Below, piece after piece: positions 1 through 64,000 of a DNA stretch of 64,000 nt (positions are counted from its first letter, which is position 1; every line of letters begins with the position of its first letter). The DNA is from Desulfarculia bacterium (GTDB lineage Bacteria; Desulfobacterota; Desulfarculia; Adiutricales; JAGVGV01): NCBI GenBank assembly GCA_963662445.1, contig OY759590.1, forward strand, positions 4,232,727 to 4,296,726. Direction: 5' to 3'. The translations under genes and the position numbers were made by a program. The notes under the pieces are model-generated. The model searched no databases and was not told the DNA's origin. It saw only the letters and a program-made list of their open reading frames with translations.

Positions 1-6
1 GGCATT

Positions 7-38
7 AAAAAGGGGTTAGCGCTGCTTGAGCTAACCCC
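7..38 (-). terminator. Hairpin plus T-run (read on the minus strand) just 3' of the truncated tRNA at 51-100
   Basis: 9-bp stem ggggttagc/gctaacccc. The minus-strand read is followed by TTTTT. Confidence 0.5.
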
Positions 39-50
39 TTGATTTCTTTA

Positions 51-100
51 TGGTGGGCGATGCGCGACTCGAACGCGCGACCTTTGGTTCCGGAATATAG
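51..100 (-). tRNA. Truncated tRNA gene, 3' portion only (encoded CCA, acceptor 3' strand, T-arm, variable loop). The loop-like TTCCGGA would imply Arg(CCG).
   Basis: The minus-strand read ends ...aggtc gcgcg ttcgagt cgcgc atcgccc a cca. No complementary 5' acceptor strand (gggcgat) and no paired anticodon stem upstream. Confidence 0.45.
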
Positions 101-109
101 GACCACGAG

Positions 110-234
110 TTTCACAACCTCCTCATATTGTTTTAACTATTTGATTTAATGCATTTTCTCAATTCTCGACTTTTTCATGTTTTGGCCGTTTTTTGCCAAT
201 TTTGTAAAAAAGTCTCACACGACTCTCACACAGA
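110..234. repeat. Block A, 125 bp; second copy (A') at 10741-10865, ~90% identical
   Basis: Both copies run from tttcacaacctcctcatattgttttaactatttgatttaatgcatt to gtctcacac(g/a)actctcacacaga. Each lies directly on the 5' side (minus-strand sense) of a truncated tRNA. Confidence 0.85.
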
Positions 235-261
235 CGGCGAAGGGGCTACGAGCGAAACTCG

Positions 262-325
262 TAACCCCTTGAAATTACTGGAGCCGGCGATGGGATTTGA
301 ACCCGCGACCTGCTGATTACGAATC
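262..325. repeat. 64-bp direct repeat, left copy (attL-like)
   Basis: taaccccttgaaattactggagccggcgatgggatttgaacccgcgacctgctgattacgaatc, identical to 10665-10728. Confidence 0.85.
279..325 (-). tRNA. tRNA-Thr(CGU)-like 3' half (anticodon loop to CCA); 5' half absent
   Basis: The minus-strand read is ga ttcgtaa tcagc aggtc gcggg ttcaaat cccat cgccggc t cca. Loop TTCGTAA gives anticodon CGT. The upstream sequence does not pair as an anticodon stem or acceptor. Confidence 0.6.
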
Positions 326-442
326 ACTTTTTCGGGTTTTGCCCATGTTTGCTATTTTACGATTAAGTATTTAAATCGGGCGCTTATCTGTTGACACCCT
401 TTGCTCTGATATGTTAAAATACCCTCAAATTTGATACCAATT

Positions 443-461
443 GCGTACTATATGCTTACTA
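443..461 (+). promoter_or_regulatory. 19-mer gcgtactatatgcttacta, copy 1 (candidate integrase arm-type site)
   Basis: Exact 19-mer present three times: 443-461, 498-516 and 10616-10634. Confidence 0.45.
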
Positions 462-497
462 TATTTTGGCGAAATCATGAGGGAAAAGTCGGTCTCT

Positions 498-516
498 GCG
501 TACTATATGCTTACTA
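498..516 (+). promoter_or_regulatory. 19-mer gcgtactatatgcttacta, copy 2
   Basis: Exact repeat 55 bp downstream of copy 1 and 18 bp upstream of the int start codon. Confidence 0.45.
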
Positions 517-533
517 AAGCCTGAGGGGGCAAA

Positions 534-1730
534 ATGAAGATCACGAAGAAGGCGGTTGATGCGCTTGAATCACGTCCCGCGCAGTACGTTTCATGGGACG
601 ACGACCTTCACGGCTTCGGCGTTCGCGTAAACCCCTCGGGCTCCAAATCGTTTGTGCTTCAATATAGGAACGAGCACGGCCGGTCCCGGCGGTTGACCCT
701 GGGCCGATATGGCCCGTTAACCGTGGACGCCGCAAGGGGTTTGGCTATCGAGGCCCTAGCAGCGGCTACGGTTGGGCGAGACCCGGCACAGGAGAAGGCG
801 GACAAGCGCCGTGAGAACACCGTCGCGGAGCTTTGCGACAGATACATCACGGACCACGCCGAACTTCGAAAAAAAGCATCCTCGATTCGCAGTGATAAAT
901 GGCTCATTCGGGACTACATAAAGCCGGCGCTGGGGACACTGTCTATTGCGTCCGTCACGAGGGCCGACGTGGTCCGCCTGCACCATTCGCTCAGAGACCG
1001 GCCAACTGCGGCTAATCGGCTGTTGGCCTTACTGAGTAAAGTTTTCAATCTGGCCGAGGCGTGGGGGCTCCGGGCCGAGGGCACCAACCCGACCCGGCAC
1101 ATACAGAAAAACACCGAAAAACCGCGCCGGCGATATTTAACCGGTGAGGAACTGTCACGCCTGGGCGCAGCGCTGACGGAGGCCGAACAGAAAGGGACGG
1201 AGCATCCATCCGTTATCTTGTGCCTGCGCCTACTGTTGACGACGGGGTGCCGCCTGGGAGAGATAATGACCTTAAAATGGTCATATGTTGACTTCGCGTC
1301 CGGCGTGATAAATTTGCCCGACTCAAAGACCGGCGCAAAAACGATTCCGATACCGGGGCCGGCGGCCGATCTCCTGTTGAGCGCCGGCCGCCTTCAAGGA
1401 AATGATTACGTCTGTCACGGTCTCAGACCCGGTTCACATATTGTCGGGGTGGCAAAGCCTTGGTATCGAATTCGGAAAGCCGCAGGCATAGACGACGTTC
1501 GGTTGCATGACCTGAGACATGGGTATGCCAGTGTCGCGGCTGCTGAGGGCTTGGGCTTACCCTTAATTGGGGCGCTCCTGGGGCACACCCAGCCCGCGAC
1601 TACGGCGCGTTATAGCCATTTGGCAATGGATCCCCTGAAGGCGGCGGCGGAACTGATCGCGGGAAAGATTCAGGAACACATGAATAAAAAACCCGCGAAA
1701 AAAGTTGTCCCGTTTCCGGGAAGGAAGTAA
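534..1730 (+). CDS. int: Tyrosine recombinase / phage integrase, P4-like with an N-terminal arm-binding (DUF4102-type) domain
   Basis: N-terminus has YVSWDDDLHGFGVRVNPSGSKSFVLQYR. C-terminal catalytic motifs are TTGCRLGEI, HDLRHGYAS and ARYSH. Confidence 0.9.
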   Translation: MKITKKAVDALESRPAQYVSWDDDLHGFGVRVNPSGSKSFVLQYRNEHGRSRRLTLGRYGPLTVDAARGLAIEALAAATVGRDPAQEKADKRRENTVAELCDRYITDHAELRKKASSIRSDKWLIRDYIKPALGTLSIASVTRADVVRLHHSLRDRPTAANRLLALLSKVFNLAEAWGLRAEGTNPTRHIQKNTEKPRRRYLTGEELSRLGAALTEAEQKGTEHPSVILCLRLLLTTGCRLGEIMTLKWSYVDFASGVINLPDSKTGAKTIPIPGPAADLLLSAGRLQGNDYVCHGLRPGSHIVGVAKPWYRIRKAAGIDDVRLHDLRHGYASVAAAEGLGLPLIGALLGHTQPATTARYSHLAMDPLKAAAELIAGKIQEHMNKKPAKKVVPFPGRK

Positions 1731-1742
1731 CGAGGCCGGGAG

Positions 1743-2435
1743 ATGTATCAATTTTCTGATGCGGCGCTATCTCAAATAAAAGAACTCCTGAACGTCACGG
1801 ATTTTGACACCGCTTGGCTTGAAAGTATTCGATGGACCATTGATGATTTTGTATCAAAGAATCAAGATAGTCATGTGTCTAAAATGCTTCCAAGTGGCCG
1901 GATGGACCGACTAAAAGATGCACACAAGGCCGTCCGCAATGCCATAAAAAAACTGACCAAACTGGATGCCGAGCCGCTTTTTTGGGGCTACCCGCAACCC
2001 TTCGATAACCTCGAAAAGGGCATCCGGGAAACCTTCCCACTTATCGACAAGACCACGACGGAAAGCGGCGTCAATACTAAGTTTTCTGTCCCACATAGGG
2101 ATTCATTGTATGTCTGGCGGCGGTTTGCGGCAGGCGAAAGCGATTTACACACGATATATGAAGGGCTGGAGGCGGCTATCAAGACCTTGAAGGGCGAAAC
2201 CCGCCGAGGGCCAAGAGACAAGTATACCGGCGCGGACGAGTTTATCCAAAGTATGTTTCATGGCTATTCGGGTTTGGTCCCTTCTACTCATAAAGAACGA
2301 ACGAAGGAAAATTTTAAACGCTTTTTGTGCGCTTGTCTCGAGGATGCACAAGGGGCCGATTACGATGATGCCTTTTGGCCCGAGAAAATACAGTCCTGGA
2401 AAAGACATTTGGAATATCCCAAACAGGACAAATAA
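1743..2435 (+). CDS. Hypothetical protein (cargo between int and the Xis-like gene)
   Basis: 230-aa ORF starting 13 nt after int. No motif recognised. Locally lower GC. Confidence 0.55.
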   Translation: MYQFSDAALSQIKELLNVTDFDTAWLESIRWTIDDFVSKNQDSHVSKMLPSGRMDRLKDAHKAVRNAIKKLTKLDAEPLFWGYPQPFDNLEKGIRETFPLIDKTTTESGVNTKFSVPHRDSLYVWRRFAAGESDLHTIYEGLEAAIKTLKGETRRGPRDKYTGADEFIQSMFHGYSGLVPSTHKERTKENFKRFLCACLEDAQGADYDDAFWPEKIQSWKRHLEYPKQDK

Positions 2436-2602
2436 TTCCCTTCGCCCCCCTCCCCTTTTTCCCAAAAATCTGTAAACATCACGCTTTCCATTGGGGTCTA
2501 ATTACCTCAAAAAAAGATTAATTACACATCTTTTCTAATCCCTTCTCGTGCGCTACGGTTTTACCCAGGCAATGAATAAATCTGCCGCAGAGAGGTGAAA
2601 AA

Positions 2603-2809
2603 ATGGAACGCATTTTCGTTAAAACCCGTGACGCAGCCCGCTTCCTGGGACTGTCCCCCAAGACACTTGAAAAGTGGCGGGTTGTCGGGGGAGGGCCGAA
2701 ATTCCGGAAGCTGGGCGGGGCGGTTTTGTATGACCAACACGAGTTGACCGCTTGGGCGGACTCCCGTGTCCGGCTGTCGACTTCCGACCCCGGCCAGTCT
2801 CCGGAGTAG
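2603..2809 (+). CDS. AlpA/excisionase-family HTH DNA-binding protein
   Basis: KTRDAARFLGLSPKTLEKWRVVGGGPKFRKLGGAVLYDQHELTAW is the typical HTH_17/AlpA pattern. Confidence 0.7.
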   Translation: MERIFVKTRDAARFLGLSPKTLEKWRVVGGGPKFRKLGGAVLYDQHELTAWADSRVRLSTSDPGQSPE

Positions 2810-2812
2810 CCA

Positions 2813-5761
2813 ATGGCCGACCTGGAAAAAACAGTCCAAATCATCTTTGAGGGCTCCGACCGCGTCAGCGGCCTCATCAACGGCATGCAGTCTAAAATGT
2901 CCGGCATGGCGTCGAACGTCGCAGACATCACTGAACCCCTGGCTAATTGGCACGACGGTATTTTGAAAGTGGATGCGGCCCTGTCCGCCCTTGCCGTGGG
3001 CGGCATGGCGTATTCCATTTACAAGTTCGGCGAGTTCGAAGACGTCATGCTGGCCGTCAAGGGCATTATCCGGGCCAGTGATACGGACTACATCCGGCTG
3101 AACGAACTCGTCAAGGGGCTTGGCGCGACAACCAGATACACGGCGACGGAAGCCGCCGAGGGCTTGCGGTTCCTGGCCATGGCCGGGCTGGACGTGGAAG
3201 AGGCAATCGGCGCACTGCCGAATATGCTCAACCTCGCCCAAGCTGCCGCCATCAACCTGGGCGAAGCCGCCGACATTTCCACAAACATCATGACCGGCTA
3301 CGGCGCGTCGGTCGATGACCTGACCCGCATTAACGACGTTCTGACGGCCACCTTCACAAACAGCAATACCAACCTCCTGGAACTGGGGCAGGCGTTCAAA
3401 TACGCCGGACCAGTCGCCAAGGCCCTGGGTTTCGACATTGAGGAAGTGGCGGCCACGTTCGGCGTCCTGGCTAACGCCGGATATAAGGCCGATATGGCCG
3501 GGACCGCGCTCCGAAACATCATGGTTGCCCTGGTTAAACCGGCCGGGAACATGGGCAAGCTGTTTAATAAACTCGGCATTGACACGTCCGAGATGGGCGT
3601 CAACCTGGCCAGTTCGTCTAATGCGCTTCGGTCCCTGGGCGTGTCCGTCAAAGACGCCGACGGCAACATGAGGCCACTGACGGATATCCTTGCGCAGTTA
3701 CAGCGGGGGCTTGAGCGGATACCCGACAAGGCCGACCGAACCGCCGTCCTGATGGAAATCTTCGGCAAGCGCGGCGGTCCCCAAATGGCCGCATTGTTGG
3801 AGCAGGGTGTCACCGCCATTTCCGGCATGGAAAGCAAAATCCGCTCCCTTGGCGGCGTCACTGATGACATCGCCAAACAGATGGAATCGGGAATCGGCGG
3901 GACAATCAGGCTTATCCGTTCGTCTGTCGAGGCCGTGACCATCGAAATCGGCGAGCGCATAGCAGCCGGAGCGATTCCAGCCGGTCAAGGCATGGCGGAA
4001 CTTATCCGGGCCATAAACAGCGAAATCAGGGCTGGGTCTTTTGACGAGATATTCAACGCCATTGAATCGTTCGGCGTGGACCTGGAAGCCGTATTTATCG
4101 CCGTGGCCGCGAACCTGCCGACCGCACTGGACCGGGTCGATTTCTCCAGGTTTGTCGGCGCGATTCAGGCCGTGGTTGCCGAGACTGGCAACCTGTTCAA
4201 GGCATTCTTCGGCGAAATCGACCTGACCACGCCTGAGGGCCTGGCCGCTGCCATACAGAAAATAGTCAACGCCGGGACCAAGCTGGCCGAGGTGTCCGAG
4301 GGCATAATTGAGCACTGGGAACGCTGGTCGCGCTGGTTGGGTGAGATAGTCGAGCGCCTGGGCGAGATGGACAAAGAGACGGCCAACACGATTGGAAACA
4401 TGCTCGGCCTGGGGAAGGAACTGAATGTCGTCTCGCGGATCGCCGAGAATTTCAACACTGCCCTGGGCGGGCTGAACCGGCTTTTAACATTGACCCTCGT
4501 CCGGCAAACGTACGCATTCGTGTCGTCCATAAAACTGACAGGGACCGCCTTAACTTCACTGGCGACATCGGTATCCACAGCCATCGGTTCAGCGGCCGGT
4601 CAAGTTGGTTTACTCGGGCTTGCCGCCGTGGCTGGCTGGACCGCTGGAACACTGATAAATGACCATGTTCCCGCCGTCGGTAGGGCCGCTCAAGCGGTCA
4701 TTGGTTGGGCAGACGACCTGCTCGACTTCAGCGGCAAACAGGAACGGGCGCGGAAAGAGACGGAGATATTCGACCGTCTCATAAACACCCTGGCCGAAAC
4801 GACGGATGATTACACCTACGACCTGTCCAAACTCCGGGCCGAATTGCTCGGACTTGGTTATGACATCACCGACCTGCCAGATGCCAAAATCATCAAACTG
4901 GCCGCCGATGCCGACATCCTGAGTTTCGAGGATGCCCAGCAACTGATTCATGCCCGCGTCCCCAACAGCCGCGAGGTTGAAATCTACGTCAACTCGCAAC
5001 GGGCGGCCGCCGACCTGTCAACGTTCGGCGAGGACGCCGACGAAGCGGCCCGCGCCAGAACGCTGGCCCTGACCGTTGCCACAGACGGGCAGTCCGTGAC
5101 GGCCACAAACCGCGTCATTGACGACCTGGAAAACAGAACCGCCAATCCAAGCCCCTACGTTCTGACCATCAGGGGCGACGGGTCCATTGAAATCGTCCGT
5201 AATCAACTTGCCTCGTTGCCGTCCGACAAGACAGTCAAGGTCAAGACCGAATTGGACGAGCTCGAAACTAAGAGATTTGAGGCCCAGCTGTCCGTGGTTG
5301 ATGCCCTGACAAAGGGCTATTTCGAGACCATTCAAAGCCAAGTCGAATGGGAAGCGAAATTGGAAATTGCCGAGGTTGAGGCCAACGCGGCCAAAATCGA
5401 GGCAATTATGTCAGCACTGACGGCGGCCTTCTCGTCATCCGGCGAGATATTATCAACCGCCCTGGGCGCGTTCGCGGAAATGTCCGCCAGTAATCCCCTG
5501 TGGATCAGCATGCAGGAATTCATCGAGCGGGAGTTTGCCATCCGCGAGGAAACGCTTGAACTGACCCGCGAGACAGCGGCGGCGGAAATCGACCTCATGA
5601 GGGCGAGGCAGGCGGCCTATGAGCGCGGAGACGCACAGGTGCAGATAGACGGGACTGGATTACAGCCGCACCTTGAGGCGTTCATGTTCGAAATCCTGAG
5701 CGCTATTCAGGTTCGGGCCAATGCCGAGGGCGCTGACTTCCTGGTGGGGTTGGCCACATGA
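2813..5761 (+). CDS. Phage tail tape-measure-like protein (TP901-family core region) with a long C-terminal helical/coiled-coil part
   Basis: RYTATEAAEGLRFLAMAGLDVEEAIGALPNMLNLAQAAAINLGEAADISTNIMTGYG, then NLLELGQAFKYAGPVAKALGFDIEEVAATFGVLANAGYKADMAGTALRNIM. Confidence 0.75.
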   Translation: MADLEKTVQIIFEGSDRVSGLINGMQSKMSGMASNVADITEPLANWHDGILKVDAALSALAVGGMAYSIYKFGEFEDVMLAVKGIIRASDTDYIRLNELVKGLGATTRYTATEAAEGLRFLAMAGLDVEEAIGALPNMLNLAQAAAINLGEAADISTNIMTGYGASVDDLTRINDVLTATFTNSNTNLLELGQAFKYAGPVAKALGFDIEEVAATFGVLANAGYKADMAGTALRNIMVALVKPAGNMGKLFNKLGIDTSEMGVNLASSSNALRSLGVSVKDADGNMRPLTDILAQLQRGLERIPDKADRTAVLMEIFGKRGGPQMAALLEQGVTAISGMESKIRSLGGVTDDIAKQMESGIGGTIRLIRSSVEAVTIEIGERIAAGAIPAGQGMAELIRAINSEIRAGSFDEIFNAIESFGVDLEAVFIAVAANLPTALDRVDFSRFVGAIQAVVAETGNLFKAFFGEIDLTTPEGLAAAIQKIVNAGTKLAEVSEGIIEHWERWSRWLGEIVERLGEMDKETANTIGNMLGLGKELNVVSRIAENFNTALGGLNRLLTLTLVRQTYAFVSSIKLTGTALTSLATSVSTAIGSAAGQVGLLGLAAVAGWTAGTLINDHVPAVGRAAQAVIGWADDLLDFSGKQERARKETEIFDRLINTLAETTDDYTYDLSKLRAELLGLGYDITDLPDAKIIKLAADADILSFEDAQQLIHARVPNSREVEIYVNSQRAAADLSTFGEDADEAARARTLALTVATDGQSVTATNRVIDDLENRTANPSPYVLTIRGDGSIEIVRNQLASLPSDKTVKVKTELDELETKRFEAQLSVVDALTKGYFETIQSQVEWEAKLEIAEVEANAAKIEAIMSALTAAFSSSGEILSTALGAFAEMSASNPLWISMQEFIEREFAIREETLELTRETAAAEIDLMRARQAAYERGDAQVQIDGTGLQPHLEAFMFEILSAIQVRANAEGADFLVGLAT

Positions 5762-5931
5762 AAACCGCCGATACACACCCCCTTGTGGCCACGTTCGACG
5801 AGTCCGGAAGGTTTGTCTATCTGCGGCTCCTGGCCCGCAATGAGTCCGAAGAGACCAGGCTCCGACCCGTGGGCGAAAGGCTGTTGGCGCGACTGCTGGC
5901 CATGGACATCCAGCCCGTGGGTGAGGCATGA
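5758..5931 (+). CDS. Small hypothetical protein (57 aa, below the ORF-track cutoff)
   Basis: Its ATG overlaps the stop of 2813-5761 (ATGA) and its stop overlaps the ATG of 5928-6809 (ATGA). It reads MKTADTHPLVATFDESGRFVYLRLLARNESEETRLRPVGERLLARLLAMDIQPVGEA. Confidence 0.5.
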   Translation: MKTADTHPLVATFDESGRFVYLRLLARNESEETRLRPVGERLLARLLAMDIQPVGEA

Positions 5932-6809
5932 CAAGGGTAACCGGGGGGGCATTCATCGTCGCCAGACAGGTGTTCTCATCCGAAATCTGGCGCAAGCCGC
6001 CAATTTATCTGAAAGCCTGGACATGGGTCATTGGGCACGCGAACCACGCCCATATCGAGCGGGGGGGGCGAGTGTACCGGCGGGGCGAATTCACCACGAC
6101 GTACCAAGAGGTCATCAACGCCCTTGCCTACACCGAAAACCACAAAACCATAAAACCGACCTTGAAACAGGTTCGTCGAGTGCTGGCGTGGCTTTCCGGG
6201 CAGGGAATGATTACGGTAATTGGTCTAAAGTCAGCAAAATCAGGGCTTGGCCGAGCTTGGGCAGACCCTGGGGCAGAGACTGGGGCATACGTCGGGATAA
6301 GGATAACAGTCTGTAATTACGACATATACCAAAGTCTGGACACCTATACTGGGGCAGACCCTGGGGCAGAGGGCTTGGCCGAGCTTGGGCAATACAACAA
6401 GAATGATTTAACAAAAAAGACTAAGAAACCAGCCCCCGAACCCTCCACCGACCCACCATCTGCACCAGGCTTCGACAGGATTCCGGATGAAGCCGTCCGG
6501 GCTTCTTTGGAAAGAGTTTGTCGGGAACTGGTCAGCACACCCGGACCCGAGGGAAAGCCCCTTTTCGGACGAGCGTTTGAGTTCGTGAACCGCTCCTTGG
6601 GAGACGGGCTCCGGCCGGAAGCGGTCCTGAAGGCCCTGACCCAAATCCAAACCATTGGCCACATTCGGTCACCGTGGCCGTATGCAAAACAGGTGTCCGA
6701 GACTGAAAGCAAGAACATTTGCGAGCGTGAGGCCATTGCTCGCCACGAGGAACTCAAGAAAACCGACCCGCTCCAAGCTTTCCTGACGAGGGGGATGCGC
6801 CTTGTCTGA
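5928..6809 (+). CDS. Hypothetical protein, possible winged-helix replication/loader-type protein
   Basis: 293-aa ORF coupled on both sides (8-nt overlap with dnaB). Has a wHTH-like stretch TLKQVRRVLAWLSGQGMITV. Confidence 0.55.
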   Translation: MTRVTGGAFIVARQVFSSEIWRKPPIYLKAWTWVIGHANHAHIERGGRVYRRGEFTTTYQEVINALAYTENHKTIKPTLKQVRRVLAWLSGQGMITVIGLKSAKSGLGRAWADPGAETGAYVGIRITVCNYDIYQSLDTYTGADPGAEGLAELGQYNKNDLTKKTKKPAPEPSTDPPSAPGFDRIPDEAVRASLERVCRELVSTPGPEGKPLFGRAFEFVNRSLGDGLRPEAVLKALTQIQTIGHIRSPWPYAKQVSETESKNICEREAIARHEELKKTDPLQAFLTRGMRLV

Positions 6810-8154
6810 TTCATTGCGCTCCGTTCAAGCGGAACAGGCCATCCTGGGGGCTGTGCTCGCGGCCTGTGACCCAGCGGAGGCCATTGGCCGGGCCATTGAG
6901 GGCGGTCTCACACCTGGCGACTTTTACAAAAAGGCCCACGCGCACATTTACGAAGCCATGCGGGGTTTGTTTGACCGGGGCGAGGTCATAGACCTGGTAG
7001 TTGTTGTGGGAGCCCTGGAACGGGCTGGACAAGCTGAAAAGGCTGGCGGACCCGCCTACCTGTCTGAATTGGCCGACCGGGCCGGGACATCGGCGGGTAT
7101 CACCCATTATGCCGGACAGATTCGAGACGCGGCCTTGAGGCGGCGTCTGGTTGATGTAGGCAGACAGATTGCAGAGACCAGCGGCAACGGCCACCACGAA
7201 ACCGCCCATGATGCCCTTGAAGCCGCCGAGGGCGCAATCTTCGCCCTGCGCGACACCAGACACCAGAGCGATGCGGGCGGGACCGTAGGCGCGACCCTGG
7301 GCGCATCCTTGCGGGAAATTGAAAAGCGCATGACCTCGACCGGCCCGACAGGAACACCGACCGGCTTCACGGACCTGGATGACCTGACCGGCGGTCTACA
7401 GCCTGGGGACCTGGCCATTATCGCCGGGCGGCCTTCGATGGGCAAGACGGCCCTGGCCCTGAATATCGCCCTGGCTGCGGCGGCCCCCTGGGCCAGAGAA
7501 ACGGCCAAGGATTACCCGGCGGCCCCTGCGGCCTTCTTTTCCCTGGAAATGTCAACAGCACAACTCAATGAGCGGCTATTGTCGGCCGTCTCCGGGGCGA
7601 ACCTTCAGGCGATCCGAACAGGCCGAGGGCTTCGAGACTCGGACCTTCAGGCCCTGACTGTAGCGGCCTCCCGGCTCTCTGGTATTCCGCTTCACATTGA
7701 CGACCGGCCCGCCCTGACCGTGAACGAGATTCGGGCGACGTCCCGGCGGATTGCTTCACGTGGCGGCCTGGGTTTGGTCGTGGTGGACTATCTGCAATTG
7801 ATGCGCGGCGACGGTCAGAACCGCGAACAGGAGATCAGCGGGATATCCAGGGGGCTCAAGGCGCTGGCGAAAGAACTCCATGTTCCCGTGTTGGCCCTGT
7901 CGCAGTTGAACCGGGCGCTTGAATCCCGCAACGATAAGCGGCCGAACCTGTCCGACCTGAGGGAATCCGGGGCCATTGAACAGGACGCGGACATTATCGG
8001 GTTTGTCTACCGGCCTGAGGTTTATGGGGCGACGGCTGACAACGCGGGCCAAGCCGAACTGTTAATCCGAAAAAACAGGAATGGACCGACCCGCGACTTG
8101 TCTTTTCACTGGGTAGCGCACACAAACCAATTTCGAACGGCGGCGAGGTTATGA
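6802..8154 (+). CDS. dnaB: Replicative DNA helicase DnaB
   Basis: N-terminal AEQAILGAVL, Walker A GRPSMGKTALALN, then VVVDYLQLM and RESGAIEQDADI. Confidence 0.9.
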   Translation: MSDSLRSVQAEQAILGAVLAACDPAEAIGRAIEGGLTPGDFYKKAHAHIYEAMRGLFDRGEVIDLVVVVGALERAGQAEKAGGPAYLSELADRAGTSAGITHYAGQIRDAALRRRLVDVGRQIAETSGNGHHETAHDALEAAEGAIFALRDTRHQSDAGGTVGATLGASLREIEKRMTSTGPTGTPTGFTDLDDLTGGLQPGDLAIIAGRPSMGKTALALNIALAAAAPWARETAKDYPAAPAAFFSLEMSTAQLNERLLSAVSGANLQAIRTGRGLRDSDLQALTVAASRLSGIPLHIDDRPALTVNEIRATSRRIASRGGLGLVVVDYLQLMRGDGQNREQEISGISRGLKALAKELHVPVLALSQLNRALESRNDKRPNLSDLRESGAIEQDADIIGFVYRPEVYGATADNAGQAELLIRKNRNGPTRDLSFHWVAHTNQFRTAARL

Positions 8155-8407
8155 CCGGTGAAATTTCCACCACAAGGGATAGGGAGGCAGAGCGGCAACA
8201 CGGAACTATACCCCGACCGCAAAAACCCCGCACGGCGAGCCCTGAGCGCCTTGGCGGGGCGATAAATGGACGGGGTGAAGGGGCGAAAGGTGGACGGGTC
8301 CTTCCAGAAGGTTTCGATTTATACGGATAAGCCAAGCCCCGATATTCCGCCAGATACAAACGGCGGAAAATTAGTTGACGAAACTTTACAACACGAAAGG
8401 ATTTGAA

Positions 8408-8854
8408 ATGGAACTGGTCACACAAGCCGAGTTCGCCCGTCGGGCGGGCGTCAGTCGGCAGAGGGTCAACGCCCTCTTGAAGGACGGGGCTTTCGGGAAG
8501 GCCACGCGGCGCGTTAACGGGAGAACGTTGATTGACTTTGAACCCGGACTGAAGGCCCTCGAAGGGGCGCTGGACCCGGCTTTTATCAGTAAAATAGTCA
8601 GCAATGCCAAGCGGCCGCCGAAACCTCAAATTGTGCTCCCCCAATTCCCATGGCCGGAGCGTGTCCGCCTGGACGGCGAACTGTCCCCGAGGTCCACCCT
8701 CATATTTGGGATACTGATTGAGAAATACAACCTTCCTGACCTGGACCCAATAAAAGCTATTGAAATTTTAATGGATATGGCCCCTGCCCGGTTTCTGGAA
8801 GCCTTCCCCGAGGGCAGATTTGACGAGGATGGGAGGGCTTTAAGCTTGTCATAA
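8408..8854 (+). CDS. Hypothetical HTH protein
   Basis: Start moved from the track's TTG (8375) to the ATG at 8408, which is preceded by aaagga. Has VTQAEFARRAGVSRQRVNALLKDG (HTH). Confidence 0.55.
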   Translation: MELVTQAEFARRAGVSRQRVNALLKDGAFGKATRRVNGRTLIDFEPGLKALEGALDPAFISKIVSNAKRPPKPQIVLPQFPWPERVRLDGELSPRSTLIFGILIEKYNLPDLDPIKAIEILMDMAPARFLEAFPEGRFDEDGRALSLS

Positions 8855-8874
8855 CCAAGCGTCCGGGATATAAT
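8846..8874 (+). promoter_or_regulatory. Sigma70-like promoter TTGTCA-17-TATAAT
   Basis: ttgtca (8846-8851), 17-nt spacer, tataat (8869-8874). Shares ccgggatataatt with the promoter at 9211-9240. Confidence 0.4.
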
Positions 8875-9096
8875 TCATTTATTCAAGTTCAGTATGATGC
8901 GTGATTGTTTGCCGCAGGGACTCGCAGAGGCCCCTGCGGTTCTAACAGCAACTCTAACCGGGCAACGGCGGCGGGGTCTGTTATGGGGATAACTTCTTAC
9001 CGTCCAAACCCTAAAGAGAACAACGCATCTGAAGCCTAGGTGGGGGATGGGCTTATGCCCATCACCTCATCGAGGCGACAGAGACAACCGACAATT

Positions 9097-9114
9097 TGTT
9101 GCCAATTGGCAACA
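9097..9114. promoter_or_regulatory. Perfect 18-bp palindrome tgttgccaattggcaaca (candidate operator)
   Basis: Self-complementary 18-mer in the 540-bp non-coding gap between the two promoters. Confidence 0.4.
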
Positions 9115-9210
9115 TTTCGCAAAAACCCCAAACCGAATCCCAAACCCGCCCGCTTACCTCTCTCGAACCAGACAAATATCGCCGATTTTCAATACTATGT
9201 GTAAAAAAAC

Positions 9211-9240
9211 TTGCCTTTTTCAACTGAGCCGGGATATAAT
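9211..9240 (+). promoter_or_regulatory. Sigma70-like promoter TTGCCT-18-TATAAT
   Basis: ttgcct (9211-9216), 18-nt spacer, tataat (9235-9240), upstream of the 9399 gene. Confidence 0.4.
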
Positions 9241-9398
9241 TAACATGCTAAAACTTAATACCCGGCGAGGTCACCCGTAAGATGACCGATTGTTTGTACC
9301 GAAGAAATAAATTTCCCGAGACTGAGGTGTCCGTGAGGCCCTCGACGGTTGGTATTGGCCGTTAGCAAGTCTCGGGAATTGCATTTTGGAGGTATGTT

Positions 9399-9848
9399 AT
9401 GGCAAGCAACATTCATGACATTGACATCCGACGCTTCAACATCACACCAGAAAACAGCCTTGAAATCGAACTGGGGGCGGAGAACCTTGATTGTCACGAA
9501 AAGGGACTCGTGCGGCGACTCCAGAACAACACGCGTATGGCCTTGGGCGCGATAGACGCAATCAGGGCCATGCTGGTTTCTCCCGAGGATTCCGGGCCGT
9601 TTTATGACACCTACAAACATCTTGGACGGCTGATTATCAAGGACTATGAGTCCATTGACGAACTGATGAGCGGCCCCGCTGTATGGCTGGAGAAGGTGCG
9701 AGAGGCCATGCACGAGGAAATCGACCGGGACTTTCAGAAGATTATCCAGATAGCCGGGCAGTTCTCCAACGAAGCGGCGGGGGGCTGTCCTTCCGGGGAA
9801 TTCGTCACCCCCGATTCCGAAGCGCCGGAGGTGACTCATGTTTCGTGA
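9399..9848 (+). CDS. Hypothetical protein
   Basis: 149-aa ORF with GGAGG 7 nt upstream of the ATG. Preferred over the antisense ORF 9255-9866. Confidence 0.55.
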   Translation: MASNIHDIDIRRFNITPENSLEIELGAENLDCHEKGLVRRLQNNTRMALGAIDAIRAMLVSPEDSGPFYDTYKHLGRLIIKDYESIDELMSGPAVWLEKVREAMHEEIDRDFQKIIQIAGQFSNEAAGGCPSGEFVTPDSEAPEVTHVS

Positions 9849-10215
9849 CCCCTGGACCAACGGCAATCATCTGATCGTGGCCCCCGTTGACGCGTTTGTT
9901 TTTCTACTGGAACCCTTGAAGTGCCTCATCGGACTGCGCGACAATGACGCCGGAGATGAACCTGAACACCATCTCGGGACAGTTACGGCGGTCCTTGTCC
10001 GGAGGCTGGAGAAGGAACTCATGGAACTGGCCACGGGACTGATAGAAAACGCCCCCGTTGAAATCTGCCTGCGGTCCGAGGGGGTTTTATATTCCGTCCG
10101 GGGCGTCCGGCCGAAGTCCCCTGCTTCCGAAACGCCTGAGACCCGTGGGTCTCAAATCCCCCAAACAGGGTCCCCGGAATTCCCCGCGCCTAAAGCAGCG
10201 GAGGTGGCCCCATGA
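9838..10215 (+). CDS. Hypothetical protein
   Basis: 125-aa ORF overlapping the upstream gene by 11 nt and the downstream gene by 4 nt. Confidence 0.5.
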   Translation: MFRDPWTNGNHLIVAPVDAFVFLLEPLKCLIGLRDNDAGDEPEHHLGTVTAVLVRRLEKELMELATGLIENAPVEICLRSEGVLYSVRGVRPKSPASETPETRGSQIPQTGSPEFPAPKAAEVAP

Positions 10216-10505
10216 CTGAGACCGCGAAAAAACTCGAAGAACGGGCCTTCCCGGCCCGGAAAGCCTGGAACTGGACCGACCCGGAGGCACCAAACCCCGA
10301 TTACTGTTACCTCTACAACCCGTATAAGAGCGGGGCGAATTGTCTGGAGGGGTTGGTTCAATGCCGGAAGTTTCTTGCCATAATACGGAACATCGACCCG
10401 GAAGGCTACGCGGCTGACGATGAGTTGATGGAAGGTGTCCAGTTCCTTCTGGACCACGTCCGGGATACCTTGGAGCATATCGGCAAGGCGATTCGGTCTC
10501 ATTAG
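10212..10505 (+). CDS. Hypothetical protein
   Basis: 97-aa ORF, 4-nt overlap with the previous gene; last gene of the element. Confidence 0.5.
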   Translation: MTETAKKLEERAFPARKAWNWTDPEAPNPDYCYLYNPYKSGANCLEGLVQCRKFLAIIRNIDPEGYAADDELMEGVQFLLDHVRDTLEHIGKAIRSH

Positions 10506-10615
10506 TCGCCACAGGGGGGCCGGGCCAGTCCCGGCCCCGATATGAGTGTTACCGTGGTAACACTTTCGCCCCCCCCTCCTCGCCCCTTGAAACCAGCCCG
10601 AAAATTTTTCCAATT

Positions 10616-10634
10616 GCGTACTATATGCTTACTA
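10616..10634 (+). promoter_or_regulatory. 19-mer gcgtactatatgcttacta, copy 3 (right end of the element)
   Basis: Exact copy of 443-461. The flanking ccaatt is also shared with copy 1. Confidence 0.45.
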
Positions 10635-10640
10635 AAATCA

Positions 10641-10680
10641 AAAAGGGGTTAGGCCATATCGGCTTAACCCCTTGAAATTA
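10641..10680 (-). terminator. Rho-independent terminator (minus-strand sense) 3' of the right tRNA-Thr fragment
   Basis: aaggggttaggcc/ggcttaacccctt stem. The minus-strand read is followed by TTTTGATTTT. Confidence 0.55.
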
Positions 10681-10728
10681 CTGGAGCCGGCGATGGGATT
10701 TGAACCCGCGACCTGCTGATTACGAATC
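10665..10728. repeat. 64-bp direct repeat, right copy (attR-like)
   Basis: Identical to 262-325. Confidence 0.85.
10682..10728 (-). tRNA. tRNA-Thr(CGU)-like 3' half, second copy; 5' half absent here too
   Basis: Same 47 nt as 279-325. The adjacent ggaacctcttgg plus block A' cannot form the acceptor, D-arm or anticodon stem. Confidence 0.6.
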
Positions 10729-10740
10729 GGAACCTCTTGG

Positions 10741-10865
10741 TTTCACAACCTCCTCATATTGTTTTAACTATTTGATTTAATGCATTTAATTAATTCTCTA
10801 CTTTTTCATGTTTTGGCCGTTTTTTGCCAATTTTGTAAAAAAGTCTCACACAACTCTCACACAGA
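10741..10865. repeat. Block A', second copy of the 125-bp block A
   Basis: Aligns with 110-234 apart from one ~15-nt variable patch and a g/a difference. Confidence 0.85.
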
Positions 10866-10879
10866 AAAGGGGGGAGAAC

Positions 10880-11623
10880 ATGGCTTTGACGGGGCTTGCT
10901 CAAGGGTGGGCCAACGGATCTTTTCCAAGGTCTTGGATGGCCATAGTTTGTATTTCCATTGCCGTCGTCCTTGTCCACAATATGGGAGCAACTCCTATGC
11001 TTGGCTCAGCCGATGAACCCAGGACGACCATCAGACAGGCCTTTGCTCTGAACAACCTTTTACCATTTGAAATAGGGCTCCCGAGTCTCCCTTGGCCGGG
11101 TGGTATTGAGGAGCCTCAATGCCCCACCAAACGAAGCAGCGCGCCTCTTCCGTCTATCAGCCAAAGGGTTACTCTGCCACCGGAGTTTCAATGCACCTAT
11201 GAAACTAGATTTAATGACCTTGATCTACTGATTAAGGCAGCCACCGATGCATATCAACTCGACCCTGAATTGATCAGAGCCGTTATCCGAGTCGAGTCCA
11301 ATTTCGATCCCGATGCCGTGTCGCCTGCCGGCGCCATGGGGCTGATGCAGCTAATGCCGCAAACCGCCAGGGAGGTGGGTGTCAAGAATCCTTTTGATCT
11401 CACGGAAAACGTCTTTGGCGGAGCCCGATACCTGAGGCTGATGATGGACCGCTACTCCGGCGATCTCGAGAAAGCTCTGGCAGCCTACAACTGGGGGCCG
11501 GCGAACTTGGATCGGTCGAGGGGTTGGTTGCCTGAGGAGACGAAGCGGTATGTGAACATGGTTCAGGCTTTTCACCGCTTTTATTCCGAAAAGGAGGCTT
11601 CAATCCCCGCGGACGAGCAATGA
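10880..11623 (+). CDS. Lytic transglycosylase (SLT domain) with N-terminal TM/signal segment
   Basis: Start moved to the ATG at 10880 (gggggag RBS). Has ESNFDPDAVSPAGAMGLMQLMPQTA and AAYNWGPANL. Confidence 0.8.
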   Translation: MALTGLAQGWANGSFPRSWMAIVCISIAVVLVHNMGATPMLGSADEPRTTIRQAFALNNLLPFEIGLPSLPWPGGIEEPQCPTKRSSAPLPSISQRVTLPPEFQCTYETRFNDLDLLIKAATDAYQLDPELIRAVIRVESNFDPDAVSPAGAMGLMQLMPQTAREVGVKNPFDLTENVFGGARYLRLMMDRYSGDLEKALAAYNWGPANLDRSRGWLPEETKRYVNMVQAFHRFYSEKEASIPADEQ

Positions 11624-11804
11624 GCCCGAGGTTGTCCTGCGCTGCTATCCCCAGATTAGAACCAAAATTATTTGCACAAAACGACTCTATACCGGCATGC
11701 GTTTGAATCAGTTGGCGAATTTAATCTTAGAGTCTGGCCGCTGGGCTCCGGAATACGCATCGTGGTGCCAGCCTTCACAATTCTTTACTCCAATAGGTTT
11801 GCCT

Positions 11805-14800
11805 CTACTCCTCTTCGAACCCAAAAGAGTCGAAGCGCAAGGTGCGGCAGTTTTCGGTGACATCGCGGATGGTCTTCTCGGTGGCCCCGTCCGGCATTTC
11901 GGCCCGGATTTCCAGGGTCACCTCGACGTTGGCCCCGATATACTTCGACAGGTGTTGGATGACCTCGTCGGCAATTCGGCTGGCGTCACGTCCGACCCGG
12001 AGTGAATCGAGTTGCACCGATCCATGGAAACGCCGATACGTGGGGGCGGGTGGGGGCGGTGTGCCTGTGTCCGCTCCACGCGTTGTTTCCGCCCCGGCCG
12101 CTTGACCCTGTTCCCCGGTCTGTTCGGTTTCCGCAACCGTCGCCGAACCGTTTCCGGCCTTTGCTTTCGCCGCTTCAACATCCCGGCGCTGCTGTTCGGC
12201 TGCCACGTCGGGCTTCACTACAATCGAGCCACCCTCGCTCTGAACAGCGGCAGAGCCGCCTCCCACGAGGCCTAAATAGCGGCCGTCGGCGTCCTTGGAC
12301 TGCGCGTAGGCGAACGTCTCAGACTGCCAGGTCAGCAGCGTGATCCCTTCCCGGATGGCGGCGATCAGTACGTCCGAGTCGCGAAGACGGGGAAGGTACA
12401 GGTACGTCGCGAAATCTTCGACAAGCTGCTTCACCAGCACGTCATTCCCGCGCCAGAGGGGTACCCGGTCCAGTTCAAGGCGTAGCCGAACTCCGCCCAT
12501 CTGGACGAGGAGCATCTCCTCACTTTTGAGCTTTTTGGAAGCGCGAAGCGCCAGCGAGTCTGACCCTTGCAAGCGAGTTTCCGTCCACTCGGGCGATCCC
12601 TTGGGATCTGGCTGGTTCGGAACGAGCAGCCACTGATAGGCCTCGGGAATGCGGACGTTCGCCGTATCGTCGGCGTTTTTGCGTTTCGTGTCTGCCTGCT
12701 TGGATTGGAACGGATCGAGATTGAGCTGCTCCCGCTCGTCCCAGATGGACTTCCAGGACATGAATTGCCGGATGGCGGTCTGAAGGTCTTTGAGCCGACT
12801 CGCATCGCTCGCCAGGAACACCAAGGTGTTCTTGTACGACCGGGGGCTGCTACCACGACTGTCCAAGATAGCCTGCGCCTCCTTCCGCGCGGTGCTGTCT
12901 GCCTGGCCTTTGCTGTGCGGATGCTCCGGACCGAGGACCACCAGCCGCGCCTCGTGCTCGTCCGGGATATCGCTGCTGCTCAGACAGGCATGCACGCGGT
13001 GGAAATCGCCACGGCTGCGCGCCTCATCCCTCAGGCGGCGTACGATCTCGTCCATGACATCGTGTTCGTGGAGCTGGTTCGCACGGTCCTCCGCAAGACG
13101 TGTGACCGTGGGCTGGGTCGAGTACCAATAGCGGCTGCCGTCCACATACAAATAGGTCGCCCGATCCGTAAGTCGGCGGATGGCGTCGCCGAAGGTAGCC
13201 ACGGTTTCGCCGGGCTGAACGCAACCCAACTTCACCTGGCGGTCGTCGATACCCCGGTTGGCGGCCCGTTGGGTCGGGGCCGATCCGACATAGATGGTGC
13301 GCGCCACGCGGCGGCAAGCGGAGTAGCGGCCCAAGTTCGGCGCATCCCGGTCGAGCCTGAGCGGCAGGGAATGCTCCCCGTCCACATCCTTGGCGATGAC
13401 AGGGGTCCATTGGTCGTCAAGGTAGCGGGTTAACTCGAACTGCACCGCGGAGTCGTCGATGGGGATGGTGGCGGGCATGATCAGCAGGTTGCCGTCCTGT
13501 CTTTCCCATAGGGAATGGATCACCGCCGCCATCAGGCGCAACACGCCGCGCGTGCGTTGAAATTTGTCGAGCGTGGACCAGTCGTTGTAGAGCCGGTCGA
13601 AGAGTTCCGGGTGGATCGGGTAGGCCAGTTTGATGCGACGTTCGTACTCGGCCTCTCGACACTCGGATGGAAATTCGCTGTGTTGCGTTCCGTACATCTC
13701 CACAAAGGCTCGCGCCACGGCGTCGCGCGCCACGAAGGCCTGCTTCTCATGCAGTGGCTCAAATAGCCGACGGCGCACGATCTCGAACCCCTCGTCCGGG
13801 CTGGCCGGGCGCCAGCTCGATTCCACGCGGCCGATGGCGTTCTTGAGTCGGGACAAGGCACGTTGGCCCCATTCACCGCCGATCTCGTTATCGGATGCTG
13901 GAATGCTGACCACCAGCAAGGTGTTCTTGGCCGCCTTGGCCGCCTCGCTCAGTGCCTGGGCGAAGGTGAACTGGGTGTCGAAGGTGCCGGCGGGAAGCAC
14001 GCTGCCTTCGTGAAGTTGCCGCGCGTAGGCTACCCACTCGTCGATCAGAACAAGGCAGGGCGAGAACTTGTTGAACAGCTCCTTCATCTTGTCGCCGGGG
14101 TTGGTGGCCTTCTCGTCGTCGGCGCGGATCATCTCATAACCGGTTTTGCCTCCCAGTTGCCAAGCGATTTCGCCCCAGATCGTGCGGATGACGGTCCCGT
14201 CGTCCTTCGTGCTCGGGTTGCCGGGCGACACCTTGGTGCCGACTACAATGGCGCGATTAACCGTCGATGCCACCTCACATCCGGCTTCTTTCAGGACCTG
14301 CTCAGTACCGGGAAGTTCGGTCGTTGGTGTGCCGGAAAAGAGATGAAAAAGCGCCAGCATGCTGTGCGTTTTCCCGCCGCCGAAGTTCGTCTGCAACTCG
14401 ACCACCGGGTCGCCGCCCTGCCCGCCGATGCGGCGTACGCCGTTGCTGAGGAGCTTCTGCAGTCCCTCGGTGATGAAGGTGCGCCGGAAGAACTCGGTGG
14501 GGTCCTGGTACTCGGATGCCGCCTCGCCCAGGTACACCTGCCACAGATCGGCCGCGAACTCGGCCTGCTGGTATTTGCCGCTGGCCACGTCCCGGTGCGG
14601 GGTGACGACTTCGCGCCAGGGCTTGAGGCCGCTCTGCGGGTTGCCCTCGGTGGGGGCCACGGCGTGCTTGCGCATCTCGCCTCGGCGCTGCTCATCGAAT
14701 CGCACGCGCAACAGCGCCATCTTCTGCTCTTCCAGTTCCTTTGCCTCGGGGGCCGAGATGGCGGTAAGCAGACGGCCGATGCTATCCAGCGCCCGATAGG

Positions 14801-15131
14801 CGTCGTCGCTGTTGAAGGGCGTCTGGTGCGCCCAGCGGTTGCGCACGTCCCGTAATTCGCTGACCAACGAGCGTTCGGCGAATCCCAGCGTATTGCGGAA
14901 AACGGCATTCCATTGATCCCACATGATGGTCAGTAGGTTGTGGGTGTCCCAGTTGAGCTCCCCCGTCCTGGCCGACTTCACGCCGCCGCGATCCTCCCGG
15001 AGCGTCTGCGCCACAATCTCCTGCCATTGTTCTCCATGGACGGCCCGGAGTTCCCGTTCCACAAAGGGGCGCAACCCCCTATTGAGCAGTTCGAGCGCTT
15101 CTCCAACCCTACTGTGATTACTTTTCGCCAT
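11805..15131 (-). CDS. Swt1-like HEPN domain fused to a DUF499-type (BrxC/PglY-like) ATPase
   Basis: N-terminal LRDVRNRWAHQ (HEPN Rx4H). Walker A-like NFGGGKTHSML and Walker B LVLIDEWVAY. 1108 aa; last gene of the operon. Confidence 0.8.
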   Translation of the reverse strand: MAKSNHSRVGEALELLNRGLRPFVERELRAVHGEQWQEIVAQTLREDRGGVKSARTGELNWDTHNLLTIMWDQWNAVFRNTLGFAERSLVSELRDVRNRWAHQTPFNSDDAYRALDSIGRLLTAISAPEAKELEEQKMALLRVRFDEQRRGEMRKHAVAPTEGNPQSGLKPWREVVTPHRDVASGKYQQAEFAADLWQVYLGEAASEYQDPTEFFRRTFITEGLQKLLSNGVRRIGGQGGDPVVELQTNFGGGKTHSMLALFHLFSGTPTTELPGTEQVLKEAGCEVASTVNRAIVVGTKVSPGNPSTKDDGTVIRTIWGEIAWQLGGKTGYEMIRADDEKATNPGDKMKELFNKFSPCLVLIDEWVAYARQLHEGSVLPAGTFDTQFTFAQALSEAAKAAKNTLLVVSIPASDNEIGGEWGQRALSRLKNAIGRVESSWRPASPDEGFEIVRRRLFEPLHEKQAFVARDAVARAFVEMYGTQHSEFPSECREAEYERRIKLAYPIHPELFDRLYNDWSTLDKFQRTRGVLRLMAAVIHSLWERQDGNLLIMPATIPIDDSAVQFELTRYLDDQWTPVIAKDVDGEHSLPLRLDRDAPNLGRYSACRRVARTIYVGSAPTQRAANRGIDDRQVKLGCVQPGETVATFGDAIRRLTDRATYLYVDGSRYWYSTQPTVTRLAEDRANQLHEHDVMDEIVRRLRDEARSRGDFHRVHACLSSSDIPDEHEARLVVLGPEHPHSKGQADSTARKEAQAILDSRGSSPRSYKNTLVFLASDASRLKDLQTAIRQFMSWKSIWDEREQLNLDPFQSKQADTKRKNADDTANVRIPEAYQWLLVPNQPDPKGSPEWTETRLQGSDSLALRASKKLKSEEMLLVQMGGVRLRLELDRVPLWRGNDVLVKQLVEDFATYLYLPRLRDSDVLIAAIREGITLLTWQSETFAYAQSKDADGRYLGLVGGGSAAVQSEGGSIVVKPDVAAEQQRRDVEAAKAKAGNGSATVAETEQTGEQGQAAGAETTRGADTGTPPPPAPTYRRFHGSVQLDSLRVGRDASRIADEVIQHLSKYIGANVEVTLEIRAEMPDGATEKTIRDVTENCRTLRFDSFGFEEE

Positions 15132-15159
15132 GGTATGCCCTCATCAGTATGTATTTATC

Positions 15160-18009
15160 CTAATCGAACAGTTCCCCATTTTCTTCACGCGGGCCGGCTT
15201 GGGCCAGTCTGGTCAGTTCCGGCCAGGCCAGCACGAGGCTGTTGTAGGCCAGGGCTTCATTGGCGCGTTTGCGGCGTTCGCAGATGCCGTAAAGCCGGTA
15301 GGCCAGTTCCCGGGCCGACTCCGCTTTGCCGCCCAATTTGGCCACCAGTTTCGCCGCCTCTGATTCGCCGCCAGTGTCCAAGACCCGGACTAAGTAATGG
15401 ACCATCTCCCACACGGTCGCACGTTTATCTGTTAAGGGGTCCCAATCCTTCTGCAATTCATCCACCCGCAGAAGACGTGTTTTGCCGCCCCCTGCTTTGA
15501 CGATACCGGCTTCGGAAAGGGCATTCAGGGCGGTGTTCTTTGCTTTGGATAACGTTTCCGCGTCACCGAACGGTCCATCGTTGAATCCGAACTGCTCGAA
15601 CCAAGCTACGGCCCAGGCGGTTTCCGGATCGAAATCGCCTTCCTGTTCGGCTAGCGTTTCGTCCAGGGTCTGGTTAATCATTTGCAGGGCCGTCCGCACG
15701 GTCATGGGCTTGTCATCGGCCTCCAGAATCCTGCTGTAACGGGAAAAAACTGCCATCCCCGGACCGATGCTCGCTTGAGCTAGGTCTACCGGAGCGATAT
15801 TTCCCTGCTGAAGGTGCCGCAGGGCCGGCGGCAGTTCCCGGCGCAGCGCGGCGAGGAACTCTTTCCTTGTAGCCATCGGCGCGCCAGCGGGGCGCGGCCG
15901 ACAGACAAGGATGATGCTGGAGGCAAGGATGTTTGTTCTTGCGGTGATTTTACCAGGTCTCTCGGTTCGCATTGGCCATGTTCCAGTCAAACTGAAACCT
16001 GCGGTTAAGACGGCATTGAGGAATGTTTCCCATCCAGTTGATGCAATGCCGGCTTCCTCCGATTCCGCCTGCTTGAATGCGTAATAAATGGTGACTGGAA
16101 ATAAGGGATGGGTGCGCACCGCGATTAGGGAGATCGCCTTGGTCATACCCGAGAGGAAGAATTCTTCCGCCTTATCCTTTGAACCGTGTCGATAGGTTGT
16201 CGCTACAAGTTCCTCTACTTTAGGAACAAGCAGTGTAGAAAACAAGTCGGGGAATATCGACTTTAAAGCTGGTCGCAACCATACATAAAAAAAATCGGAG
16301 AGATCGGCATAACCAATGTTGTCATAGTATGGAGGATCAGTTGAAACTATTACGTTTTTCGGTTCTGCTATCTGTGCAGCATCCGCCTGCATTCCATTTC
16401 CCCTACCACGGCTGGGAAACGATTTACATGCGCCTTCCACCCAAGATAGCATTGAAAGCCAAGCGCCTGTGGATTCGGAGAATGCATTGCATTCACAATA
16501 GTCCCAAACCATTGGGATGGCCTGACGGCCAAATGTTGAGCGGATGAATTCACCACCGGGCACCCATGTGCTGATGGAACTCCAATAGTCGCAACTACGA
16601 TCCACCGCAAACGCCAAATACACACTGATCGCCTCGGCGTAAGCGTGGAAGCCGGCCCCACCGTCCCGCAGAGGGCGGTGGTCATCGTTCGAAATGTCCA
16701 ACGTTCCCCCAATATCACGCCGAATCTGCACCCGCGCCTCGGCCACCAGATCGGAAAACGTCGTCAACGCCACCAACTGACGAGGGGTGAAAAGCGAACC
16801 CCAAGTTGTCAATCCGTACCCGTAACATGTTCCACCTGTTAGGCGCGATGGAACCTCTCCCTCAGGCTTCCATCCCGGCCTCGCTCGCATGATGATCCCT
16901 TCGTGTTCGTCGGTGGGCGGTAGATAAACACGTCCCCGGTCGCCCTCGCAAACGATGGCCATGAGCCGTGCACCCATACGTCCGGCCTGCGCCTCTGAAC
17001 GGATATAATCCGGCAACAGCGGGGACTGGGAGAGGAGGCAGCGGAAGTTAGCGCCGCGCCCGAGTTTCGTGCCGGCCTCTACGGCAGCCTTGTCTCGCGG
17101 TTTTCCGGTCCTGACTTCGAACCGGTAATTCAGGCCGTCAATCACCGGTTCCAGCCAAACCTCTTTGCCCGCCTTGGTTGAGAGCGAGAATGACGAGACC
17201 AACGGCACATTGCACCCCCGATAGGCCGGGTTCGAGCTTTCTACCGTCCGAGCCCAAAGCCAGGCGATAACGGTTAGTTCTCGTCCGACATAGGGCTTCA
17301 GATCGGGCCTGCCCTTGGCCATCTCTGCCGTTACTTTGGCTTTGGGGTAGAGATGCCCGATGCGCTTTTCCGCCTCGTCGCGCATCCATTTGCCGTAGTA
17401 GCGTACATCCTCGGCCAGCCCCGCCGCGCCACTCCAACCCCTATTGAAGAGCCTCTTATCCCGGCGCGCCTCGGGGTTCACCGGCGGCCGTCCGGCGAAC
17501 CGCGGTGGAATCTCGATCATGGCCTTGTTGATCATCACAGCGACGGGATTCAGGTCGCTGGCGTGAGCTTCCAGCCCCAAACGCTGAGCCTCCATGGGAA
17601 GGGCTCCACCACCTGCAAATGGATCGTGAAATGGCGGCAGATTCTCTGGGTCTTCGCCCGACCCCTTGCACCAGCGCGCCCAGGAACGCCTGATCTCGGC
17701 CCGCGCTCGGTCGAGCACTTCTTCATTGGTGGTGTTCTCCCAGAGCACCAGTTCTTCAATCAGTCGGAAGAGCCGTTTACGTTCCCTCTCCTGAGCTTCC
17801 GGTGTGGGAAACTCCTCAGGCACCGATCCAGGATCGTCCACCATCTGGGCGAAAATGACGGCCCGGGCCGCCGCCAGCGGCCGCCGCGCCCACCATAGAT
17901 GGAGCGTGGAAGGATGCCCATGTCGGATCGATTTCTCCCTGGCTGACGCATGATTGATGGCTTCCAGCGGCAGCGCCACTTCGATTAGCTTTTTACGAGC
18001 AGTATTCAT
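15160..18009 (-). CDS. DUF1156-type DNA methyltransferase (N6-A/N4-C class, DPPY)
   Basis: Start moved to MNTARKKLIEVALPLEAIN (ATG 18009, ATGA overlap with the upstream stop). Has HLWWARRP, motif I DPFAGGGALP and motif IV STDPPYYDNIGY. Confidence 0.85.
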   Translation of the reverse strand: MNTARKKLIEVALPLEAINHASAREKSIRHGHPSTLHLWWARRPLAAARAVIFAQMVDDPGSVPEEFPTPEAQERERKRLFRLIEELVLWENTTNEEVLDRARAEIRRSWARWCKGSGEDPENLPPFHDPFAGGGALPMEAQRLGLEAHASDLNPVAVMINKAMIEIPPRFAGRPPVNPEARRDKRLFNRGWSGAAGLAEDVRYYGKWMRDEAEKRIGHLYPKAKVTAEMAKGRPDLKPYVGRELTVIAWLWARTVESSNPAYRGCNVPLVSSFSLSTKAGKEVWLEPVIDGLNYRFEVRTGKPRDKAAVEAGTKLGRGANFRCLLSQSPLLPDYIRSEAQAGRMGARLMAIVCEGDRGRVYLPPTDEHEGIIMRARPGWKPEGEVPSRLTGGTCYGYGLTTWGSLFTPRQLVALTTFSDLVAEARVQIRRDIGGTLDISNDDHRPLRDGGAGFHAYAEAISVYLAFAVDRSCDYWSSISTWVPGGEFIRSTFGRQAIPMVWDYCECNAFSESTGAWLSMLSWVEGACKSFPSRGRGNGMQADAAQIAEPKNVIVSTDPPYYDNIGYADLSDFFYVWLRPALKSIFPDLFSTLLVPKVEELVATTYRHGSKDKAEEFFLSGMTKAISLIAVRTHPLFPVTIYYAFKQAESEEAGIASTGWETFLNAVLTAGFSLTGTWPMRTERPGKITARTNILASSIILVCRPRPAGAPMATRKEFLAALRRELPPALRHLQQGNIAPVDLAQASIGPGMAVFSRYSRILEADDKPMTVRTALQMINQTLDETLAEQEGDFDPETAWAVAWFEQFGFNDGPFGDAETLSKAKNTALNALSEAGIVKAGGGKTRLLRVDELQKDWDPLTDKRATVWEMVHYLVRVLDTGGESEAAKLVAKLGGKAESARELAYRLYGICERRKRANEALAYNSLVLAWPELTRLAQAGPREENGELFD

Positions 18010-18659
18010 TGGTCCAGTATCTTCCTTGACAGTGACGTGAATTGTCGCAATCTGTTTTGCGGATCGGGATTCAAGTAGTATATGATCGCCCATTCGATCA
18101 AAGCAGGTTCGGGATTGTCCCCAAGCGTGTCGATTAACTGCCGAGCATGGGTGCATCGCCTTCCGGTCAGGCGGGCGCATTTCAGACCCAGGTAACCGAT
18201 AGTATAATCTGCTTTCAGAGCGTCTTCTCCATCAATCCCATCCGCCGGTTGGACCGTGCCATTTGGCAGGTACTGAAACAGGCGCGCGGTGTCAGGATCA
18301 TGAGGCGGGCAAAACAGCGTTGGGTTATATCGATAACCGGGATTGTGATGCCTGTCGTCCTTGAACCGTCCGCAATGCTCAACAGCGCCGCCGTTACACG
18401 ATGATGCTAGGTTGGCGTAGGCGTAGATCGGGCCGGACGGCAGGCCATGACCTGGATTTCGCGGTGCCATGTGCTCGATGTGGCTGTCGTCGGCCGTGAT
18501 TTCGACTTCACAGTAACAACAGACATAGTGCTGTTCCTCGCGCAGGGAGTCGCCCACCTGCTGATGGCAGGTCGTGCTCATAAAAGCACCCCAGTCTTGC
18601 GCCTGCGGTTGTTGAGCAAGGCAGGCCGGCGGATTTGGATTGCGGGTGATCGTCCTCAT
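18006..18659 (-). CDS. ptuB: HNH endonuclease-like protein, Septu PtuB-like (TIGR02646-like)
   Basis: CCYCEVEITADDSHIEHMAPRN HNH motif, ~217 aa, directly downstream of and overlapping an AAA_15-type ATPase. Confidence 0.65.
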   Translation of the reverse strand: MRTITRNPNPPACLAQQPQAQDWGAFMSTTCHQQVGDSLREEQHYVCCYCEVEITADDSHIEHMAPRNPGHGLPSGPIYAYANLASSCNGGAVEHCGRFKDDRHHNPGYRYNPTLFCPPHDPDTARLFQYLPNGTVQPADGIDGEDALKADYTIGYLGLKCARLTGRRCTHARQLIDTLGDNPEPALIEWAIIYYLNPDPQNRLRQFTSLSRKILDQ

Positions 18660-20056
18660 ATGACCCCCAGTACCCTAAGTTGACTGATCCGCATGTCGGC
18701 TCGCAGAAGGTCCGGGTCGCTCCGGCCCAAAGCATTCTCGAGCGCGGCCCGCAGTTGGCGGCCGCGACCGGAGTCCTGCTGCCGCGACTCGACCAATGCA
18801 AGATACTCGTCGAGTAGTTGAACCGTTTCGATCTGCTGCGGCCTGGAATGAGCTGCGAATACCTCCTGTAGCACACGCGAGCTTTCAGCCCCGAAAGTGC
18901 CCACATCGGCTGGCATCTGCTCTATGGCATGGTCCGAGCCAAGCAGATGGATGTTTTCGCGTCGCACGGTGGTCAAAACCTCAGGGCTGTGGGTGGCGGC
19001 GATGATTTGCGTGTTCGGGAATGCCGCACGCAGATTCGGAATGACGGTCTGTTGCCACTTCGGATGTAGATGCAGCTCAATCTCGTCGATGAGCAGAATA
19101 CCAGGCGATTCAAGCGGATTCGGCCAATTCGGATGCGCCTGCGCTAATCGGCGGGCGAAGTCCAGAACAAGAGCCAGTAGATTGCGATAACCGTCGCTCA
19201 GTTGGATCAATTCAAGCGTCTCGTCCGCCCGCCCGATCCGGTCGAAAGCGACTTTCAGACTCGGCGGGTTATCGTCAAAATAGATTCGCTTCACGCCCTC
19301 AATCGTTTTCAGTAATGCGGCGCGAGCGGCCTTCAAGTCCTGGAATTGAAAGTCCGGATCACTTCGCACCTGCATTTTCTCGCGCAGTTCGGCGTTTTCC
19401 CTAAGGTAGAACCACTGGCACATAGCCTGGTAGTTGGCCCCCGCATCCAGGGCTTGGTGATAAGCACCTTGGCGGGAAAGTTCAAGTTCGAAGACATTAC
19501 CCATCTTCGGCATTTCGTTTAGACGCCTGCTTGCGCGGTAATAGGCAACTACTGGAAGCGGGATTAATGCGGAAGAGTCGCTTTTTCGAATTTCCTGCCA
19601 TAAGGAGGCGAAATACTGGTAGATCGAGGACAGATTTCCGGACTGGCTTGTTTCGTAGCTGAATTTGTCCGGAGGTAGATACTTGATGTGATCCGTCCAT
19701 TCCAAAAACGCCGTTTCACCCGTCGGTGTCTTGTTGGGGAAACCCAGAATTTCATAGAAATCTTTCGCCGCGGCCTTGAACTGGACAAAATCCTTTCTGC
19801 CTGCGGCAGCGCTTTCCGAACCGGGCGTGATGTGGATGTCGGAGGGCTGAAGGGTCACCTTCTGCCATCCGCGCTGACGCTTGCCGCTGCCACCATTAGC
19901 CGCGACAACATCGTAGAGGGCGGTGGCAATTGCATCCAGGATCGTGGTTTTCCCTGCGCCGTTTACACCTACCACGATATTAATGTCCGGGCGAAATTCG
20001 ATGGCAAACGACTCGAAGCAGCGAAAGTTGGTTATTTCGATCTTGGAGAGTTTCAT
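18656..20056 (-). CDS. ptuA: AAA_15/ABC-type ATPase, Septu PtuA-like
   Basis: MKLSKIEITNFRCF, Walker A GVNGAGKTTILDAI, LLIDEIELHLHPKWQ and ATHSP. AAGGAG RBS upstream. Confidence 0.65.
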   Translation of the reverse strand: MKLSKIEITNFRCFESFAIEFRPDINIVVGVNGAGKTTILDAIATALYDVVAANGGSGKRQRGWQKVTLQPSDIHITPGSESAAAGRKDFVQFKAAAKDFYEILGFPNKTPTGETAFLEWTDHIKYLPPDKFSYETSQSGNLSSIYQYFASLWQEIRKSDSSALIPLPVVAYYRASRRLNEMPKMGNVFELELSRQGAYHQALDAGANYQAMCQWFYLRENAELREKMQVRSDPDFQFQDLKAARAALLKTIEGVKRIYFDDNPPSLKVAFDRIGRADETLELIQLSDGYRNLLALVLDFARRLAQAHPNWPNPLESPGILLIDEIELHLHPKWQQTVIPNLRAAFPNTQIIAATHSPEVLTTVRRENIHLLGSDHAIEQMPADVGTFGAESSRVLQEVFAAHSRPQQIETVQLLDEYLALVESRQQDSGRGRQLRAALENALGRSDPDLLRADMRISQLRVLGVI

Positions 20057-20069
20057 AAATAAATCTCCT

Positions 20070-20705
20070 TCATGCCAATAGTCTCCTGATCCAGTTCACG
20101 AAGGCGGCTGCCTGTGGATGGTTGGGGTCGAGATACTTTTTCTTGAAAGTCTCGCCCATCCTCGTGCCCGGCTCCTCCTGCCAAGCCAGCCAGGTGTGAA
20201 CATGGGCCTTGACTAGATAGGTTTCCTTGAATCGCCTGTCCGCCTTGGGAATGCTGTTCACGTCGGCCTGGGCCTTCGGCCACAGCGTGTCACCCTCGGC
20301 AATCAGCTTGCCGACAAAATCCTCCAGCGCCCCAGCGCTCTTGTTGTCAGGCATCACCCAGATGCCGATTTTTTTGCCGTCGGTCGTTTCGATGACAGTA
20401 CCCCCAGTACTCGGTGCTGCTGGAACCGAGCGGCATCCGTGCTCGTCCAGTATTCTCGTCACGCGCGCCCATTGGCTGGCAACGTTTGTGTCGGCATCGA
20501 GGATTATTCCGAGGCTGCCGAGATCGGTCGCTTTCAATTCCTCGCTCAACGTGCCGATCAGGTTATCTATGCCTTCTTTGACCTTGTAGTCATTCTTCCC
20601 GAATTGGTCGCATAGAGGTTTACCTTCATGCTTGTGATTGAACAAGAGATTCCTCACGACATGCATATCATCAGGGCCTTCGAATAGGAGCCGGTTGACC
20701 ATCAT
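20070..20705 (-). CDS. Small Toprim-like protein (RloB/AbiLii, DUF4276/DUF3226 or AriB-like class), partner of the upstream ATPase
   Basis: LLFEGPDDMHVV (hydrophobic-EG-acidic) and GIILDADTN (DxD). 211 aa; ATGA overlap with the upstream gene. Confidence 0.45.
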   Translation of the reverse strand: MMVNRLLFEGPDDMHVVRNLLFNHKHEGKPLCDQFGKNDYKVKEGIDNLIGTLSEELKATDLGSLGIILDADTNVASQWARVTRILDEHGCRSVPAAPSTGGTVIETTDGKKIGIWVMPDNKSAGALEDFVGKLIAEGDTLWPKAQADVNSIPKADRRFKETYLVKAHVHTWLAWQEEPGTRMGETFKKKYLDPNHPQAAAFVNWIRRLLA

Positions 20706-21856
20706 CGGATTTCAATCGCCTCCTTCACGATGACCGCCAGCCTCTCCTCGTCGAAGATCTCGGCGCTGAACTCGCTGTTCTTTTTCTCGATCCGAACTGC
20801 AACGCCGTCCACGTCCGGGTCGCCTTTTGTACCCATCTGGAAGGCTTTCAGGCAGTCGTTGCTGTGCGTGGTGGCGAAGACCTGGACTTCAAGCCGCTTG
20901 GCAACCTTCACAACGAACTTCCAGACCTCTGGAAGCACCGACCAGTGAATGCCATTCTCGATTTCATCCATGAGCAGGATACCACCCTTCGCGCCCGCCA
21001 AGGCAATACCGAGCCCAAAGAGGCGATTCATGCCGTCGCCCATGGTCTTGATCGGGACCGGGCCTTCACGGTCCTTGACGCGCAGGCGAAGCGACGAGAC
21101 GCGCTCGTGGGGATGCAGAAGGGCGAAGTCTTCCGTCTCCGGCGCGATGATCCGCATCGCGTCAATGACATCCTTCTTGGCGTCAGTCAGGACAACCTTC
21201 TCCCAGAGGCTCTGCAACCCCGCATCGTCGAGGCCACCCGGACCGACATGAACGCACGGCGTTGCGAGATCACGATGGGACCGGGTCTGTAGATTCCAGC
21301 GGCGGCAGAGGTCGTCATAAGCCTCATCCAGACGCAGCACCCTCCGCATCGAGCCAAACTTTATTACAAGTGCCGGGATAGGGCCTTCGCCGTCCGTCGC
21401 CTCGGGCGGCCCGACCTCCACGTATTGCTGGTTAGGTTGCACGCCGCCGCCGTACCCGCTGCCGTCTCCGAATCCACCGGAGGCATCCATGTCACTGGTC
21501 TTGCGAAGCCAAGTGATAGACAGAGATAGGGCGCTGTCCGGCGCACCGACACGGCCGATCTGGATGGATTCCTTGATACGTTCAAGGGCCGGATGCCCAT
21601 GAAACAGGCTCCAAACCGTCGGATCGACGGTATTGCCGTGATGCACCTCGCCGGGCTCGTCCCGGCCGTCCAGAATCCACTGAATGGTCTGAGGCGAACC
21701 GAGGTTGGCATGCAGGCACAATGCTTCGATCAGCGTGGACTTGCCTACGTTGTTCTTACCCAGGAACAGATTGATGTGGCCGAGTTGGTCAATCTGGATG
21801 TAGTTGAACGCACGGAACTGGCGTATTTCGAGGCTGTCGAAGAGCGGTGTGGTCAT
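20702..21856 (-). CDS. AAA_21/ABC-type ATPase (RloA/AbiLi/AriA-like)
   Basis: Start moved to MTTPLFDSLEIRQFRAF (ATG 21856, ATGA overlap). Walker A GKNNVGKSTLIEAL, ILLMDEIENGIHWSV and ATTHSNDC. Confidence 0.6.
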   Translation of the reverse strand: MTTPLFDSLEIRQFRAFNYIQIDQLGHINLFLGKNNVGKSTLIEALCLHANLGSPQTIQWILDGRDEPGEVHHGNTVDPTVWSLFHGHPALERIKESIQIGRVGAPDSALSLSITWLRKTSDMDASGGFGDGSGYGGGVQPNQQYVEVGPPEATDGEGPIPALVIKFGSMRRVLRLDEAYDDLCRRWNLQTRSHRDLATPCVHVGPGGLDDAGLQSLWEKVVLTDAKKDVIDAMRIIAPETEDFALLHPHERVSSLRLRVKDREGPVPIKTMGDGMNRLFGLGIALAGAKGGILLMDEIENGIHWSVLPEVWKFVVKVAKRLEVQVFATTHSNDCLKAFQMGTKGDPDVDGVAVRIEKKNSEFSAEIFDEERLAVIVKEAIEIR

Positions 21857-24411
21857 CAGGTCGTCCTCCCCACAAATGCGGTTCGCCAATCCCGTAATGC
21901 CTCCAAGTCCGCTTTCAGTTCATCGGGCGTGGGAGGGGCAACCGGAGCTTCATTCGGCTGCGAGTGTTCATAGCGGGAATACTTAGTCATCATGTCGTCG
22001 AAAAACTTGCAGTCCGCTGCCGTGATGCGTGCCAGCTTGTCCAGCTTGCCCTGGGTATTCACTGCGCGCCGGAAGCGCTGAACAACATCCGCCAACAGTT
22101 CGCACTCGATCATGCGCTCGAGCAGAATCCGGAAATCGCTGCATATGGCTTTCGCAAGCGGCGCATAAGCGGTCTGGCCCCCTTCGTCATGTGCCTTTCG
22201 GGCCTTCGCCAAGTTCTCGTTCAGAAGAGCGTTGAGCGCCTTGTCCGGTTTCTTCGCAAATAGCGGTGTGTCGCCCGGTTCACCAGTGCCCCAAGGCTCG
22301 CATCTGACGCAGGTAACCTTGGGCTCGCGGCCTTCGCGCTTGCCGTACTCCTGAAGCAGGACCAGTAAAGACACGCGATGCGTGAATACGATCACCTGTC
22401 GATCCGAAGCCAGGCGCACCAGTCGTTGCACCACGGCCTCCTCGAAATCCTGGTCCAATGAAGAGATGGGATCGTCAAACACGAATGGTGCGGGTTGCAG
22501 CTTTCCCGTCACGTCCGCAAGGAAGGCCGCCAGGGACACAACCCGATGTTCGCCTTCGCTCAGCACATCACGCGGTGCACCGGATCGGGCTTTCGCCAAC
22601 CTCAGTTCGTGAAGAACCCGGCCATGTTCCACCCGCTTCTTGACCAGCTCCACCTTGACCCGTGAAGCCCCGAGGGCTGCCAGTTCGTCACGGAAGCGTT
22701 TCACGAACGCCTCCGTGATCAATGCCTCAGCGATCTCGCCTTTTTTGCGGGAAAGCCCGCGTGTGTCTGTCAGCCGCTTTGCCTTATCCAAGCGTTCAAC
22801 GGCCTGAAGCCTTTCGATCTCCACCTTGACGGCATCGCGCTGTTCGGAGAGCCACTTCCTCGCTTTGAGTTCGAGCAGTTGGCTCTGAAGTTGCGGCCGC
22901 GTATTAGACGCCGCGTCTTCCTGGCATTTCTTCGCATCATCGGCGTATACAGACGCCAGTTTCTTTGTCTCTTGCAGCCAGGCTGCGCAATCAGGGACCT
23001 GAGGCAACTCATCGACGGCCTCGACCTCCAACAGATTTTCCTTCCGCTGCCGAAGCGCATCTACGGATCTGACTATCGGAGGCATGGTCCCCTGGTAAGT
23101 CAATCCTCCTGCGTCGCATTGCGTCTTGATTGCCTTGCCGGTCGGGATGTCCCCGAGAGCGGTCATCGCATCTTCCAGGGCCTTCTCCGCCGCCTTCGCG
23201 TCATTCTCGGCCTGCCCTTTCACGAACTCCTCGAAGGATGCGAGGCGTTGCCGGGCATCATCTGACAAAGTTTGATGGCAGAGAACGCATCTGGCCTCCG
23301 CATCAAGATACGGGAATACTTGACCACGGTAGGCTTGGTCTTCAGAGTATCGCCGAGCGTGTTCCCACAGCAGTTTCCATGCGTCCGTTCCGATGCCATC
23401 CAAAGGAGCGCCGGAAAATACTTTGGTGGCCGCAGCCTGTGCGGCCTCACGCTTGATGAGCTTGTCCTTCTTGAGCTTCAGAATGCGGCGGCAGTTCTCA
23501 TCGGTGAGCTTTAGAAGATGGTCTTCAATCCCCTGGACCATTTCCTCCACATGCTTCTTCTTCGCAAGCAGCTCCCTGGCCCGGTCGGCAGGGGCCTTCT
23601 CGGCAAGACGCTTCTCCAAATCGGAAATGGTTCCATCGTCCACGGCGTCCCATTTCGTGTTTGATGCTACATCCTCAGGGGAAGTCATGGCGGTCAGAGA
23701 CAAGTACCATTTGCCAGCCGCTGTGTCGGCGTATTCCGAAGGCATCTGAGGCTTTTTCGATAAGCACCTTCCCAACTTGCCGTCAATTCGCCGCGCAACC
23801 AGTTCGCAAACAGCGATCAGATCGGAGAAGAACAGCAGTGCCGGTGGTTCATAGGTGACCTCGCTTTCGCTCTCCAAATACATGCGGCCACAATCGGCGT
23901 CGAAGATATCCACGGGACGAAGGTCAGCCTGAACCCCGTCGCCGGTGCTCCAGGACACCTGGCGTTCCTGATTATCGATGCTGTACTTGATCTCTGCGGA
24001 CTGTGTAGTCCCGTCGTCCGCAAAAACGTTCGGATGGAGCGCGCCAGGATTGCGCGCACCACAGACGTGCTTCAGGATGCGGACATAGCCGGACTTACCG
24101 GAGCCGTTGCCGCCGTAGACGACGGCCATGTTGTCCAGTCCAAAGTCCAGGGGGCTCCGAGGCGCGAGCGCGTTGATGCCATTTACGTTGCCGATAGTGC
24201 ACAAGCGCAATGCGGACGCACTTTGGGCAAGGAAAGCGTCTGCGGGGAAGGAAGCTCTATTTGCCGGGTCTCCTGAATCAACCTCCTGCAGGCACCTGTC
24301 GAGGAGGGCAACAATGTCCTCCTCTGTAAGACGACCTTTCGTAAGGAGAAGGCTGGCGGCTTCCTGCATCCACCTCGGTCGATCTTTGAACCAAGCGTTG
24401 AGGTCATTCAT
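21856..24411 (-). CDS. AAA_13-family ABC ATPase, PrrC/RloC-like
   Basis: Start moved to MNDLNAWF (ATG 24411, AAGGAG RBS, 8-nt overlap). Walker A YGGNGSGKSGYV, coiled-coil middle, LSEGEHRVVSLAAFLA and FVFDDPISSLD. The C-terminus has FRILLERMIE ... KYSRYEHSQ. Confidence 0.65.
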   Translation of the reverse strand: MNDLNAWFKDRPRWMQEAASLLLTKGRLTEEDIVALLDRCLQEVDSGDPANRASFPADAFLAQSASALRLCTIGNVNGINALAPRSPLDFGLDNMAVVYGGNGSGKSGYVRILKHVCGARNPGALHPNVFADDGTTQSAEIKYSIDNQERQVSWSTGDGVQADLRPVDIFDADCGRMYLESESEVTYEPPALLFFSDLIAVCELVARRIDGKLGRCLSKKPQMPSEYADTAAGKWYLSLTAMTSPEDVASNTKWDAVDDGTISDLEKRLAEKAPADRARELLAKKKHVEEMVQGIEDHLLKLTDENCRRILKLKKDKLIKREAAQAAATKVFSGAPLDGIGTDAWKLLWEHARRYSEDQAYRGQVFPYLDAEARCVLCHQTLSDDARQRLASFEEFVKGQAENDAKAAEKALEDAMTALGDIPTGKAIKTQCDAGGLTYQGTMPPIVRSVDALRQRKENLLEVEAVDELPQVPDCAAWLQETKKLASVYADDAKKCQEDAASNTRPQLQSQLLELKARKWLSEQRDAVKVEIERLQAVERLDKAKRLTDTRGLSRKKGEIAEALITEAFVKRFRDELAALGASRVKVELVKKRVEHGRVLHELRLAKARSGAPRDVLSEGEHRVVSLAAFLADVTGKLQPAPFVFDDPISSLDQDFEEAVVQRLVRLASDRQVIVFTHRVSLLVLLQEYGKREGREPKVTCVRCEPWGTGEPGDTPLFAKKPDKALNALLNENLAKARKAHDEGGQTAYAPLAKAICSDFRILLERMIECELLADVVQRFRRAVNTQGKLDKLARITAADCKFFDDMMTKYSRYEHSQPNEAPVAPPTPDELKADLEALRDWRTAFVGRTT

Positions 24412-27400
24412 CGGACTTCTCCTTCGCTCGGTCATGCTCATACACCAGCCGGTACTTCGCCGGGTACAGCGTCAGTTCGCCGCCGTCGCACATCTCGCGG
24501 AGGCGGCGGCCGGTGATCTCCAGCGGGGTATCGTCGGCGTCGACCAGCAGAAGCGTGTACTTGTCGGGGTGCTGATCGCAGAGTTTCCAGACATCCGCGT
24601 CGAGCTGGAGCGAGTCGCGCTGAATGCAGTGCTCTTTGTCCCAGTAGCACTGAAGCAGCTCGCCGCCGGCTGAGCGACGCTCCCATGGGAAGCTGTGGCC
24701 TCCGGAGACCTTTTCGATCCAACTGCCGTCGGTGTGATAGAAGCGGTCCGAGCCGTCCTTGGCGTAGCCGTTGGCCTTGGCAAAACGTTCCATCAGGCTC
24801 GGGGTGGCTGGCTTGAACTGATTGCGGCGTGCGGGCTCGCGTTTGTCTTCTTCGTCTAATTTGTCATCGTCCTGGTCTTCGTCGAGGTCACCGTCCTCGA
24901 ATGCCTCATCGACGTCCGGTTCGTCGGCGAACTCTGTGTCATGGTCGTCGCCCTCCGTCTGCCGGGTTGCATCGGCGTCTGTCTGGTCGGCTGATGTGGC
25001 TTCTTCGTCATTGGTGAGTTCGCCCTGCTCCCCAGTTTTGTCGGCCTGCTTGCTCGTGCCGCGGATCGGGCCGACTTGCTCTCTTGGCAGGAGCGTGAAA
25101 TTCTCCTCGAGGTACTCCAACACGAACTCCGGCGGACGGTCGTAGCAGAGCTTGATGGCGTCGGTGATCTCCGGCTTATTGAAGACGCGGCCGAGTTCCT
25201 GGGCGACCGCCTTGGCCATCTTCGCGGCGGAGCGGTCCTCGACGTAGAGCAGAGAGTCTTTCCAAAGCACGTCAATTCGGCGAGGCGTACCGGCGGGCGT
25301 GCCGTCGATGTACGGGACGGTCTGAAGCCCTGAGGCAACCTGCCAGCCGGTCCCGGTCAGACGGTCGGCCAGCTCGCGGACCCGTCGGGTTTCGTCCTGG
25401 TCGTCAAGGGCGATGCGGCGCAGGCCAGCGCCAAGTGCGTTCAGCCAGGGCATCTTCTGCGGGTCGGGCAGGCCGTAGAGTTGATCTTCGAACCGGTCTT
25501 CTAAGCTCTGGGCCAATGGCCGTAGCGCGGAGAATGGGTGCTGTTCCCACACGTCAGCCGAGAGCTTTTGGAGGTCAGCGGTCTTCTGCTTGATCGGCTT
25601 GAAAAGGTGCTTCCAGGCCACGAGCGACTGCATCGTCAGCGAGTAGACGAGATCTCCGGTGGGTGTCCACTCTCCTTCTATGTTCAGCCAATGGCCGCAC
25701 TCTCTCCAGATACGCTCGGGGTAGCGAGGCAGCAACGAACGCACGCGCCGTACTTCGTCGGCCGTGAGGCCCTGGCCGGACGCAAGGCCGGCGAGCCACT
25801 TGATGGATAGGTCGGCCGTGGGACGATCCGCGACGCCGACCTTGTGCCAAAGCGTGAGGGGCCGTACTGAGGGATGAACCAGGGCTGCATCGGGCACGTC
25901 TTCCTCATCCGCCGCGAGGAACACTTCGGCGGCAGTGCCCCAACCGTTGCCTTCGGTGAGGATGATCTTTTCGTCTGCAAAGGCATCCTTGACCTCCTCG
26001 AACTCGTCGGTCGAGCACTTGTTAACCAACTGGTCGAGGCGGTGGTACCACTTCTCCACCTCGTAGACCGGAGGATTATCCACCGTGGCCAGTGCACGGA
26101 GTCGATCCAACAAGCGGTCAGGTCCGGTCGGCGTGTCTCGGACGCCGAGCATGATCAACAACGGACGCGTGGCTTCGGTGTCGAACGCGGCCCGGACGAA
26201 GGGCTCAACGTCCAGCAGAGGTTCGGTGGCCGGCGTGCGGCAAAGCAGTTTTGCGGGCTGCCGATAATGGCCCCGTGTGTCCTGCAGACAAGGCAAATCG
26301 CTAAACTTGATGACCCAAGACGGCAACAGTTCTTCATGTGTTACTAATTGCTTATATTTATTGCCGTTCTGCCATACCTTTGCCGAGAGCGATTTTGCCC
26401 AGTATTCCTTTGATTGGGCCAGGACACGTGCAAAAATACGCCCCCAGACTTCTGTGTCTTGTTCGGCAGATTCCTGCCAAAAACGCCAGTGGTCCTCGTC
26501 AAAATCCCAATCTTCGATTGTAAAATTCCCGCTTTTGTAAGGAAAATGAGGAGCACCTTTAATCCCTCGTTCTTCCAGTAACTTCACAATCTTATTGCGG
26601 TTCCATTCCCAACGCTCAGATTGAACCAAAGGCACAAAGGTCAGAAGTCCGCTTCGCCCCGATGCCACCCATTGCCGCCAGTCTTCTCCGGTGCAAGACA
26701 AAAGAACACGATAGTCCTCGTGTAGAACGTGGCTTTCGTACCATTGATCGGGAACGAATGCTTCAAGGTCATTGTGTGTATCGTAAACAATACGTTCGCT
26801 GACTGGCCTGCGATAACCATCACGGGTTACGAACTGAAAGCTCTCCGCTACCGAAGCTCCCAAAGTTGCAGCCAGTTGTACCAACCGAATGCAGTCTTCT
26901 ATATCGCATTCTTGCTCACTGAAAAACTTCTCAGCGGCTTGCTGGATCACCTGACTCACGTCGCTGGCCTGTCCAAGGCTCACAGCGTCGAAGACCTTGT
27001 AGGCGAATTCAACTTGCCGCCCAAGATCATCGTCCTTGTCCTGCTCGGCCCTTCGGCGCTGTTCAGCCAGGAATCGCGGCCAGTTCTGATTGAGCACAAG
27101 CAGGCACGCCGCCAGGAACTCCCAATCCTCCTGAGACTGGAGCAGTTTCTTCTCTCCCAGGCGCACGATTTCGTTGGCGGCATACAGAACATCCTTGCCG
27201 TGGACCGGAAGTATGCGAACAGCCTTATGATTTCGATTGTAGTGACAACCGACAACATCTTCCGCGACGTAGGTCCACAGCAGCAGGAGCTGCGCCCAGG
27301 AATCCGGTTTTGGCAGGTGCTTCGATTTGAGTGTGGTCAGCACATCGTCCTTGCTGATTTGGTCTATGCTGTTCCAGTTGAACAGCTTCTTTCGGTTCTC

Positions 27401-28663
27401 GGCTGATATGTGATGAGAGAGAATCGGTCGGGCGCTGTCGGTGAACTGACGAGAGACGAGATCGTTCGGCCATACGTCGAGGAGAACCCGAGGCACGGCA
27501 ACACAGCCTTTTTCCTTTGCCAACGACCCGTCTTCCAGCAGAAGGAATGGCTTGCCTGCCAGTGCTGATTCGCATGCCTCTTCTGCGATCCGTCCGCAGT
27601 CACCTTCCAGCGAATGGTCATCGCGATCAAGATCAGGTAGCAGCGCGTAAGCATCGCATCGTTTCTCAACTCCCGCGTCCGCCGTTCCAACCCAATGAAG
27701 CAGAGTCTCCGCTGCCAATCTGCCTACACGATCCAGGAGCCAACGATTTGTCGGCGACGTCTCCGGGTCCTTGATTTTCACGCGGGCAGGGTCTTGAATG
27801 AACGGTGCGTTGCAAGCAAACGGAAGTTTGGTCAGCACTCCTGTGGGAAGAATGACAAAAAGGCGGCCTTCCATGCCGAGAACTAGATCGACGCTGCAAG
27901 GAGGTAAGGCTGTTTCCTCGTCAACCGTGACCATGCGTTCCTGACGGATTTCGTCTAGGGCTTCGGCTGGAAACGGCTCTGGATCGGACTGGATCAGCAG
28001 TACCCATTGGTCTGGTGTTCCTGCCAATGAGAACCAACTCGATCCGAGTACAGGCCCAGCAGCTTCTGACTCCCAACGGATTTCGCGGCCGCCGATGTTC
28101 AAACAACGGATGGAACGAAAGAAAAGCAACGATGTCGGACTCTTCGTCCAGTCATCAAGGTTCTTCTTCAGTTCTCGCTGGCGGTGTGGGTCCTGAATCG
28201 TAACACGAACTTCTGTGTGACGGGCCGGGACTCCGTTCCGGGCCATCCATAGGGGCTCGGTGAAACGGCTACGCCGGAAGGCCACCGATAGTGAAGGAGT
28301 CCTGAGCCGAACCTCATCCCCAAGGCTGAATGTGCTCTTGAAGCCGATCCCTCGGAATCCAATGGTGTGAAGGGATCGCTTGTTGGAATACCCGAACCGG
28401 CAAAGGGAGATGAAGTGCTCCTCGGTAAAGTCCTCGCCATTGTGAATGAATATGAACTCCCCATCTTGGATGTCCGCCGAAGCCATGGTTGCGCCCGCAT
28501 CGTCCGCATTTTGCAGAAGCTCGGAAACGACATGACGAGGGCTTTGCACCTGCTTGAACAACTGGTGCCAAGGTCCGGCCAATACAGGGTCCTGTTCAAG
28601 CTGAACCCAACGCCTGGCAGCAGTTGCCCGGACATCCTCGAAATAAGGAGGCGCATCCGTCAT
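24404..28663 (-). CDS. Giant sacsin/NOV-type GHKL (HATPase_c_3-like) ATPase; remainder of the protein is of unknown function
   Basis: N-box SELLQNADDAGA and G2-like TIGFRGIGFKSTF. ~900 aa unassigned, then a ~60-aa D/E tract (DNA ~24835-25015) and an unassigned C-terminal domain. Confidence 0.7.
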   Translation of the reverse strand: MTDAPPYFEDVRATAARRWVQLEQDPVLAGPWHQLFKQVQSPRHVVSELLQNADDAGATMASADIQDGEFIFIHNGEDFTEEHFISLCRFGYSNKRSLHTIGFRGIGFKSTFSLGDEVRLRTPSLSVAFRRSRFTEPLWMARNGVPARHTEVRVTIQDPHRQRELKKNLDDWTKSPTSLLFFRSIRCLNIGGREIRWESEAAGPVLGSSWFSLAGTPDQWVLLIQSDPEPFPAEALDEIRQERMVTVDEETALPPCSVDLVLGMEGRLFVILPTGVLTKLPFACNAPFIQDPARVKIKDPETSPTNRWLLDRVGRLAAETLLHWVGTADAGVEKRCDAYALLPDLDRDDHSLEGDCGRIAEEACESALAGKPFLLLEDGSLAKEKGCVAVPRVLLDVWPNDLVSRQFTDSARPILSHHISAENRKKLFNWNSIDQISKDDVLTTLKSKHLPKPDSWAQLLLLWTYVAEDVVGCHYNRNHKAVRILPVHGKDVLYAANEIVRLGEKKLLQSQEDWEFLAACLLVLNQNWPRFLAEQRRRAEQDKDDDLGRQVEFAYKVFDAVSLGQASDVSQVIQQAAEKFFSEQECDIEDCIRLVQLAATLGASVAESFQFVTRDGYRRPVSERIVYDTHNDLEAFVPDQWYESHVLHEDYRVLLSCTGEDWRQWVASGRSGLLTFVPLVQSERWEWNRNKIVKLLEERGIKGAPHFPYKSGNFTIEDWDFDEDHWRFWQESAEQDTEVWGRIFARVLAQSKEYWAKSLSAKVWQNGNKYKQLVTHEELLPSWVIKFSDLPCLQDTRGHYRQPAKLLCRTPATEPLLDVEPFVRAAFDTEATRPLLIMLGVRDTPTGPDRLLDRLRALATVDNPPVYEVEKWYHRLDQLVNKCSTDEFEEVKDAFADEKIILTEGNGWGTAAEVFLAADEEDVPDAALVHPSVRPLTLWHKVGVADRPTADLSIKWLAGLASGQGLTADEVRRVRSLLPRYPERIWRECGHWLNIEGEWTPTGDLVYSLTMQSLVAWKHLFKPIKQKTADLQKLSADVWEQHPFSALRPLAQSLEDRFEDQLYGLPDPQKMPWLNALGAGLRRIALDDQDETRRVRELADRLTGTGWQVASGLQTVPYIDGTPAGTPRRIDVLWKDSLLYVEDRSAAKMAKAVAQELGRVFNKPEITDAIKLCYDRPPEFVLEYLEENFTLLPREQVGPIRGTSKQADKTGEQGELTNDEEATSADQTDADATRQTEGDDHDTEFADEPDVDEAFEDGDLDEDQDDDKLDEEDKREPARRNQFKPATPSLMERFAKANGYAKDGSDRFYHTDGSWIEKVSGGHSFPWERRSAGGELLQCYWDKEHCIQRDSLQLDADVWKLCDQHPDKYTLLLVDADDTPLEITGRRLREMCDGGELTLYPAKYRLVYEHDRAKEKSDE

Positions 28664-31600
28664 CGTGGCGGGCCTCCCCTGCTCAGCAACTCTGATAGAC
28701 GGTAATTCACGCTCGTAACGCCGAAGTCGGGTTCCCGGCCGAACGGCTCCCGCACATAGGTGATGTCCACCGCCTGCTCGCCGTTGACCTGCACAATCGC
28801 CAGAATGAACTGATCCGGCTTGTTTAGTGCGGTCAGAATCTCATTCTTGGTGACGGTCACGGTATCCACCCCCTGAACTCGTCCCTTCACCTCGATGAAG
28901 CGGAGCCGCAACTCGCCTGCCGGATCGCGCGACTCAATATCGTAGCCACACTTGTCGGCCGCCACGTCGCGGGGCTCGAACCCGAGCTCTTGTTCGGCCG
29001 CAACCACAGCCCTCATGGCGACCATTTCGACGCGCTTGGTCTCCTTGGCCTGCAACGTGGCGGTTTGCCCTCCGCTCAGCCTTATGAGAAGTCCTGCCGG
29101 GACAATCAGTGCTCCGCCGATGACGTTAGGCGGAAGCGGCGAGATGCGACGTTCCTGCTGAAGGTCCTCCATCCGCCTCTGTAGCCGCGTCGTCAACTCG
29201 TCGGCCCGCTGACGGGCCTTGCCGGAGTTGATCTTTGCATTGACCTTGCCCGCCAGTTCCTGCTGCTTTAGCTGTTCCGCCCGATGGTCCCAGTAGCTGA
29301 TCTCCGTCGTAAGCCTTTCCTTGACTGCGGCCATGGTCTTGTCGACCATCTGCTCTTTGCGGCCCTTGACCTCCTGCAGGTGGGAGGGCACCAGGTTCCG
29401 GACGGCATAGTCGAGGGCGCGAGATTCGATCTCGTTGCGCAGCCAGCCGGGCTCTTCCATATGCTGGATCAGGGCCAGTTCCGATTCAGTGGGCGGCCGG
29501 TAGTCGAGGTATGGCGCATATCCAGCACCACGAACATCGCCGGATGCATTCACCTCCACGAACTGAACCTGGCGAGAGACGACGCGCCGGTTTCCACTCC
29601 GATCCGTGCGCGCATCTTGGATGGAGTGCTCCAGGTACACGAGCGCCCGCACATCCTCGTCCAGGGAGTTCGCGTCGACCAGGATGGCACCTTGTCGCAG
29701 GAGGTCCCGGTGCCGTTCGAGGATTAGGTCTATGGTGGCGTCGAGAAGCGGATGGCCAGGACAAATGAACTCTGCCAGGGGCTTGCCAGGGACGCTGATC
29801 AGTTCTTTTTCGAACGACAGACGTTCATATCGTGTGAGGACGGGATCGCGCATGCCGATGATCCGGTCCCGGTTGCGAATGACGGCCGGAACGTGGGTTG
29901 CCTCGTAACGCTTCGGCTCCCTTTCACGCAAGGTACCGCCGAGCCGCTTGAAGGATTCATTGAAGAAGGCGGCAACGAAATGGGGCTGGAGACGGCGAGC
30001 CTCGGCCCGTTCCATGTCTTCCCGAATCTCCCGGACGCGGAAGGCATCCATGGAGTCGTGCGCCAGGGCGTGTTCCTCGATCAGATCGCGGAGTTTGTCC
30101 CGATCCATGGCGTTGTCGACGACCTGGTTCAGCCGCGCACGCACTTCCGGACGGTCTCCGTACCGAATGGCTTCCATGAGGAGGTTCCGCAGGGGTTTAT
30201 CACCGAAAAGCAGTTTGCCGAGGATGTCGAATACCTTTCCGCCCAGCGCCTTACGTTCCTCCTCCAACTTCTCAAGCAGGCGGCGATACACATCGCCTTC
30301 CCGCGTCTTTGATGCGACGAGATTCCAGCAGTGGCAGACCTCCGTCTGCCCGATGCGGTGGATGCGGCCAAACCGTTGTTCGAGACGGTTCGGGTTCCAG
30401 GGTAGATCGTAATTGACCATCAGATGGGCCCGTTGCAGGTTGATACCTTCACCCGCCGCGTCCGTGGCGATGAGCACCTCTGTGTCCTTATCCTGCGTGA
30501 AGAGCGATTCGTTCTTCTTTCGTTCCTCACGACCCATGCCTCCGTGAATGGTCACGACTGATTCCGGCTTCCCGATCAGCGATCCAATCCGATCATGAAG
30601 GTAGTTCAAGGTGTCGCGATGCTCGCTGAAAACGATCAGCTTGCGGCGATGACCATGGGCATCGAACATCTCCGTCTGGTTCTGCAGTAGACTCGAAAGT
30701 TCATCCCACTTGCGGTCCGTGCGTGATTGACGAACCCGCAGGGCCACTTGCTCCAAATTCTTGAGAATTGCGATCTCCGCCTTTAACTCGGCGATTGTCT
30801 GGGCCGCCGAGGCCAGATCGACAACGCGCTCTTCTGTGTTCTCGATTTCCTCATCCGGCGCGTCTTCGAGATCTTCAAGGTCATCTTCGGACAGGGACGG
30901 GACATCCTTGTGCCAATCGATACGGACCTCTGCGCCACGTTTGAGGAGTTCTTCCTCGCGGCATCTCTTCTCCAGTCGCTCCCGACGCCTACGGAGTGAT
31001 TGATAAATGGCTTCTGGCGAAGAGGCCAAACGACGCTGCAGGACCGTCAAGGCAAACCCAACCGTGCCTTTGCGGCCGTCGTTGGCCAGTTGTTCGGCGC
31101 GGTTGAACTCATCGCGAACATACTCCGTCACACGCTGGTACAGGTCCGCTTCACCGTCGGAAAGCTCGTATTCGACAGTGTAGGCCTTACGCTCCGGGAA
31201 CAACGGACGACCGTCAAACTTGAGTAGGTCCTCCTTAACCATCCGACGCATCAGATCGCTGGCATCGATGGAATGAACGCCGTCGCGGAACTTGCCCTCG
31301 AATCGGTCGCCATCGAGCAGCGCCATGAACAACTGAAAGTCCTCTTCCTTTCCGTTGTGCGGCGTGGCCGTCAGAAGCAGAAAATGACGAGTGAGGGCGG
31401 AAAGAATCTGTCCCAACTGGTGGCGTTTGGTCCTGCGGATTTCGCCGCCCCAGAAGGATGCGCTCATCTTGTGGGCTTCGTCGCAGACCACAAGGTCCCA
31501 ATCCGTGGCCTTCAGTTTCTCCTGTACGTCCTCGTTTCGGCTGAGCTTGTCGAGACGACAGATGGAGAGCGGGTTCTCCGCGAACCAGTTTCCGGTCAGG

Positions 31601-32169
31601 GCCGCCTCGAACTTGTCATTGGTCATGATTTCGAAAGGCAGGTGGAAGCGCCGATAAAGTTCATCCTGCCACTGTTCGACCAGGTTGCCCGGGCAGACAA
31701 TGAGGCACCGTTGCAGGTCGCCCCGCGCGATCAACTCTTTAATCAACAGTCCTGCCATGATGGTCTTCCCAGCCCCGGGATCGTCGGCCAGCAGGAAACG
31801 AAGCGGCTGCCGAGAAAGCATTGACTCGTAAACAGCTGTGATCTGGTGCGGAAGCGGCTCAACAAGCGAGGTATGGACCGCCAGGAGCGGATCGAAAAGG
31901 TAAGCAAGTTGTATGCGGTGGGCCTCGGAAACAAGACGAAACAGATCCGAGTCCCCGTCAAAGCTCCAAGGTTTACCGGATTCCAATATTTCGAGGTCGC
32001 CCTCACGGTCTCGATAAATCAGTTCGTTGGCTAATTTTCCGTTGCTGTCCTTGTAAGTCAGCTCGATGGCTACAGAACCGATCCAAGACACATCGACAAT
32101 GGTGATGAAGGCATCGGGCAGAATGCCCTTGACAGTCGCACCGCGCTTAAGCTCTTCGAGTCTAGCCAT
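28660..32169 (-). CDS. SNF2-family helicase with C-terminal DUF3883-like PD-(D/E)XK domain
   Basis: LLADDPGAGKTIMAG, DLVVCDEAHKM, LLLTATPHNGK and QRFGRIHRIGQ. C-terminal CGYDIES...RFIEVKGR. Confidence 0.85.
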   Translation of the reverse strand: MARLEELKRGATVKGILPDAFITIVDVSWIGSVAIELTYKDSNGKLANELIYRDREGDLEILESGKPWSFDGDSDLFRLVSEAHRIQLAYLFDPLLAVHTSLVEPLPHQITAVYESMLSRQPLRFLLADDPGAGKTIMAGLLIKELIARGDLQRCLIVCPGNLVEQWQDELYRRFHLPFEIMTNDKFEAALTGNWFAENPLSICRLDKLSRNEDVQEKLKATDWDLVVCDEAHKMSASFWGGEIRRTKRHQLGQILSALTRHFLLLTATPHNGKEEDFQLFMALLDGDRFEGKFRDGVHSIDASDLMRRMVKEDLLKFDGRPLFPERKAYTVEYELSDGEADLYQRVTEYVRDEFNRAEQLANDGRKGTVGFALTVLQRRLASSPEAIYQSLRRRRERLEKRCREEELLKRGAEVRIDWHKDVPSLSEDDLEDLEDAPDEEIENTEERVVDLASAAQTIAELKAEIAILKNLEQVALRVRQSRTDRKWDELSSLLQNQTEMFDAHGHRRKLIVFSEHRDTLNYLHDRIGSLIGKPESVVTIHGGMGREERKKNESLFTQDKDTEVLIATDAAGEGINLQRAHLMVNYDLPWNPNRLEQRFGRIHRIGQTEVCHCWNLVASKTREGDVYRRLLEKLEEERKALGGKVFDILGKLLFGDKPLRNLLMEAIRYGDRPEVRARLNQVVDNAMDRDKLRDLIEEHALAHDSMDAFRVREIREDMERAEARRLQPHFVAAFFNESFKRLGGTLREREPKRYEATHVPAVIRNRDRIIGMRDPVLTRYERLSFEKELISVPGKPLAEFICPGHPLLDATIDLILERHRDLLRQGAILVDANSLDEDVRALVYLEHSIQDARTDRSGNRRVVSRQVQFVEVNASGDVRGAGYAPYLDYRPPTESELALIQHMEEPGWLRNEIESRALDYAVRNLVPSHLQEVKGRKEQMVDKTMAAVKERLTTEISYWDHRAEQLKQQELAGKVNAKINSGKARQRADELTTRLQRRMEDLQQERRISPLPPNVIGGALIVPAGLLIRLSGGQTATLQAKETKRVEMVAMRAVVAAEQELGFEPRDVAADKCGYDIESRDPAGELRLRFIEVKGRVQGVDTVTVTKNEILTALNKPDQFILAIVQVNGEQAVDITYVREPFGREPDFGVTSVNYRLSELLSRGGPPR

Positions 32170-32526
32170 TATACTTCACTTTTGTTGGATTCAGAATGTT
32201 CATAATCTTGCGGAGAAGTGTTCGAAGCGCCACTTCTTGCCCATTCGTCGAATTCCATCTGGTTGAATTTTCAAAGCCGACCAATCTTGCGCCCCGGCAT
32301 TTGCCGTTTGCTTGGGTCCCATCCTTCGAAAACAACACACATTTTGGCAAACTTAAGACAATCAGGGCGATAATACCCCAGAGAGATGCAAATTGTCAAT
32401 CGATTATTCCTTTTATTTTGCATGGTTATCTCATATCAATCAAATATTCTCCTTAAATAGACAGAAATTCCATCTTCGATGCCGCCGCATAATATGCGTC
32501 TGTCCCAACGGCAAAGTGAGGTATTC

Positions 32527-33465
32527 ATGAAAACGAGGAAAGACTCCGAATTGAACAGGCATGACCTCCAGATCTTCCAGATAGTAGCAGAGCATCGAGT
32601 TCTGACTTTAGTCCAGCTCTCGGCCCTGCTGTTAAGAAACTCCAAGGCGTTGTCCCGCCGTTTGGTTCAATTGGAATCAACCGGCCTGATCCAAAAGACG
32701 AGCCGTGGGTTTGGCCGGGGGCGGGGCCGGCCGGAAAGCATCTTCTCGTTGACTGATGCAGGGCTTGGTAAACTAGTCGCCGAAGGCACCGTCGGAAGCG
32801 GAGCCGCGCAGGCGAAGGTCATCGACCTGGACATGTTGTTCATCGACCACCAACTCCTGGTTAATTGGTTCCGCGTTCATTTGGTTCAGCTCGAACGCTT
32901 GGTTCCTCGACTATCGGTTCGGTTTTTGTCACCGAATTCACCTTTTCTCGGAAAAGACAACGAGGGGAAGCCACTGATCTATGACCGAGTGACGCTTACT
33001 GATGATACTGCGGGACAAATCGATTTCATCCCGGATGGGGTCTTTATGATCAAGGATACAATGAGTGAACAGGGCAAGGCCTTGCTCTTCTTTTTGGAAG
33101 TGGACATGGACACCGAGCCCTTGGTCAGCACCAACAATCCTTCAAAGGACATCCGCCAGAAGATCCTTTGTTATCAATCCTACTTCCGGAGCCAGAGCTA
33201 CAAACGGTATGAGCCGGTCTGGAATTGCCACTTGACCGGATTCCGCCTTCTCTTTCTGACCAACACCTCCGCTCGCAGGACCGCCATGTGCCGATTGGTC
33301 CAGGAGATGCATCCTTCGGATTTCATCTGGGTAACGGACCAGGAAAGCATGTTCGCCAAAGGCCTGGGCGCCAGGATCTGGGCCAGAGGCGGCAAGGACC
33401 ATAGGCCGCCCGAATCCCTCCTGGGCAGGCTGGCCACTGAGCAAACCGCTCTGTCTACCCATTAA
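32527..33465 (+). CDS. Replication-relaxation (Replic_Relax)-family protein with N-terminal winged helix
   Basis: Start moved to MKTRKD (gtgaggt RBS). LNRHDLQIFQIVAEHRVLTLVQLSALLL...SRRLVQLESTGLIQK is typical of the family. Seven iterons lie just downstream. Confidence 0.6.
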   Translation: MKTRKDSELNRHDLQIFQIVAEHRVLTLVQLSALLLRNSKALSRRLVQLESTGLIQKTSRGFGRGRGRPESIFSLTDAGLGKLVAEGTVGSGAAQAKVIDLDMLFIDHQLLVNWFRVHLVQLERLVPRLSVRFLSPNSPFLGKDNEGKPLIYDRVTLTDDTAGQIDFIPDGVFMIKDTMSEQGKALLFFLEVDMDTEPLVSTNNPSKDIRQKILCYQSYFRSQSYKRYEPVWNCHLTGFRLLFLTNTSARRTAMCRLVQEMHPSDFIWVTDQESMFAKGLGARIWARGGKDHRPPESLLGRLATEQTALSTH

Positions 33466-33555
33466 AAGCCGACAAGTTCAAACCGAGGCGGTGTCATCCG
33501 GGGCTTAGGCCAGGCCGATGGCCTTGGTCCTTCCTGTGCCCGGTCAGTATCGGAG

Positions 33556-33705
33556 GTGTGGATTTATTCAGCTCCAAGTGTGGATTTAATCGGCCAAAGT
33601 GTGGATTTATTCCCTCAAAGTGTGGAAAAAATAGCCCGGAAGTGTGGGTTAATTCGCCGAAATGTGGATTTAATACCCCCAAACTGTGCCTTTATTCCCC
33701 GCCAG
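33556..33705. repeat. Seven direct iterons (consensus aaGTGTGGATTTAt, period 20-22 bp) followed by an AT-rich stretch; candidate iteron-type origin
   Basis: The tgtgg cores sit at about 33557, 33579, 33600, 33621, 33643 and 33663, with a degenerate tgtgc core at 33685. An AT-rich run gatatcgttatttatcattatatttcc follows. Confidence 0.75.
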
Positions 33706-33819
33706 ATATCGTTATTTATCATTATATTTCCAATGATTAGCCGGTGTGGAAAAAGTCGACTATATACAAAAACACCCATCCATCTCAATCATCGAGAAGC
33801 AGAGCAGCAGCAAGCCGCC

Positions 33820-34299
33820 TCAATAGCGCCGCCCAGACCGAGACCGATACCCTGAAGAGACCGGAACGCGGCGGCCATAGCTGGAAGACTTCCGCTGGGA
33901 CCAGTAAGGCCTTGACTTGAGCTGCCGGTAGCGCTGCCGACCTATGGCATCAAGTTCGTTCATCAGGTAGCCCTGCCAGTCCTCGCCAAACATCCACGGA
34001 TAGACTGGAATCACATCAATGCCAGAACGTTTATACATCGCTTCCTTTTTTTTGATGCCCAGGTCGTATTCAGGATGTCCAGCCAGACCATAGTATTCGA
34101 TATATGTCTTGAGTTCAGGCAGATGGAAGTCCGGATAGACGATTCGAGGTTTGTTGTCGCATGATAGGGCCAGCACCGGATGTTCATATTGATACCTGAT
34201 TAACTGACTGTCCAGGAAATAGGCTATCCGCCGTTCTCCGTCCGACTTGAAACGCTGTTCTTGCGCCCCATTGAGCTCCGCCTCCAAATTTTGAACCAT
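33820..34299 (-). CDS. PD-(D/E)XK nuclease-like protein with a basic Ser/Arg/Tyr-rich tail
   Basis: SDGERRIAYFLDSQLIRYQYEHPV...YPDFHLPELKTYIEYYGL matches the GE..IA.FL / PDF / IE.G pattern seen in restriction-endonuclease-fold domains. Confidence 0.5.
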   Translation of the reverse strand: MVQNLEAELNGAQEQRFKSDGERRIAYFLDSQLIRYQYEHPVLALSCDNKPRIVYPDFHLPELKTYIEYYGLAGHPEYDLGIKKKEAMYKRSGIDVIPVYPWMFGEDWQGYLMNELDAIGRQRYRQLKSRPYWSQRKSSSYGRRVPVSSGYRSRSGRRY

Positions 34300-34501
34300 C
34301 CTGCATCACCAGAGCAAGGAATCCACAGGAAGTATAAAAAGCTTGGCTGCCACCGTGGCGTGTCGATTTTCTTCTACGCATCCGCGGGCCTCGCGCTCGG
34401 CGCACCCAAACATAGTTTTCTTTTCTGACTAGGCCGCTTTCGCCTCGGCATCTCCACGACTTTGCTTTGGCTGGGTTCGTGCAGGTTTCGTGGCGCACGC
34501 A

Positions 34502-34557
34502 GACCCCTTATCGTAAATTTTTCGGTTCTGCGGAACCGAAAAATTTATCGAGGGGTC
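34502..34557. promoter_or_regulatory. 56-bp imperfect inverted repeat (14-bp inner stem, 7-bp outer stem)
   Basis: gacccct tatcgt aaatttttcggttc tgcg gaaccgaaaaattt atcg aggggtc, in a divergent intergenic region. Confidence 0.6.
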
Positions 34558-34589
34558 CGCTCAGAGGCGCCCCAAACCCGTTAGCCTTG

Positions 34590-34623
34590 GATCAAACCTT
34601 TTCCCGAGTGAAAAGGTTTGATC
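34590..34623. promoter_or_regulatory. Perfect 13-bp inverted repeat with an 8-nt spacer
   Basis: gatcaaacctttt cccgagtg aaaaggtttgatc, ending 12 nt before the ATG at 34636. Confidence 0.6.
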
Positions 34624-34635
34624 GAGGTGATCGTC

Positions 34636-34884
34636 ATGAACAACAAGTCAAGAGATAGCATCAAGTGCGTATGTCTTCTTTGCAAAGCGGAAGTTGCAGA
34701 ACGCGATGTAGAGGCCGGCTTTGCAGTCTGCGCTTCTTGCCGTGGGTACTACTTTCCAGAAAAGAGTATCTACTATCGCCCTGAGGCTGAAAGCGGACCC
34801 GAGATCGTCATCACATGCAAGCAGCAGCAGCCAAATCGCCTTGCAAGAATGGCGGACATCGATACCTGGATTTCCAAATGCTGA
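34636..34884 (+). CDS. Small Cys-rich (Zn-ribbon-like) protein
   Basis: Start moved to the ATG at 34636 (gaggtg RBS). Has CVCLLC ... CASC cysteine pairs. Confidence 0.5.
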   Translation: MNNKSRDSIKCVCLLCKAEVAERDVEAGFAVCASCRGYYFPEKSIYYRPEAESGPEIVITCKQQQPNRLARMADIDTWISKC

Positions 34885-34922
34885 TCGATTGAGATTCCTC
34901 GACCAATCAGCAATAGTGTCAT

Positions 34923-34940
34923 TTATATCCCCACCCACCC
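34923..34940 (-). other. G-quadruplex-type motif GGGTGGGTGGGTGGGG (minus strand)
   Basis: Plus strand reads ccccacccacccaccc: four G-runs with 1-nt loops. Confidence 0.6.
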
Positions 34941-35098
34941 ACCCAACTCTACTCCACGATTCCAGTGTCCTGGAACCGTGGGTCTTATCTCTTCCGCTTT
35001 CAGGCTCCGGTGCCCTGAGCCGAAAGATTCATAAACCCTGACTCATTCCCTTGCTTCGACCGGGAAGAGTTCCCGGATCAAACAAGAGGTGCAGCAGC

Positions 35099-35551
35099 AT
35101 GGCAAGAGAAAATGAAATCTATCCAGCCGAAGTCGGCACAGAGGAAATAGGGCAAACACAGCCTGGCACTTTGTGCCCGACCTGGGAGAAGCTTGGAGTG
35201 GGCAATGACCTTCCGCCCTTCTTCAGCCCAAATGAAGAAATGAAGCGCAGCGGGTTTACGGTCCGCTTCCTGTCCGACCAACCGAGAAAGGAGTCGCCAA
35301 GTGTGTTCAACCCGAGCGCGCATGAGCTTTGGTTTGACATTGTCTTTGATGGTCAGGTTATGACCTGGACCATCAGCCAGATCAGTCTGCTTCTCGAGCT
35401 CAAGAAGCATGAGCCGCTTGGAGGCAAATTCTTTTTCATCCAACTGGTGCCGGTGGACGAAGCATTCAAACAGCTCCGTCCCAAATACAAAGGCAAGGAT
35501 CGGTATGTCATTACTCCGGCCGCCGACCCCAAGGAGCTCTCGGCGGCGTAA
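35099..35551 (+). CDS. Hypothetical protein
   Basis: Start moved to MARENEIY (agaggtg RBS). No motif recognised. Confidence 0.5.
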   Translation: MARENEIYPAEVGTEEIGQTQPGTLCPTWEKLGVGNDLPPFFSPNEEMKRSGFTVRFLSDQPRKESPSVFNPSAHELWFDIVFDGQVMTWTISQISLLLELKKHEPLGGKFFFIQLVPVDEAFKQLRPKYKGKDRYVITPAADPKELSAA

Positions 35552-35711
35552 AGGTGGTGCAGCTCAGCGGGCCAGCGCCCGTGGTTTTTTTCTTCCCATT
35601 TTCTTCCCATGAAAAATGTCCGCTAACTTCTCCGGCGTCGGTTTCACACTCGAAACCCACCGGAAGGTTTCCGCGAAACCTTCCGGATCACCATCCTTGA
35701 TGGATTTGCCA

Positions 35712-36203
35712 TCACAGGTATCGAAACAGATCCCGGTCCTTTCGCTCCTGCGTAGGTTCTTTGCTTTCCTTGAAGTCGTTTGCTTTGGCGCTCAGTCGCG
35801 CCAGGGTCCGGGCAAAGCGGCTGGAAAACACCCACCCTTCCCGGTAGCCGTGCGCGTGGTTGAAGCGGCAGACATGATCGATCAGCCCCAGGCGGCGCAT
35901 CTTGCTGCGCACCGTCTCCAATGTGCGCGAAGAAAAATCATACCGGACGCAGAGATCATTCAGGCTCGGCAGGAACTGGTCTGGTGCGTATTTCAGCTCG
36001 ATAAAGATGGTAAGGAAGACTTTCTGATGGAGCCTGCTCCCTGGAAAAAGAATCCGGGCCAGGTCATCGAGCCCCTGGAGGCGGCCTACGATGTTGTGGC
36101 TCAGTTCGATCTTGGTGCTTGGCAACTTTTTCACCCCTGCCTTTTTGGTGCAAATATGGCCCTCGCGTGAGCATGCATGCATCGAGGCCTTGTTAAAATC
36201 CAT
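35712..36203 (-). CDS. Hypothetical protein, possible wHTH DNA-binding
   Basis: Start moved to MDFNKASM. Preferred over the overlapping plus-strand ORF 35616-36170. Co-oriented with the two upstream minus-strand genes. Confidence 0.45.
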   Translation of the reverse strand: MDFNKASMHACSREGHICTKKAGVKKLPSTKIELSHNIVGRLQGLDDLARILFPGSRLHQKVFLTIFIELKYAPDQFLPSLNDLCVRYDFSSRTLETVRSKMRRLGLIDHVCRFNHAHGYREGWVFSSRFARTLARLSAKANDFKESKEPTQERKDRDLFRYL

Positions 36204-36416
36204 CCGCCGCTTCCCAGGCTGGCGGCGAAAAAAACGCCCATCCCCGAAAACCGTGCGATTCCTTGCCGGCGGTGCGCGGCAGGCCTGATTAATCAAGGTA
36301 TGTTTCCGGAAGGAAGGTCTTTCACCCGGTAACGATCCCTGGAAGGATCATGGAATGACGAAGGGCAAATCCCTTTACAATGTTGGATGCTGGATTATGT
36401 GGTCGCGGCAGCCGTG

Positions 36417-36764
36417 TTACCGACGACAAAACCTGATCCGGCCATTTTCTTTTGCTTCCCGCCTGAGCCTGACGCGCTCTCTGGCAATGGCCATGGCCTC
36501 ACTTCGAAGCCCATTTCCAAAGAGGCTCTCTATGACATAGATGGTCTCGTAAGCTGACACGTAGATCTCTGAAAACAGCCGATGGAAACGCCAGCGCACG
36601 CCCTGGCGGGTCAGACCAAAGGCCTGCTCAATCTTTTCTCCGTAATTCTTTTGAAGCACCAGGCGTTTTGTGCCGTCTTCTTTCAACCGGACATAGAGCT
36701 CGCGCTCTTCAAACATGGCTTTCAGGGTTTCCAAAAAATCCTTGTCTTTATTGGTCAGCTTCAT
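36417..36764 (-). CDS. Hypothetical protein
   Basis: 115-aa ORF overlapping the upstream gene by 17 nt. Confidence 0.5.
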   Translation of the reverse strand: MKLTNKDKDFLETLKAMFEERELYVRLKEDGTKRLVLQKNYGEKIEQAFGLTRQGVRWRFHRLFSEIYVSAYETIYVIESLFGNGLRSEAMAIARERVRLRREAKENGRIRFCRR

Positions 36765-37497
36765 TTTGCCTTCTCTGAACCCAGATCTCCGGGCCGCTCT
36801 GGCTCAGGCAAACCTCGCGGTCCTGCTCCATGAACAGAAGCGTCATAAAGCGCCGGACTTTGTCCAGGCGCTGATTGTCCGTGAGATATGGTATCTCTGA
36901 AAAGCGGACCGGCGACCAGCCGAGGCTTGATGCGATGTGCGCCTGATAGGATTCAAGGTCAAACGGGTCTTCTTCCAGGGCCGATATGGTGGCTGTTCCT
37001 TCCGAAAGGCCGATAAACGAATCGAGGTCATGCAAAAGACCAGGCAAACTTTCCAGGTTTGGCTCTTCCATTAAATTGAAAGCGCCGGACCGGCTCTCGG
37101 CCAAGGCCTGCCGTGCAGCTTCCTTTCGCGCCCTGGCCCGGGCCCGGTGCTCTGCCATCTTGGTGCGGAAATATTCCGGGTCAAACAGCCGCTCGTCAAA
37201 AAGGAAATGCGAAGCCTGGCTACTGCCGCAGGCAGCGCAGACATAATGCAGCAGCCTTTTCCTGAGCCCTGCTCCGCAGCAGAGGCTCTTTTGAAACTCA
37301 ATGGTCGGATCTAGGCGGTGGCCACTCTGGCAGCGGCATTCGCTCGGCCCGGTCATGCAAAGACCTTCCCCGCAAACAGGGCAAGAGTGCTGGCCGAGCA
37401 GGACCTGGAAGTAGAAGCCTTTGGCCCTGCCTTTGAATTCCTGCACCTTGGCTTCGATGGTCCGAATGCCGGATAAGAGAGGATTGAGCTTGGTCAT
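36748..37497 (-). CDS. Hypothetical protein with two Zn-ribbon-like Cys clusters
   Basis: CPVCGEGLCMTGPSECRCQSGH and CCGAGLRKRLLHYVCAACG. Confidence 0.5.
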   Translation of the reverse strand: MTKLNPLLSGIRTIEAKVQEFKGRAKGFYFQVLLGQHSCPVCGEGLCMTGPSECRCQSGHRLDPTIEFQKSLCCGAGLRKRLLHYVCAACGSSQASHFLFDERLFDPEYFRTKMAEHRARARARKEAARQALAESRSGAFNLMEEPNLESLPGLLHDLDSFIGLSEGTATISALEEDPFDLESYQAHIASSLGWSPVRFSEIPYLTDNQRLDKVRRFMTLLFMEQDREVCLSQSGPEIWVQRRQNEADQ

Positions 37498-37570
37498 CGG
37501 GAAGTGATTTTCATGTGGAGAGAAACCGAAAAGTATAAATACCTTTTGGTTTCCTTGAATGTCCCAGGTG

Positions 37571-37720
37571 ATGAAACTGGGAAGACCCTACAAATGCCCA
37601 TACTGCGGAAGCACGAATACGATCTGGAAAGGCTGCCGGAAGCTGAGTCAGGGGAAAGTACGCCTGCGGCGGTGCAAGACCTGCAAGCGCAAATTTACGA
37701 CCAGGGCCAGGGTGGAGTAA
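37571..37720 (+). CDS. 49-aa Zn-ribbon protein (IS1 InsA-like CxxC...CxxC finger), not in the ORF track
   Basis: Reads MKLGRPYKCPYCGSTNTIWKGCRKLSQGKVRLRRCKTCKRKFTTRARVE. The stop TAA overlaps the next ATG (TAATG). Confidence 0.55.
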   Translation: MKLGRPYKCPYCGSTNTIWKGCRKLSQGKVRLRRCKTCKRKFTTRARVE

Positions 37721-37974
37721 TGATGGCGGCAATGTTTGAGGTTGATGACCCGCCGAGGGATTGGGGCTCGTATGATGCCATAGCGGAGCTACGGAGGATT
37801 TCCGATCTGCATGATTTCTTGAAGGCTTCGGATGAGCGCATCCGAAATCTTTTGCTGTCGCTTCCAGATGATTCCGAGGACGTTCTTCAGGAGCGGGCCT
37901 TTTTTCAGGCGGCCCGAAAGGAACTCTGCAAGCATGAGCTCAAAATGGCCTTCAAGGAAGTTGGCCTGGTCTGA
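37720..37974 (+). CDS. Hypothetical 84-aa protein (3' part of track ORF 37504-37974)
   Basis: MMAAMFEVDDPPRDW..., coupled to the Zn-ribbon ORF. The 5' part of the track ORF is probably non-coding or out of frame. Confidence 0.45.
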   Translation: MMAAMFEVDDPPRDWGSYDAIAELRRISDLHDFLKASDERIRNLLLSLPDDSEDVLQERAFFQAARKELCKHELKMAFKEVGLV

Positions 37975-39238
37975 ACTGTCGGCCTGGAATCCTTCCAAGC
38001 AGCCTTGCGACGACTTCTTCGGGGAGGACCCCGGAAATCTCCCGCGTGTTGCCATAGCGCCCTTTTGAAACTACGCGGGCGTTGACGAGGCCGTACAGGT
38101 CCAGGAAACTGATCATGTCGGAAAAGCGCCTCTGGGTCAGGGGCCGGATCATTTCCTTGCCGCACAGATCGATATAGACGGAATACACCTGGCCGGTGGA
38201 GGCTTTCCTAACGCCGCCCGTAATCACCCGGTAGCAGGAGAGGAGCGCGAGGCGCTGCTGCGCGGCCAATGAGCGGATCAATTCTTCGGTCTTGTCCACT
38301 TCGAGTGTGTATTCGGCCAGGTCGACTTCCTTTTCAGTCACCATGCCGGTTGTGCCTTCGGCAATCCGCACCGCTTTGACCAGAAGCTCGACCGCTTTTC
38401 TTGCATCGCCGGTCTCCCTTGAGGCGTAGGCCGCAACTTTGTTGAGGGCGGCTTCTTCAACTTTTGATCTGTCCAATGCCTTTTCGACCCGAAGACGGAG
38501 GATCTCGAGCAGGTCCATGGCGTCATAGGGCTCAAAGATGATGTCGGCCTTCTTTAGAAAGCTCAGAATCCTTGGGTCCAGGGTCTTTTCCCAATCGAGG
38601 CGGTTGGTCAGCAGGATCAGGATAATCCGGCAGCCGACCTTTCGGGGCAGGGTCTTGGCCAGGAAGGTCAGAAAGGAATCCGGGTTTGGCTGGATGTTGT
38701 CGGCCTCGTCGATCAGAAGGCAAAGAAAGCCCTTGTAGTCTCCAAGCGCCTTGATGATGATTTCCTGCATGTATTCTATCGGTATGCCTTTTCTGTACCG
38801 GCGGTCGGTCCCTTCCAGGGTCAGGGCGACTTCATTGAGCGCGCCAAAGAAGGTCTTTGGAGAGGTCAGGTCAACATAGCCGTAGCGAAATCCTATTCCG
38901 CGGCGCTCGGTGACCTTCTGAAAGCTCGAGAGCAGGTGCATCAGGGTGACGGTCTTTCCCGATCCGGTCGGGCCGTAAACCAAAGCTGAGTTTGGGTGGC
39001 CGCCGTCCAGGACCGGCGTGATGTGGGAGATGATCCGGCTGAGTTGCTTTTCCCGGATGTTTCGGTTGAAGATTTCCCTTAGAACCGCGGTTCGTTCTTC
39101 TTCCGGCAGCTTTTCATCATCGAGGTAGTTGGGGTTTAGAACCAGGAAACGTTCTTTTCTGGATGAATGGACCGCTTCGATCAGGCTTTCCGTGCTGTCT
39201 TTTGATGCTTCAGATAGGGTGATTTCGCCTTCTTCCAT
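37952..39238 (-). CDS. Archaeal/eukaryotic-type Orc1/Cdc6 AAA+ initiator with C-terminal winged helix
   Basis: Walker A YGPTGSGKT, Walker B LLIDEADN, sensor LLTN, lid motif ETGDARKAVELL, and a C-terminal wH (QRLALLSCY...TGQVYSVYIDLC...LDLYGLVNARVVSKGRYGNTREI). Confidence 0.8.
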   Translation of the reverse strand: MEEGEITLSEASKDSTESLIEAVHSSRKERFLVLNPNYLDDEKLPEEERTAVLREIFNRNIREKQLSRIISHITPVLDGGHPNSALVYGPTGSGKTVTLMHLLSSFQKVTERRGIGFRYGYVDLTSPKTFFGALNEVALTLEGTDRRYRKGIPIEYMQEIIIKALGDYKGFLCLLIDEADNIQPNPDSFLTFLAKTLPRKVGCRIILILLTNRLDWEKTLDPRILSFLKKADIIFEPYDAMDLLEILRLRVEKALDRSKVEEAALNKVAAYASRETGDARKAVELLVKAVRIAEGTTGMVTEKEVDLAEYTLEVDKTEELIRSLAAQQRLALLSCYRVITGGVRKASTGQVYSVYIDLCGKEMIRPLTQRRFSDMISFLDLYGLVNARVVSKGRYGNTREISGVLPEEVVARLLGRIPGRQFRPGQLP

Positions 39239-39323
39239 GTTCCACCGGACATTTTCCGGGCCTCCTGAGGTTTGATAGGGGACTGTTTATTTAATTCTTT
39301 CGCATCACTGGCTGGTGAAAGGC

Positions 39324-39337
39324 GGGGTGGGTGGGTA
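39324..39337 (+). other. G-string GGGGTGGGTGGGT next to the AT-rich tract
   Basis: ggcggggtgggtgggtaag, about 30 bp from the pure-AT palindrome and 86 bp upstream of the orc1/cdc6-like start. Confidence 0.5.
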
Positions 39338-39365
39338 AGTTTCGCGTGGAGATTTTTCTTTTCAA

Positions 39366-39420
39366 TTGCTTAATATTATTATATTATTTATTTCTATATA
39401 GAAAATATAATATAATAGGT
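39366..39420. promoter_or_regulatory. ~55-bp pure-AT imperfect palindrome centred on TATATA; candidate DNA-unwinding element or origin
   Basis: ttaatattattatattatttatttc tatata gaaaatataatataatagg, directly upstream of the Orc1/Cdc6-like gene. Confidence 0.5.
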
Positions 39421-40208
39421 AACATTCTACTTTTGATTTTTCCATAGGAAATCTTCCCACCTGGTTTGATCCTGATTATGAGCCCGGTTTCTTTCGCTGA
39501 TGGGCATTTTTGCTTCTGCCTGTTCGGTTGGGGGCAACGAGTTCCCTGATTGACGGCCAAGAAAGGTGCTGTGGTATTGAAAACTTAAGATTGGTGGAAG
39601 CGTTCTGCTCCGTAAGACATTATCGGGAGTCAGTTTGATGAAGGATTGAGGGCTTATTTCGATTTCTCTCTATTCTTTTTTTCCCCTCGGACGGCAGCAA
39701 CTATCTTGAGGGTACGGCTGCCAGTCCTCGGGGCTGGCTTGCTCTGATTGGAGCAAGCCAATTCTTGGCACAGGCCGCCTGAAAGGCGGCTGTGCTGAGG
39801 GACAGCCACTTTTAGGCTAATAGAGCATTGACAGGCCTTCGGCAGGACATTGGGTGAAGTGAACTCTTTAAGGGTCCTCGTTTTTGAGACGATCGAAAGT
39901 CTGGCTACATTACTGCGCACACTCATAGCAAATTATCTTGACAATTTGGCAACATAGCTTGAATATTGAGTAGATATAAGCACCCTATTGAAATCAACCA
40001 ACCGACCGCCAACGGTCCTAACAACTGAATAGATCAATCCAAAGGCCTAGTTTTCGCCCACGGGCCTTTTTGTGTTGTGCAAGCTAGCCGAAAAATCTGA
40101 GAATTTATTAATTGAACTTTTCCGGATATTTTCCCAATATTACATCTTCCGAGTTTACAGAATACCGGAGAAGTCGGTCTGTGTCAGGTCCATTCCTCGG
40201 AACCGATG

Positions 40209-41435
40209 TCACTGTTTCAAATACGCTGGCACCAACCTATCGATTTGTGCGTTCATATTCCCGGCGTGGAACTCAACATGCCTCCGTAATTGGCTGGCCC
40301 AGTATTTCCAGTCATGATTCCCTTCCGACTCCTGATAGAAATAATTAATGGATAGTTTGGTTAGCAACTCGTTGAAGGCTCGGTTTTCGGCCAAAGCCAG
40401 GGTATCCTTTAATCCAACCGTGACCATGAGAGGAAAAGAAATCAGCGCCCCATTATTGACGGAACATAGCCTGTAAGCCGAATGTTCGCTCCATTCCTTT
40501 TTGTTCTCTTCATAGGGACCAAAGACTTCGCTCAAATGCCACTGTTTTTTATGCCTGGTGATGTCCAGAATACCACTCATCGAACTGACCGAAGAGAAGA
40601 TCCGAGGGTGGCGCAAGGCCAAGACCAGAGCCCCATGACCGCCCATGGACAATCCGGCGATAGCTCTCTTTTCAGGTTGCACAGGAAATAGGTGATCAAT
40701 TTCTGGTATGAGTTCATTGATAAAGTATGACTCAATTTTGCTATCAGGATCGGAACGGCTGTCGGCATACCAACCAAACGGCTCTCCATCGGGACAAATA
40801 ATGATCATTCCGTACTGAACTGCCATATTTTTGAGCTGTTCCCGGCAATGAGTCGGCCAACTTGAATAATCATCGTATGCGCCATGAAGCAAGTATAATA
40901 TCGGGAATTTTGCCATCGGTTCTGGCGATAACGGCATAAAGGCGTAATAATGGGTGATTTTACCTCTCGACATTGAATCCAAGTTACCGAGAATTTCTGC
41001 GGCTGCTGGTGCAGGAGATTGTAACCCGTCTATGGCGGCTTGGTGATCGACATTACTCTGGAAGCTATTTTCCCCTTGAGTAGTCGGAAGATAATCATTT
41101 CTGGCAATCGTCTCAGTGTCTGCAAAATAATACTGCCTGATGTAAGCAAACCAGCGGTTGGATTTTTCAGGCGCAGACATTGCTCTATTCGATTCAAACG
41201 CCAGCATTTTCTCGAACAGGGCAGCCTTGTCATCAGGATGCGCAGTAGTGGCTTTCGTTTCTGGCTCTGCACTGCATGGCTGCGAGTTTTCCGGTTCGGC
41301 CAATACTTTTTCATTCCCAGGCATGGCCGTTGGAGCTGATGGGCCTTGTGCATTTTGGACAGTTCTGCAATTGGTCAAATTAACCAGCAGTAAAATTGCC
41401 GTGATTAAATGAAATATCTGACGCCCTATTTTCAT
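40209..41435 (-). CDS. Exported esterase (esterase D / putative-esterase family)
   Basis: N-terminal signal MKIGRQIFHLITAILLLVNLTNC. Nucleophile elbow AGLSMGGHGAL; LLHGAYDDYSSW. Confidence 0.75.
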   Translation of the reverse strand: MKIGRQIFHLITAILLLVNLTNCRTVQNAQGPSAPTAMPGNEKVLAEPENSQPCSAEPETKATTAHPDDKAALFEKMLAFESNRAMSAPEKSNRWFAYIRQYYFADTETIARNDYLPTTQGENSFQSNVDHQAAIDGLQSPAPAAAEILGNLDSMSRGKITHYYAFMPLSPEPMAKFPILYLLHGAYDDYSSWPTHCREQLKNMAVQYGMIIICPDGEPFGWYADSRSDPDSKIESYFINELIPEIDHLFPVQPEKRAIAGLSMGGHGALVLALRHPRIFSSVSSMSGILDITRHKKQWHLSEVFGPYEENKKEWSEHSAYRLCSVNNGALISFPLMVTVGLKDTLALAENRAFNELLTKLSINYFYQESEGNHDWKYWASQLRRHVEFHAGNMNAQIDRLVPAYLKQ

Positions 41436-41576
41436 GTATCATCCCCCAATTCTAGTGATATTGGCTCAGGATTCAATTTTTCATTCACCGATAAAAAGGT
41501 TCACCAGGCTCTTTCCCGCAAGGCATCTCTTATCCCCACCTCGGGGAACTTTTAAATAGGCTCTAAACAGTCTGAG

Positions 41577-44333
41577 TTAATTTTTAATATTAGCGTCCAT
41601 CACGGAACCCAATATCCCGCGAAAATCTTCCTTTTTTTCACCCTGCAACTTGTCAATTGCAGAAAGAGCAATTTTTTCATTTCCTGATTTGGCAGCGTAG
41701 AAAATAAAGTCCATAAACTTCTCAGCTATATCTCTCTCTGCACTAGCTAATTGATCGTAGCTTAAGCGCCTGAATTTTTCAAATTCTGAGGCGGTAAGCT
41801 TCGATTGGATGAACAGCTTGTCAAACCAATCTTTTTCAATTCTTTTATCCCTTATATATTGTTTTTTACCTTCATCAAAACTATATATCTGGTCAATTCT
41901 GGTTCCATATCCTATGCCAGAGGCATGACCGCCAACCCAATATTCACGCGTAACGTGAGCATAACGAGGTGGATACATATCAGTATCTATCCAATAAGGA
42001 AATGCGCATCCGGTAAAGTCAATTATCGCATGACGATATGACTTAGTGTCAAACAGGTACAGTGTTAGGCCGCTATTTCCTGAAGCTCCTGCACATCCAA
42101 CAAGTATACCCAATGTGGTAGCCTGTTCGCTGAAGAATGGGAATAAATATGTTTTGAAAGGAATCTCCTTTAAATTTTTCGAGGCAAATGGTATAAGCGT
42201 AGATTTTTCATCAACCATTGGAATACCATCTGTGCAATCAATTTCATCAAATGGGCTCTTAACAAAATAGCTATAACATTGAAACGTATCTCTAATAGTT
42301 ATTTTTTCACTATATTCGCTTGTTGCTACTTCTAAAATTGATCCTTTTTTAGACATGGCCAGCGAATTCAACGTAACGTCCCAGCCATATTTGAACTTGC
42401 TGGAGAATTGAAGGGGCAAACTCGGAATTTCTGTATCGGATATCATTTCGTGAAGATTGCTCCACTTCGCCATTTTCCATTCATTCCCGATTTTTTTATA
42501 TTGAACTTTAAACGCCCAAGCTTTTTCCGCCTCGCCTCGGCTTAGTCCTTTTGTAATTACATTTGCCAAGCATTCGTTTTCTCCCTGGCAATCAATTAAC
42601 TCAAAATATTGAACAGAGAAATGCATTATGTTTTCACATATATGTCTTTTATTTTGTGTTCTGTTCTCAGATGTCCAATAATTTAGGGCGGTTTCAATTT
42701 TATTATTTTCGCATGCCTGATAAAAATTTGTCAATATTGATCTAAATATATCATTCTTATCCATTGAATTATCTTGCTGAACTATCTTATTATTATTTTG
42801 GATTAATTGTTCATCATAATCAGTAACTGTTAATGAAACGTCCATACCTTCGATTGGTCGTTGAGAACCACGGTACACTATCGTCCAGCCCTTACCTGGT
42901 ATAATTTTTCTGTCGAAACGCTCTGCATTTTTAACTCGTACACCGGACTTCCACCGCCGTACCGCCTCAACAGCACTCGGATCATTCGGATAGCCAGCAT
43001 AGTAACTTACCGGGCCACCCGTAGTGATGTCTGCTAGAATATAACGGACTCTATACTCATCATAATGCGCTTCCTCTAACTTAACCTGGCCGGCAACTGG
43101 TTTCATTTCGTGAAGATTGCTCCACTTCGCCATTTTCCATTCATTCCCGATTTTTTTATATTGAACTTTAAACGCCCAAGCTTTTTCCGCCTCGCCTCGG
43201 CTTAGTCCTTTTGTAATTACATTTGCCAAGCATTCGTTTTCTCCCTGGCAATCAATTAACTCAAAATATTGAACAGAGAAATGCATTATGTTTTCACACA
43301 TATGTCTTTTATTTTGTGTTCTGTTCTCAGATGTCCAATAATTTAGGGCGGTTTCAATTTTATTATTTTCGCATGCCTGATAAAAATTTGTCAATATTGA
43401 TCTAAATATATCATCCTTATCCCTCGAGTTATCTGCTGGCGGCGCCTGGGGGGCCGGCTGGATCGGAAAAGTGGGAACGACCGTCAATGAGGCCATAGCC
43501 GGCTCCGGTGCTGAAGTTCCGGATCCAGAAGCGATGGCACCTGGAATAAAATAGAAATCACCCATAAGCGAGGACGTCTGCCAAGGGGTCTGTTGGCCGC
43601 CCGATTCATCAACTACCTTGCGGCGCACAGCCTTTGTTACCTCTTCGATCTTCAGACCAGGCTCAGCCATATACTGCAGCAGCGCCCCGGTGAACAAGCC
43701 ATTCCGGCCGCTTCCGTCGGCGGCCGTGGCGCCTGGAGCCGTGGCAAAGATCAGAAACGATCCCGTGGGAGCCTCCATCTGGCTTAAGCCTTGCGTTGCA
43801 CTGCGGAAACTGCGGGCAAAAGGGTTGTTGCGGCAGGCGTCCAAGATGATAATATTTGTCTTGTTCTGCGCCTCCTCCATCCGCCCCAGCAGTCGCCCCA
43901 CCGGCACAGCCTCGTATTCCACGTCCCGTTCCACCGTCATCTTGGACCCGACAGGCAAAAGGTAATTTTCGCCAGCTACCTGCATACCATGCCCGGCGTA
44001 ATAGAACAGGCCCACATCTGCCCGCGCCAACTGCTGGTAAAAGAGATCAATGGCTTCCATCATGGTCCGCCTGTTCGCATTGTATCGGCTTATTACCTCA
44101 AAACCAAGCTGCGTTAGGAGGGCAGTTATGTCCTTGGCGTCATTGACCGGGTTCAGCAAACGACTGGACTGGTATTCGCCGTTGCCGATGACCAGCGCCA
44201 CACGCTTTTCCTGCTGGTCCCGCTGGATGCCCCGGTCCACCGCCTGGGCCGCCGACACGCTCGCAAGCAGCGTGACCAAAAAAAACATTCCCAGAACACC
44301 CCCGACACATCTGAATCCATTCCTGATGTTCAT
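41577..44333 (-). CDS. Exported caspase-like (peptidase C14) protein with two near-identical NTF2/SnoaL-like repeats and a long AT-rich C-terminal region
   Basis: Start moved to MNIRNGFRCVGGVLGMFFLV (signal). Caspase motifs VALVIGNGEY, YYAGHGMQV and ILDACRNNPF. The repeats are listed as separate features. Confidence 0.8.
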   Translation of the reverse strand: MNIRNGFRCVGGVLGMFFLVTLLASVSAAQAVDRGIQRDQQEKRVALVIGNGEYQSSRLLNPVNDAKDITALLTQLGFEVISRYNANRRTMMEAIDLFYQQLARADVGLFYYAGHGMQVAGENYLLPVGSKMTVERDVEYEAVPVGRLLGRMEEAQNKTNIIILDACRNNPFARSFRSATQGLSQMEAPTGSFLIFATAPGATAADGSGRNGLFTGALLQYMAEPGLKIEEVTKAVRRKVVDESGGQQTPWQTSSLMGDFYFIPGAIASGSGTSAPEPAMASLTVVPTFPIQPAPQAPPADNSRDKDDIFRSILTNFYQACENNKIETALNYWTSENRTQNKRHMCENIMHFSVQYFELIDCQGENECLANVITKGLSRGEAEKAWAFKVQYKKIGNEWKMAKWSNLHEMKPVAGQVKLEEAHYDEYRVRYILADITTGGPVSYYAGYPNDPSAVEAVRRWKSGVRVKNAERFDRKIIPGKGWTIVYRGSQRPIEGMDVSLTVTDYDEQLIQNNNKIVQQDNSMDKNDIFRSILTNFYQACENNKIETALNYWTSENRTQNKRHICENIMHFSVQYFELIDCQGENECLANVITKGLSRGEAEKAWAFKVQYKKIGNEWKMAKWSNLHEMISDTEIPSLPLQFSSKFKYGWDVTLNSLAMSKKGSILEVATSEYSEKITIRDTFQCYSYFVKSPFDEIDCTDGIPMVDEKSTLIPFASKNLKEIPFKTYLFPFFSEQATTLGILVGCAGASGNSGLTLYLFDTKSYRHAIIDFTGCAFPYWIDTDMYPPRYAHVTREYWVGGHASGIGYGTRIDQIYSFDEGKKQYIRDKRIEKDWFDKLFIQSKLTASEFEKFRRLSYDQLASAERDIAEKFMDFIFYAAKSGNEKIALSAIDKLQGEKKEDFRGILGSVMDANIKN
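42443..42763. repeat. Intragenic 321-bp repeat, copy 1 (partner at 43103-43423, offset exactly 660 bp, ~99% identical)
   Basis: Sequence lines 42481-42720 and 43141-43380 are identical except for 1-2 positions. Track ORFs 42563-42745 and 43223-43405 differ by one residue. Confidence 0.9.
43103..43423. repeat. Intragenic 321-bp repeat, copy 2
   Basis: See copy 1. Each copy encodes DIFRSILTNFYQACENNKIETALNYWTSENRTQNKRH.CENIMHFSVQYFELIDCQGENECLANVITKGLSRGEAEKAWAFKVQYKKIGNEWKMAKWSNLHEM. Confidence 0.9.
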
Positions 44334-44514
44334 CCGTTTCACCTGTCCTGATTGGGTTCTTGCACGGAGCCGCCTGCTCCGCTGCCAGTCCATATTTTCA
44401 TTTCCGGTTTTGCTCTTTCCGCCCTTCACCTGTTTTCGCTGTTCGCTGGTCGCTCCCTAAGCAACGAGTATTCACTGCGCAGCTTTTTTTCGGCTCATCC
44501 CTTTCCGTTTCCCC

Positions 44515-44590
44515 GTCATTCCCTCGCACGCGGGAATCCGTTCTTCTGCGCCGCAGGGCCTGCCTGGATTCCTGCTTTCGCAGGAATGAC
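44515..44590. repeat. REP-like double-hairpin unit (the type whose translations read VIPAKAGIQ / FRRNDG)
   Basis: gtcattccctcgcacgcgggaatcc ... cctggattcctgctttcgcaggaatgac. Confidence 0.7.
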
Positions 44591-44725
44591 GGAAACGTCG
44601 GGCAGTGCCCGCCCTGGACCCGAAGCTGGCCCGCGCCATCGCTTCGCTCGGCTGCCCAGCTTCATACTTTTTCATCCACAACCTCAGACGGTTTCAAAAA
44701 GGTAAACAGGTAATAAACCAAAAGG

Positions 44726-45499
44726 CTATTCTGTCCTGACGAGGCGAAAGCCCATATCGTTGCAGCTGTAGTCAGGACTGTTCCTGCCGCGTTCGGCCGA
44801 CCGGCAGTTCCAAGCGGGGCGTCTCCCGCTACCGCCGCGTAACACCCGGTTGTAGCCCGATGAAGGCCCGGCCGGGTCGGTCACCGGGCCTGACAGATAG
44901 TCCTATTTCCAGTCCCAGCACCACTACCAGACATTCCCGTGCATGTCATACAGGCCCCAGGCATTCGGCTTTTTGCTGGCCACCGGATGGGTCTCGCGGC
45001 AGTTATCCGAATACCAGGCATATTCCCCCAGGCGCGCCTCATCGTCTCCGAAACACCAGGTCGTAGTGCTCCCCGCCCGGCAGGCGTATTCCCATTCCGC
45101 TTCCGTCGGCAGGCGATACTTGCCCGTATCTTCACTCACATTTAGCAGCCGGATGAACTCCTGGACGGCATCCCAAGACACATTTTCCACAGGACAGTCA
45201 CAGCAGGGTCTATTATGAGATGGATTGTGCCCCATCACCCCTTTCCACTGCCCCTGCGTCACTTCCGTGGTCTGCATATAAAACGGTTTTGAAATGGTCA
45301 CTCTGTGCTGGGGACTTTCGGCATCGCTCCTGTGCAATTCGTTGACGGGCCCCCCCATCATGAAGCTCCCGGCAGGAATCAGCACAAACTTCTGGCCGAT
45401 GGAATTCACAAGGCTCTTTGTGATGGTATCTCCGGCTAAAACGCTTGCCGCCGGGATCAGGAACAGGCCGATGAGCAAGGCGGTCATCAGCTTTTTCAT
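44726..45499 (-). pseudogene. FGE/SUMF1-like (formylglycine-generating-enzyme fold) exported protein interrupted by two in-frame TAG codons
   Basis: The track ORF stops after DMHGNVW. The same frame continues *WCWDWK*DYLSGPVTDPAGPSSGYNRVLRGGS...DMGFRLVRTE*. TAGs are at 44924-44926 and 44903-44905; there is no frameshift. Confidence 0.6.
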
Positions 45500-45582
45500 G
45501 TCATTTCTCCTTTAATGACGATTTCCTGGATTGTGTCGGTCGGAGCTGACTTTTCTCCATTGCTATTTCCTTCTTGGTCCCG

Positions 45583-45656
45583 TCTTTCCCGTGCACGCGG
45601 GAATCCATCTTCTGTGCTGCCGGTCCTGCCTGGATTCCTGCTTTCGCAGGAATGAC
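45583..45656. repeat. REP-like double-hairpin unit
   Basis: ctttcccgtgcacgcgggaatcc ... cctggattcctgctttcgcaggaatgac. Confidence 0.7.
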
Positions 45657-45775
45657 ATAGGCGGGCGCGCCACGAAACTCAAACAGCGTCGGGCAGAGCC
45701 TGCCCCGGACTTGATCCGGGGGGCTCCGCCCCTGCACCCCAGTAAGGAGTAAAGGAGTAAAGGCCCCAGGAGTGA

Positions 45776-46582
45776 CTACAAAACCCTGGAGACTCGGAAT
45801 CCGACGATGTTGCTACGGGTGTCAGGGGGGCCCTTCTCACGACGGGCGGAACGCAGGTCAGCTGGTTTGCAGGCCAAGCACCCGCCGCGCGCAACACGCA
45901 TTTTGCCTGAAGACGGACCCGATGGGTTGGTCACCGAACCAGAAGTATAATCGCCATAGAAATCCTGACACCACTCCCCGACATTTCCGTGCATGTCATA
46001 CAGCCCCCAGACATTGGGGCGCCTGGATGCCACCGGGTGCATTCTTTCGACGTGGTTATCCTTATAGTTATCTTTATACCAGGCGTATTCCCCCAATTGC
46101 CTTTCATCGTCTCCGAAACACCAGGCCGTGGTGCTCCCGGCCCGGCAGGCATACTCCCACTCCGCTTCCGTCGGCAGGCGATATTTGTCCGTCCCTTCCT
46201 TCTGGTTCAGACGCCGGATGAACTCCTGGGCGTCATCCCAGGACACCTGTTCCACAGGGCAATTGTCGCCGCAGGATGAAAAAGATGGGTTGCTCCCCAT
46301 CACGGCTCTCCATTGCCCCTGAGTCACTTCCGTGGTCTGCATGTAAAACGCCCTGGATATCGTCACAGAATGCTGGCGCTCATTAGCGCGTCGATCAGCT
46401 TCGCTGGGAGGGCTTCCCATCATGAAGTTCCCGGCAGGAATCAGCACAAACTTCTGGCCGATGGAGTTGATTATCTCTTTTTTATCTCCGCATGACGACA
46501 ACAGGACCAGGAATAATAACCCAACGACAAACGTATTTAAAAAGAAGCAATTTTTGATCCGCATGGACTTGCTCATAATCAT
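45776..46582 (-). CDS. FGE/SUMF1-like domain lipoprotein
   Basis: Lipobox LLSSCGDKK. Has HSVTISRAFYMQTTEVTQGQW, YRLPTEAEWEYACRAG and MHGNVGEWC. Confidence 0.8.
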   Translation of the reverse strand: MIMSKSMRIKNCFFLNTFVVGLLFLVLLSSCGDKKEIINSIGQKFVLIPAGNFMMGSPPSEADRRANERQHSVTISRAFYMQTTEVTQGQWRAVMGSNPSFSSCGDNCPVEQVSWDDAQEFIRRLNQKEGTDKYRLPTEAEWEYACRAGSTTAWCFGDDERQLGEYAWYKDNYKDNHVERMHPVASRRPNVWGLYDMHGNVGEWCQDFYGDYTSGSVTNPSGPSSGKMRVARGGCLACKPADLRSARREKGPPDTRSNIVGFRVSRVL

Positions 46583-46732
46583 TCCTTTCCTTCCACATAA
46601 TTTAGAGGTTTATCAGATAAGGTTGCTGCTTTTCATCGATGCAGATGTCAGCATATTGTTTCTATACGTTCCTGACAGCAAGCTCCTACTCTCGATTAAT
46701 TCCGCCCAAGACATTGATTCTGAAATCAGGAT

Positions 46733-47152
46733 TTACGGCTGCAGGCCGCCGTTGTTGCTGTCATAAACGAAATCCTTTCGGCTTCCGACATGCCTGGCCA
46801 CGGCCTTCCATTTCCGGTTGTCCGCCGACAGGATGTAAACCCGGATGGCCGGGTCCTCCTGGTACGAAGCAGCCAGATCGGAAAGGTCAGGCGTGTAGGT
46901 GTTGTTTTCCTCGTAATAGTTCTCTTCCGCCGTAGCGAGATTTTTCAGGGCCGACTTGGCGGCCGTGTCGAATATTCTCTGGCTGTATTCGGGTTGCCAG
47001 CCGCTTTTCCCCATCCTGGTATCGTTGACATACCGAGCCAGTTCACCGAGCCTGGGGGATTTTTTTTCGATGCCATCCAACGACTGGGTGATCATTTCCT
47101 CGGCCTCGTAGGCCGGCATCACACCCTGTTCGGAAAGAACGGCGGCCGCCAC
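46733..47152 (-). CDS. Hypothetical protein
   Basis: 139-aa ORF (GTG start in the track), same strand as the cluster. No family recognised. Confidence 0.45.
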   Translation of the reverse strand: MAAAVLSEQGVMPAYEAEEMITQSLDGIEKKSPRLGELARYVNDTRMGKSGWQPEYSQRIFDTAAKSALKNLATAEENYYEENNTYTPDLSDLAASYQEDPAIRVYILSADNRKWKAVARHVGSRKDFVYDSNNGGLQP

Positions 47153-47182
47153 GCCCAGTCCGATCTCCGAAATCAGTTCCTG

Positions 47183-47530
47183 CTAGTCTTTCGTTTTCTG
47201 GACAAGCAGGGCGTTGGCAGCGCGGTACTCCTCCAGGGTGCGGGTCAGCTCGGTCAGAAACGAACCGCTGGAGTCGAGAACGGGGTTCATGGCTATGGAA
47301 AAATCCTGCAGCGAACGGGTCATCCTGCTTTCCGCGGCCCTGGTCTCCTTGACGGCCTTGATCGTCTGGTCGATCAGTTCGCGGCTCGATTTCAGGGCCG
47401 GAAGGACCGAGATGACGAAAACGATCAGGAACAGCGAACAGAGGATGTAGAACACGGACATGCTGTAGTTGAGCAGGCGACGGCTCTTGTCAACCTTTTC
47501 GGTCGTCACAAGCTTCTCTTCAACGCTCAC
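47183..47530 (-). CDS. Hypothetical single-pass membrane protein
   Basis: Hydrophobic segment VFYILCSLFLIVFVISVLPAL. Confidence 0.5.
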   Translation of the reverse strand: MSVEEKLVTTEKVDKSRRLLNYSMSVFYILCSLFLIVFVISVLPALKSSRELIDQTIKAVKETRAAESRMTRSLQDFSIAMNPVLDSSGSFLTELTRTLEEYRAANALLVQKTKD

Positions 47531-47610
47531 GTTTCCACCTCCCGGTGTTCAGTTTCAGTGTGCATACAGGTATTCGGCTACCTTCCCGGGCCAGGTTCCC
47601 GGAACATTTT

Positions 47611-49268
47611 TCAGTGATTGGCGATTTCCTTTCCCTCGCAGGTCTGGACCTGCAGCGTGGTCTGGGCCGAAGCCCGGCGGGCCAAGGCCAGCAGGTCGGC
47701 GTAACCGGGGTCTTCAGGGGTGATGGTCACCCCCAGATATCTTTCCAGTTCCTGTGGACGTTGTCTGAAAGCCAGGACTTTAAGATAGTCCGTGCCAAAG
47801 GGCGGCACCACCCGGCCGATGTCAGGCAGGGAAAGCTCCCGGCCAGCCGGCAGGATGCCCAATTCGTCTGAAAATGCCGGATAAATGACGTTGATCTCGC
47901 CATTGGAGGCCACGTTGAGCAGGAGCACATAGCAATCGGCCTCGGTCCGGATCTTGAACCCGACTCGTTCCTTTTCCACAAGCACGCCCTGGCGGCCGAT
48001 CAGGTCCAGAAAGACGTTAAAATCCTGATCCGGAAATGTCAGCCCGACCAGTTTTTTGGCTTCCAGGCGGCGCTTGATCTTTTTCACCAGTTCATTCTGA
48101 TCGACCGCTTCTGTCAGTAGAAAACCATTGGCGGCATACAAACGGTACCCGTTGCCTCCTGCCATGACAAACAGGTCGGCTTCACGATCACTGATTTCAA
48201 CACCATCCAGACGAGCCAGGGCTCCGGCCTGATTTTCCAGGCCATGGTCCAATCTGATACGAAGCGGGCCATCCGGAGAAGTCAGGCAGGGGGAAGTTTT
48301 GACTTTACGTCCGAAGACGGGCTGGTCCAACAAGGATCGGTTTTCGGCATGCAAAAACTGGGGTGTTTGGCAAAAACGCGTCGTAACCGAAGAACGAATA
48401 AACTGGTAAAGCTCGGCGTAGCTGATCCGGCGATCGTGGTTGGTGTCCGCTCCCCTTGCAGGGCTCTGAGCAGGGAATCGGTCATGGCGCCGTGAGGCCT
48501 GCCGTCGCAGGTCTGGAGCCGGGGGTCGCCTCCGCCGGGATCGATGTCCAGGGCCTGCTCGAGGCGGGACGAGGCCGAGATATAGATCACGTTGCGGTAA
48601 GGGTAGGGAGGGAGGTCCGTAGTTTTTTCGCCAACCTCAGGATACTCAACCTTGCCCCACAGGTCCACAAAGCGCGGCTTGGCGGCCGTTGGGCTTTCCA
48701 GAATTGAGCGGACCGATTGGCCGGAATAGCAGGCGTCAAAGACCGCCAGCACCTGGCGGCCTTTTTCCAGCTTTTTCAGAATCGGTTGCAGGTCGCGGCT
48801 GCCGATGATGAGCCGGGACTGCATTTCGGCTGTCGTTCCTTTGCGGAAGTCGGCGGGAATCAGTGCACCGGTGTAAGGCTCCAGCGCCAAGGCCTTGTTG
48901 TGGGGATCGTGACCGCTGGAGCCGTGTCCGCTGAAATAGATAAAAATAAAATCATCCGGCCGAGTTTCGGCGGTTAGGTCTTCAATCCCTTTCAAAATAG
49001 CTTTGCGCGTGGCCTGCCCATTGAGCAGGGTGCGGATGTTTTCACGAGGCACGCCCCAGGCCGAGCGTAGCAGGCCTTCCAAGGCGCGGACATCGTGGGC
49101 CGGGCCTTTAAGCTGGTAAGAAGTCGACAGGCCGGGATAGTCGCCTATGCCGATCAGCAAGGCATGGCTGGCCGCCAGGGCCGAAGAAACGCCACTGACT
49201 AAAACTATCAGAGGCAGAATGACAAGGGTGGCATTTTTCAATCGGTGCCGATGAATTTTTTGCTTCAT
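47611..49268 (-). pseudogene. Exported caspase-like protein plus EF-hand-like loop plus DUF4384-like domain, split by a 1-nt frameshift near 48445-48460
   Basis: Frame 1 (48282-49268) has a signal peptide, HALLIGIGDY, YFSGHGS and VFDACYSG up to DSLLRALQGE. The other frame then reads ADTNHDRRISYAELYQFIRSSV...QTPQF and runs into track ORF 47611-48354. Confidence 0.6.
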
Positions 49269-49342
49269 GGAATACCTGTAAAGCGTTTTATATCGTTTTT
49301 GAGGTTCTGGTCATTCCCGTTTGAGGGGCTTCATTTGCCCCC

Positions 49343-49416
49343 GTCATTCCCGCGCACGCGGGAACCATTCTTCTGCGTTGCCTGTTCGCCTGGATTCCTA
49401 CTTCCGCAGGAATGAC
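49343..49416. repeat. REP-like double-hairpin unit
   Basis: gtcattcccgcgcacgcgggaacc ... cctggattcctacttccgcaggaatgac. Confidence 0.7.
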
Positions 49417-49471
49417 GAGTTCGGGCTGGGACGATTGTCAGACCATCTTACCCGCCCCGGTTCTTCTTCCC

Positions 49472-49784
49472 GTCATCCCCGCAAACGCGGGAAGCCGTTC
49501 TTCTTCGGTGCCAGGCATGCTTGAATTCCTGCTTGCGCAGGAATGACGGAAACGACCATGCTGATAGCCAAAGACAGCATCCAAAACAGCATTCAGCAAA
49601 ACCCGCCCCGGATTCTTTTTTTTGCCGCGACCAGGGCTGCGCCCTGGACCCTAATCCGGCCCGGCCTTCGCCTTCGCGGCTGACGCCCGCTCGGCTGCCC
49701 GGGCATTAAAACAACAGAACTTCGGCTGCGCCATGGGCCGCTTTCAGCGGCGTCCAAAAGGTAAAAAGGTTATAAGACAAAAGG
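49472..49784. repeat. ~310-bp conserved 3' flank of the caspase-FGE paralogs, copy a (begins with a REP-like unit at 49472-49547)
   Basis: Near-identical to 61942-62253 and, from about 49560 on, to 59462-59690. Track ORFs 49521-49709 and 61990-62178 have identical translations. Confidence 0.85.
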
Positions 49785-51965
49785 TTATTTTGTCCTGGCA
49801 AGGCGAAAGCCCAGGATGGAGCCGCGGAAGCCCGGGTCGAACCTGTCACGATAGGCTGACCGGCAGCGCCTGGCGTAGTAGCCCCAGCTGCCGCCGCGAT
49901 TCACCCGGTAGGAGCCCGACGAAGGACTCGCCGGGTCGGTCACACTACCCGACGGGTAATCGCCATACCAGTCACTACACCACTCCCAGACGTTCCCGTG
50001 CATGTCGTAAAGGCCCCAGGCATTCGGTTTCTTCCGGGCCACCGGATGCGTCTTTTGGTCGGAGTTGTCACCATACCAGGCGTAATCCCCTAAGCGGTTC
50101 TCATCATCCCCGAAACTCCAACGCGTCGTTGACCCTGCACGGCAGGCGTATTCCCACTCCGCTTCCGTCGGCAACCGATACTTGTCCGTCCCTTCCGTCT
50201 GATTCAAACGGCGGATGAACTCCTGCGCCTCATCCCAGGACACTCTTTCCACAGGACAGTCGTCGCCGCACGATGAGAAATTCGACGGATTGCTCCCCAT
50301 CACCGCCTGCCACTGGCCCTGCGTCACCTCTGTCGTCTGCATGTAAAAATCACGCCTGAGCGTCACACGATGACGGGGGTGCTCGTCTTTATACCAGTCG
50401 AGATCCCCGCCAAGTTTCTTCTTCACTTCTTCAGGCGACAACTTGCTCCCCATCATGAAGCTCCCGGCTGGAATCAAGACAAACTTCTGACCAATGGAAT
50501 TCGTGAACGACGGACCTGATGGCCGATTAAGCCTGGATCGTTCCTCTTCCACCTTCCGCCGTTCTTCCTCCAGCTTCCGGCGCTGGGCCGCCAGCGCCGC
50601 CTGACGCCGGTCCTCCTCCAGACGGGCCTTTTCCTCAGCCAGACGACGCCGCTCTTCCTCCAGCCGCTGACGCTCCTGCTCCTCGGACAGACGCTGCCGC
50701 TCCTGATCCAGCTTCTGGCGCTGGGCCGCTATCATCGCCTGCTCGGCCTCATACGCCTTCTGCTTCCAGTAAGACTCCCGCGCTCTAGCCTTTTGCCTCA
50801 GCGCTTCGTCCTGGTCGCTGAACTCGTTGTCCGAGGCATACGAAGACAGAAACGACGCCCACCCAGACTCCTTTTCCGCCTCGCTCAAAAGAGACTGTTT
50901 CTCATAACCCTCCAGCTTCCTGAACTCCGACTCCATCCGTGACTGCCACGCCGACCACTCCGCCCGCGACTGCTCACGCTGCTTGACCAACTGCGCCAGG
51001 TCAGCCGATACGCTCGACGGCGCCGGGGCGGAGGGCGAAACCGGGCCTGCGGGCAAAGGGGACGAAGAAGTCGGCGGCAACCCGGCGCCGGCCTCGACCT
51101 GCTGCGTCTCACCCTGGTTGAAATAAAAATCGCCGACGATGGAGGAAGACTCCCAGGGCACCTGCCGGCGGCCGGTTGTCGCCATAACCGCCTCCCGGGT
51201 CTGCTTGAACACCCGTTCCAGCGGCCAGCCGGGCCGGGCCAGGTTTTCCAGTAGATGCCCGGTAAAGACTCCGTTTACACCAGATCCGTCTGCCGCGGTC
51301 TGGCCGGGTGCGGTGGCGAAGGCCACGAAGGCCCCGCGACCTCCGGGAGTGTATACCGGCGCCAAACCTTCCGCCCCGCTCGATCTTTTAAAACCCCTCC
51401 CCAGGGGATTGTCCCGGCAAGCATCCAGAATGACTATATTCAAACGGTTGCCCGATTCGGCCATCAGATCCAGAACCTGATTGACGTTCACGGCCTTGTA
51501 TTTGATATCTGCTTCGCTGGCGATATCCGCGCCGATAGGGATGAGGTAATTGACGCCGCCCACCTGCATGCCGTGCCCGGCGTAGTAAAACAAGCCCACC
51601 CCGCCGGAACGCAATCTCCGGTTTAGATCTCGCACCGCCGTTTCCATGGTCCTGTGGTCGGCGTTCGGGTAATGGCGGACGTCAAAGCCCAGAGACGCAA
51701 GAACCCGGGCCATTTCCCGGGCGTCATTAACCGGATTACGCAATGGATGTTCCCGGTAGGCCGCATTGCCGATGATCAGGGCATAACGTTTACCGGCCGC
51801 CTCGGCCTTCTCCCGAACCACTGCCCGGTCTATCCCCTGTTCGGGGTTTGGATCATTGCGGACATTGGACCGTGAGGAGATCCCACCGGGAGGCACGCAT
51901 GAGGCAAACAACATCAGAACGAATAAAAAAATCAGTCCAATCTTGAAGATGGTCATCCTGTTCAT
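49785..51965 (-). CDS. Lipoprotein: caspase (C14) domain, Glu/Arg-rich coiled coil, FGE/SUMF1-like domain
   Basis: Lipobox LFASC. YALIIGNAAY, YYAGHGMQV and ILDACRDNP. ERQRLEEERRRLAEEKARLEEDRRQAALAAQRRKLEEERRK. HRVTLRRDFYMQTTEVT, RLPTEAEWEYACRAG, HGNVWEWC and RGGSW. Confidence 0.85.
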   Translation of the reverse strand: MNRMTIFKIGLIFLFVLMLFASCVPPGGISSRSNVRNDPNPEQGIDRAVVREKAEAAGKRYALIIGNAAYREHPLRNPVNDAREMARVLASLGFDVRHYPNADHRTMETAVRDLNRRLRSGGVGLFYYAGHGMQVGGVNYLIPIGADIASEADIKYKAVNVNQVLDLMAESGNRLNIVILDACRDNPLGRGFKRSSGAEGLAPVYTPGGRGAFVAFATAPGQTAADGSGVNGVFTGHLLENLARPGWPLERVFKQTREAVMATTGRRQVPWESSSIVGDFYFNQGETQQVEAGAGLPPTSSSPLPAGPVSPSAPAPSSVSADLAQLVKQREQSRAEWSAWQSRMESEFRKLEGYEKQSLLSEAEKESGWASFLSSYASDNEFSDQDEALRQKARARESYWKQKAYEAEQAMIAAQRQKLDQERQRLSEEQERQRLEEERRRLAEEKARLEEDRRQAALAAQRRKLEEERRKVEEERSRLNRPSGPSFTNSIGQKFVLIPAGSFMMGSKLSPEEVKKKLGGDLDWYKDEHPRHRVTLRRDFYMQTTEVTQGQWQAVMGSNPSNFSSCGDDCPVERVSWDEAQEFIRRLNQTEGTDKYRLPTEAEWEYACRAGSTTRWSFGDDENRLGDYAWYGDNSDQKTHPVARKKPNAWGLYDMHGNVWEWCSDWYGDYPSGSVTDPASPSSGSYRVNRGGSWGYYARRCRSAYRDRFDPGFRGSILGFRLARTK

Positions 51966-52010
51966 TCTCTGACAACTCCGTATTTATTATGTATTCTTGC
52001 TCTTTCCGTT

Positions 52011-52922
52011 TTATGGCCGTTCCAGGCGAACCTCCACCCGCCGGTTTAAGGCGTAGTCTTCTTCCGCATGTCCGGGATAAAGAGGTTCGGATTCGCCCCG
52101 GCCTTCGGTCCACAAGCGGTCGGCCCCCAACTCGAACTTGCTCCTGAGATATTGCGAAACTGTCGCGGCCCGCTGTTCCGACAGCCTTTGATTGTAGTCA
52201 GTAGGGCCCTGCTCGTCGGTGTGGCCGATGATCAGGAAATGCTTGCCGGCCAAGGCCTTGTTGGTCAGGGCCCGGCCCAGTTCGTCAGCCTGAACCTGTC
52301 CTTTTTCCGTAAGGTCGGCGCTGTCGAATTCGAAGTTTATCTGTTGAAAGTTCATTGAGGGCGCGATTGAGATTGGAGGTTGAACTTGCCCTCCCACAGG
52401 AATTGACGATCCGGCAATGGCGGCCGAGGCCGCGGTTCCGGCTACGATAGGTTCTACGCTGAATGCCCTGACGATTTCTTCTGCTTTGACTACACGCCTG
52501 GCTTGCTCCTGTTCAACTTTCTTTAACAAGTCCTGGGTATTGGGGTTAGGAAAAAGATTTTGTGACTCGCGTAGACAACTGATCGCTTCAGCCTTTCGGT
52601 CCTGCTCCAGAAAGACCTGCCCGAGTCCGCTTTTGGCCATGGCCAGTTCTCTCTCGTTTTGGGCCATGACTCCTGCGTCCCTAAAGGCCTTTTCCGCTTC
52701 TCCTGACTGCCCGGCCTTCGCCAGAACGGCTCCCAATTCATACGTGGCGGCGAAGGTCCGGCATTCAATCAGTGATTGTCTCAAGAGGTCGATGCGGGTT
52801 TGTGTATCCCGAGCCTTCCTGGCTTGTTCAAACAAGACTTTACCTTCCGAGCACCCGGCCTGCGCCGGAGAGGAAAAAGCCATCAGGCAGGCCAGGAGCG
52901 CAAGTATTAAACGAGGCATCAT
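52011..52922 (-). CDS. OmpA-family (peptidoglycan-binding) protein with TPR-like N-terminal region
   Basis: Start moved to MMPRLILALLACLMAFSSPAQA (signal; ATGA overlap with the upstream stop). C-terminal IIGHTDEQGPTDYNQRLSEQRAATV...NRRVEV. Confidence 0.75.
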   Translation of the reverse strand: MMPRLILALLACLMAFSSPAQAGCSEGKVLFEQARKARDTQTRIDLLRQSLIECRTFAATYELGAVLAKAGQSGEAEKAFRDAGVMAQNERELAMAKSGLGQVFLEQDRKAEAISCLRESQNLFPNPNTQDLLKKVEQEQARRVVKAEEIVRAFSVEPIVAGTAASAAIAGSSIPVGGQVQPPISIAPSMNFQQINFEFDSADLTEKGQVQADELGRALTNKALAGKHFLIIGHTDEQGPTDYNQRLSEQRAATVSQYLRSKFELGADRLWTEGRGESEPLYPGHAEEDYALNRRVEVRLERP

Positions 52923-54775
52923 TTCCCCACCCCCGGCACAGCAAGGCTGAAGCAGGAGAATTCCATTTTTTCCAGCCGCTCCGCTTTTTTCAGCAAGTCT
53001 GTCCATGCCTCGTCGGTCAAGCGGTCGTCCATGGGCTGTTTGAACTCGGCGTAGGTAAACAAGGCCCCCCGGCATTCGGCTCCGTCTCGCTTTATCGGCA
53101 CGGATGTCGGCCACCCGATGGCCTCCTCCAGCACCTGTCCGTCATTCGGTTCGGTGTGGACATCCACCACGATGGGGCCGTCCTTGCCGCCGGTCAGCGG
53201 CAGCAGGGACTGGTCAAGGCTGTTGAGAAAAGAGACTTCGCTTTCGGTCAGGGGTTGTTCGTTGAGTTCCCGATGGGCGATTTCCCCGCACCGGCCCAGA
53301 ATGCCGCGAAGGCTTTCCATGATGGCGGACGGGAACCGTGAGGTGAATTGTCCTGCCAGATTTTCCAGGTAAAGATAAAGTTCAGGGGCGGGCTCCAGCC
53401 AGGCTGTTTTCCGTTCCCGGTTGTCCATGGTGATGCCCTTGCCGGTGACGGTATAGGACTGTTTGGCATAGAGTATATTGATATACCGGTGCCAGGTCCA
53501 GAAAGACAGGGCCGTGTTCAGCCTCCTCAGATCATCGGTCTGCCCCCGGCTCAGCCAGTAATCAATGACGCGCAGGTGGGCGGACGGAAGGCCGGCTGGC
53601 CTGAGCAATTGCTCACGGGCGCCCTCGGCGGCCTCGGAATATCCCTGGTAGAATATTTCTCCGGCTTGCGCCAGATAATTGGACGCCGTTTCGGAGCCAA
53701 ACATGGCCATCAATTCCAGGGATAATGGATAGCCCTTGACCGCCTTGCCGTCTATCATGGTCAGGGAAAATGGTTTCTTCTCCTTGCCTGAATACTCGCC
53801 AACCCGGTCATGAACCAAGTTCTGAAATGCGGCGCTGTCCGGGCTGAAATGCTGGGGCAGAAAACGCCAGCCGGTCAAGACGTCGGCAGGGGTCAGTCCT
53901 TCTTCCAGTCTGGACACATCCACCAACCCGCCGATGATCTCCGGCTGCCGCCCCTCCCGGCGGGCTGTTTCCAGCAGGTTTTGCCGGATATTGCGCGTCT
54001 CTTTTTTGGACTGGGCCGCAGTGACATAATCGACCAGAGTCAAATCTTCGGCCGGACCGAACAGCCAGGTCAGGTTGCTTTCAAAGGAAGCATAAAGGGC
54101 TGACAACTTTTCGTCCTTGCTGATAAGACCTGCCATTGCCAGGGCCTGTCCGGTCAGCCGGTCGGCCTGCGTGTCCGAGATGCCGGTCGCGGCACTGGCG
54201 GTCACGGGGAAGAGAATCGTTCCGGCATAGCGCATGGCCCGGAAATAGTGGCCCAACTCTTCGCTGCGCGTGTATTTCCCCCTCGGCAGGAACTGGCTGT
54301 AATCCACGGTCTGAAGCATCAGTTCCGACCGGCTCAGCCCCTTGGCCTCGCGAACCCGGGCCAATTCCTCGCTCACCTTTTTCCGATCGGCGGCCCATTG
54401 GGGCGCGTCCTTGCCGGACAACAGGGCCGAAAGCACGGCCAGAAAATCAAGGTTGTCTCCGGCCGGTTCGTCTGTTTTCGAGGCGGCCACGGCCAGCCCC
54501 TCAACCAGGCTGCGAAAGTGCGGCAGCAGGGTCTTTTCCTCGATATCCGTTATCGCCCCGTTGAGGGTCATGCAGTAGGCCAACACCAGAAAGTCTTCGG
54601 TGATGTAGTTGGGGATTCCCTGGTTGCGGTTCTGCTCATACAGATCGAACATCCCGCCCGAGGCTGCTCGGCCCTTTTCGGACAACAACAGGACCCCGGC
54701 CCCAACGCCATCGGTTAGGATCAGCAGCAGGATCAGCAGCAGTCCTGCCATGGTCATGATTCTCTTTGTCATCAC
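52919..54775 (-). CDS. Exported DUF3160-like protein
   Basis: Signal peptide. DYSQFLPRGKYTRSEELGHYFRAMRYAG resembles the DUF3160 signature. GTG start. Confidence 0.6.
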   Translation of the reverse strand: MMTKRIMTMAGLLLILLLILTDGVGAGVLLLSEKGRAASGGMFDLYEQNRNQGIPNYITEDFLVLAYCMTLNGAITDIEEKTLLPHFRSLVEGLAVAASKTDEPAGDNLDFLAVLSALLSGKDAPQWAADRKKVSEELARVREAKGLSRSELMLQTVDYSQFLPRGKYTRSEELGHYFRAMRYAGTILFPVTASAATGISDTQADRLTGQALAMAGLISKDEKLSALYASFESNLTWLFGPAEDLTLVDYVTAAQSKKETRNIRQNLLETARREGRQPEIIGGLVDVSRLEEGLTPADVLTGWRFLPQHFSPDSAAFQNLVHDRVGEYSGKEKKPFSLTMIDGKAVKGYPLSLELMAMFGSETASNYLAQAGEIFYQGYSEAAEGAREQLLRPAGLPSAHLRVIDYWLSRGQTDDLRRLNTALSFWTWHRYINILYAKQSYTVTGKGITMDNRERKTAWLEPAPELYLYLENLAGQFTSRFPSAIMESLRGILGRCGEIAHRELNEQPLTESEVSFLNSLDQSLLPLTGGKDGPIVVDVHTEPNDGQVLEEAIGWPTSVPIKRDGAECRGALFTYAEFKQPMDDRLTDEAWTDLLKKAERLEKMEFSCFSLAVPGVGK

Positions 54776-55296
54776 TTCCCGGCCCCCTTGACATCGATGA
54801 CCAGTTTCCTGAGCCCCCAGGCCGGATCATCCCGGACTAGTTCCAGAGCCTTGGCCAAGCCGTCCTTCTGGGTCAGCGCCTCGTTCAGATCCGTGGAACC
54901 CTGCGTGACGATGAAGGCTACCACGCTCCGTCCAGCAGGTTCGCTGGCTTCAATGGAATAGGCCGCATCAGCGGGCGGTATGTGGACTTCGACATTGTCA
55001 TTGATTGTGTTATTTCTGGACAAATCGTTTGGAAACAGCAAGCTCAGGTTGTCCTCGGGATCGACCTGAACCACCCAGAGCCGGCCGGGTTCGGCCGATA
55101 GTATTCGGAAATTGATCTGCTCGCCCACCTGAATTGTCTCCGGCCCCCAGGCCATAACGCGGAATACGTTGCCGGAGGGTTCCAGGTTATTGAGCGCCGC
55201 CCAGTTTTCTCCCACGTGGACGTATTGCTGTGTGGCACAGCCCACCAGCCCCAATGCCAGAATCAGACCCAGCATGATCGGCATGATCTTTTTCAT
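54772..55296 (-). CDS. DUF4384-like lipoprotein
   Basis: Lipobox LGLVGCATQ. GEQINFRILSAEPGRLWVVQVDPEDNLSLLFPN. Confidence 0.6.
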   Translation of the reverse strand: MKKIMPIMLGLILALGLVGCATQQYVHVGENWAALNNLEPSGNVFRVMAWGPETIQVGEQINFRILSAEPGRLWVVQVDPEDNLSLLFPNDLSRNNTINDNVEVHIPPADAAYSIEASEPAGRSVVAFIVTQGSTDLNEALTQKDGLAKALELVRDDPAWGLRKLVIDVKGAGK

Positions 55297-55311
55297 GGTT
55301 GAGCTCCTTTG

Positions 55312-55989
55312 CTACTCTTCAATGGTAAAGACGAGGCTTCCCGCCCCCATTACTGTTTGGGGCTCGACGGATTCGACCTCGAATTCCTTGGCCGTGCTCC
55401 GGGACATCGTTTTGAGTGCCGCGCCTATGGAGTCGGTGCCTTCCCGGTAGGCGTTGATGTCTTTTTCCGTATGGAAGACCACCACAAGGCTTTCCCCGGC
55501 CGGAGGGTCGGTTCCAAGATAGAAATGGTCGCCGGGCGCTGGAATGTAGACGATGGACCCGCCCCGCACAAAGTTGTTTTGATGCCATTTGTTGGGATAT
55601 AGGACCGTGGCTTCCTTGTCCGATGGACCAACATTGAGGACGTTCACGTAACCGGGCTTGTCCACATAGACGGCAACGGTCAGTTTTTCGCCGATCCGGA
55701 ACCTTTTCTTGTTGGCAGTGACCTCTATTTTATAGTCGGAACGTTCGGCGATAACGGCCAGGTTCTGCCAGATCTCGCCGGGTGCGGCCTGCGGTCTGGC
55801 CGGAGCCGTCGTAACCGCCGGGTGAGGGACTAGTTGCGGAGGTCTGGAGAGTTGTTGCTGAGGAGGTGGCGAAGGCGGCCTCTCCGCCCTATGGCTGTGA
55901 TCCGGACCGGCACAGGCAGCAATCATAAATATCAGCAAGAGAGTTGCAATCAAGCTGATTCGCGGAATCATCATTCTAACTCCTGTCAT
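55312..55989 (-). CDS. DUF4384-like lipoprotein with a Pro/Gln-rich linker
   Basis: Lipobox MIAACAGPD. GEKLTVAVYVDKPGYVNVLNVGPSDKEATVLYPNKW. The true start may be the internal MMIPRISL. Confidence 0.6.
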   Translation of the reverse strand: MTGVRMMIPRISLIATLLLIFMIAACAGPDHSHRAERPPSPPPQQQLSRPPQLVPHPAVTTAPARPQAAPGEIWQNLAVIAERSDYKIEVTANKKRFRIGEKLTVAVYVDKPGYVNVLNVGPSDKEATVLYPNKWHQNNFVRGGSIVYIPAPGDHFYLGTDPPAGESLVVVFHTEKDINAYREGTDSIGAALKTMSRSTAKEFEVESVEPQTVMGAGSLVFTIEE

Positions 55990-57410
55990 GGCTCAATAAC
56001 GGTGATGACTTTTCCGGCCCCGTAAGCTTTAACTTCCTGGGTGGGCTTGGCCGAAAAGCCTCGCTCAACCTGATAGGTAAACATGGACTTGTCGGACAGC
56101 ATCCGAAACAGATCCTCATTCCGACCGTAACCATCAGAGAAGGCATTGATCTTTCGCTCGGAATGAAACACCATGATCATAGTCTGGCGAGCGGCGCCCT
56201 TGGCCCTTAACCGAAAAGCGTCCCCCTCGCTGGGGATGGTCACAGTCTCCCCAGCCTGCACCAAGTTGTCCGGATGGTGTTTGTTTGGGTAAAGCACTAT
56301 GACGTTACCGTCCTCAGGATCAAGATTCAGTACGTTCAGGTAGCCGGTTTTGGGCGCTCGGCAGGTGATTTTCAAAAGATCCCCTACCTTGAAAAGGTCC
56401 TGATTGATAGAAACATCCACCGGATAGCCTGCCTTGTCCGCCATGTCTTCAAGCCTGTTCCAAAGGGTGTCGGCAGTAACGGCGGCAGGAGGGGCGGGTT
56501 CAGGAGTGACCGTCTCCACCGCATCCTTGAAGAGGTTCACCTTGGCCAAACTCTGATTGCCAAAAAGCTGAGGGTGCTGAATCCTGTCCTCCTTATGGAG
56601 TGATTCGGCGATGAACTCTCCGGTTTTCTTTTCCAGATCGGTCATGCACAGCGGCTCATGGGCGTAATGAGCCTTCTTGACGGCATTCAGGATACCTTGT
56701 GAAAAAACGCTCCCCCTCGGGGTTGCGATGGCTTTTTCGTCATCCCTGGCCGCACTCAGCGAAACATAGTTTCCCGAACCCTTGTCAACTTCCTTAGCGA
56801 ATCCATCCTTAGCCGTCCCCTCGGGCATGCCGGGATAGTAAAAAAATTTATAGAACATGCCCGAATTTTCCCCAACCTCCTGCCAAGTCACCCCGCGAAA
56901 TCCTTTGGTCGCCGTCCCGCTGTGGCAGGAATCAATCATGACCAGAACCATCCCGGCCGGAATGGCGGCCAACATCTTTCCGAAATCATCGTCGATCAGC
57001 ACCTTGGACAAGGTCGCGTCATGTGGGGACACGTCGCAGGGCAAAAGGACTTCGTCCTTACCGTCCTCTTCATCTCCGTTCCGATCGGCGATCTGGGAAC
57101 CGTGACCGCTGAAATAGAACAGGACCCGATCCTTCGGCCCTACACCGTCAACCAGAAAGCTACTCATGGCCTGTTTGACAGCGTCACAAGTAGCTGCACT
57201 GTCCTTAAGCCTCATGATCCGTACGAACCCCAGTAGCCGACACACCTCTTCCATGGCCGACAGGTCCTCTTCGATGCCTGGCAAATCCTTGCCCGTCACC
57301 TGATAGTCGCCCACCCCAATGAGCAGGGCCCGATCCTCCGCCCCTGCGGCGGTGGGCCACAGAAGCAAGAGGATACACAGGCAAATCCAGCAGCATTTAC
57401 TGCGCATCAC
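55986..57410 (-). CDS. Exported caspase (C14) domain fused to a C-terminal DUF4384-like domain
   Basis: Signal peptide. RALLIGVGDY, YFSGHGSQ and MIDSCHSG. C-terminal GDLLKITCRAPKTGYLNVLNLDPEDGNVIVLYPN. Confidence 0.8.
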   Translation of the reverse strand: MMRSKCCWICLCILLLLWPTAAGAEDRALLIGVGDYQVTGKDLPGIEEDLSAMEEVCRLLGFVRIMRLKDSAATCDAVKQAMSSFLVDGVGPKDRVLFYFSGHGSQIADRNGDEEDGKDEVLLPCDVSPHDATLSKVLIDDDFGKMLAAIPAGMVLVMIDSCHSGTATKGFRGVTWQEVGENSGMFYKFFYYPGMPEGTAKDGFAKEVDKGSGNYVSLSAARDDEKAIATPRGSVFSQGILNAVKKAHYAHEPLCMTDLEKKTGEFIAESLHKEDRIQHPQLFGNQSLAKVNLFKDAVETVTPEPAPPAAVTADTLWNRLEDMADKAGYPVDVSINQDLFKVGDLLKITCRAPKTGYLNVLNLDPEDGNVIVLYPNKHHPDNLVQAGETVTIPSEGDAFRLRAKGAARQTMIMVFHSERKINAFSDGYGRNEDLFRMLSDKSMFTYQVERGFSAKPTQEVKAYGAGKVITVIEP

Positions 57411-58428
57411 TGCTCTCCCCGTCTTTGATGTTCAGGTGATACACGGCATAGGGACGCATTTTCTGGTCGAACAGGACAATGCCCTTACTGTAGGTTTCCT
57501 TCGGTTCGGGGATGATGAAGCTCTCTTCCGGCAGGTCCTGTTTTTCGCCATACACGGCCACCAGCATATGCCGGCCGCCCGGGTTGGTGACCTTACCCTT
57601 GACCTGGTAGAAACGCTGGCCGTCCACTTCAACCGGCGGTCCGAGCAGGCTGCGTTCTCCGTCCGGTCCCACTAGAAAGAGATACACATAGCCCAGCTTG
57701 TCCGCGCCGAAGGTGATGGTCATAACGTCCCCGATCCGGTACTGGGTCCGGTCCGAGGAAATGAAGGCCGAGGCTTCCAACGGCTGTGAAACTGGGGCGG
57801 GAGAGGGCTCTGGCTCAGGAGAGGGAGCAGCTTCCGGGGCAGGCGCCGGGGCGGGAACGGCCGCAGCAGCAGGGCCGGGAGCCGGAACGGTGCGAGCGTC
57901 CACAATATCCAACTCCACTTCCTGGGAAACCACTTGGCGCTTCTGTTCAATTCCGCTTAAACTCAGAGCTTTAACCTGAGTCTCGACTTCTCCGGCTCCA
58001 GCCATGGCAAAATTACCCGCCATTTTGAACTGATCAATCGAGAACTTCAGCTTCTCTGTGCTGGCTACAACCAGAATTCTTTCCTTACCCGCGTGCTGAT
58101 TGACGAAACGGGCTGTTTCATCTGGCACTGAGTGCTTTTGGCCTGCGTTGTAAAAAGTATCAGGTTGCAGTTTGTTAGGTAGAATTACATGACCGATGCC
58201 AGTATTGGGAGCGATAGTGAATAAATACAGATAGAAATCCTTGGTCCCTTTGACCGAAAAAGTAATCGGTTCACCCACTTCAAACGTCTTCTTGTCAGGC
58301 TGGAAAAACAGCGTAAAATCACCATCGCTCACGCCAGCTTGCTGGATGTCCAGGGCCAAGGTCCCACCGGGAAAGAAAATAAGGACCGCACTGATAACAA
58401 CCATCGTCAAGGCCAGGATCTTTTTCAT
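57397..58428 (-). CDS. Exported protein with two DUF4384-like domains separated by a Pro/Ala-rich linker
   Basis: Start moved to MKKILALTMVV. GEPITFSVKGTKDFYLYLFTIAPNTGIGHVILPN and GDVMTITFGADKLGYVYLFLVGPDGERSLL. Confidence 0.65.
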   Translation of the reverse strand: MKKILALTMVVISAVLIFFPGGTLALDIQQAGVSDGDFTLFFQPDKKTFEVGEPITFSVKGTKDFYLYLFTIAPNTGIGHVILPNKLQPDTFYNAGQKHSVPDETARFVNQHAGKERILVVASTEKLKFSIDQFKMAGNFAMAGAGEVETQVKALSLSGIEQKRQVVSQEVELDIVDARTVPAPGPAAAAVPAPAPAPEAAPSPEPEPSPAPVSQPLEASAFISSDRTQYRIGDVMTITFGADKLGYVYLFLVGPDGERSLLGPPVEVDGQRFYQVKGKVTNPGGRHMLVAVYGEKQDLPEESFIIPEPKETYSKGIVLFDQKMRPYAVYHLNIKDGESSDAQ

Positions 58429-58472
58429 CGCACACCTCCGAAAATCTTTTGTCAATCATCGGCAAAGGGTTT

Positions 58473-58742
58473 TTACGAATCGTGCAGGAATCCTTCCTGC
58501 CCATATTGTTTCAGACGGTCGTTTTTCATTTCGGCCCCGTCTTTGAACATGATTTTCCACTCTCCGTAAGCAATTTCGCTTCGTCTCGCAGCGGTTTTCG
58601 TGTACGAGGGCGCGTTTATTCCAACCTCAACCGCCGGCTTCGAAGGCTGAACCATCGGGTGGTCCATCCGATCCGCAGCCCACAGCGCCCCGGCCCCAAG
58701 CAGAAACGCCGCCATGAAAATCCGGTAAAGTCTGTACAGCAT
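58473..58742 (-). CDS. Small exported hypothetical protein
   Basis: Start moved to MLYRLYRIFMAAFLLGAGALWA (signal-like). Confidence 0.4.
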   Translation of the reverse strand: MLYRLYRIFMAAFLLGAGALWAADRMDHPMVQPSKPAVEVGINAPSYTKTAARRSEIAYGEWKIMFKDGAEMKNDRLKQYGQEGFLHDS

Positions 58743-58952
58743 CCTTCTTCCTCCACAAGTTGCGACTATGTTGATCTTTTCTTCGCCCCTTGTTTTGTTT
58801 GACGGACGCGCCATGAGTCTCAGGCCCGATTTTTTGCGAACCGGACGTTTTTTTTCGGAGCAGGCGGATCCCTCCTCTGGCTTTGAGTGAATTCAAAGGA
58901 TGCCGACCCGCTTGGGAAGTCATATGGGCCTCTTCATTGCCTCGCTTTTCCC

Positions 58953-58994
58953 GTCATTCCCGCGCACGCGGGAAGCCATTCTTCTGAATGGCCG
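58953..58994. repeat. Left half of a REP-like unit that is split by the insertion at 58995-59402
   Basis: gtcattcccgcgcacgcgggaa followed by gccattcttctgaatggccg. The latter 20-mer recurs at 59403-59422. Confidence 0.7.
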
Positions 58995-59402
58995 AGTTTG
59001 TTGACAAAGTGGTTCCCCAGGCCGATGAAGGAGAAGAAGGCTCCGAGAACAACTATACAGGCGGGGTGCTTCGCCCCAGGCTGTCGCCTGGATCAACTCT
59101 GGGGCCTGGCCGCCCCCAGCGCCTCCCGCTGGTCGCTGCCCCCGAGTAAAGATGGAATATAAAGCCGGAGGCGTCAGTCTCCGGAGCCGGGTGCAGGCGA
59201 AAGCCTGCCAGAGCAAGGGGTCGCCCAAGCGGCCGCGTCCCCTTGGAACCCCCGGCCTTTTTTAACCCGTCGAACGGGCATCCGTGCCCTTCGCCGGGGG
59301 GCGAACATCCATGTTCGCCTAAGAAAGGAGAAGCCGGAAAATCTGCGTCTGGGATGCAGGTCAGCTTGATAAAGACAACACAGAGGTTTGTCAACAGTCT
59401 GA
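58995..59402. mobile_element. ~408-bp MITE-like insertion inside a REP-like unit, flanked by a 20-bp direct duplication
   Basis: The 20-mer gccattcttctgaatggccg is present at 58975-58994 and 59403-59422. The inverted motif TGTTGACAAA lies 4-6 nt inside each end. The right half of the REP unit resumes at 59423. Confidence 0.45.
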
Positions 59403-59455
59403 GCCATTCTTCTGAATGGCCGGGCCCGCTGGATTCCTGCTTTCGCAGGAATGAC
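59403..59455. repeat. Right half of the split REP-like unit
   Basis: gccattcttctgaatggccg ggcccgc tggattcctgctttcgcaggaatgac. Confidence 0.7.
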
Positions 59456-59461
59456 GGCATA

Positions 59462-59690
59462 AGGCGACGCTGATAGCCAAAGACAGCATCCCAAACAGCA
59501 TTCAGCAAAACCCGCCCCGTATTCTTTTTTTGCCGCGACCAGGGCTGCGCCCTGGACCCAAATCCGGCCCGGCCTTCGCCTTCGCGGCTGACACCCGCTC
59601 GGCTGCCCGGGCATTAAAACAAAAACTTTGGCTGCGCCATGGGCCGCTTTCAGCGGCGTCCAAAAGGTAAAAAGCTTATAAGATAAAAAG
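59462..59690. repeat. Conserved 3' flank of the caspase-FGE paralogs, copy c
   Basis: ctgatagccaaagacagcatcc...ccagggctgcgccctgg...gggcattaaaaca...ggtaaaaag, ~93% identical to copies a and b. Confidence 0.8.
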
Positions 59691-61862
59691 TTATTTTGTC
59701 CTGGCAAGGCGAAAGCCCAGGTAGCCGAAGCGGTAGCCCGGGTCGAACCCATGACGATTGGCTGACCGGCAGATCCTGGCGTTGTTGCCCCAACTGCCGC
59801 CGCGAAACACCCGGTAGGAGCCCGACGAAGGACCAGCCGGGTCGATCACACTACCCGACGGGTAAACGCCATACCGGTCAATACACCACTCCCAGACGTT
59901 CCCATGCATGTCATATAGTCCCCAGGTGTTGGGCTTCAGGCGGCCCACCGGATGAGTCTTTCTTCCGGAGTTGTCATCATACCAGGCGTAATCCCCCAAG
60001 CGGTTCTCATCGTCCCCGAAGCACCAGAGAGTCGTTGATCCCGCCCGGCAGGCGTATTCCCACTCCGCTTCCGTCGGCAACCGGTATTTGTCCGTCCCTT
60101 CCTTTTGGTTCAGAAGGCGGATGAACTCCTGCGCGTCATTCCAAGAGACATACTCCACCGGCAGGTTCGGATCTCCCTTGAAACGGCTGGGGTTGCGCCC
60201 CATCACCCCCTGCCACTGGCCCTGCGTCACCTCCGTCGTTTGAATATAGAACGGACTCGATAGCGTCACCCGGTGCTGCGTCTCATCATCGTCCCGGCCC
60301 GCTTCACCTGCCGGACTCCCCATCAGGAAACTCCCCCCAGGTATGAGCACGAATTTCTGACCAATGGAGTTCGTGAACGACGGACCTGATGGCCGATTAA
60401 GCCTGGATCGTTCCTCCTCCAACTTCAGACGTTCTTCCTCCAGCTTCCGGCGCTGGGCCGCCAGCGCCGCCTGACGCCGGTCCTCCTCCAGACGGGCCTT
60501 TTCCTCAGCCAGACGACGCCGCTCTTCCTCCAGCCGCTGACGCTCCTGCTCCTCGGACAGACGCTGCCGCTCCTGATCCAGCTTCTGGCGTTCCGCCGAT
60601 ATCTTCGCCTGCTCGGCCTCATACGCCTTCTGCTTCCAGTAAGACTCCCGCGCTCTAGCCTTCTGCCTCAGCGCTTCGTCCTGGTCGCTGAACTCGTTGT
60701 CCGAAGCATACGAAGACAGAAACGACGCCCACCCAGACTCCTTTTCCGCCTCGCTCAAAAGAGACTGCTTCTCATAACCCTCCAGCTTCCTGAACTCCGA
60801 CTCCATCCGTGACTGCCACGCCGCCCACTCCGACCGCGACTGCTCACGCTGCTTGACCAACTGCGCCAGGTCAGCCGAAACGCTCGACGGCGCCGGGGCG
60901 GAGGGCGAAACAGGGGCTGCCGGCAAAGGGGACGAAGAAGTCTGCGGCGTGGAAGAAGCGGTTTCCGATGCGCCGGCGCCCGACGCAAAATAGAAATCGC
61001 CCATCAGTGAAGAGGCCTGCCAGGGGATCTGCCGGCCGCTTGATTCCTCCACCACCTTGCGGCGGACGGATTTGAGCACGTCCTCGATCTTCAGGCCGGG
61101 TTGCGTCATGTATTGCAGCAGCGCGCCGGTGAATATGCCGTTCCGGCCGCCGCCGTCGGCCGCCGTGGCTCCGGGAGACGTGGCAAAGGCCAGGAAGGAC
61201 CCCACGGGCGCGTCCATGCGGGCCAGGCCTTGCCCGGCATTGCGGAAACTGCGGGCAAAAGGATTGTCCCGGCAGGCGTCCAGGATGACAATGTTGGTCC
61301 TGTTCTGCGCCTCCTCCATCCGCCCCAGCAGGCGTCCCACAGGCACGGCCTCGTATTCCACGTCCCGCTCCACCGTCATCGTGGACCCGACAGGCACCAG
61401 ATAATTTTCGCCGCCCACCTGCATGCCATGCCCGGCGTAGTAGAACAGGCCGACATCGGCCTGTCCCAATTCCCGGTAAAAGAGGTCCATGGCCTCCATC
61501 ATGGTCCGCCTGTCCGCATTGAACCGGATGATGACCTGAAAACCCAGCCTGCCTAGGGCATTGCTCATGTCCGTCGCGTCGTTGACCGGGTTCAGCAGCC
61601 GCCCGGACCGGTATTCTCCGTTGCCTATGACCAGGGCCACCCGCCGACCAGTCCCGGACGAATCCCTTACCACGGCCCGGCTGGCCTGGCCGTCGTTGTT
61701 CGCTCCCTCAAGTCCTGTCCCGCCCGTGCGCATCTGCTGCCCGACCGGCACGCAGGCGAATAATGAAAGAACGGCGACGGCGAGGATGATAACGGCCCAG
61801 TGCCTGATCAGGGGCGAGGCCTGGTAATAGAAGCCTGGTGCGGTATTGAATACTCTACCCAT
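59691..61862 (-). CDS. Lipoprotein: caspase (C14) domain, coiled coil, FGE/SUMF1-like domain (paralog of 49785-51965)
   Basis: Lipobox LFACVP. VALVIGNGEY, YYAGHGMQV and ILDACRDNPF. The central ~190 aa are ~97% identical to the paralog. HRVTLSSPFYIQTTEVT, HGNVWEWC and RGGSW. Confidence 0.85.
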   Translation of the reverse strand: MGRVFNTAPGFYYQASPLIRHWAVIILAVAVLSLFACVPVGQQMRTGGTGLEGANNDGQASRAVVRDSSGTGRRVALVIGNGEYRSGRLLNPVNDATDMSNALGRLGFQVIIRFNADRRTMMEAMDLFYRELGQADVGLFYYAGHGMQVGGENYLVPVGSTMTVERDVEYEAVPVGRLLGRMEEAQNRTNIVILDACRDNPFARSFRNAGQGLARMDAPVGSFLAFATSPGATAADGGGRNGIFTGALLQYMTQPGLKIEDVLKSVRRKVVEESSGRQIPWQASSLMGDFYFASGAGASETASSTPQTSSSPLPAAPVSPSAPAPSSVSADLAQLVKQREQSRSEWAAWQSRMESEFRKLEGYEKQSLLSEAEKESGWASFLSSYASDNEFSDQDEALRQKARARESYWKQKAYEAEQAKISAERQKLDQERQRLSEEQERQRLEEERRRLAEEKARLEEDRRQAALAAQRRKLEEERLKLEEERSRLNRPSGPSFTNSIGQKFVLIPGGSFLMGSPAGEAGRDDDETQHRVTLSSPFYIQTTEVTQGQWQGVMGRNPSRFKGDPNLPVEYVSWNDAQEFIRLLNQKEGTDKYRLPTEAEWEYACRAGSTTLWCFGDDENRLGDYAWYDDNSGRKTHPVGRLKPNTWGLYDMHGNVWEWCIDRYGVYPSGSVIDPAGPSSGSYRVFRGGSWGNNARICRSANRHGFDPGYRFGYLGFRLARTK

Positions 61863-61941
61863 ATTACCCTTCTGTACTTTCCATGAGTCTGGCCGCTTAA
61901 CGTTTCGACCGGGCGGTTAGCTTGCAGTTCCTTATTCCCCT

Positions 61942-62253
61942 TCATCCCCGCAAACGCGGGAAGCCGTTCTTCTTCGGTGCCAGGCATGCTTGAATTCCTG
62001 CTTGCGCAGGAATGACGGAAACGACCATGCTGATAGCCAAAGACAGCATCCAAAACAGCATTCAGCAAAACCCGCCCCGGATTCTTTTTTTTGCCGCGAC
62101 CAGGGCTGCGCCCTGGACCCTAATCCGGCCCGGCCTTCGCCTTCGCGGCTGACGCCCGCTCGGCTGCCCGGGCATTAAAACAACAGAACTTCGGCTGCGC
62201 CATGGGCCGCTTTCAGCGGCGTCCAAAAGGTAAAAAGGTTATAAGACAAAAGG
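61942..62253. repeat. Conserved 3' flank, copy b (begins with a REP-like unit at 61942-62016)
   Basis: Near-identical to 49472-49784. Confidence 0.85.

Positions 62254-64000: not shown

Follow-up and report, generated by a model that had tools for sequence, protein, structure and literature searches.

Gene content and limits of the element

The open reading frame (ORF) under study encodes 982 amino acids (aa) and is part of a 10.4-kb element with exact 64-nt direct repeats at its ends, spaced 10,403 bp apart. Positions are those of the window, meaning the whole 64-kb stretch of DNA that was analyzed. The features of the element are as follows.

262 to 325, no strand: attL, exact 64-nt direct repeat (repeat family D3, 100% identity)
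441 to 461 and 496 to 516, plus strand: two arm-type repeats, (C/T)TGCGTACTATATGCTTACTA, just upstream of int
534 to 1730, plus strand: tyrosine integrase, 398 aa (Phage_integrase, 8e-18; Arm-DNA-bind_3, 1.8e-17; phrog_1, 2e-67)
1743 to 2435, plus strand: orf230, no family match
2603 to 2809, plus strand: AlpA/Xis-like HTH_17 protein, 68 aa (PF12728, 4.7e-08; phrog_66 excisionase/regulator, 7e-08)
2813 to 5761, plus strand: tape measure protein (TMP), 982 aa (Pfam, NCBIfam, PHROG, and PDB matches)
5758 to 5931, plus strand: orf57, small conserved ORF found directly after alpA in sister elements
5928 to 6809, plus strand: orf293, putative replication initiator/helicase loader (phrog_2514 DnaD-like loader, 1.4e-10)
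6802 to 8154, plus strand: DnaB-type replicative helicase, 450 aa (DnaB_C, 4e-95; DnaB, 9e-24)
8375 to 8854, plus strand: HTH protein, 159 aa (HTH_3, 1.5e-4; phrog_57, 8e-06, aa 11 to 63 only)
9399 to 10505, plus strand: orf149, orf125, and orf97 (orf149 and orf97 are conserved in a sister element, from which orf125 is absent)
10614 to 10634, plus strand: third arm-type repeat, near the right end of the element
10665 to 10728, no strand: attR, second copy of the 64-nt repeat (repeat search)

The attL repeat holds the 3′ portion (anticodon stem to CCA) of a minus-strand tRNA-like gene and 17 nt downstream of it; no intact tRNA was found with ARAGORN and Rfam. The arm-type repeat has three matches in 64 kb, versus none expected by chance. 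An iteron-type origin lies within orf293 at 6242 to 6391 (repeats D4 and D6), and the N-terminal domain of the orf293 product has relatives among the initiators of IMG/VR phages of ~40 kb. DnaB shares 76 to 78% identity with its counterparts in two sister elements and ~50% with chromosomal DnaB of Thermodesulfobacteriota. As annotated, the backbone (64-nt att repeat, three arm-type sites, integrase, iteron origin, and DnaB) is a complete mobile unit.

By its family name, the AlpA-like protein would be an excision/activation regulator, and the 159-aa HTH protein is most likely a regulator (AF2 model with pLDDT of 57, confident only for aa 10 to 65). An identity as TerS was dropped for the latter as unsupported, since its phrog_57 match is limited to the HTH and the AF2 model is too poor. 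Five element ORFs have no detectable homology. PDB sequence searches with orf125, orf149, orf230, and orf97 returned nothing significant; orf125 had one distant match only, a repeat within a 1589-aa protein, and the AF2 single-sequence model of orf230 (pLDDT 40) was unusable for a fold search. orf230 is probably separate cargo, given its low GC content (47%, versus 0.55 to 0.62 in most element genes). The complete element had no megablast match among phage records, and PADLOC gave none for the TMP and the element ORFs without homology. A dense defense island with Hma, Septu, PDC-M38, PDC-S06, and TmtA-like genes adjoins the element.

The tape measure gene, its phage relatives, and the missing tail genes

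A preliminary description of this DNA had read a TP901-type tape measure core in the 982-aa protein, and profile searches support that core. The protein matched Pfam PF10145 PhageMin_Tail at aa 98 to 318 (E = 6.2e-52; 176.8 bits against a curated cut-off of 33.2) and NCBIfam TIGR01760 tape_meas_TP901 at aa 61 to 403 (E = 2.6e-65; 220.8 bits against a curated cut-off of 28.8). PHROG TMP families matched aa 19 to 640 with E values down to 4.8e-90, and PDB 9g8s chain w, "Tail tape measure," matched at 2.7e-26. The region after the core aligns with phage TMPs up to the final residues; in the alignment, an N-terminal ~540 aa and a C-terminal ~180 aa are conserved and the middle is variable. No domain has been gained or lost, both termini are kept, and the 2.9-kb ORF contains no frameshift or stop. 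As judged from its sequence, the window gene is a genuine, intact, full-length TP901-type siphophage tape measure gene.

The window TMP matches 88% of clade-conserved columns, compared with 71% to 98% for phage-borne members. This conservation bears on a suggestion of the preliminary description, that the TMP had been co-opted for a non-virion role, for example, a membrane or DNA-transfer function of the element. TMPs have membrane-active segments, and this one lies outside any tail module, as co-option would have it, but its divergence from the clade consensus is no greater than that of phage-borne members and its domains and termini are those of a phage TMP. The suggestion found no support here, and we consider such a role very improbable.

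The TMP was correctly placed at the outset, with the Xis/AlpA-like gene on one side and the replication module on the other, except that the gap to alpA is 3 nt, not 4: alpA ends at 2809 and the TMP starts at 2813, its ATG being preceded by GGAG at a distance of 7 nt. The stop codon of the TMP shares an ATGA with the start of orf57, and overlapping starts and stops chain the TMP, orf57, orf293, and dnaB, making the TMP the second gene, after alpA, of an alpA-TMP-orf57-rep-dnaB operon. The translational coupling of the TMP to alpA and orf57 is tight. The GC3 of the TMP gene (0.72) is similar to those of its operon neighbors (0.71 and 0.74). Five element proteins that were looked up, the TMP among them, are all singletons at 90% identity; with a single sequence to go by, expression of the TMP gene and selection on it are hypothetical.

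Within the best 120 of 646 matches, the closest relatives of the window TMP are 45 to 46% identical over the full length, and the 4.83-Mb host contig contributes only the window TMP. Three relatives (P0002, P0004, and P0006) are 42 to 46% identical with 100% of the length covered and have portal, capsid, tube, and chaperone genes on the same contigs, so that the window protein is collinear over its full length with TMPs of tailed-phage contigs. The clade is that of lambda-like siphophages; we take gpH, with gpG/gpGT, to be the lambda counterpart. A total of 28 distinct close relatives were surveyed. In 26, a tail assembly chaperone lies directly upstream (91 to 412 nt from chaperone end to TMP) in a full tail module, with tube and distal-tail genes flanking the TMP; none of the 28 is located in an island. 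Genome contigs scanned with the TMP sequence by itself yielded no relative; scanned with the TMP alignment, they yielded a single full-length one, from a Desulfobacteraceae MAG and also behind a chaperone. The window TMP belongs to the same protein family and has the same full-length architecture as lambda/TP901-type TMPs. Those phage TMPs are flanked by tail genes, whereas the window TMP sits between alpA and the replication module, with alpA and orf57 in the places of the chaperone and distal-tail genes.

The rest of a tail module was not detected. Searches of Pfam, PHROGs, and NCBIfam found no virion gene in nine of the 10 other element ORFs; the remaining one, orf57, was compared with NCBIfam and PADLOC only, with no match. 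No frame of the whole 64 kb had a match at E ≤ 10 to HMMs of the tube, U, Z, FII, M-like, and distal-tail proteins of the clade or to its tail assembly chaperone HMM, the latter built from 27 members. No distal-tail or hub match was obtained in the window by HMM, Pfam, or PHROGs, and no terS, cos, or capsid-redirection gene was detected in the element by Pfam, PHROGs, or clade HMMs. A chaperone unrelated in sequence may be present among the element ORFs without homology. The TMP is, as first described, the only virion-type gene detectable in the int-alpA-rep-DnaB element, and this extends across the 64 kb.

Sister elements and capture of a single ORF

Elements with the order alpA-small ORF-rep-DnaB occur at three other loci (L005/L006, L151, and L155); in these, alpA abuts the small ORF and the TMP is absent. 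The orf57 product is 68% identical to the 55-aa ORF of L005/L006 and 54% identical to that of L155, and the C-terminal domain of orf293 is conserved in L151, L152, and L155. The backbone is, on this recurrence, a non-phage element family; of four comparable elements, only the one in the window has the TMP. When IMG/VR was searched with the alignment of initiators, the matches were distant phage initiators only (25 to 31% identity, N-terminal domain), with no sister element among them.

These elements decide how the survey of homologs is to be read. According to the preliminary description, homologs that always lie in complete tail modules would imply a prophage remnant. The relatives do lie in tail modules and none lies in an island, but the implied remnant is not borne out, because the backbone recurs without the TMP in three other loci. 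The window TMP would be, in that reading, what is left of a decayed tail module, and the location of its close homologs in full tail modules is what speaks for it. Against it, clade HMMs found no residual structural or lysis gene fragments beside the TMP in any frame, nor were residual packaging genes or pseudogenes found there, and a search at the start of orf57 for remains of the phage M-like gene was negative. The TMP fits exactly between alpA and orf57, two genes that adjoin each other in the sister elements, and the att repeats, arm sites, and integrase are intact. We rejected a remnant on these grounds, as extremely improbable. The tail-module setting of the relatives, together with the TMP-less sister elements in which alpA abuts the small ORF, instead points to a clean capture of a single ORF into the alpA-replication operon.

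Possible roles of a lone tape measure protein

Small int-alpA-replication elements without virion genes, like the window element, are known among phage satellites as PICI, P4-like, and minimalist (PICMI-type) satellites. The window element differs from them in that no terS, cos, capsid-redirection, psu/sid/delta, or primase-type gene was detected, and in its replication module, which consists of an O-like initiator and DnaB. With its integrase and att sites on less than 20 kb, an AlpA-type gene, and its own replication module, it would behave as a satellite, we infer. The satellite reading offered in the preliminary description fits a small, integrative, replicating element with a TMP, whereas the packaging side of that reading (terS, cos, and capsid redirection) was not found. 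A 14.2-kb Bacillus cereus plasmid, pBAslCI14 (NC_014333.1), similarly has a TMP as its sole annotated virion-type gene; this plasmid is from Bacillota, most of its genes are hypothetical, and its TMP shares 29% identity with the window TMP along 43% of the latter.

PLE satellites of Vibrio cholerae encode their own TMP together with TAC and BhuB and build chimeric tails (Nature 2026, PMC12987554). The PLE TMP is built into PLE virions in place of the helper TMP, cuts tail length by 10 nm, and is required for transduction, and putative tmp genes are reported in PLE-like elements and cf-PICIs (PMC12987554). EPIP satellites of Mycolicibacterium are small and are reported to carry a TMP and to have altered tail lengths (preprint PMC12822802). 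The preliminary view that a satellite-encoded tape measure would be unusual is therefore dated, as both PLE (PMC12987554) and EPIP (PMC12822802) satellites have TMPs. Mobile elements also block tail assembly, through Tai systems (PMC11364771) and Rta of PLE11.

The likeness to PLE is drawn from gene content, an integrative element without a full tail module that encodes a TMP, rather than from sequence comparison. PLE co-encodes a chaperone and a baseplate hub, while the window element has the TMP alone; PLE tmp is conserved across PLE variants, while the window TMP is absent from related elements. The tail of the PLE helper, ICP1, is contractile, in contrast to those of the lambda-like siphophages of the window TMP clade, and HHpred alone detected the PLE TMP, which shares 20% identity with the helper TMP, while the window TMP is a clear PF10145 member. 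EPIPs encode a small terminase subunit, a head-tail adaptor, a stopper, a scaffold, and a serine integrase, none of which the window element has, its integrase being of the tyrosine type.

The window gene is best explained as a siphophage TMP captured by a satellite-like element; by analogy with PLE, its likeliest role is substitution for the TMP of a helper phage (probability roughly 0.4). On activation of the element, the TMP would be made together with the replication proteins and would enter the tail assembly of a lambda-like siphophage from its own TMP clade, either resident in the same cell or infecting it. The chaperone, tube, and tip proteins of the helper would be used, the island TMP would replace the phage TMP, and hybrid tails of ~147 nm (1.5 Å per residue) would carry element DNA. 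Possible gains are escape from TMP-directed exclusion or defense, or a handicap to the helper. Substitution is favored because of the PLE precedent, the operon layout, the full-length TMP, the complete mobile backbone, and the TMP-less sister elements. It is weakened by the lack of any detected chaperone, hub, terS, cos, or capsid-redirection gene, by a nearest phage TMP that is only 46% identical and a single TMP from the host contig (both among the best 120 of 646 matches), and by the absence of an element relative among IMG/VR contigs. The presence of the TMP in one of four comparable elements also counts against it, since the gene is then not core to the element family, and so does the hypothetical status of its expression and of selection on it.

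The same distribution would be expected of an idle passenger, a TMP ORF gained by illegitimate or short-homology recombination during co-replication with a phage and intact because the capture was recent. The partner genes sought with clade HMMs across the 64 kb are absent, and the singleton status of the five looked-up proteins means that there is no population evidence for selection. Yet the 2.9-kb ORF is free of frameshifts and stops and retains the conserved clade columns, the insertion preserved a start, an SD sequence, and the ATGA overlap with the next gene, and GC3 fits the operon neighbors. A large useless gene heading a replication operon would also be expected to carry a cost. We find this explanation somewhat doubtful.

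It is also possible, though unlikely, that the TMP is an antiphage decoy. Made from the early operon of the element without its chaperone, it would poison tail assembly in an infecting relative, perhaps as the seed of tip complexes that cannot be finished by the chaperone or terminator of the phage, which would leave tailless or dead particles and protect the host population with or without transfer of the element. Its conserved ends could engage phage partners while the sequence is ~54% divergent, the element lacks a cognate chaperone, a dense defense island lies next to it, and blocking of tail assembly is established for mobile elements (Tai systems and PLE11 Rta). On the other side, PADLOC gives no match, and its location within the alpA-replication operon hints that it is expressed when the element is activated, not constitutively. 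To our knowledge, no defense works by a structural-protein decoy. If true, this would be an antiphage mechanism that uses a counterfeit virion part, not a sensor or an enzyme.

Substitution for a helper TMP, the reading we prefer, would have wider consequences. The lone TMP in this island resembles the hybrid-tail building of phage satellites, and a minimal satellite may need no more than a TMP, without its own chaperone or hub, to modify the tail of a siphophage. Manipulation of the tail, as opposed to the capsid, by satellites was demonstrated only in 2026, in one Vibrio system with a contractile-tailed helper. If the reading is true, such manipulation would extend to lambda-like siphophages and to an anaerobic lineage, probably Thermodesulfobacteriota judging from the closest chromosomal DnaB homologs, in its simplest possible form, a tape measure gene that has neither chaperone nor hub beside it. 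The TMP-less sister elements are a natural before/after pair for the acquisition of such a function through a single ORF, and they allow the effect of a foreign tape measure to be tested cleanly, be it aid to the spread of the element, harm to the phage, or neither.

The tape measure gene and its relatives

The product of the open reading frame (ORF) at 2813 to 5761 (plus strand; 982 amino acids [aa]) is, by profile matches, unambiguously a tape measure protein (TMP). Residues 98 to 318 matched Pfam PF10145 (E = 6.2e-52), residues 61 to 403 matched NCBIfam TIGR01760 (E = 2.6e-65), and more than 20 PHROG TMP families (best E = 4.8e-90, aa 19 to 640) also matched, as did 9g8s_w, the tape measure chain in a tail of solved structure (E = 2.7e-26). 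Among 5.8 billion proteins searched, the closest relatives, P0002 and P0004, had 45 to 46% identity across 100% of the length. Across 29 aligned sequences, collinearity ran from the initial residues (MADL...) through to the C terminus; the N-terminal ~540 aa and the C-terminal ~180 aa were conserved, and the region between them varied. The window TMP is the longest in this set (others, 875 to 973 aa) and matched 88% of the columns with at least 80% conservation among its other members, compared with 71% to 98% for phage-borne members. It is thus an ordinary, intact clade member, neither a fragment nor a diverged derivative.

The contigs of five database relatives (P0002 to P0006) are phage structural modules that jointly encode portal, S49 protease, lambda-E-type capsid, FII, Z, tube, and tail assembly chaperone proteins, with the TMP and distal tail genes after these. 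In genome, metagenome, and IMG/VR collections, scans yielded 28 distinct loci of close relatives; one TMP relative is from Desulfobacteraceae. A chaperone homolog ended 91 to 412 nt 5' of the TMP gene in 26 of the 28, and a tube gene was also visible in 22; of the two loci without an upstream chaperone, one had no upstream DNA and the other was a more distant partial match. None of the 28 carried an integrase, AlpA, initiator, or DnaB like those of the element, and the window gene is the only clade TMP gene found outside a tail module in this comparison.

No other ORF of the element had a virion-type match in Pfam, PHROGs, NCBIfam, or PADLOC (NCBIfam and PADLOC only for orf57), the sole exception being a similarity to small terminase subunits confined to the HTH. 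HMMs derived from clade members' chaperone (27 sequences), tube (24 sequences), U-like, Z, FII, M-like, and distal-tail proteins had zero matches at E <= 10 in any reading frame of the 64-kb window. Since five element ORFs were without detectable homologs, a partner gene unrelated in sequence may be among them.

The element and its sister elements

The 10.4-kb integrative element is bounded by exact 64-nt direct repeats at 262 to 325 and 10665 to 10728 (spacing, 10,403 bp). On the minus strand, the repeats contain the 3' portion (anticodon stem to CCA) of a tRNA-like gene, and neither copy belongs to an intact tRNA. A 21-nt motif occurs twice just upstream of int and once near the right end (0 copies expected by chance); its placement fits arm-type sites of the Arm-DNA-bind_3 integrase. 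Every element gene is on the plus strand.

Other genes of the element
534 to 1730, plus: int; Phage_integrase, Arm-DNA-bind_3 (Pfam)
1743 to 2435, plus: orf230; no family match, GC 47%
2603 to 2809, plus: alpA-like, HTH_17 (Pfam, PHROGs)
5758 to 5931, plus: orf57; kept in sister elements
5928 to 6809, plus: orf293; DnaD/O-like initiator (phrog_2514, 1.4e-10)
6802 to 8154, plus: DnaB (DnaB_C, 4e-95)
8375 to 8854, plus: HTH protein, 159 aa (Pfam, PHROGs)
9399 to 10505, plus: orf149, orf125, orf97; no family match

From alpA through dnaB, neighboring genes overlap or stand 3 nt apart, the TMP start is preceded at 7 nt by a GGAG, and its stop codon overlaps the start of orf57 as ATGA. We infer that the TMP is one of the products of the alpA-replication operon. 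Within orf293, a predicted iteron-type origin at 6242 to 6391 (about five copies of CTGGGGCAGA and two copies of GGGCTTGGCCGAGCTTGGGCA flanking an AT-rich spacer) sits between the variable N-terminal and conserved C-terminal domains, similar to the lambda origin inside gene O. The 544-nt noncoding stretch at 8855 to 9398 has two promoter-like sites with the common motif CCGGGATATAATT (8862 to 8874 and 9228 to 9240) and, within the element, may be regulatory or encode a small RNA. Like the TMP, orf125 (9838 to 10215) is missing in a sister element; the one relative in the database is a protein of 1589 aa, six repeated stretches of which match orf125 aa 70 to 116.

Only two other database relatives were found for the orf293 initiator. 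One, 88% identical, occurs in assembly GCA_053527175.1 (locus L005) and on a Logan contig (L006), in the order HTH, HTH_17/AlpA-like, 55-aa ORF, 293-aa initiator, DnaB ... int, tRNA-Leu. Here the AlpA-like gene directly adjoins the 55-aa ORF, without a TMP, and nucleotide identity to the window (82 to 85%) starts within orf57 at 5858. Since PGK and TIM of the two host genomes share 90% clusters, the genomes are close relatives. A DnaB search recovered further elements with the same core (L151 to L155; 56 to 76% DnaB identity). L151 is a second element in the sister genome (GCA_053527175.1, contig JAIVRR010000045.1, 5143 to 11673), which has two different family members. In L151 and L155, alpA again adjoins the small ORF without a TMP. 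The contigs of L152 to L154 begin inside the initiator gene, so that the alpA-small ORF slot lies off the contig; a tblastn search on L152, the one of the three searched, found no TMP. L151 to L155 belong to a family of ~6- to 10-kb elements in this lineage (int ... alpA, small ORF, rep, DnaB). Family members conserve DnaB and the C-terminal domain of the initiator but differ in its N-terminal DNA-binding domain, the integrase, and the target site.

Because alpA adjoins the small ORF without a TMP in sister elements, the TMP is, on this comparison, accessory cargo, exactly one ORF inserted into an operon conserved across a family of non-phage elements. The preliminary description had reasoned that homologs always lying in tail modules would imply a prophage remnant. 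The homologs do lie there (26 of 28 with a chaperone), but the implication does not hold, as the sister elements share the backbone without the gene; we rejected a remnant as the least probable origin. Another example of a solitary tape measure gene on a small replicon is the 14.2-kb Bacillus cereus plasmid pBAslCI14 (NC_014333.1), where the TMP (10068 to 12317) is the only annotated virion-type gene and adjoins a recombinase and many hypothetical genes.

Surroundings in the window

Outside both att copies is a 126-nt repeat (109 to 234 and 10740 to 10865; 96% identity), whose two copies each adjoin a truncated tRNA 3' half, one type at 49 to 100 and the other at 262 to 325 and 10665 to 10728, and a hairpin (AAGGGG...CCCCTT) with differing loops follows each half (4 to 42, 235 to 272, and 10641 to 10675). 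No intact tRNA was found anywhere in the 64 kb, and the element's target may have been a relic att site that other islands left behind. The remainder of the window holds a defense island and caspase-like genes, not a prophage. The dense island (11805 to 32169, minus strand) is directly right of the element.

Defense genes
11805 to 15131, 15160 to 18180, and 28660 to 32169, minus: HmaC, HmaB, and HmaA of an Hma system, with the following nested between its genes
18006 to 18659 and 18656 to 20056, minus: PtuB and PtuA (Septu)
20070 to 20705 and 20702 to 21889, minus: PDC-M38 B and A
21856 to 24441, minus: PDC-S06
24404 to 28663, minus: TmtA-like 1419-aa protein

A possible sign of another mobile element is a Replic_Relax gene together with one for a Cdc6/Orc1-like AAA+ protein that has a Cdc6_C winged helix (32479 to 33465 and 37952 to 39238); a paralog of the Cdc6-like protein, at least 90% identical, is encoded elsewhere in the same chromosome. 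The caspase-like (Peptidase_C14) cluster (41577 to 61862, minus strand) includes two FGE-sulfatase domain fusions (49785 to 51965 and 59691 to 61862); proteins with DUF4384, OmpA-TPR, and DUF3160 domains also occur here.

Possible roles of the tape measure protein

The identity, intactness, orphan status, precise insertion, and operon context of the TMP are established; any role beyond these we infer. The best-supported model, to which we assign a probability of roughly 40%, is that the TMP is used in helper phage tails, as in PLE satellites. PLEs encode a TMP, chaperone, and hub; their TMP takes the place of ICP1's in PLE virions, where tail length differs by about 10 nm, deleting it lowers transduction by 96 to 99.9%, and putative tmp genes were noted in PLE-like elements and cf-PICIs (PMC12987554). 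EPIP satellites also encode a TMP, with altered tails (PMC12822802). Since the window TMP keeps both conserved clade ends, it could dock to the chaperone and tip complex of a related phage, and a same-clade helper could then use it with no chaperone from the element. Against a PLE-like role, no chaperone, hub, or packaging gene was detected in the element, no helper is known (the closest phage TMP shares 46% identity), the TMP is found in just one of four comparable elements, and no relative of the element was found among IMG/VR contigs. An idle passenger gene is a less probable reading, and a tail-assembly decoy acting in defense is somewhat less probable again, although the adjoining defense island and the known tail-blocking systems Tai and Rta make it plausible. 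Co-option for a nonvirion role seems quite improbable.

The concept of a satellite-encoded TMP is already known, since such proteins are present in the 2025-2026 literature, the earliest that we found. What is new is the minimal form, in which an int-alpA-O-like-DnaB element carries a TMP alone; its derivation from a lambda-like siphophage TMP clade, in a host that is probably one of the Thermodesulfobacteriota, judging by its closest chromosomal DnaB homologs and the Desulfobacteraceae TMP relative; and the comparative evidence of one-gene capture.

What the first reader, a model, noticed from the sequence alone, without database searches (positions are those of the whole stretch)
21856..24411. 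PrrC/RloC-like AAA_13 ATPase embedded in the methylase operon
The 851-aa protein has a Walker A (YGGNGSGKSGYV), a long coiled-coil insert, an ABC signature-like LSEGEHRVV and a Walker B FVFDDPISSLD. This is the layout of the AAA_13 family that includes the anticodon nucleases PrrC and RloC. The last ~100 aa contain FRILLERMIE and KYSRYEHSQ. These are reminiscent of, but not verifiably equal to, the Arg/Glu/His ACNase region. PrrC is famously silenced by, and embedded in, a type I R-M locus; the context here is analogous but with a different R-M class. If the C-terminus is a nuclease, this would be an RNA-targeting abortive arm guarding the methylase system.
Basis: partly seen in the sequence, partly recalled or inferred. 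Interest (0 to 1): 0.55.

Follow-up and report, generated by a model that had tools for sequence, protein, structure and literature searches.

The report
RloC-like defence ATPase inside Hma operon
This gene encodes a large Rad50-like ATPase built like the bacterial anti-phage tRNA nuclease RloC but with a divergent, untested tail domain; it is one of four separate defence modules nested inside a helicase-methylase-ATPase (Hma) immune operon.

Summary
Window 21856-24411 (minus strand) is an intact 851-aa gene with a good ribosome-binding site. It has a Walker A, a ~390-aa coiled-coil insert with an invariant CxxC, LSEGE, FVFDDPISSLD and an H-loop. It passes Pfam AAA_13 and matches PADLOC candidate PDC-S06 (model PDLC04893) end to end at 1068 bits.

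The "methylase operon" is an Hma system. Four guest modules lie between hmaA and hmaB: a TmtA-like ATPase, this gene, PDC-M38A/B and Septu.

The PrrC/RloC reading is partly supported.
- **Layout:** size, ATPase motifs and zinc-hook coiled coil match RloC.
- **Triad-like residues:** R761-x3-E765-x50-H816 fits the published RloC pattern. These residues are invariant in 93 distant representatives and 78 genome copies.
- **Tail domain is not recognisably ACNase or HEPN:** Pfam AAA_13 stops at the ATPase, Foldseek finds nothing, and there is no Rx4-6H motif.
- **Profile comparison:** similarity to genuine RloC tails is weak though specific (P~0.002), and the triads do not align in register.

Relatives recur in the prrC slot of type I R-M, after brxL in BREX, in Hma, or alone. 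That pattern fits a self-contained sensor-effector better than a partner silenced by Hma.

Most likely it is a divergent RloC-type abortive-infection RNase. No experiment supports this yet. Interest is moderate.

The parts
21856..24411 (-). Target gene: 851-aa RloC-like ABC ATPase (PADLOC PDC-S06, model PDLC04893). Stop codon TGA at 21856-21858.
24217..24411 (-). N-terminal three-helix extension (residues 1-65). It is absent from canonical RloC, whose Walker A lies near residue 33. Function unknown.
24091..24114 (-). Walker A GGNGSGKS (residues 100-107). G105 and K106 are invariant.
22672..23844 (-). Helical coiled-coil insert (about residues 190-580) that splits the ABC head.
23278..23289 (-). 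CVLC (residues 375-378). A CxxC zinc-hook-like motif at mid-insert, invariant in 93/93 and 78/78 sequences. It is positioned as in canonical RloC.
22549..22563 (-). ABC signature LSEGE (residues 617-621).
22453..22485 (-). Walker B and D-loop FVFDDPISSLD (residues 643-653). The DDPISSLD part is shared with canonical RloC.
22378..22380 (-). H-loop His678, invariant.
21859..22266 (-). C-terminal all-helical domain (residues 716-851), the presumed effector. Invariant residues: R761 (22129-22131), E765 (22117-22119), E769 (22105-22107), R779 (22075-22077), D800 (22012-22014), S812 (21976-21978) and H816 (21964-21966).
28660..32169 (-). hmaA (SNF2 helicase plus NOV_C), the first gene of the host Hma system.
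24404..28663 (-). Guest 1: a 1419-aa GHKL/sacsin-type ATPase. Only its N-terminal region matches PADLOC TmtA. Its stop overlaps the target's start.
20070..21856 (-). Guest 3: PDC-M38A (AbiLi-like AAA_21 ATPase; ATG at 21856 overlaps the target's stop as TGATG) and PDC-M38B (DUF3226, 20070-20705).
18006..20056 (-). Guest 4: Septu, made of PtuA (18656-20056) and the PtuB HNH nuclease (18006-18659).
15160..18009 (-). hmaB (DUF1156 adenine methylase). The likely start is M58 of the longest ORF, overlapping the PtuB stop as ATGA.
11805..15131 (-). hmaC (DUF499 ATPase), here with an extra N-terminal Swt1-like HEPN domain.

Best explanation
The gene encodes a self-contained, single-polypeptide anti-phage sensor-effector of the RloC type. 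It is a guest module inside an Hma operon, not a subunit of Hma.

Shown:
- It has a complete SMC/Rad50-like ABC ATPase head, split by a coiled coil that carries an invariant CxxC.
- It has a 136-residue all-helical C-terminal domain with seven invariant polar residues.
- It belongs to a large, horizontally mobile family found in bacteria and archaea.
- That family sits alone, in the prrC slot of type I R-M, behind BREX, or inside Hma.

Inferred by analogy with G. kaustophilus RloC (PMC2610378, PMC3458546):
- The ATPase and zinc-hook region is an internal switch that keeps the effector off. It turns the effector on when it meets a DNA signal of infection or of failing restriction, such as DNA ends or anti-restriction activity.
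- The C-terminal domain is then the toxic effector. Most likely it is a metal-independent RNase, distantly related to the RloC/PrrC anticodon-nuclease domain, that uses the R761/E765/E769 helix face and S812/H816. It would stop translation and abort the infection.

In this window the gene is co-transcribed and translationally coupled with Hma and the other guests, so it is expressed together with them as a further layer of defence.
For: **Architecture and motifs**
- establish the head, the coiled coil and the conserved motifs.
- The order Walker A, ~275 aa, CxxC, ~240 aa, LSEGE, DDPISSLD, H-loop, tail matches canonical RloC-family proteins.
- Those reference proteins are genuine RloC: full-length Pfam AAA_13 at 492 bits, JGI name 'wobble nucleotide-excising tRNase', and NCBI 'RloC protein [Campylobacter coli]' in the same profile search.

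**Defence classification**
- PADLOC PDC-S06 matches at 1068 bits. The same PADLOC family also holds the canonical RloC-like proteins.

**C-terminal domain**
- R761-x3-E765-x50-H816 fits the published 'Arg-X3-Glu-X36-52-His'. The residues are invariant.
- Profile-profile comparison against 52 diverse RloC tails gives score 24.7, P=0.002 and 73 colinear columns. None of 100 column shuffles reached that score, and 16 helical control windows from the coiled coil scored only 9-11.
- The tail occurs almost only in this ~850-aa architecture: 1369 clusters at 50% identity carry it.

**Self-sufficiency**
- Stand-alone copies next to IS elements, toxin-antitoxin genes or glmS have no neighbouring nuclease. 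An effector must therefore be in the polypeptide, and the tail is the only candidate.

**Context**
- 27 of 80 genome loci have type I, BREX, type III-like or Hma within 10 kb.
- Guests are common in Hma: 62.7% of Hma systems carry embedded genes (bioRxiv 10.1101/2024.01.29.577857).
Against: - No experiment exists for this clade. PDC-S06 is an untested candidate.
- The tail has no Pfam hit. AAA_13 covers only profile positions 254-582 of 713, whereas genuine RloC is covered to position 712.
- There is no PADLOC PrrC hit, while canonical RloC scores 48-53 bits on that model.
- Foldseek on the tail model (pLDDT 78) finds nothing below E=0.3. HEPN toxins appear only among generic helical bundles at probability 0.25-0.47. 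Nothing is found in BFVD or by a PDB sequence profile.
- With shallow alignments the profile similarity disappears (P=0.35). Even with deep alignments the hhalign probability is only 13.5%.
- In that alignment RloC's Arg pairs with E765, its Glu with E769, and its Ser-His with S812-R813, and R813 is variable. The proposed triad is therefore not in register.
- There is no Rx4-6H. Position -6 from H816 is Lys in 73/93 sequences and Arg in 5/93, and position -3 is variable.
- Twenty of 65 relatives carry a dedicated SbcCD-like nuclease pair directly downstream. That could mean the protein needs a partner effector.
Confidence: 0.5

Rival explanations
1. Sensor or adaptor only. The C-terminal domain is a regulatory or docking domain, not a nuclease. 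The protein senses DNA and activates an effector encoded elsewhere: the SbcCD-like pair in many relatives, the PDC-M38B or PtuB nucleases here, or the host R-M, BREX or Hma system.
For: - 20 of 65 relatives have SbcD-like and SbcC-like genes about 23 nt downstream on the same strand.
- In the window and in L019 and L022, the gene is directly followed by PDC-M38A/B with overlapping stop and start.
- The tail shows no recognisable nuclease fold.
- The catalytic residues are not in register with RloC.
Against: - The tail's seven invariant residues are identical in SbcCD-linked, Hma-embedded and stand-alone copies.
- Stand-alone copies have no partner gene.
- L020 has Hma without M38A/B.
- PDC-M38A/B and Septu are complete systems in their own right.
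Confidence: 0.22
2. DNA-directed effector. Like Lamassu, Wadjet or Rad50-Mre11, the protein recognises phage or plasmid DNA through its SMC-like head and coiled coil. The C-terminal domain acts on DNA by nicking, binding or blocking replication, rather than on tRNA or other RNA.
For: - The best structural matches are SMC, Rad50 and RecN.
- There are weak PADLOC hits to LmuB, DndD and PbeC.
- Relatives are linked to SbcCD-like genes.
- The tail has a basic loop, R779-x-R781-R782.
Against: - The tail lacks the acidic metal-binding cluster typical of DNases. Its invariant Arg, Glu, Ser and His set is more typical of metal-independent RNases (inference).
- Its only above-background similarity is to RloC ACNase tails.
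Confidence: 0.13
3. PrrC-style guard. The protein is held inactive by physical association with the Hma methylase/ATPase complex and fires only when a phage inhibits Hma.
For: - It is co-transcribed and translationally coupled inside Hma.
- The same placement is seen in Syntrophorhabdus (L019, 90% identity), Magnetococcales (L022) and L020.
- Relatives occupy the prrC slot in type I R-M (L038 and L054).
Against: - The host systems are unrelated to each other (type I, BREX, type III-like, Hma), and many copies have no host system at all. A specific protein-protein silencer is therefore unlikely.
- It has the zinc-hook and ATPase that act as an internal switch in RloC (PMC3458546).
- 62.7% of Hma systems carry unrelated guests.
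Confidence: 0.1

Closest known systems
RloC (wobble-nucleotide-excising anticodon nuclease; G. kaustophilus, C. jejuni; COG4694; full-length Pfam AAA_13)
   Same: - One polypeptide of 658-897 aa.
- Walker A, LSxGE, DDPISSLD and an H-loop.
- A coiled-coil insert with a central C-x-[FL]-C-x-[QN] motif at the same relative position.
- A ~140-200-aa helical tail after the ATPase head.
- An Arg-x3-Glu...His pattern within the published spacing.
- Lateral mobility, and only occasional linkage to R-M systems.
- Grouped with it under PADLOC PDC-S06.
   Different: - An extra 65-aa N-terminal domain.
- The tail is not matched by the AAA_13 profile, and there is no PrrC-model hit.
- Profile similarity of the tails is only P~0.002, with the Arg, Glu and His out of register.
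- It has 'S-x3-H' instead of 'S-H'.
- It has additional invariant residues E769, R779, T786 and D800.
- JGI does not name it RloC.
PrrC (E. coli anticodon nuclease in the EcoprrI type Ic R-M locus)
   Same: - An ABC ATPase of the AAA_13 type followed by a C-terminal effector domain.
- Some relatives lie between hsdS and hsdR, exactly like prrC (L038, L054).
   Different: - PrrC is 341-416 aa and has no coiled coil or zinc hook.
- It is always linked to type I R-M and is silenced by it.
- This protein is 851 aa, lies in Hma, and does not hit the PADLOC PrrC model.
PADLOC PDC-S06 (phage defence candidate, single gene 06)
   Same: Full-length match to sub-model PDLC04893 (1068 bits). It also matches PDLC04891 and PDLC04888.
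   Different: PDC-S06 is a computational, untested grouping of 13 HMMs. It mixes canonical RloC-like proteins (PDLC04887 and others) with this divergent-tail clade.
HEPN RNase superfamily (Anantharaman et al. 2013, PMC3710099)
   Same: - A small all-alpha domain fused C-terminally to an ABC ATPase.
- Embedded in R-M-type loci.
- An invariant His with nearby Arg and Glu.
   Different: - No Rx4-6H motif.
- No significant sequence or structure match to any HEPN entry.
Defence genes embedded in Hma (Payne et al., bioRxiv 10.1101/2024.01.29.577857)
   Same: The gene lies between hma genes, on the same strand, alongside Septu, which is the classic Hma guest.
   Different: This family was not among the nine HEC candidates tested there. 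In this window four guest modules, not one, lie between hmaA and hmaB.

Membership tests
RloC | ABC ATPase motifs: Walker A, LSxGE signature, Walker B/D-loop DDPISSLD and H-loop | tested here: met
   All are present and invariant in 93/93 and 78/78 relatives.
RloC | Coiled-coil insert with a central CX2C zinc hook splitting the ATPase head; size 658-897 aa | tested here: met
   The AF2 model has helices across residues 190-580. C375 and C378 are invariant. Spacing matches the canonical proteins L006-L012. Length is 851 aa (definition).
RloC | C-terminal Arg-X3-Glu-X36-52-His catalytic triad homologous to PrrC R320/E324/H356 | tested here: inconclusive
   The pattern R761-x3-E765-x50-H816 is present and invariant. 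As a bare pattern it arises in 14% of shuffles. In hhalign the RloC triad aligns to E765, E769 and R813, not to R761, E765 and H816.
RloC | Full-length match to Pfam AAA_13, including the ACNase part (profile positions ~583-713) | tested here: not met
   The match covers only profile positions 254-582. The tail alone gives no AAA_13 hit at E<=10. Canonical proteins match positions 5-712 at 492 bits.
RloC | tRNA anticodon-loop cleavage with wobble-base excision; ACNase activated by DNA-dependent ATPase | not testable with these tools
   This requires biochemistry.
PrrC | Short (341-416 aa) ABC ATPase without a coiled coil, plus an ACNase domain | tested here: not met
   The protein is 851 aa with a coiled coil. 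There is no PADLOC PrrC hit at E<=0.01.
PrrC | Gene embedded in a type I R-M locus that silences it | tested here: not met
   Here the host locus is Hma. Some relatives are in type I loci (L038, L054). Silencing itself was not testable.
HEPN superfamily | Rx4-6H motif at the start of the last core helix | tested here: not met
   Relative to H816, position -6 is K 73, E 11, R 5 of 93. Position -3 is R 30, K 16, C 12 and others. There is no invariant Arg at -5 to -7.
HEPN superfamily | Four-helix HEPN fold | tested here: inconclusive
   The model is all-helical (pLDDT 78). HEPN toxins 1wol, 7ae6, 7bxo, 6m6w and 8yuf appear only at E>1, probability 0.11-0.47, TM 0.27-0.39, among generic helical bundles.
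PADLOC PDC-S06 | Full-length HMM match to a PDC-S06 model | tested here: met
   PDLC04893 scores 1067.8 bits, with residues 11-859 of the 861-aa ORF matched to profile positions 5-859 of 862.
Hma-embedded guest gene | Located between hma genes on the same strand | tested here: met
   HmaA scores 1754 bits, HmaB 1422 bits and HmaC 1142 bits, and they flank the gene. All are on the minus strand with overlapping stop and start codons.

The most novel reading that the evidence does not exclude
This clade is not simply a diverged RloC. Its tail would be a new effector domain with its own active site: R761/E765/E769 on one helix face, the R779-x-RR...T786 loop, D800, and S812-x3-H816. The family would form a distinct, widespread back-up arm for methylation-based immunity (type I R-M, BREX, Hma). 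In about a third of genomes it would operate as an unnamed three-gene module with dedicated SbcD-like and SbcC-like proteins, coupling DNA-end processing to an RNA- or translation-directed suicide response.
Probability: 0.2. Interest if true: 0.65.

Novelty: new variant of a known kind. Interest (0 to 1): 0.4.

Why it matters
If the tail is an RNase, this would be a second large branch of RloC-type anticodon or RNA nucleases. At least 1369 clusters at 50% identity carry the tail, across bacteria and archaea. The active site would be remodelled compared with RloC.

It would also extend the PrrC principle, an RNA-directed suicide arm backing up a DNA-modification system, from type I R-M to BREX and Hma.

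It would give a function to one of the most common untested PADLOC candidates. It would also offer clean mutational targets: K106, C375/C378, R761, E765, E769 and H816.

For this window alone the finding is less notable. It is one more guest in an Hma operon, which is a known pattern.

Tried and rejected
1. **Pfam and NCBIfam on the tail alone.** No family matched.
2. **PDB by sequence.** The whole protein hit only SMC and AriA signature and Walker B stretches. The tail profile hit nothing.
3. **Foldseek.** The full model hit SMC and Rad50 heads only. The tail model gave no significant hit against PDB or BFVD.
4. **hhalign with shallow alignments.** P=0.016 with the His residues not aligned, and P=0.35. 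Only deeper alignments gave P~0.002. I therefore call tail homology to RloC likely but unproven.
5. **Exact-sequence look-up of the window protein.** It is not on record, so the source genome was not identified. The closest genome copy is Syntrophorhabdus aromaticivorans at 90% identity.
6. **PrrC membership.** Rejected on size, on the lack of a coiled-coil-free architecture, and on no HMM hit.
7. **Obligate three-gene cassette with PDC-M38A/B.** Rejected. L020 and all stand-alone copies lack M38A/B.
8. **Obligate pairing with the TmtA-like ATPase.** Rejected. It is seen only in the closest relatives (L019, L020, L028) and is absent in L022.
9. **A Cys/His metal site in the tail (C757, C801, H816).** Not pursued. 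The cysteines are only ~90% conserved.
10. **Model coordinates.** They were not available, so I could not measure whether the invariant residues cluster.

**Caveat on method.** The bait used to fish out canonical RloC proteins was a sequence written from memory. It was used only as a probe. All conclusions rest on the real plasmid and database proteins it retrieved, which were validated by Pfam, JGI and NCBI names.

Full report
**1. The object**

On the minus strand, the longest ORF runs 21856-24441 (861 aa). That start is preceded by AAGGAG at a 7-nt spacing and overlaps the stop of the upstream gene as ATGAATGA. Most full-length homologues are 849-861 aa, and many are exactly 851. I therefore take 21856-24411 as the gene.

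Its TGA overlaps the ATG of the next gene as TGATG. The gene lies inside one tightly packed, translationally coupled operon.

**2. Family assignment of the ATPase part**

- Pfam gives AAA_13 at 53.5 bits (cut-off 36) and SMC_N at 46.5 bits (cut-off 40). AAA_13 matches only profile positions 254-582 of 713. That covers the region from the CxxC to the end of the ATPase head.
- PADLOC gives a full-length match to PDC-S06 model PDLC04893 (1067.8 bits). Weaker full-length matches go to PDLC04891 and PDLC04888.
- AlphaFold2 with 44 homologues (pLDDT 81.5) predicts an ABC head interrupted by long helices at about residues 190-580, followed by an all-helical tail.
- Foldseek against the PDB returns SMC, cohesin, condensin, Rad50 and RecN heads with coiled coil, and also retron PtuA-type ATPases.
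- The PDB sequence search finds only the signature and Walker B stretch of SMC and AriA.

**3. Conservation**

The first homologue search returned 437 proteins. The 120 listed are 51-100% identical and come from Planctomycetota, Acidobacteriota, Gammaproteobacteria, Magnetococcales, Methanosarcinales archaea and others.

A profile of the last 159 residues, searched against 1.84 billion cluster representatives, found 1369 proteins at E<=0.001. The top 150 place the domain at about residues 695-855 of ~850-aa proteins, apart from shorter sequences that look like fragments. The tail is therefore essentially tied to this architecture.

In 93 representatives at 32-53% identity to the window protein, the following residues are invariant:
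- G105 and K106
- C375 and C378
- S618 and G620
- D646, D647 and D653
- H678
- In the tail: R761, E765, E769, R779, D800, S812 and H816

T786 is present in 91 of 93. The same holds in all 78 full-length copies from a scan of one genome per species. In that scan 446 stretches encoded a relative, and the best 80 were kept.

**4. What the "methylase operon" is**

PADLOC identifies:
- HmaA (28660-32169, 1754 bits)
- HmaB (15160-18009, 1422 bits)
- HmaC (11805-15131, 1142 bits)

This is an Hma helicase-methylase-ATPase system.

Between hmaA and hmaB lie four guest modules, all on the same strand:
- a 1419-aa GHKL/sacsin-type ATPase with a TmtA-like N-terminus (24404-28663)
- the target gene
- PDC-M38A/B, an AbiLi-like ATPase plus DUF3226 (20070-21856)
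- Septu PtuA/PtuB (18006-20056)

Payne et al. reported that 62.7% of Hma systems carry embedded genes and that Septu is the commonest guest. The arrangement here is a rich example of a known pattern.

The flanks carry a phage tail protein, DnaB and an SLT transglycosylase on one side. On the other side are a replication-relaxation protein, a Cdc6-like ATPase and a caspase-domain protein. No tRNA gene is present in the window. The flank genes suggest a mobile element.

**5. Is it RloC-like?**

I obtained genuine RloC-family proteins as follows.
- A probe sequence written from memory was run by tblastn against plasmids.
- The real proteins recovered (L006-L012) match Pfam AAA_13 over positions 5-712 at 492-494 bits.
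- They hit the PADLOC PrrC model at 48-53 bits, and they are themselves PADLOC PDC-S06 under model PDLC04887.
- Their close homologues are named 'wobble nucleotide-excising tRNase' by JGI.
- A profile search also pulls in 'RloC protein [Campylobacter coli]'.

Compared with these, the window protein has the same order and spacing of elements. Walker A is followed by CxxC about 275 aa later (about 220-255 in RloC). LSEGE follows about 240 aa after that (about 230-250 in RloC). Then come DDPISSLD, the H-loop and the tail. The window protein has an extra 65-residue N-terminal helical domain.

Davidov and Kaufmann defined RloC by four features: the ABC motifs, a coiled coil with a CX2C hook, a size of 658-897 aa, and a C-proximal Arg-X3-Glu-X36-52-His. 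The window protein has R761-x3-E765-x50-H816.

**6. The tail domain: the critical test**

Negative results:
- The tail has no Pfam hit, not even AAA_13, at E<=10.
- The protein has no PADLOC PrrC hit.
- The PDB sequence-profile search finds nothing.
- Foldseek on a tail-only model (pLDDT 78, three to four helices) finds nothing below E=0.3. HEPN toxins appear only among generic helical bundles. BFVD gives nothing.
- There is no Rx4-6H motif.
- The bare R-x3-E...H pattern is expected by chance in 14% of shuffles and occurs four times in this protein.

Positive results:
- The tail alignment (93 sequences) was compared by hhalign with a tail-only alignment of 52 diverse RloC sequences. This gave score 24.7, P=0.002, probability 13.5% and 73 colinear columns. 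The columns run from the R/E helix through the His loop and the Pro-rich loop to the last helix.
- None of 100 column-shuffled profiles reached that score (mean 12.4, maximum 22.7). The reversed profile scored 9.1.
- Sixteen helical control windows taken from the family's own coiled coil scored 9-11.
- When the H-loop is included as an anchor, the alignment extends over 152-166 columns at 51-61% probability.

In these alignments RloC's catalytic Arg falls on E765 and its Glu on E769. Its Ser-His falls on S812-R813. H816 lies three residues further on, and R761 one helical turn earlier.

With shallow alignments the signal vanishes.

My reading is that the tail is probably a distant, colinear relative of the RloC ACNase domain with a remodelled constellation of polar residues. 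This is not proven, and RNase activity is an inference.

**7. Context across genomes**

Examples from contig look-ups:
- Stand-alone between IS elements and toxin-antitoxin genes (L001)
- Next to glmS and brnTA (L003)
- Among ordinary genes (L014)
- After an HTH gene near IS110 (L015)
- After a type I R-M (L004)
- Inside an archaeal type I R-M (L018)
- After a type III-like R-M (L016)

In the 80 genome loci, I ran tblastn with reference proteins, clustered the neighbours de novo and checked them with PADLOC. The counts are:
- Hma in 3 loci. L019 (Syntrophorhabdus aromaticivorans, 90% identity) has the same order hmaA, TmtA-like, target, M38A/B, hmaB, hmaC. L022 lacks the TmtA-like gene. L020 lacks M38A/B.
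- Type I R-M in 10 loci. In L038 and L054 the gene lies between hsdM/S and hsdR, which is the prrC slot.
- BREX in 9 loci. In 8 of these the gene starts about 23 nt after brxL.
- Type III-like in 5 loci.

In total 27 of 80 loci have such a system. Among the 42 loci with at least 5 kb of flank on both sides, 14 do. These are lower bounds, because only homologues of my query proteins were detected.

Separately, 20 of 65 loci with enough downstream sequence carry SbcD-like and SbcC-like genes. In the 19 loci where the SbcD-like ORF was clustered, it starts about 23 nt after the gene (median).

The tail's invariant residues are the same in every context class.

**8. Mechanism**

Shown: architecture, motif conservation, mobility and recurrent association with modification-based immunity.

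Established for RloC: zinc-hook mutations activate its ACNase, and its ATPase is DNA-dependent and switches the ACNase on. This internal switch explains why rloC spreads without an external silencer (PMC3458546; PMC2610378).

Inferred for this protein:
- The same internal-switch logic applies.
- The tail is the effector, because stand-alone copies have no other candidate.
- The effector is most likely a metal-independent RNase.

I put about 0.5 on this composite explanation. The rivals are:
- An adaptor that drives a separate nuclease (0.22). This is favoured by the SbcCD linkage.
- A DNA-directed effector (0.13).
- PrrC-style silencing by Hma (0.10). This is disfavoured by the diversity of host systems and by the stand-alone copies.

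**9. Novelty and verdict**

The gene belongs to a catalogued but untested PADLOC candidate family. I found no functional study of PDC-S06. Being nested in Hma is a described phenomenon.

What is not described is that this sub-family differs from characterised RloC in its tail. Its systematic placement in the prrC slot, behind BREX and in Hma, and its SbcCD-like companions, are also undescribed.

I rate it a new variant of a known kind, with interest 0.4.

Noticed in passing
window 11805-15131 (-), residues 12-126 of HmaC: HmaC carries an N-terminal Swt1-like HEPN domain (Pfam PF18731, 138 bits). It lies outside the PADLOC HmaC model, whose match begins at residue 169. The host Hma system therefore has its own predicted RNase domain.
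   Followed up: no
L032 12559-13797 and 13809-17060; likewise L033, L036, L037, L045, L050-L052, L056-L058, L066, L073, L076, L078, L079, L084, L098: Relatives of the target at 42-53% identity are followed, about 23 nt downstream on the same strand, by an SbcD-like (412 aa) and an SbcC-like (1084 aa) gene. This holds in 20 of 65 genome loci across many phyla. The SbcD-like protein has no PADLOC model. This may be an unnamed three-gene defence module.
   Followed up: partly
L037 1811-9978 (PglX, PglZ, BrxL); L038 and L054 (hsdM ... target ... hsdR): The family recurs directly after brxL of BREX (9 loci) and between hsdS and hsdR of type I R-M, which is the classical prrC position (10 loci with type I genes).
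   Followed up: partly
window 24404-28663 (-): A 1419-aa GHKL/sacsin-type ATPase. Only the first ~330 residues match PADLOC TmtA (Tiamat) and NCBIfam P_loop_sacsin. The remaining ~1100 residues have no family match. It is conserved upstream of the target in L019, L020 and L028.
   Followed up: no
window 18006-21856 (-): Two further complete guest systems lie in the same operon: PDC-M38A/B (AbiLi-like ATPase plus DUF3226) and Septu (PtuA plus the PtuB HNH nuclease). Every junction is an overlapping stop and start (ATGA or TGATG).
   Followed up: partly
window 37952-44429 (-): A Cdc6/ORC-like AAA ATPase (37952-39238), an esterase/S9 peptidase (40209-41435) and a 950-aa caspase-domain (Peptidase_C14) protein (41577-44429) lie a few kb from the Hma island. 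They could be another defence or cell-death module.
   Followed up: no
window 2813-11623 and 32479-33465: A phage minor tail protein, a DnaB helicase, an SLT transglycosylase and a replication-relaxation protein flank the island. This suggests it lies within or beside a mobile element. No tRNA gene is present in the window.
   Followed up: no
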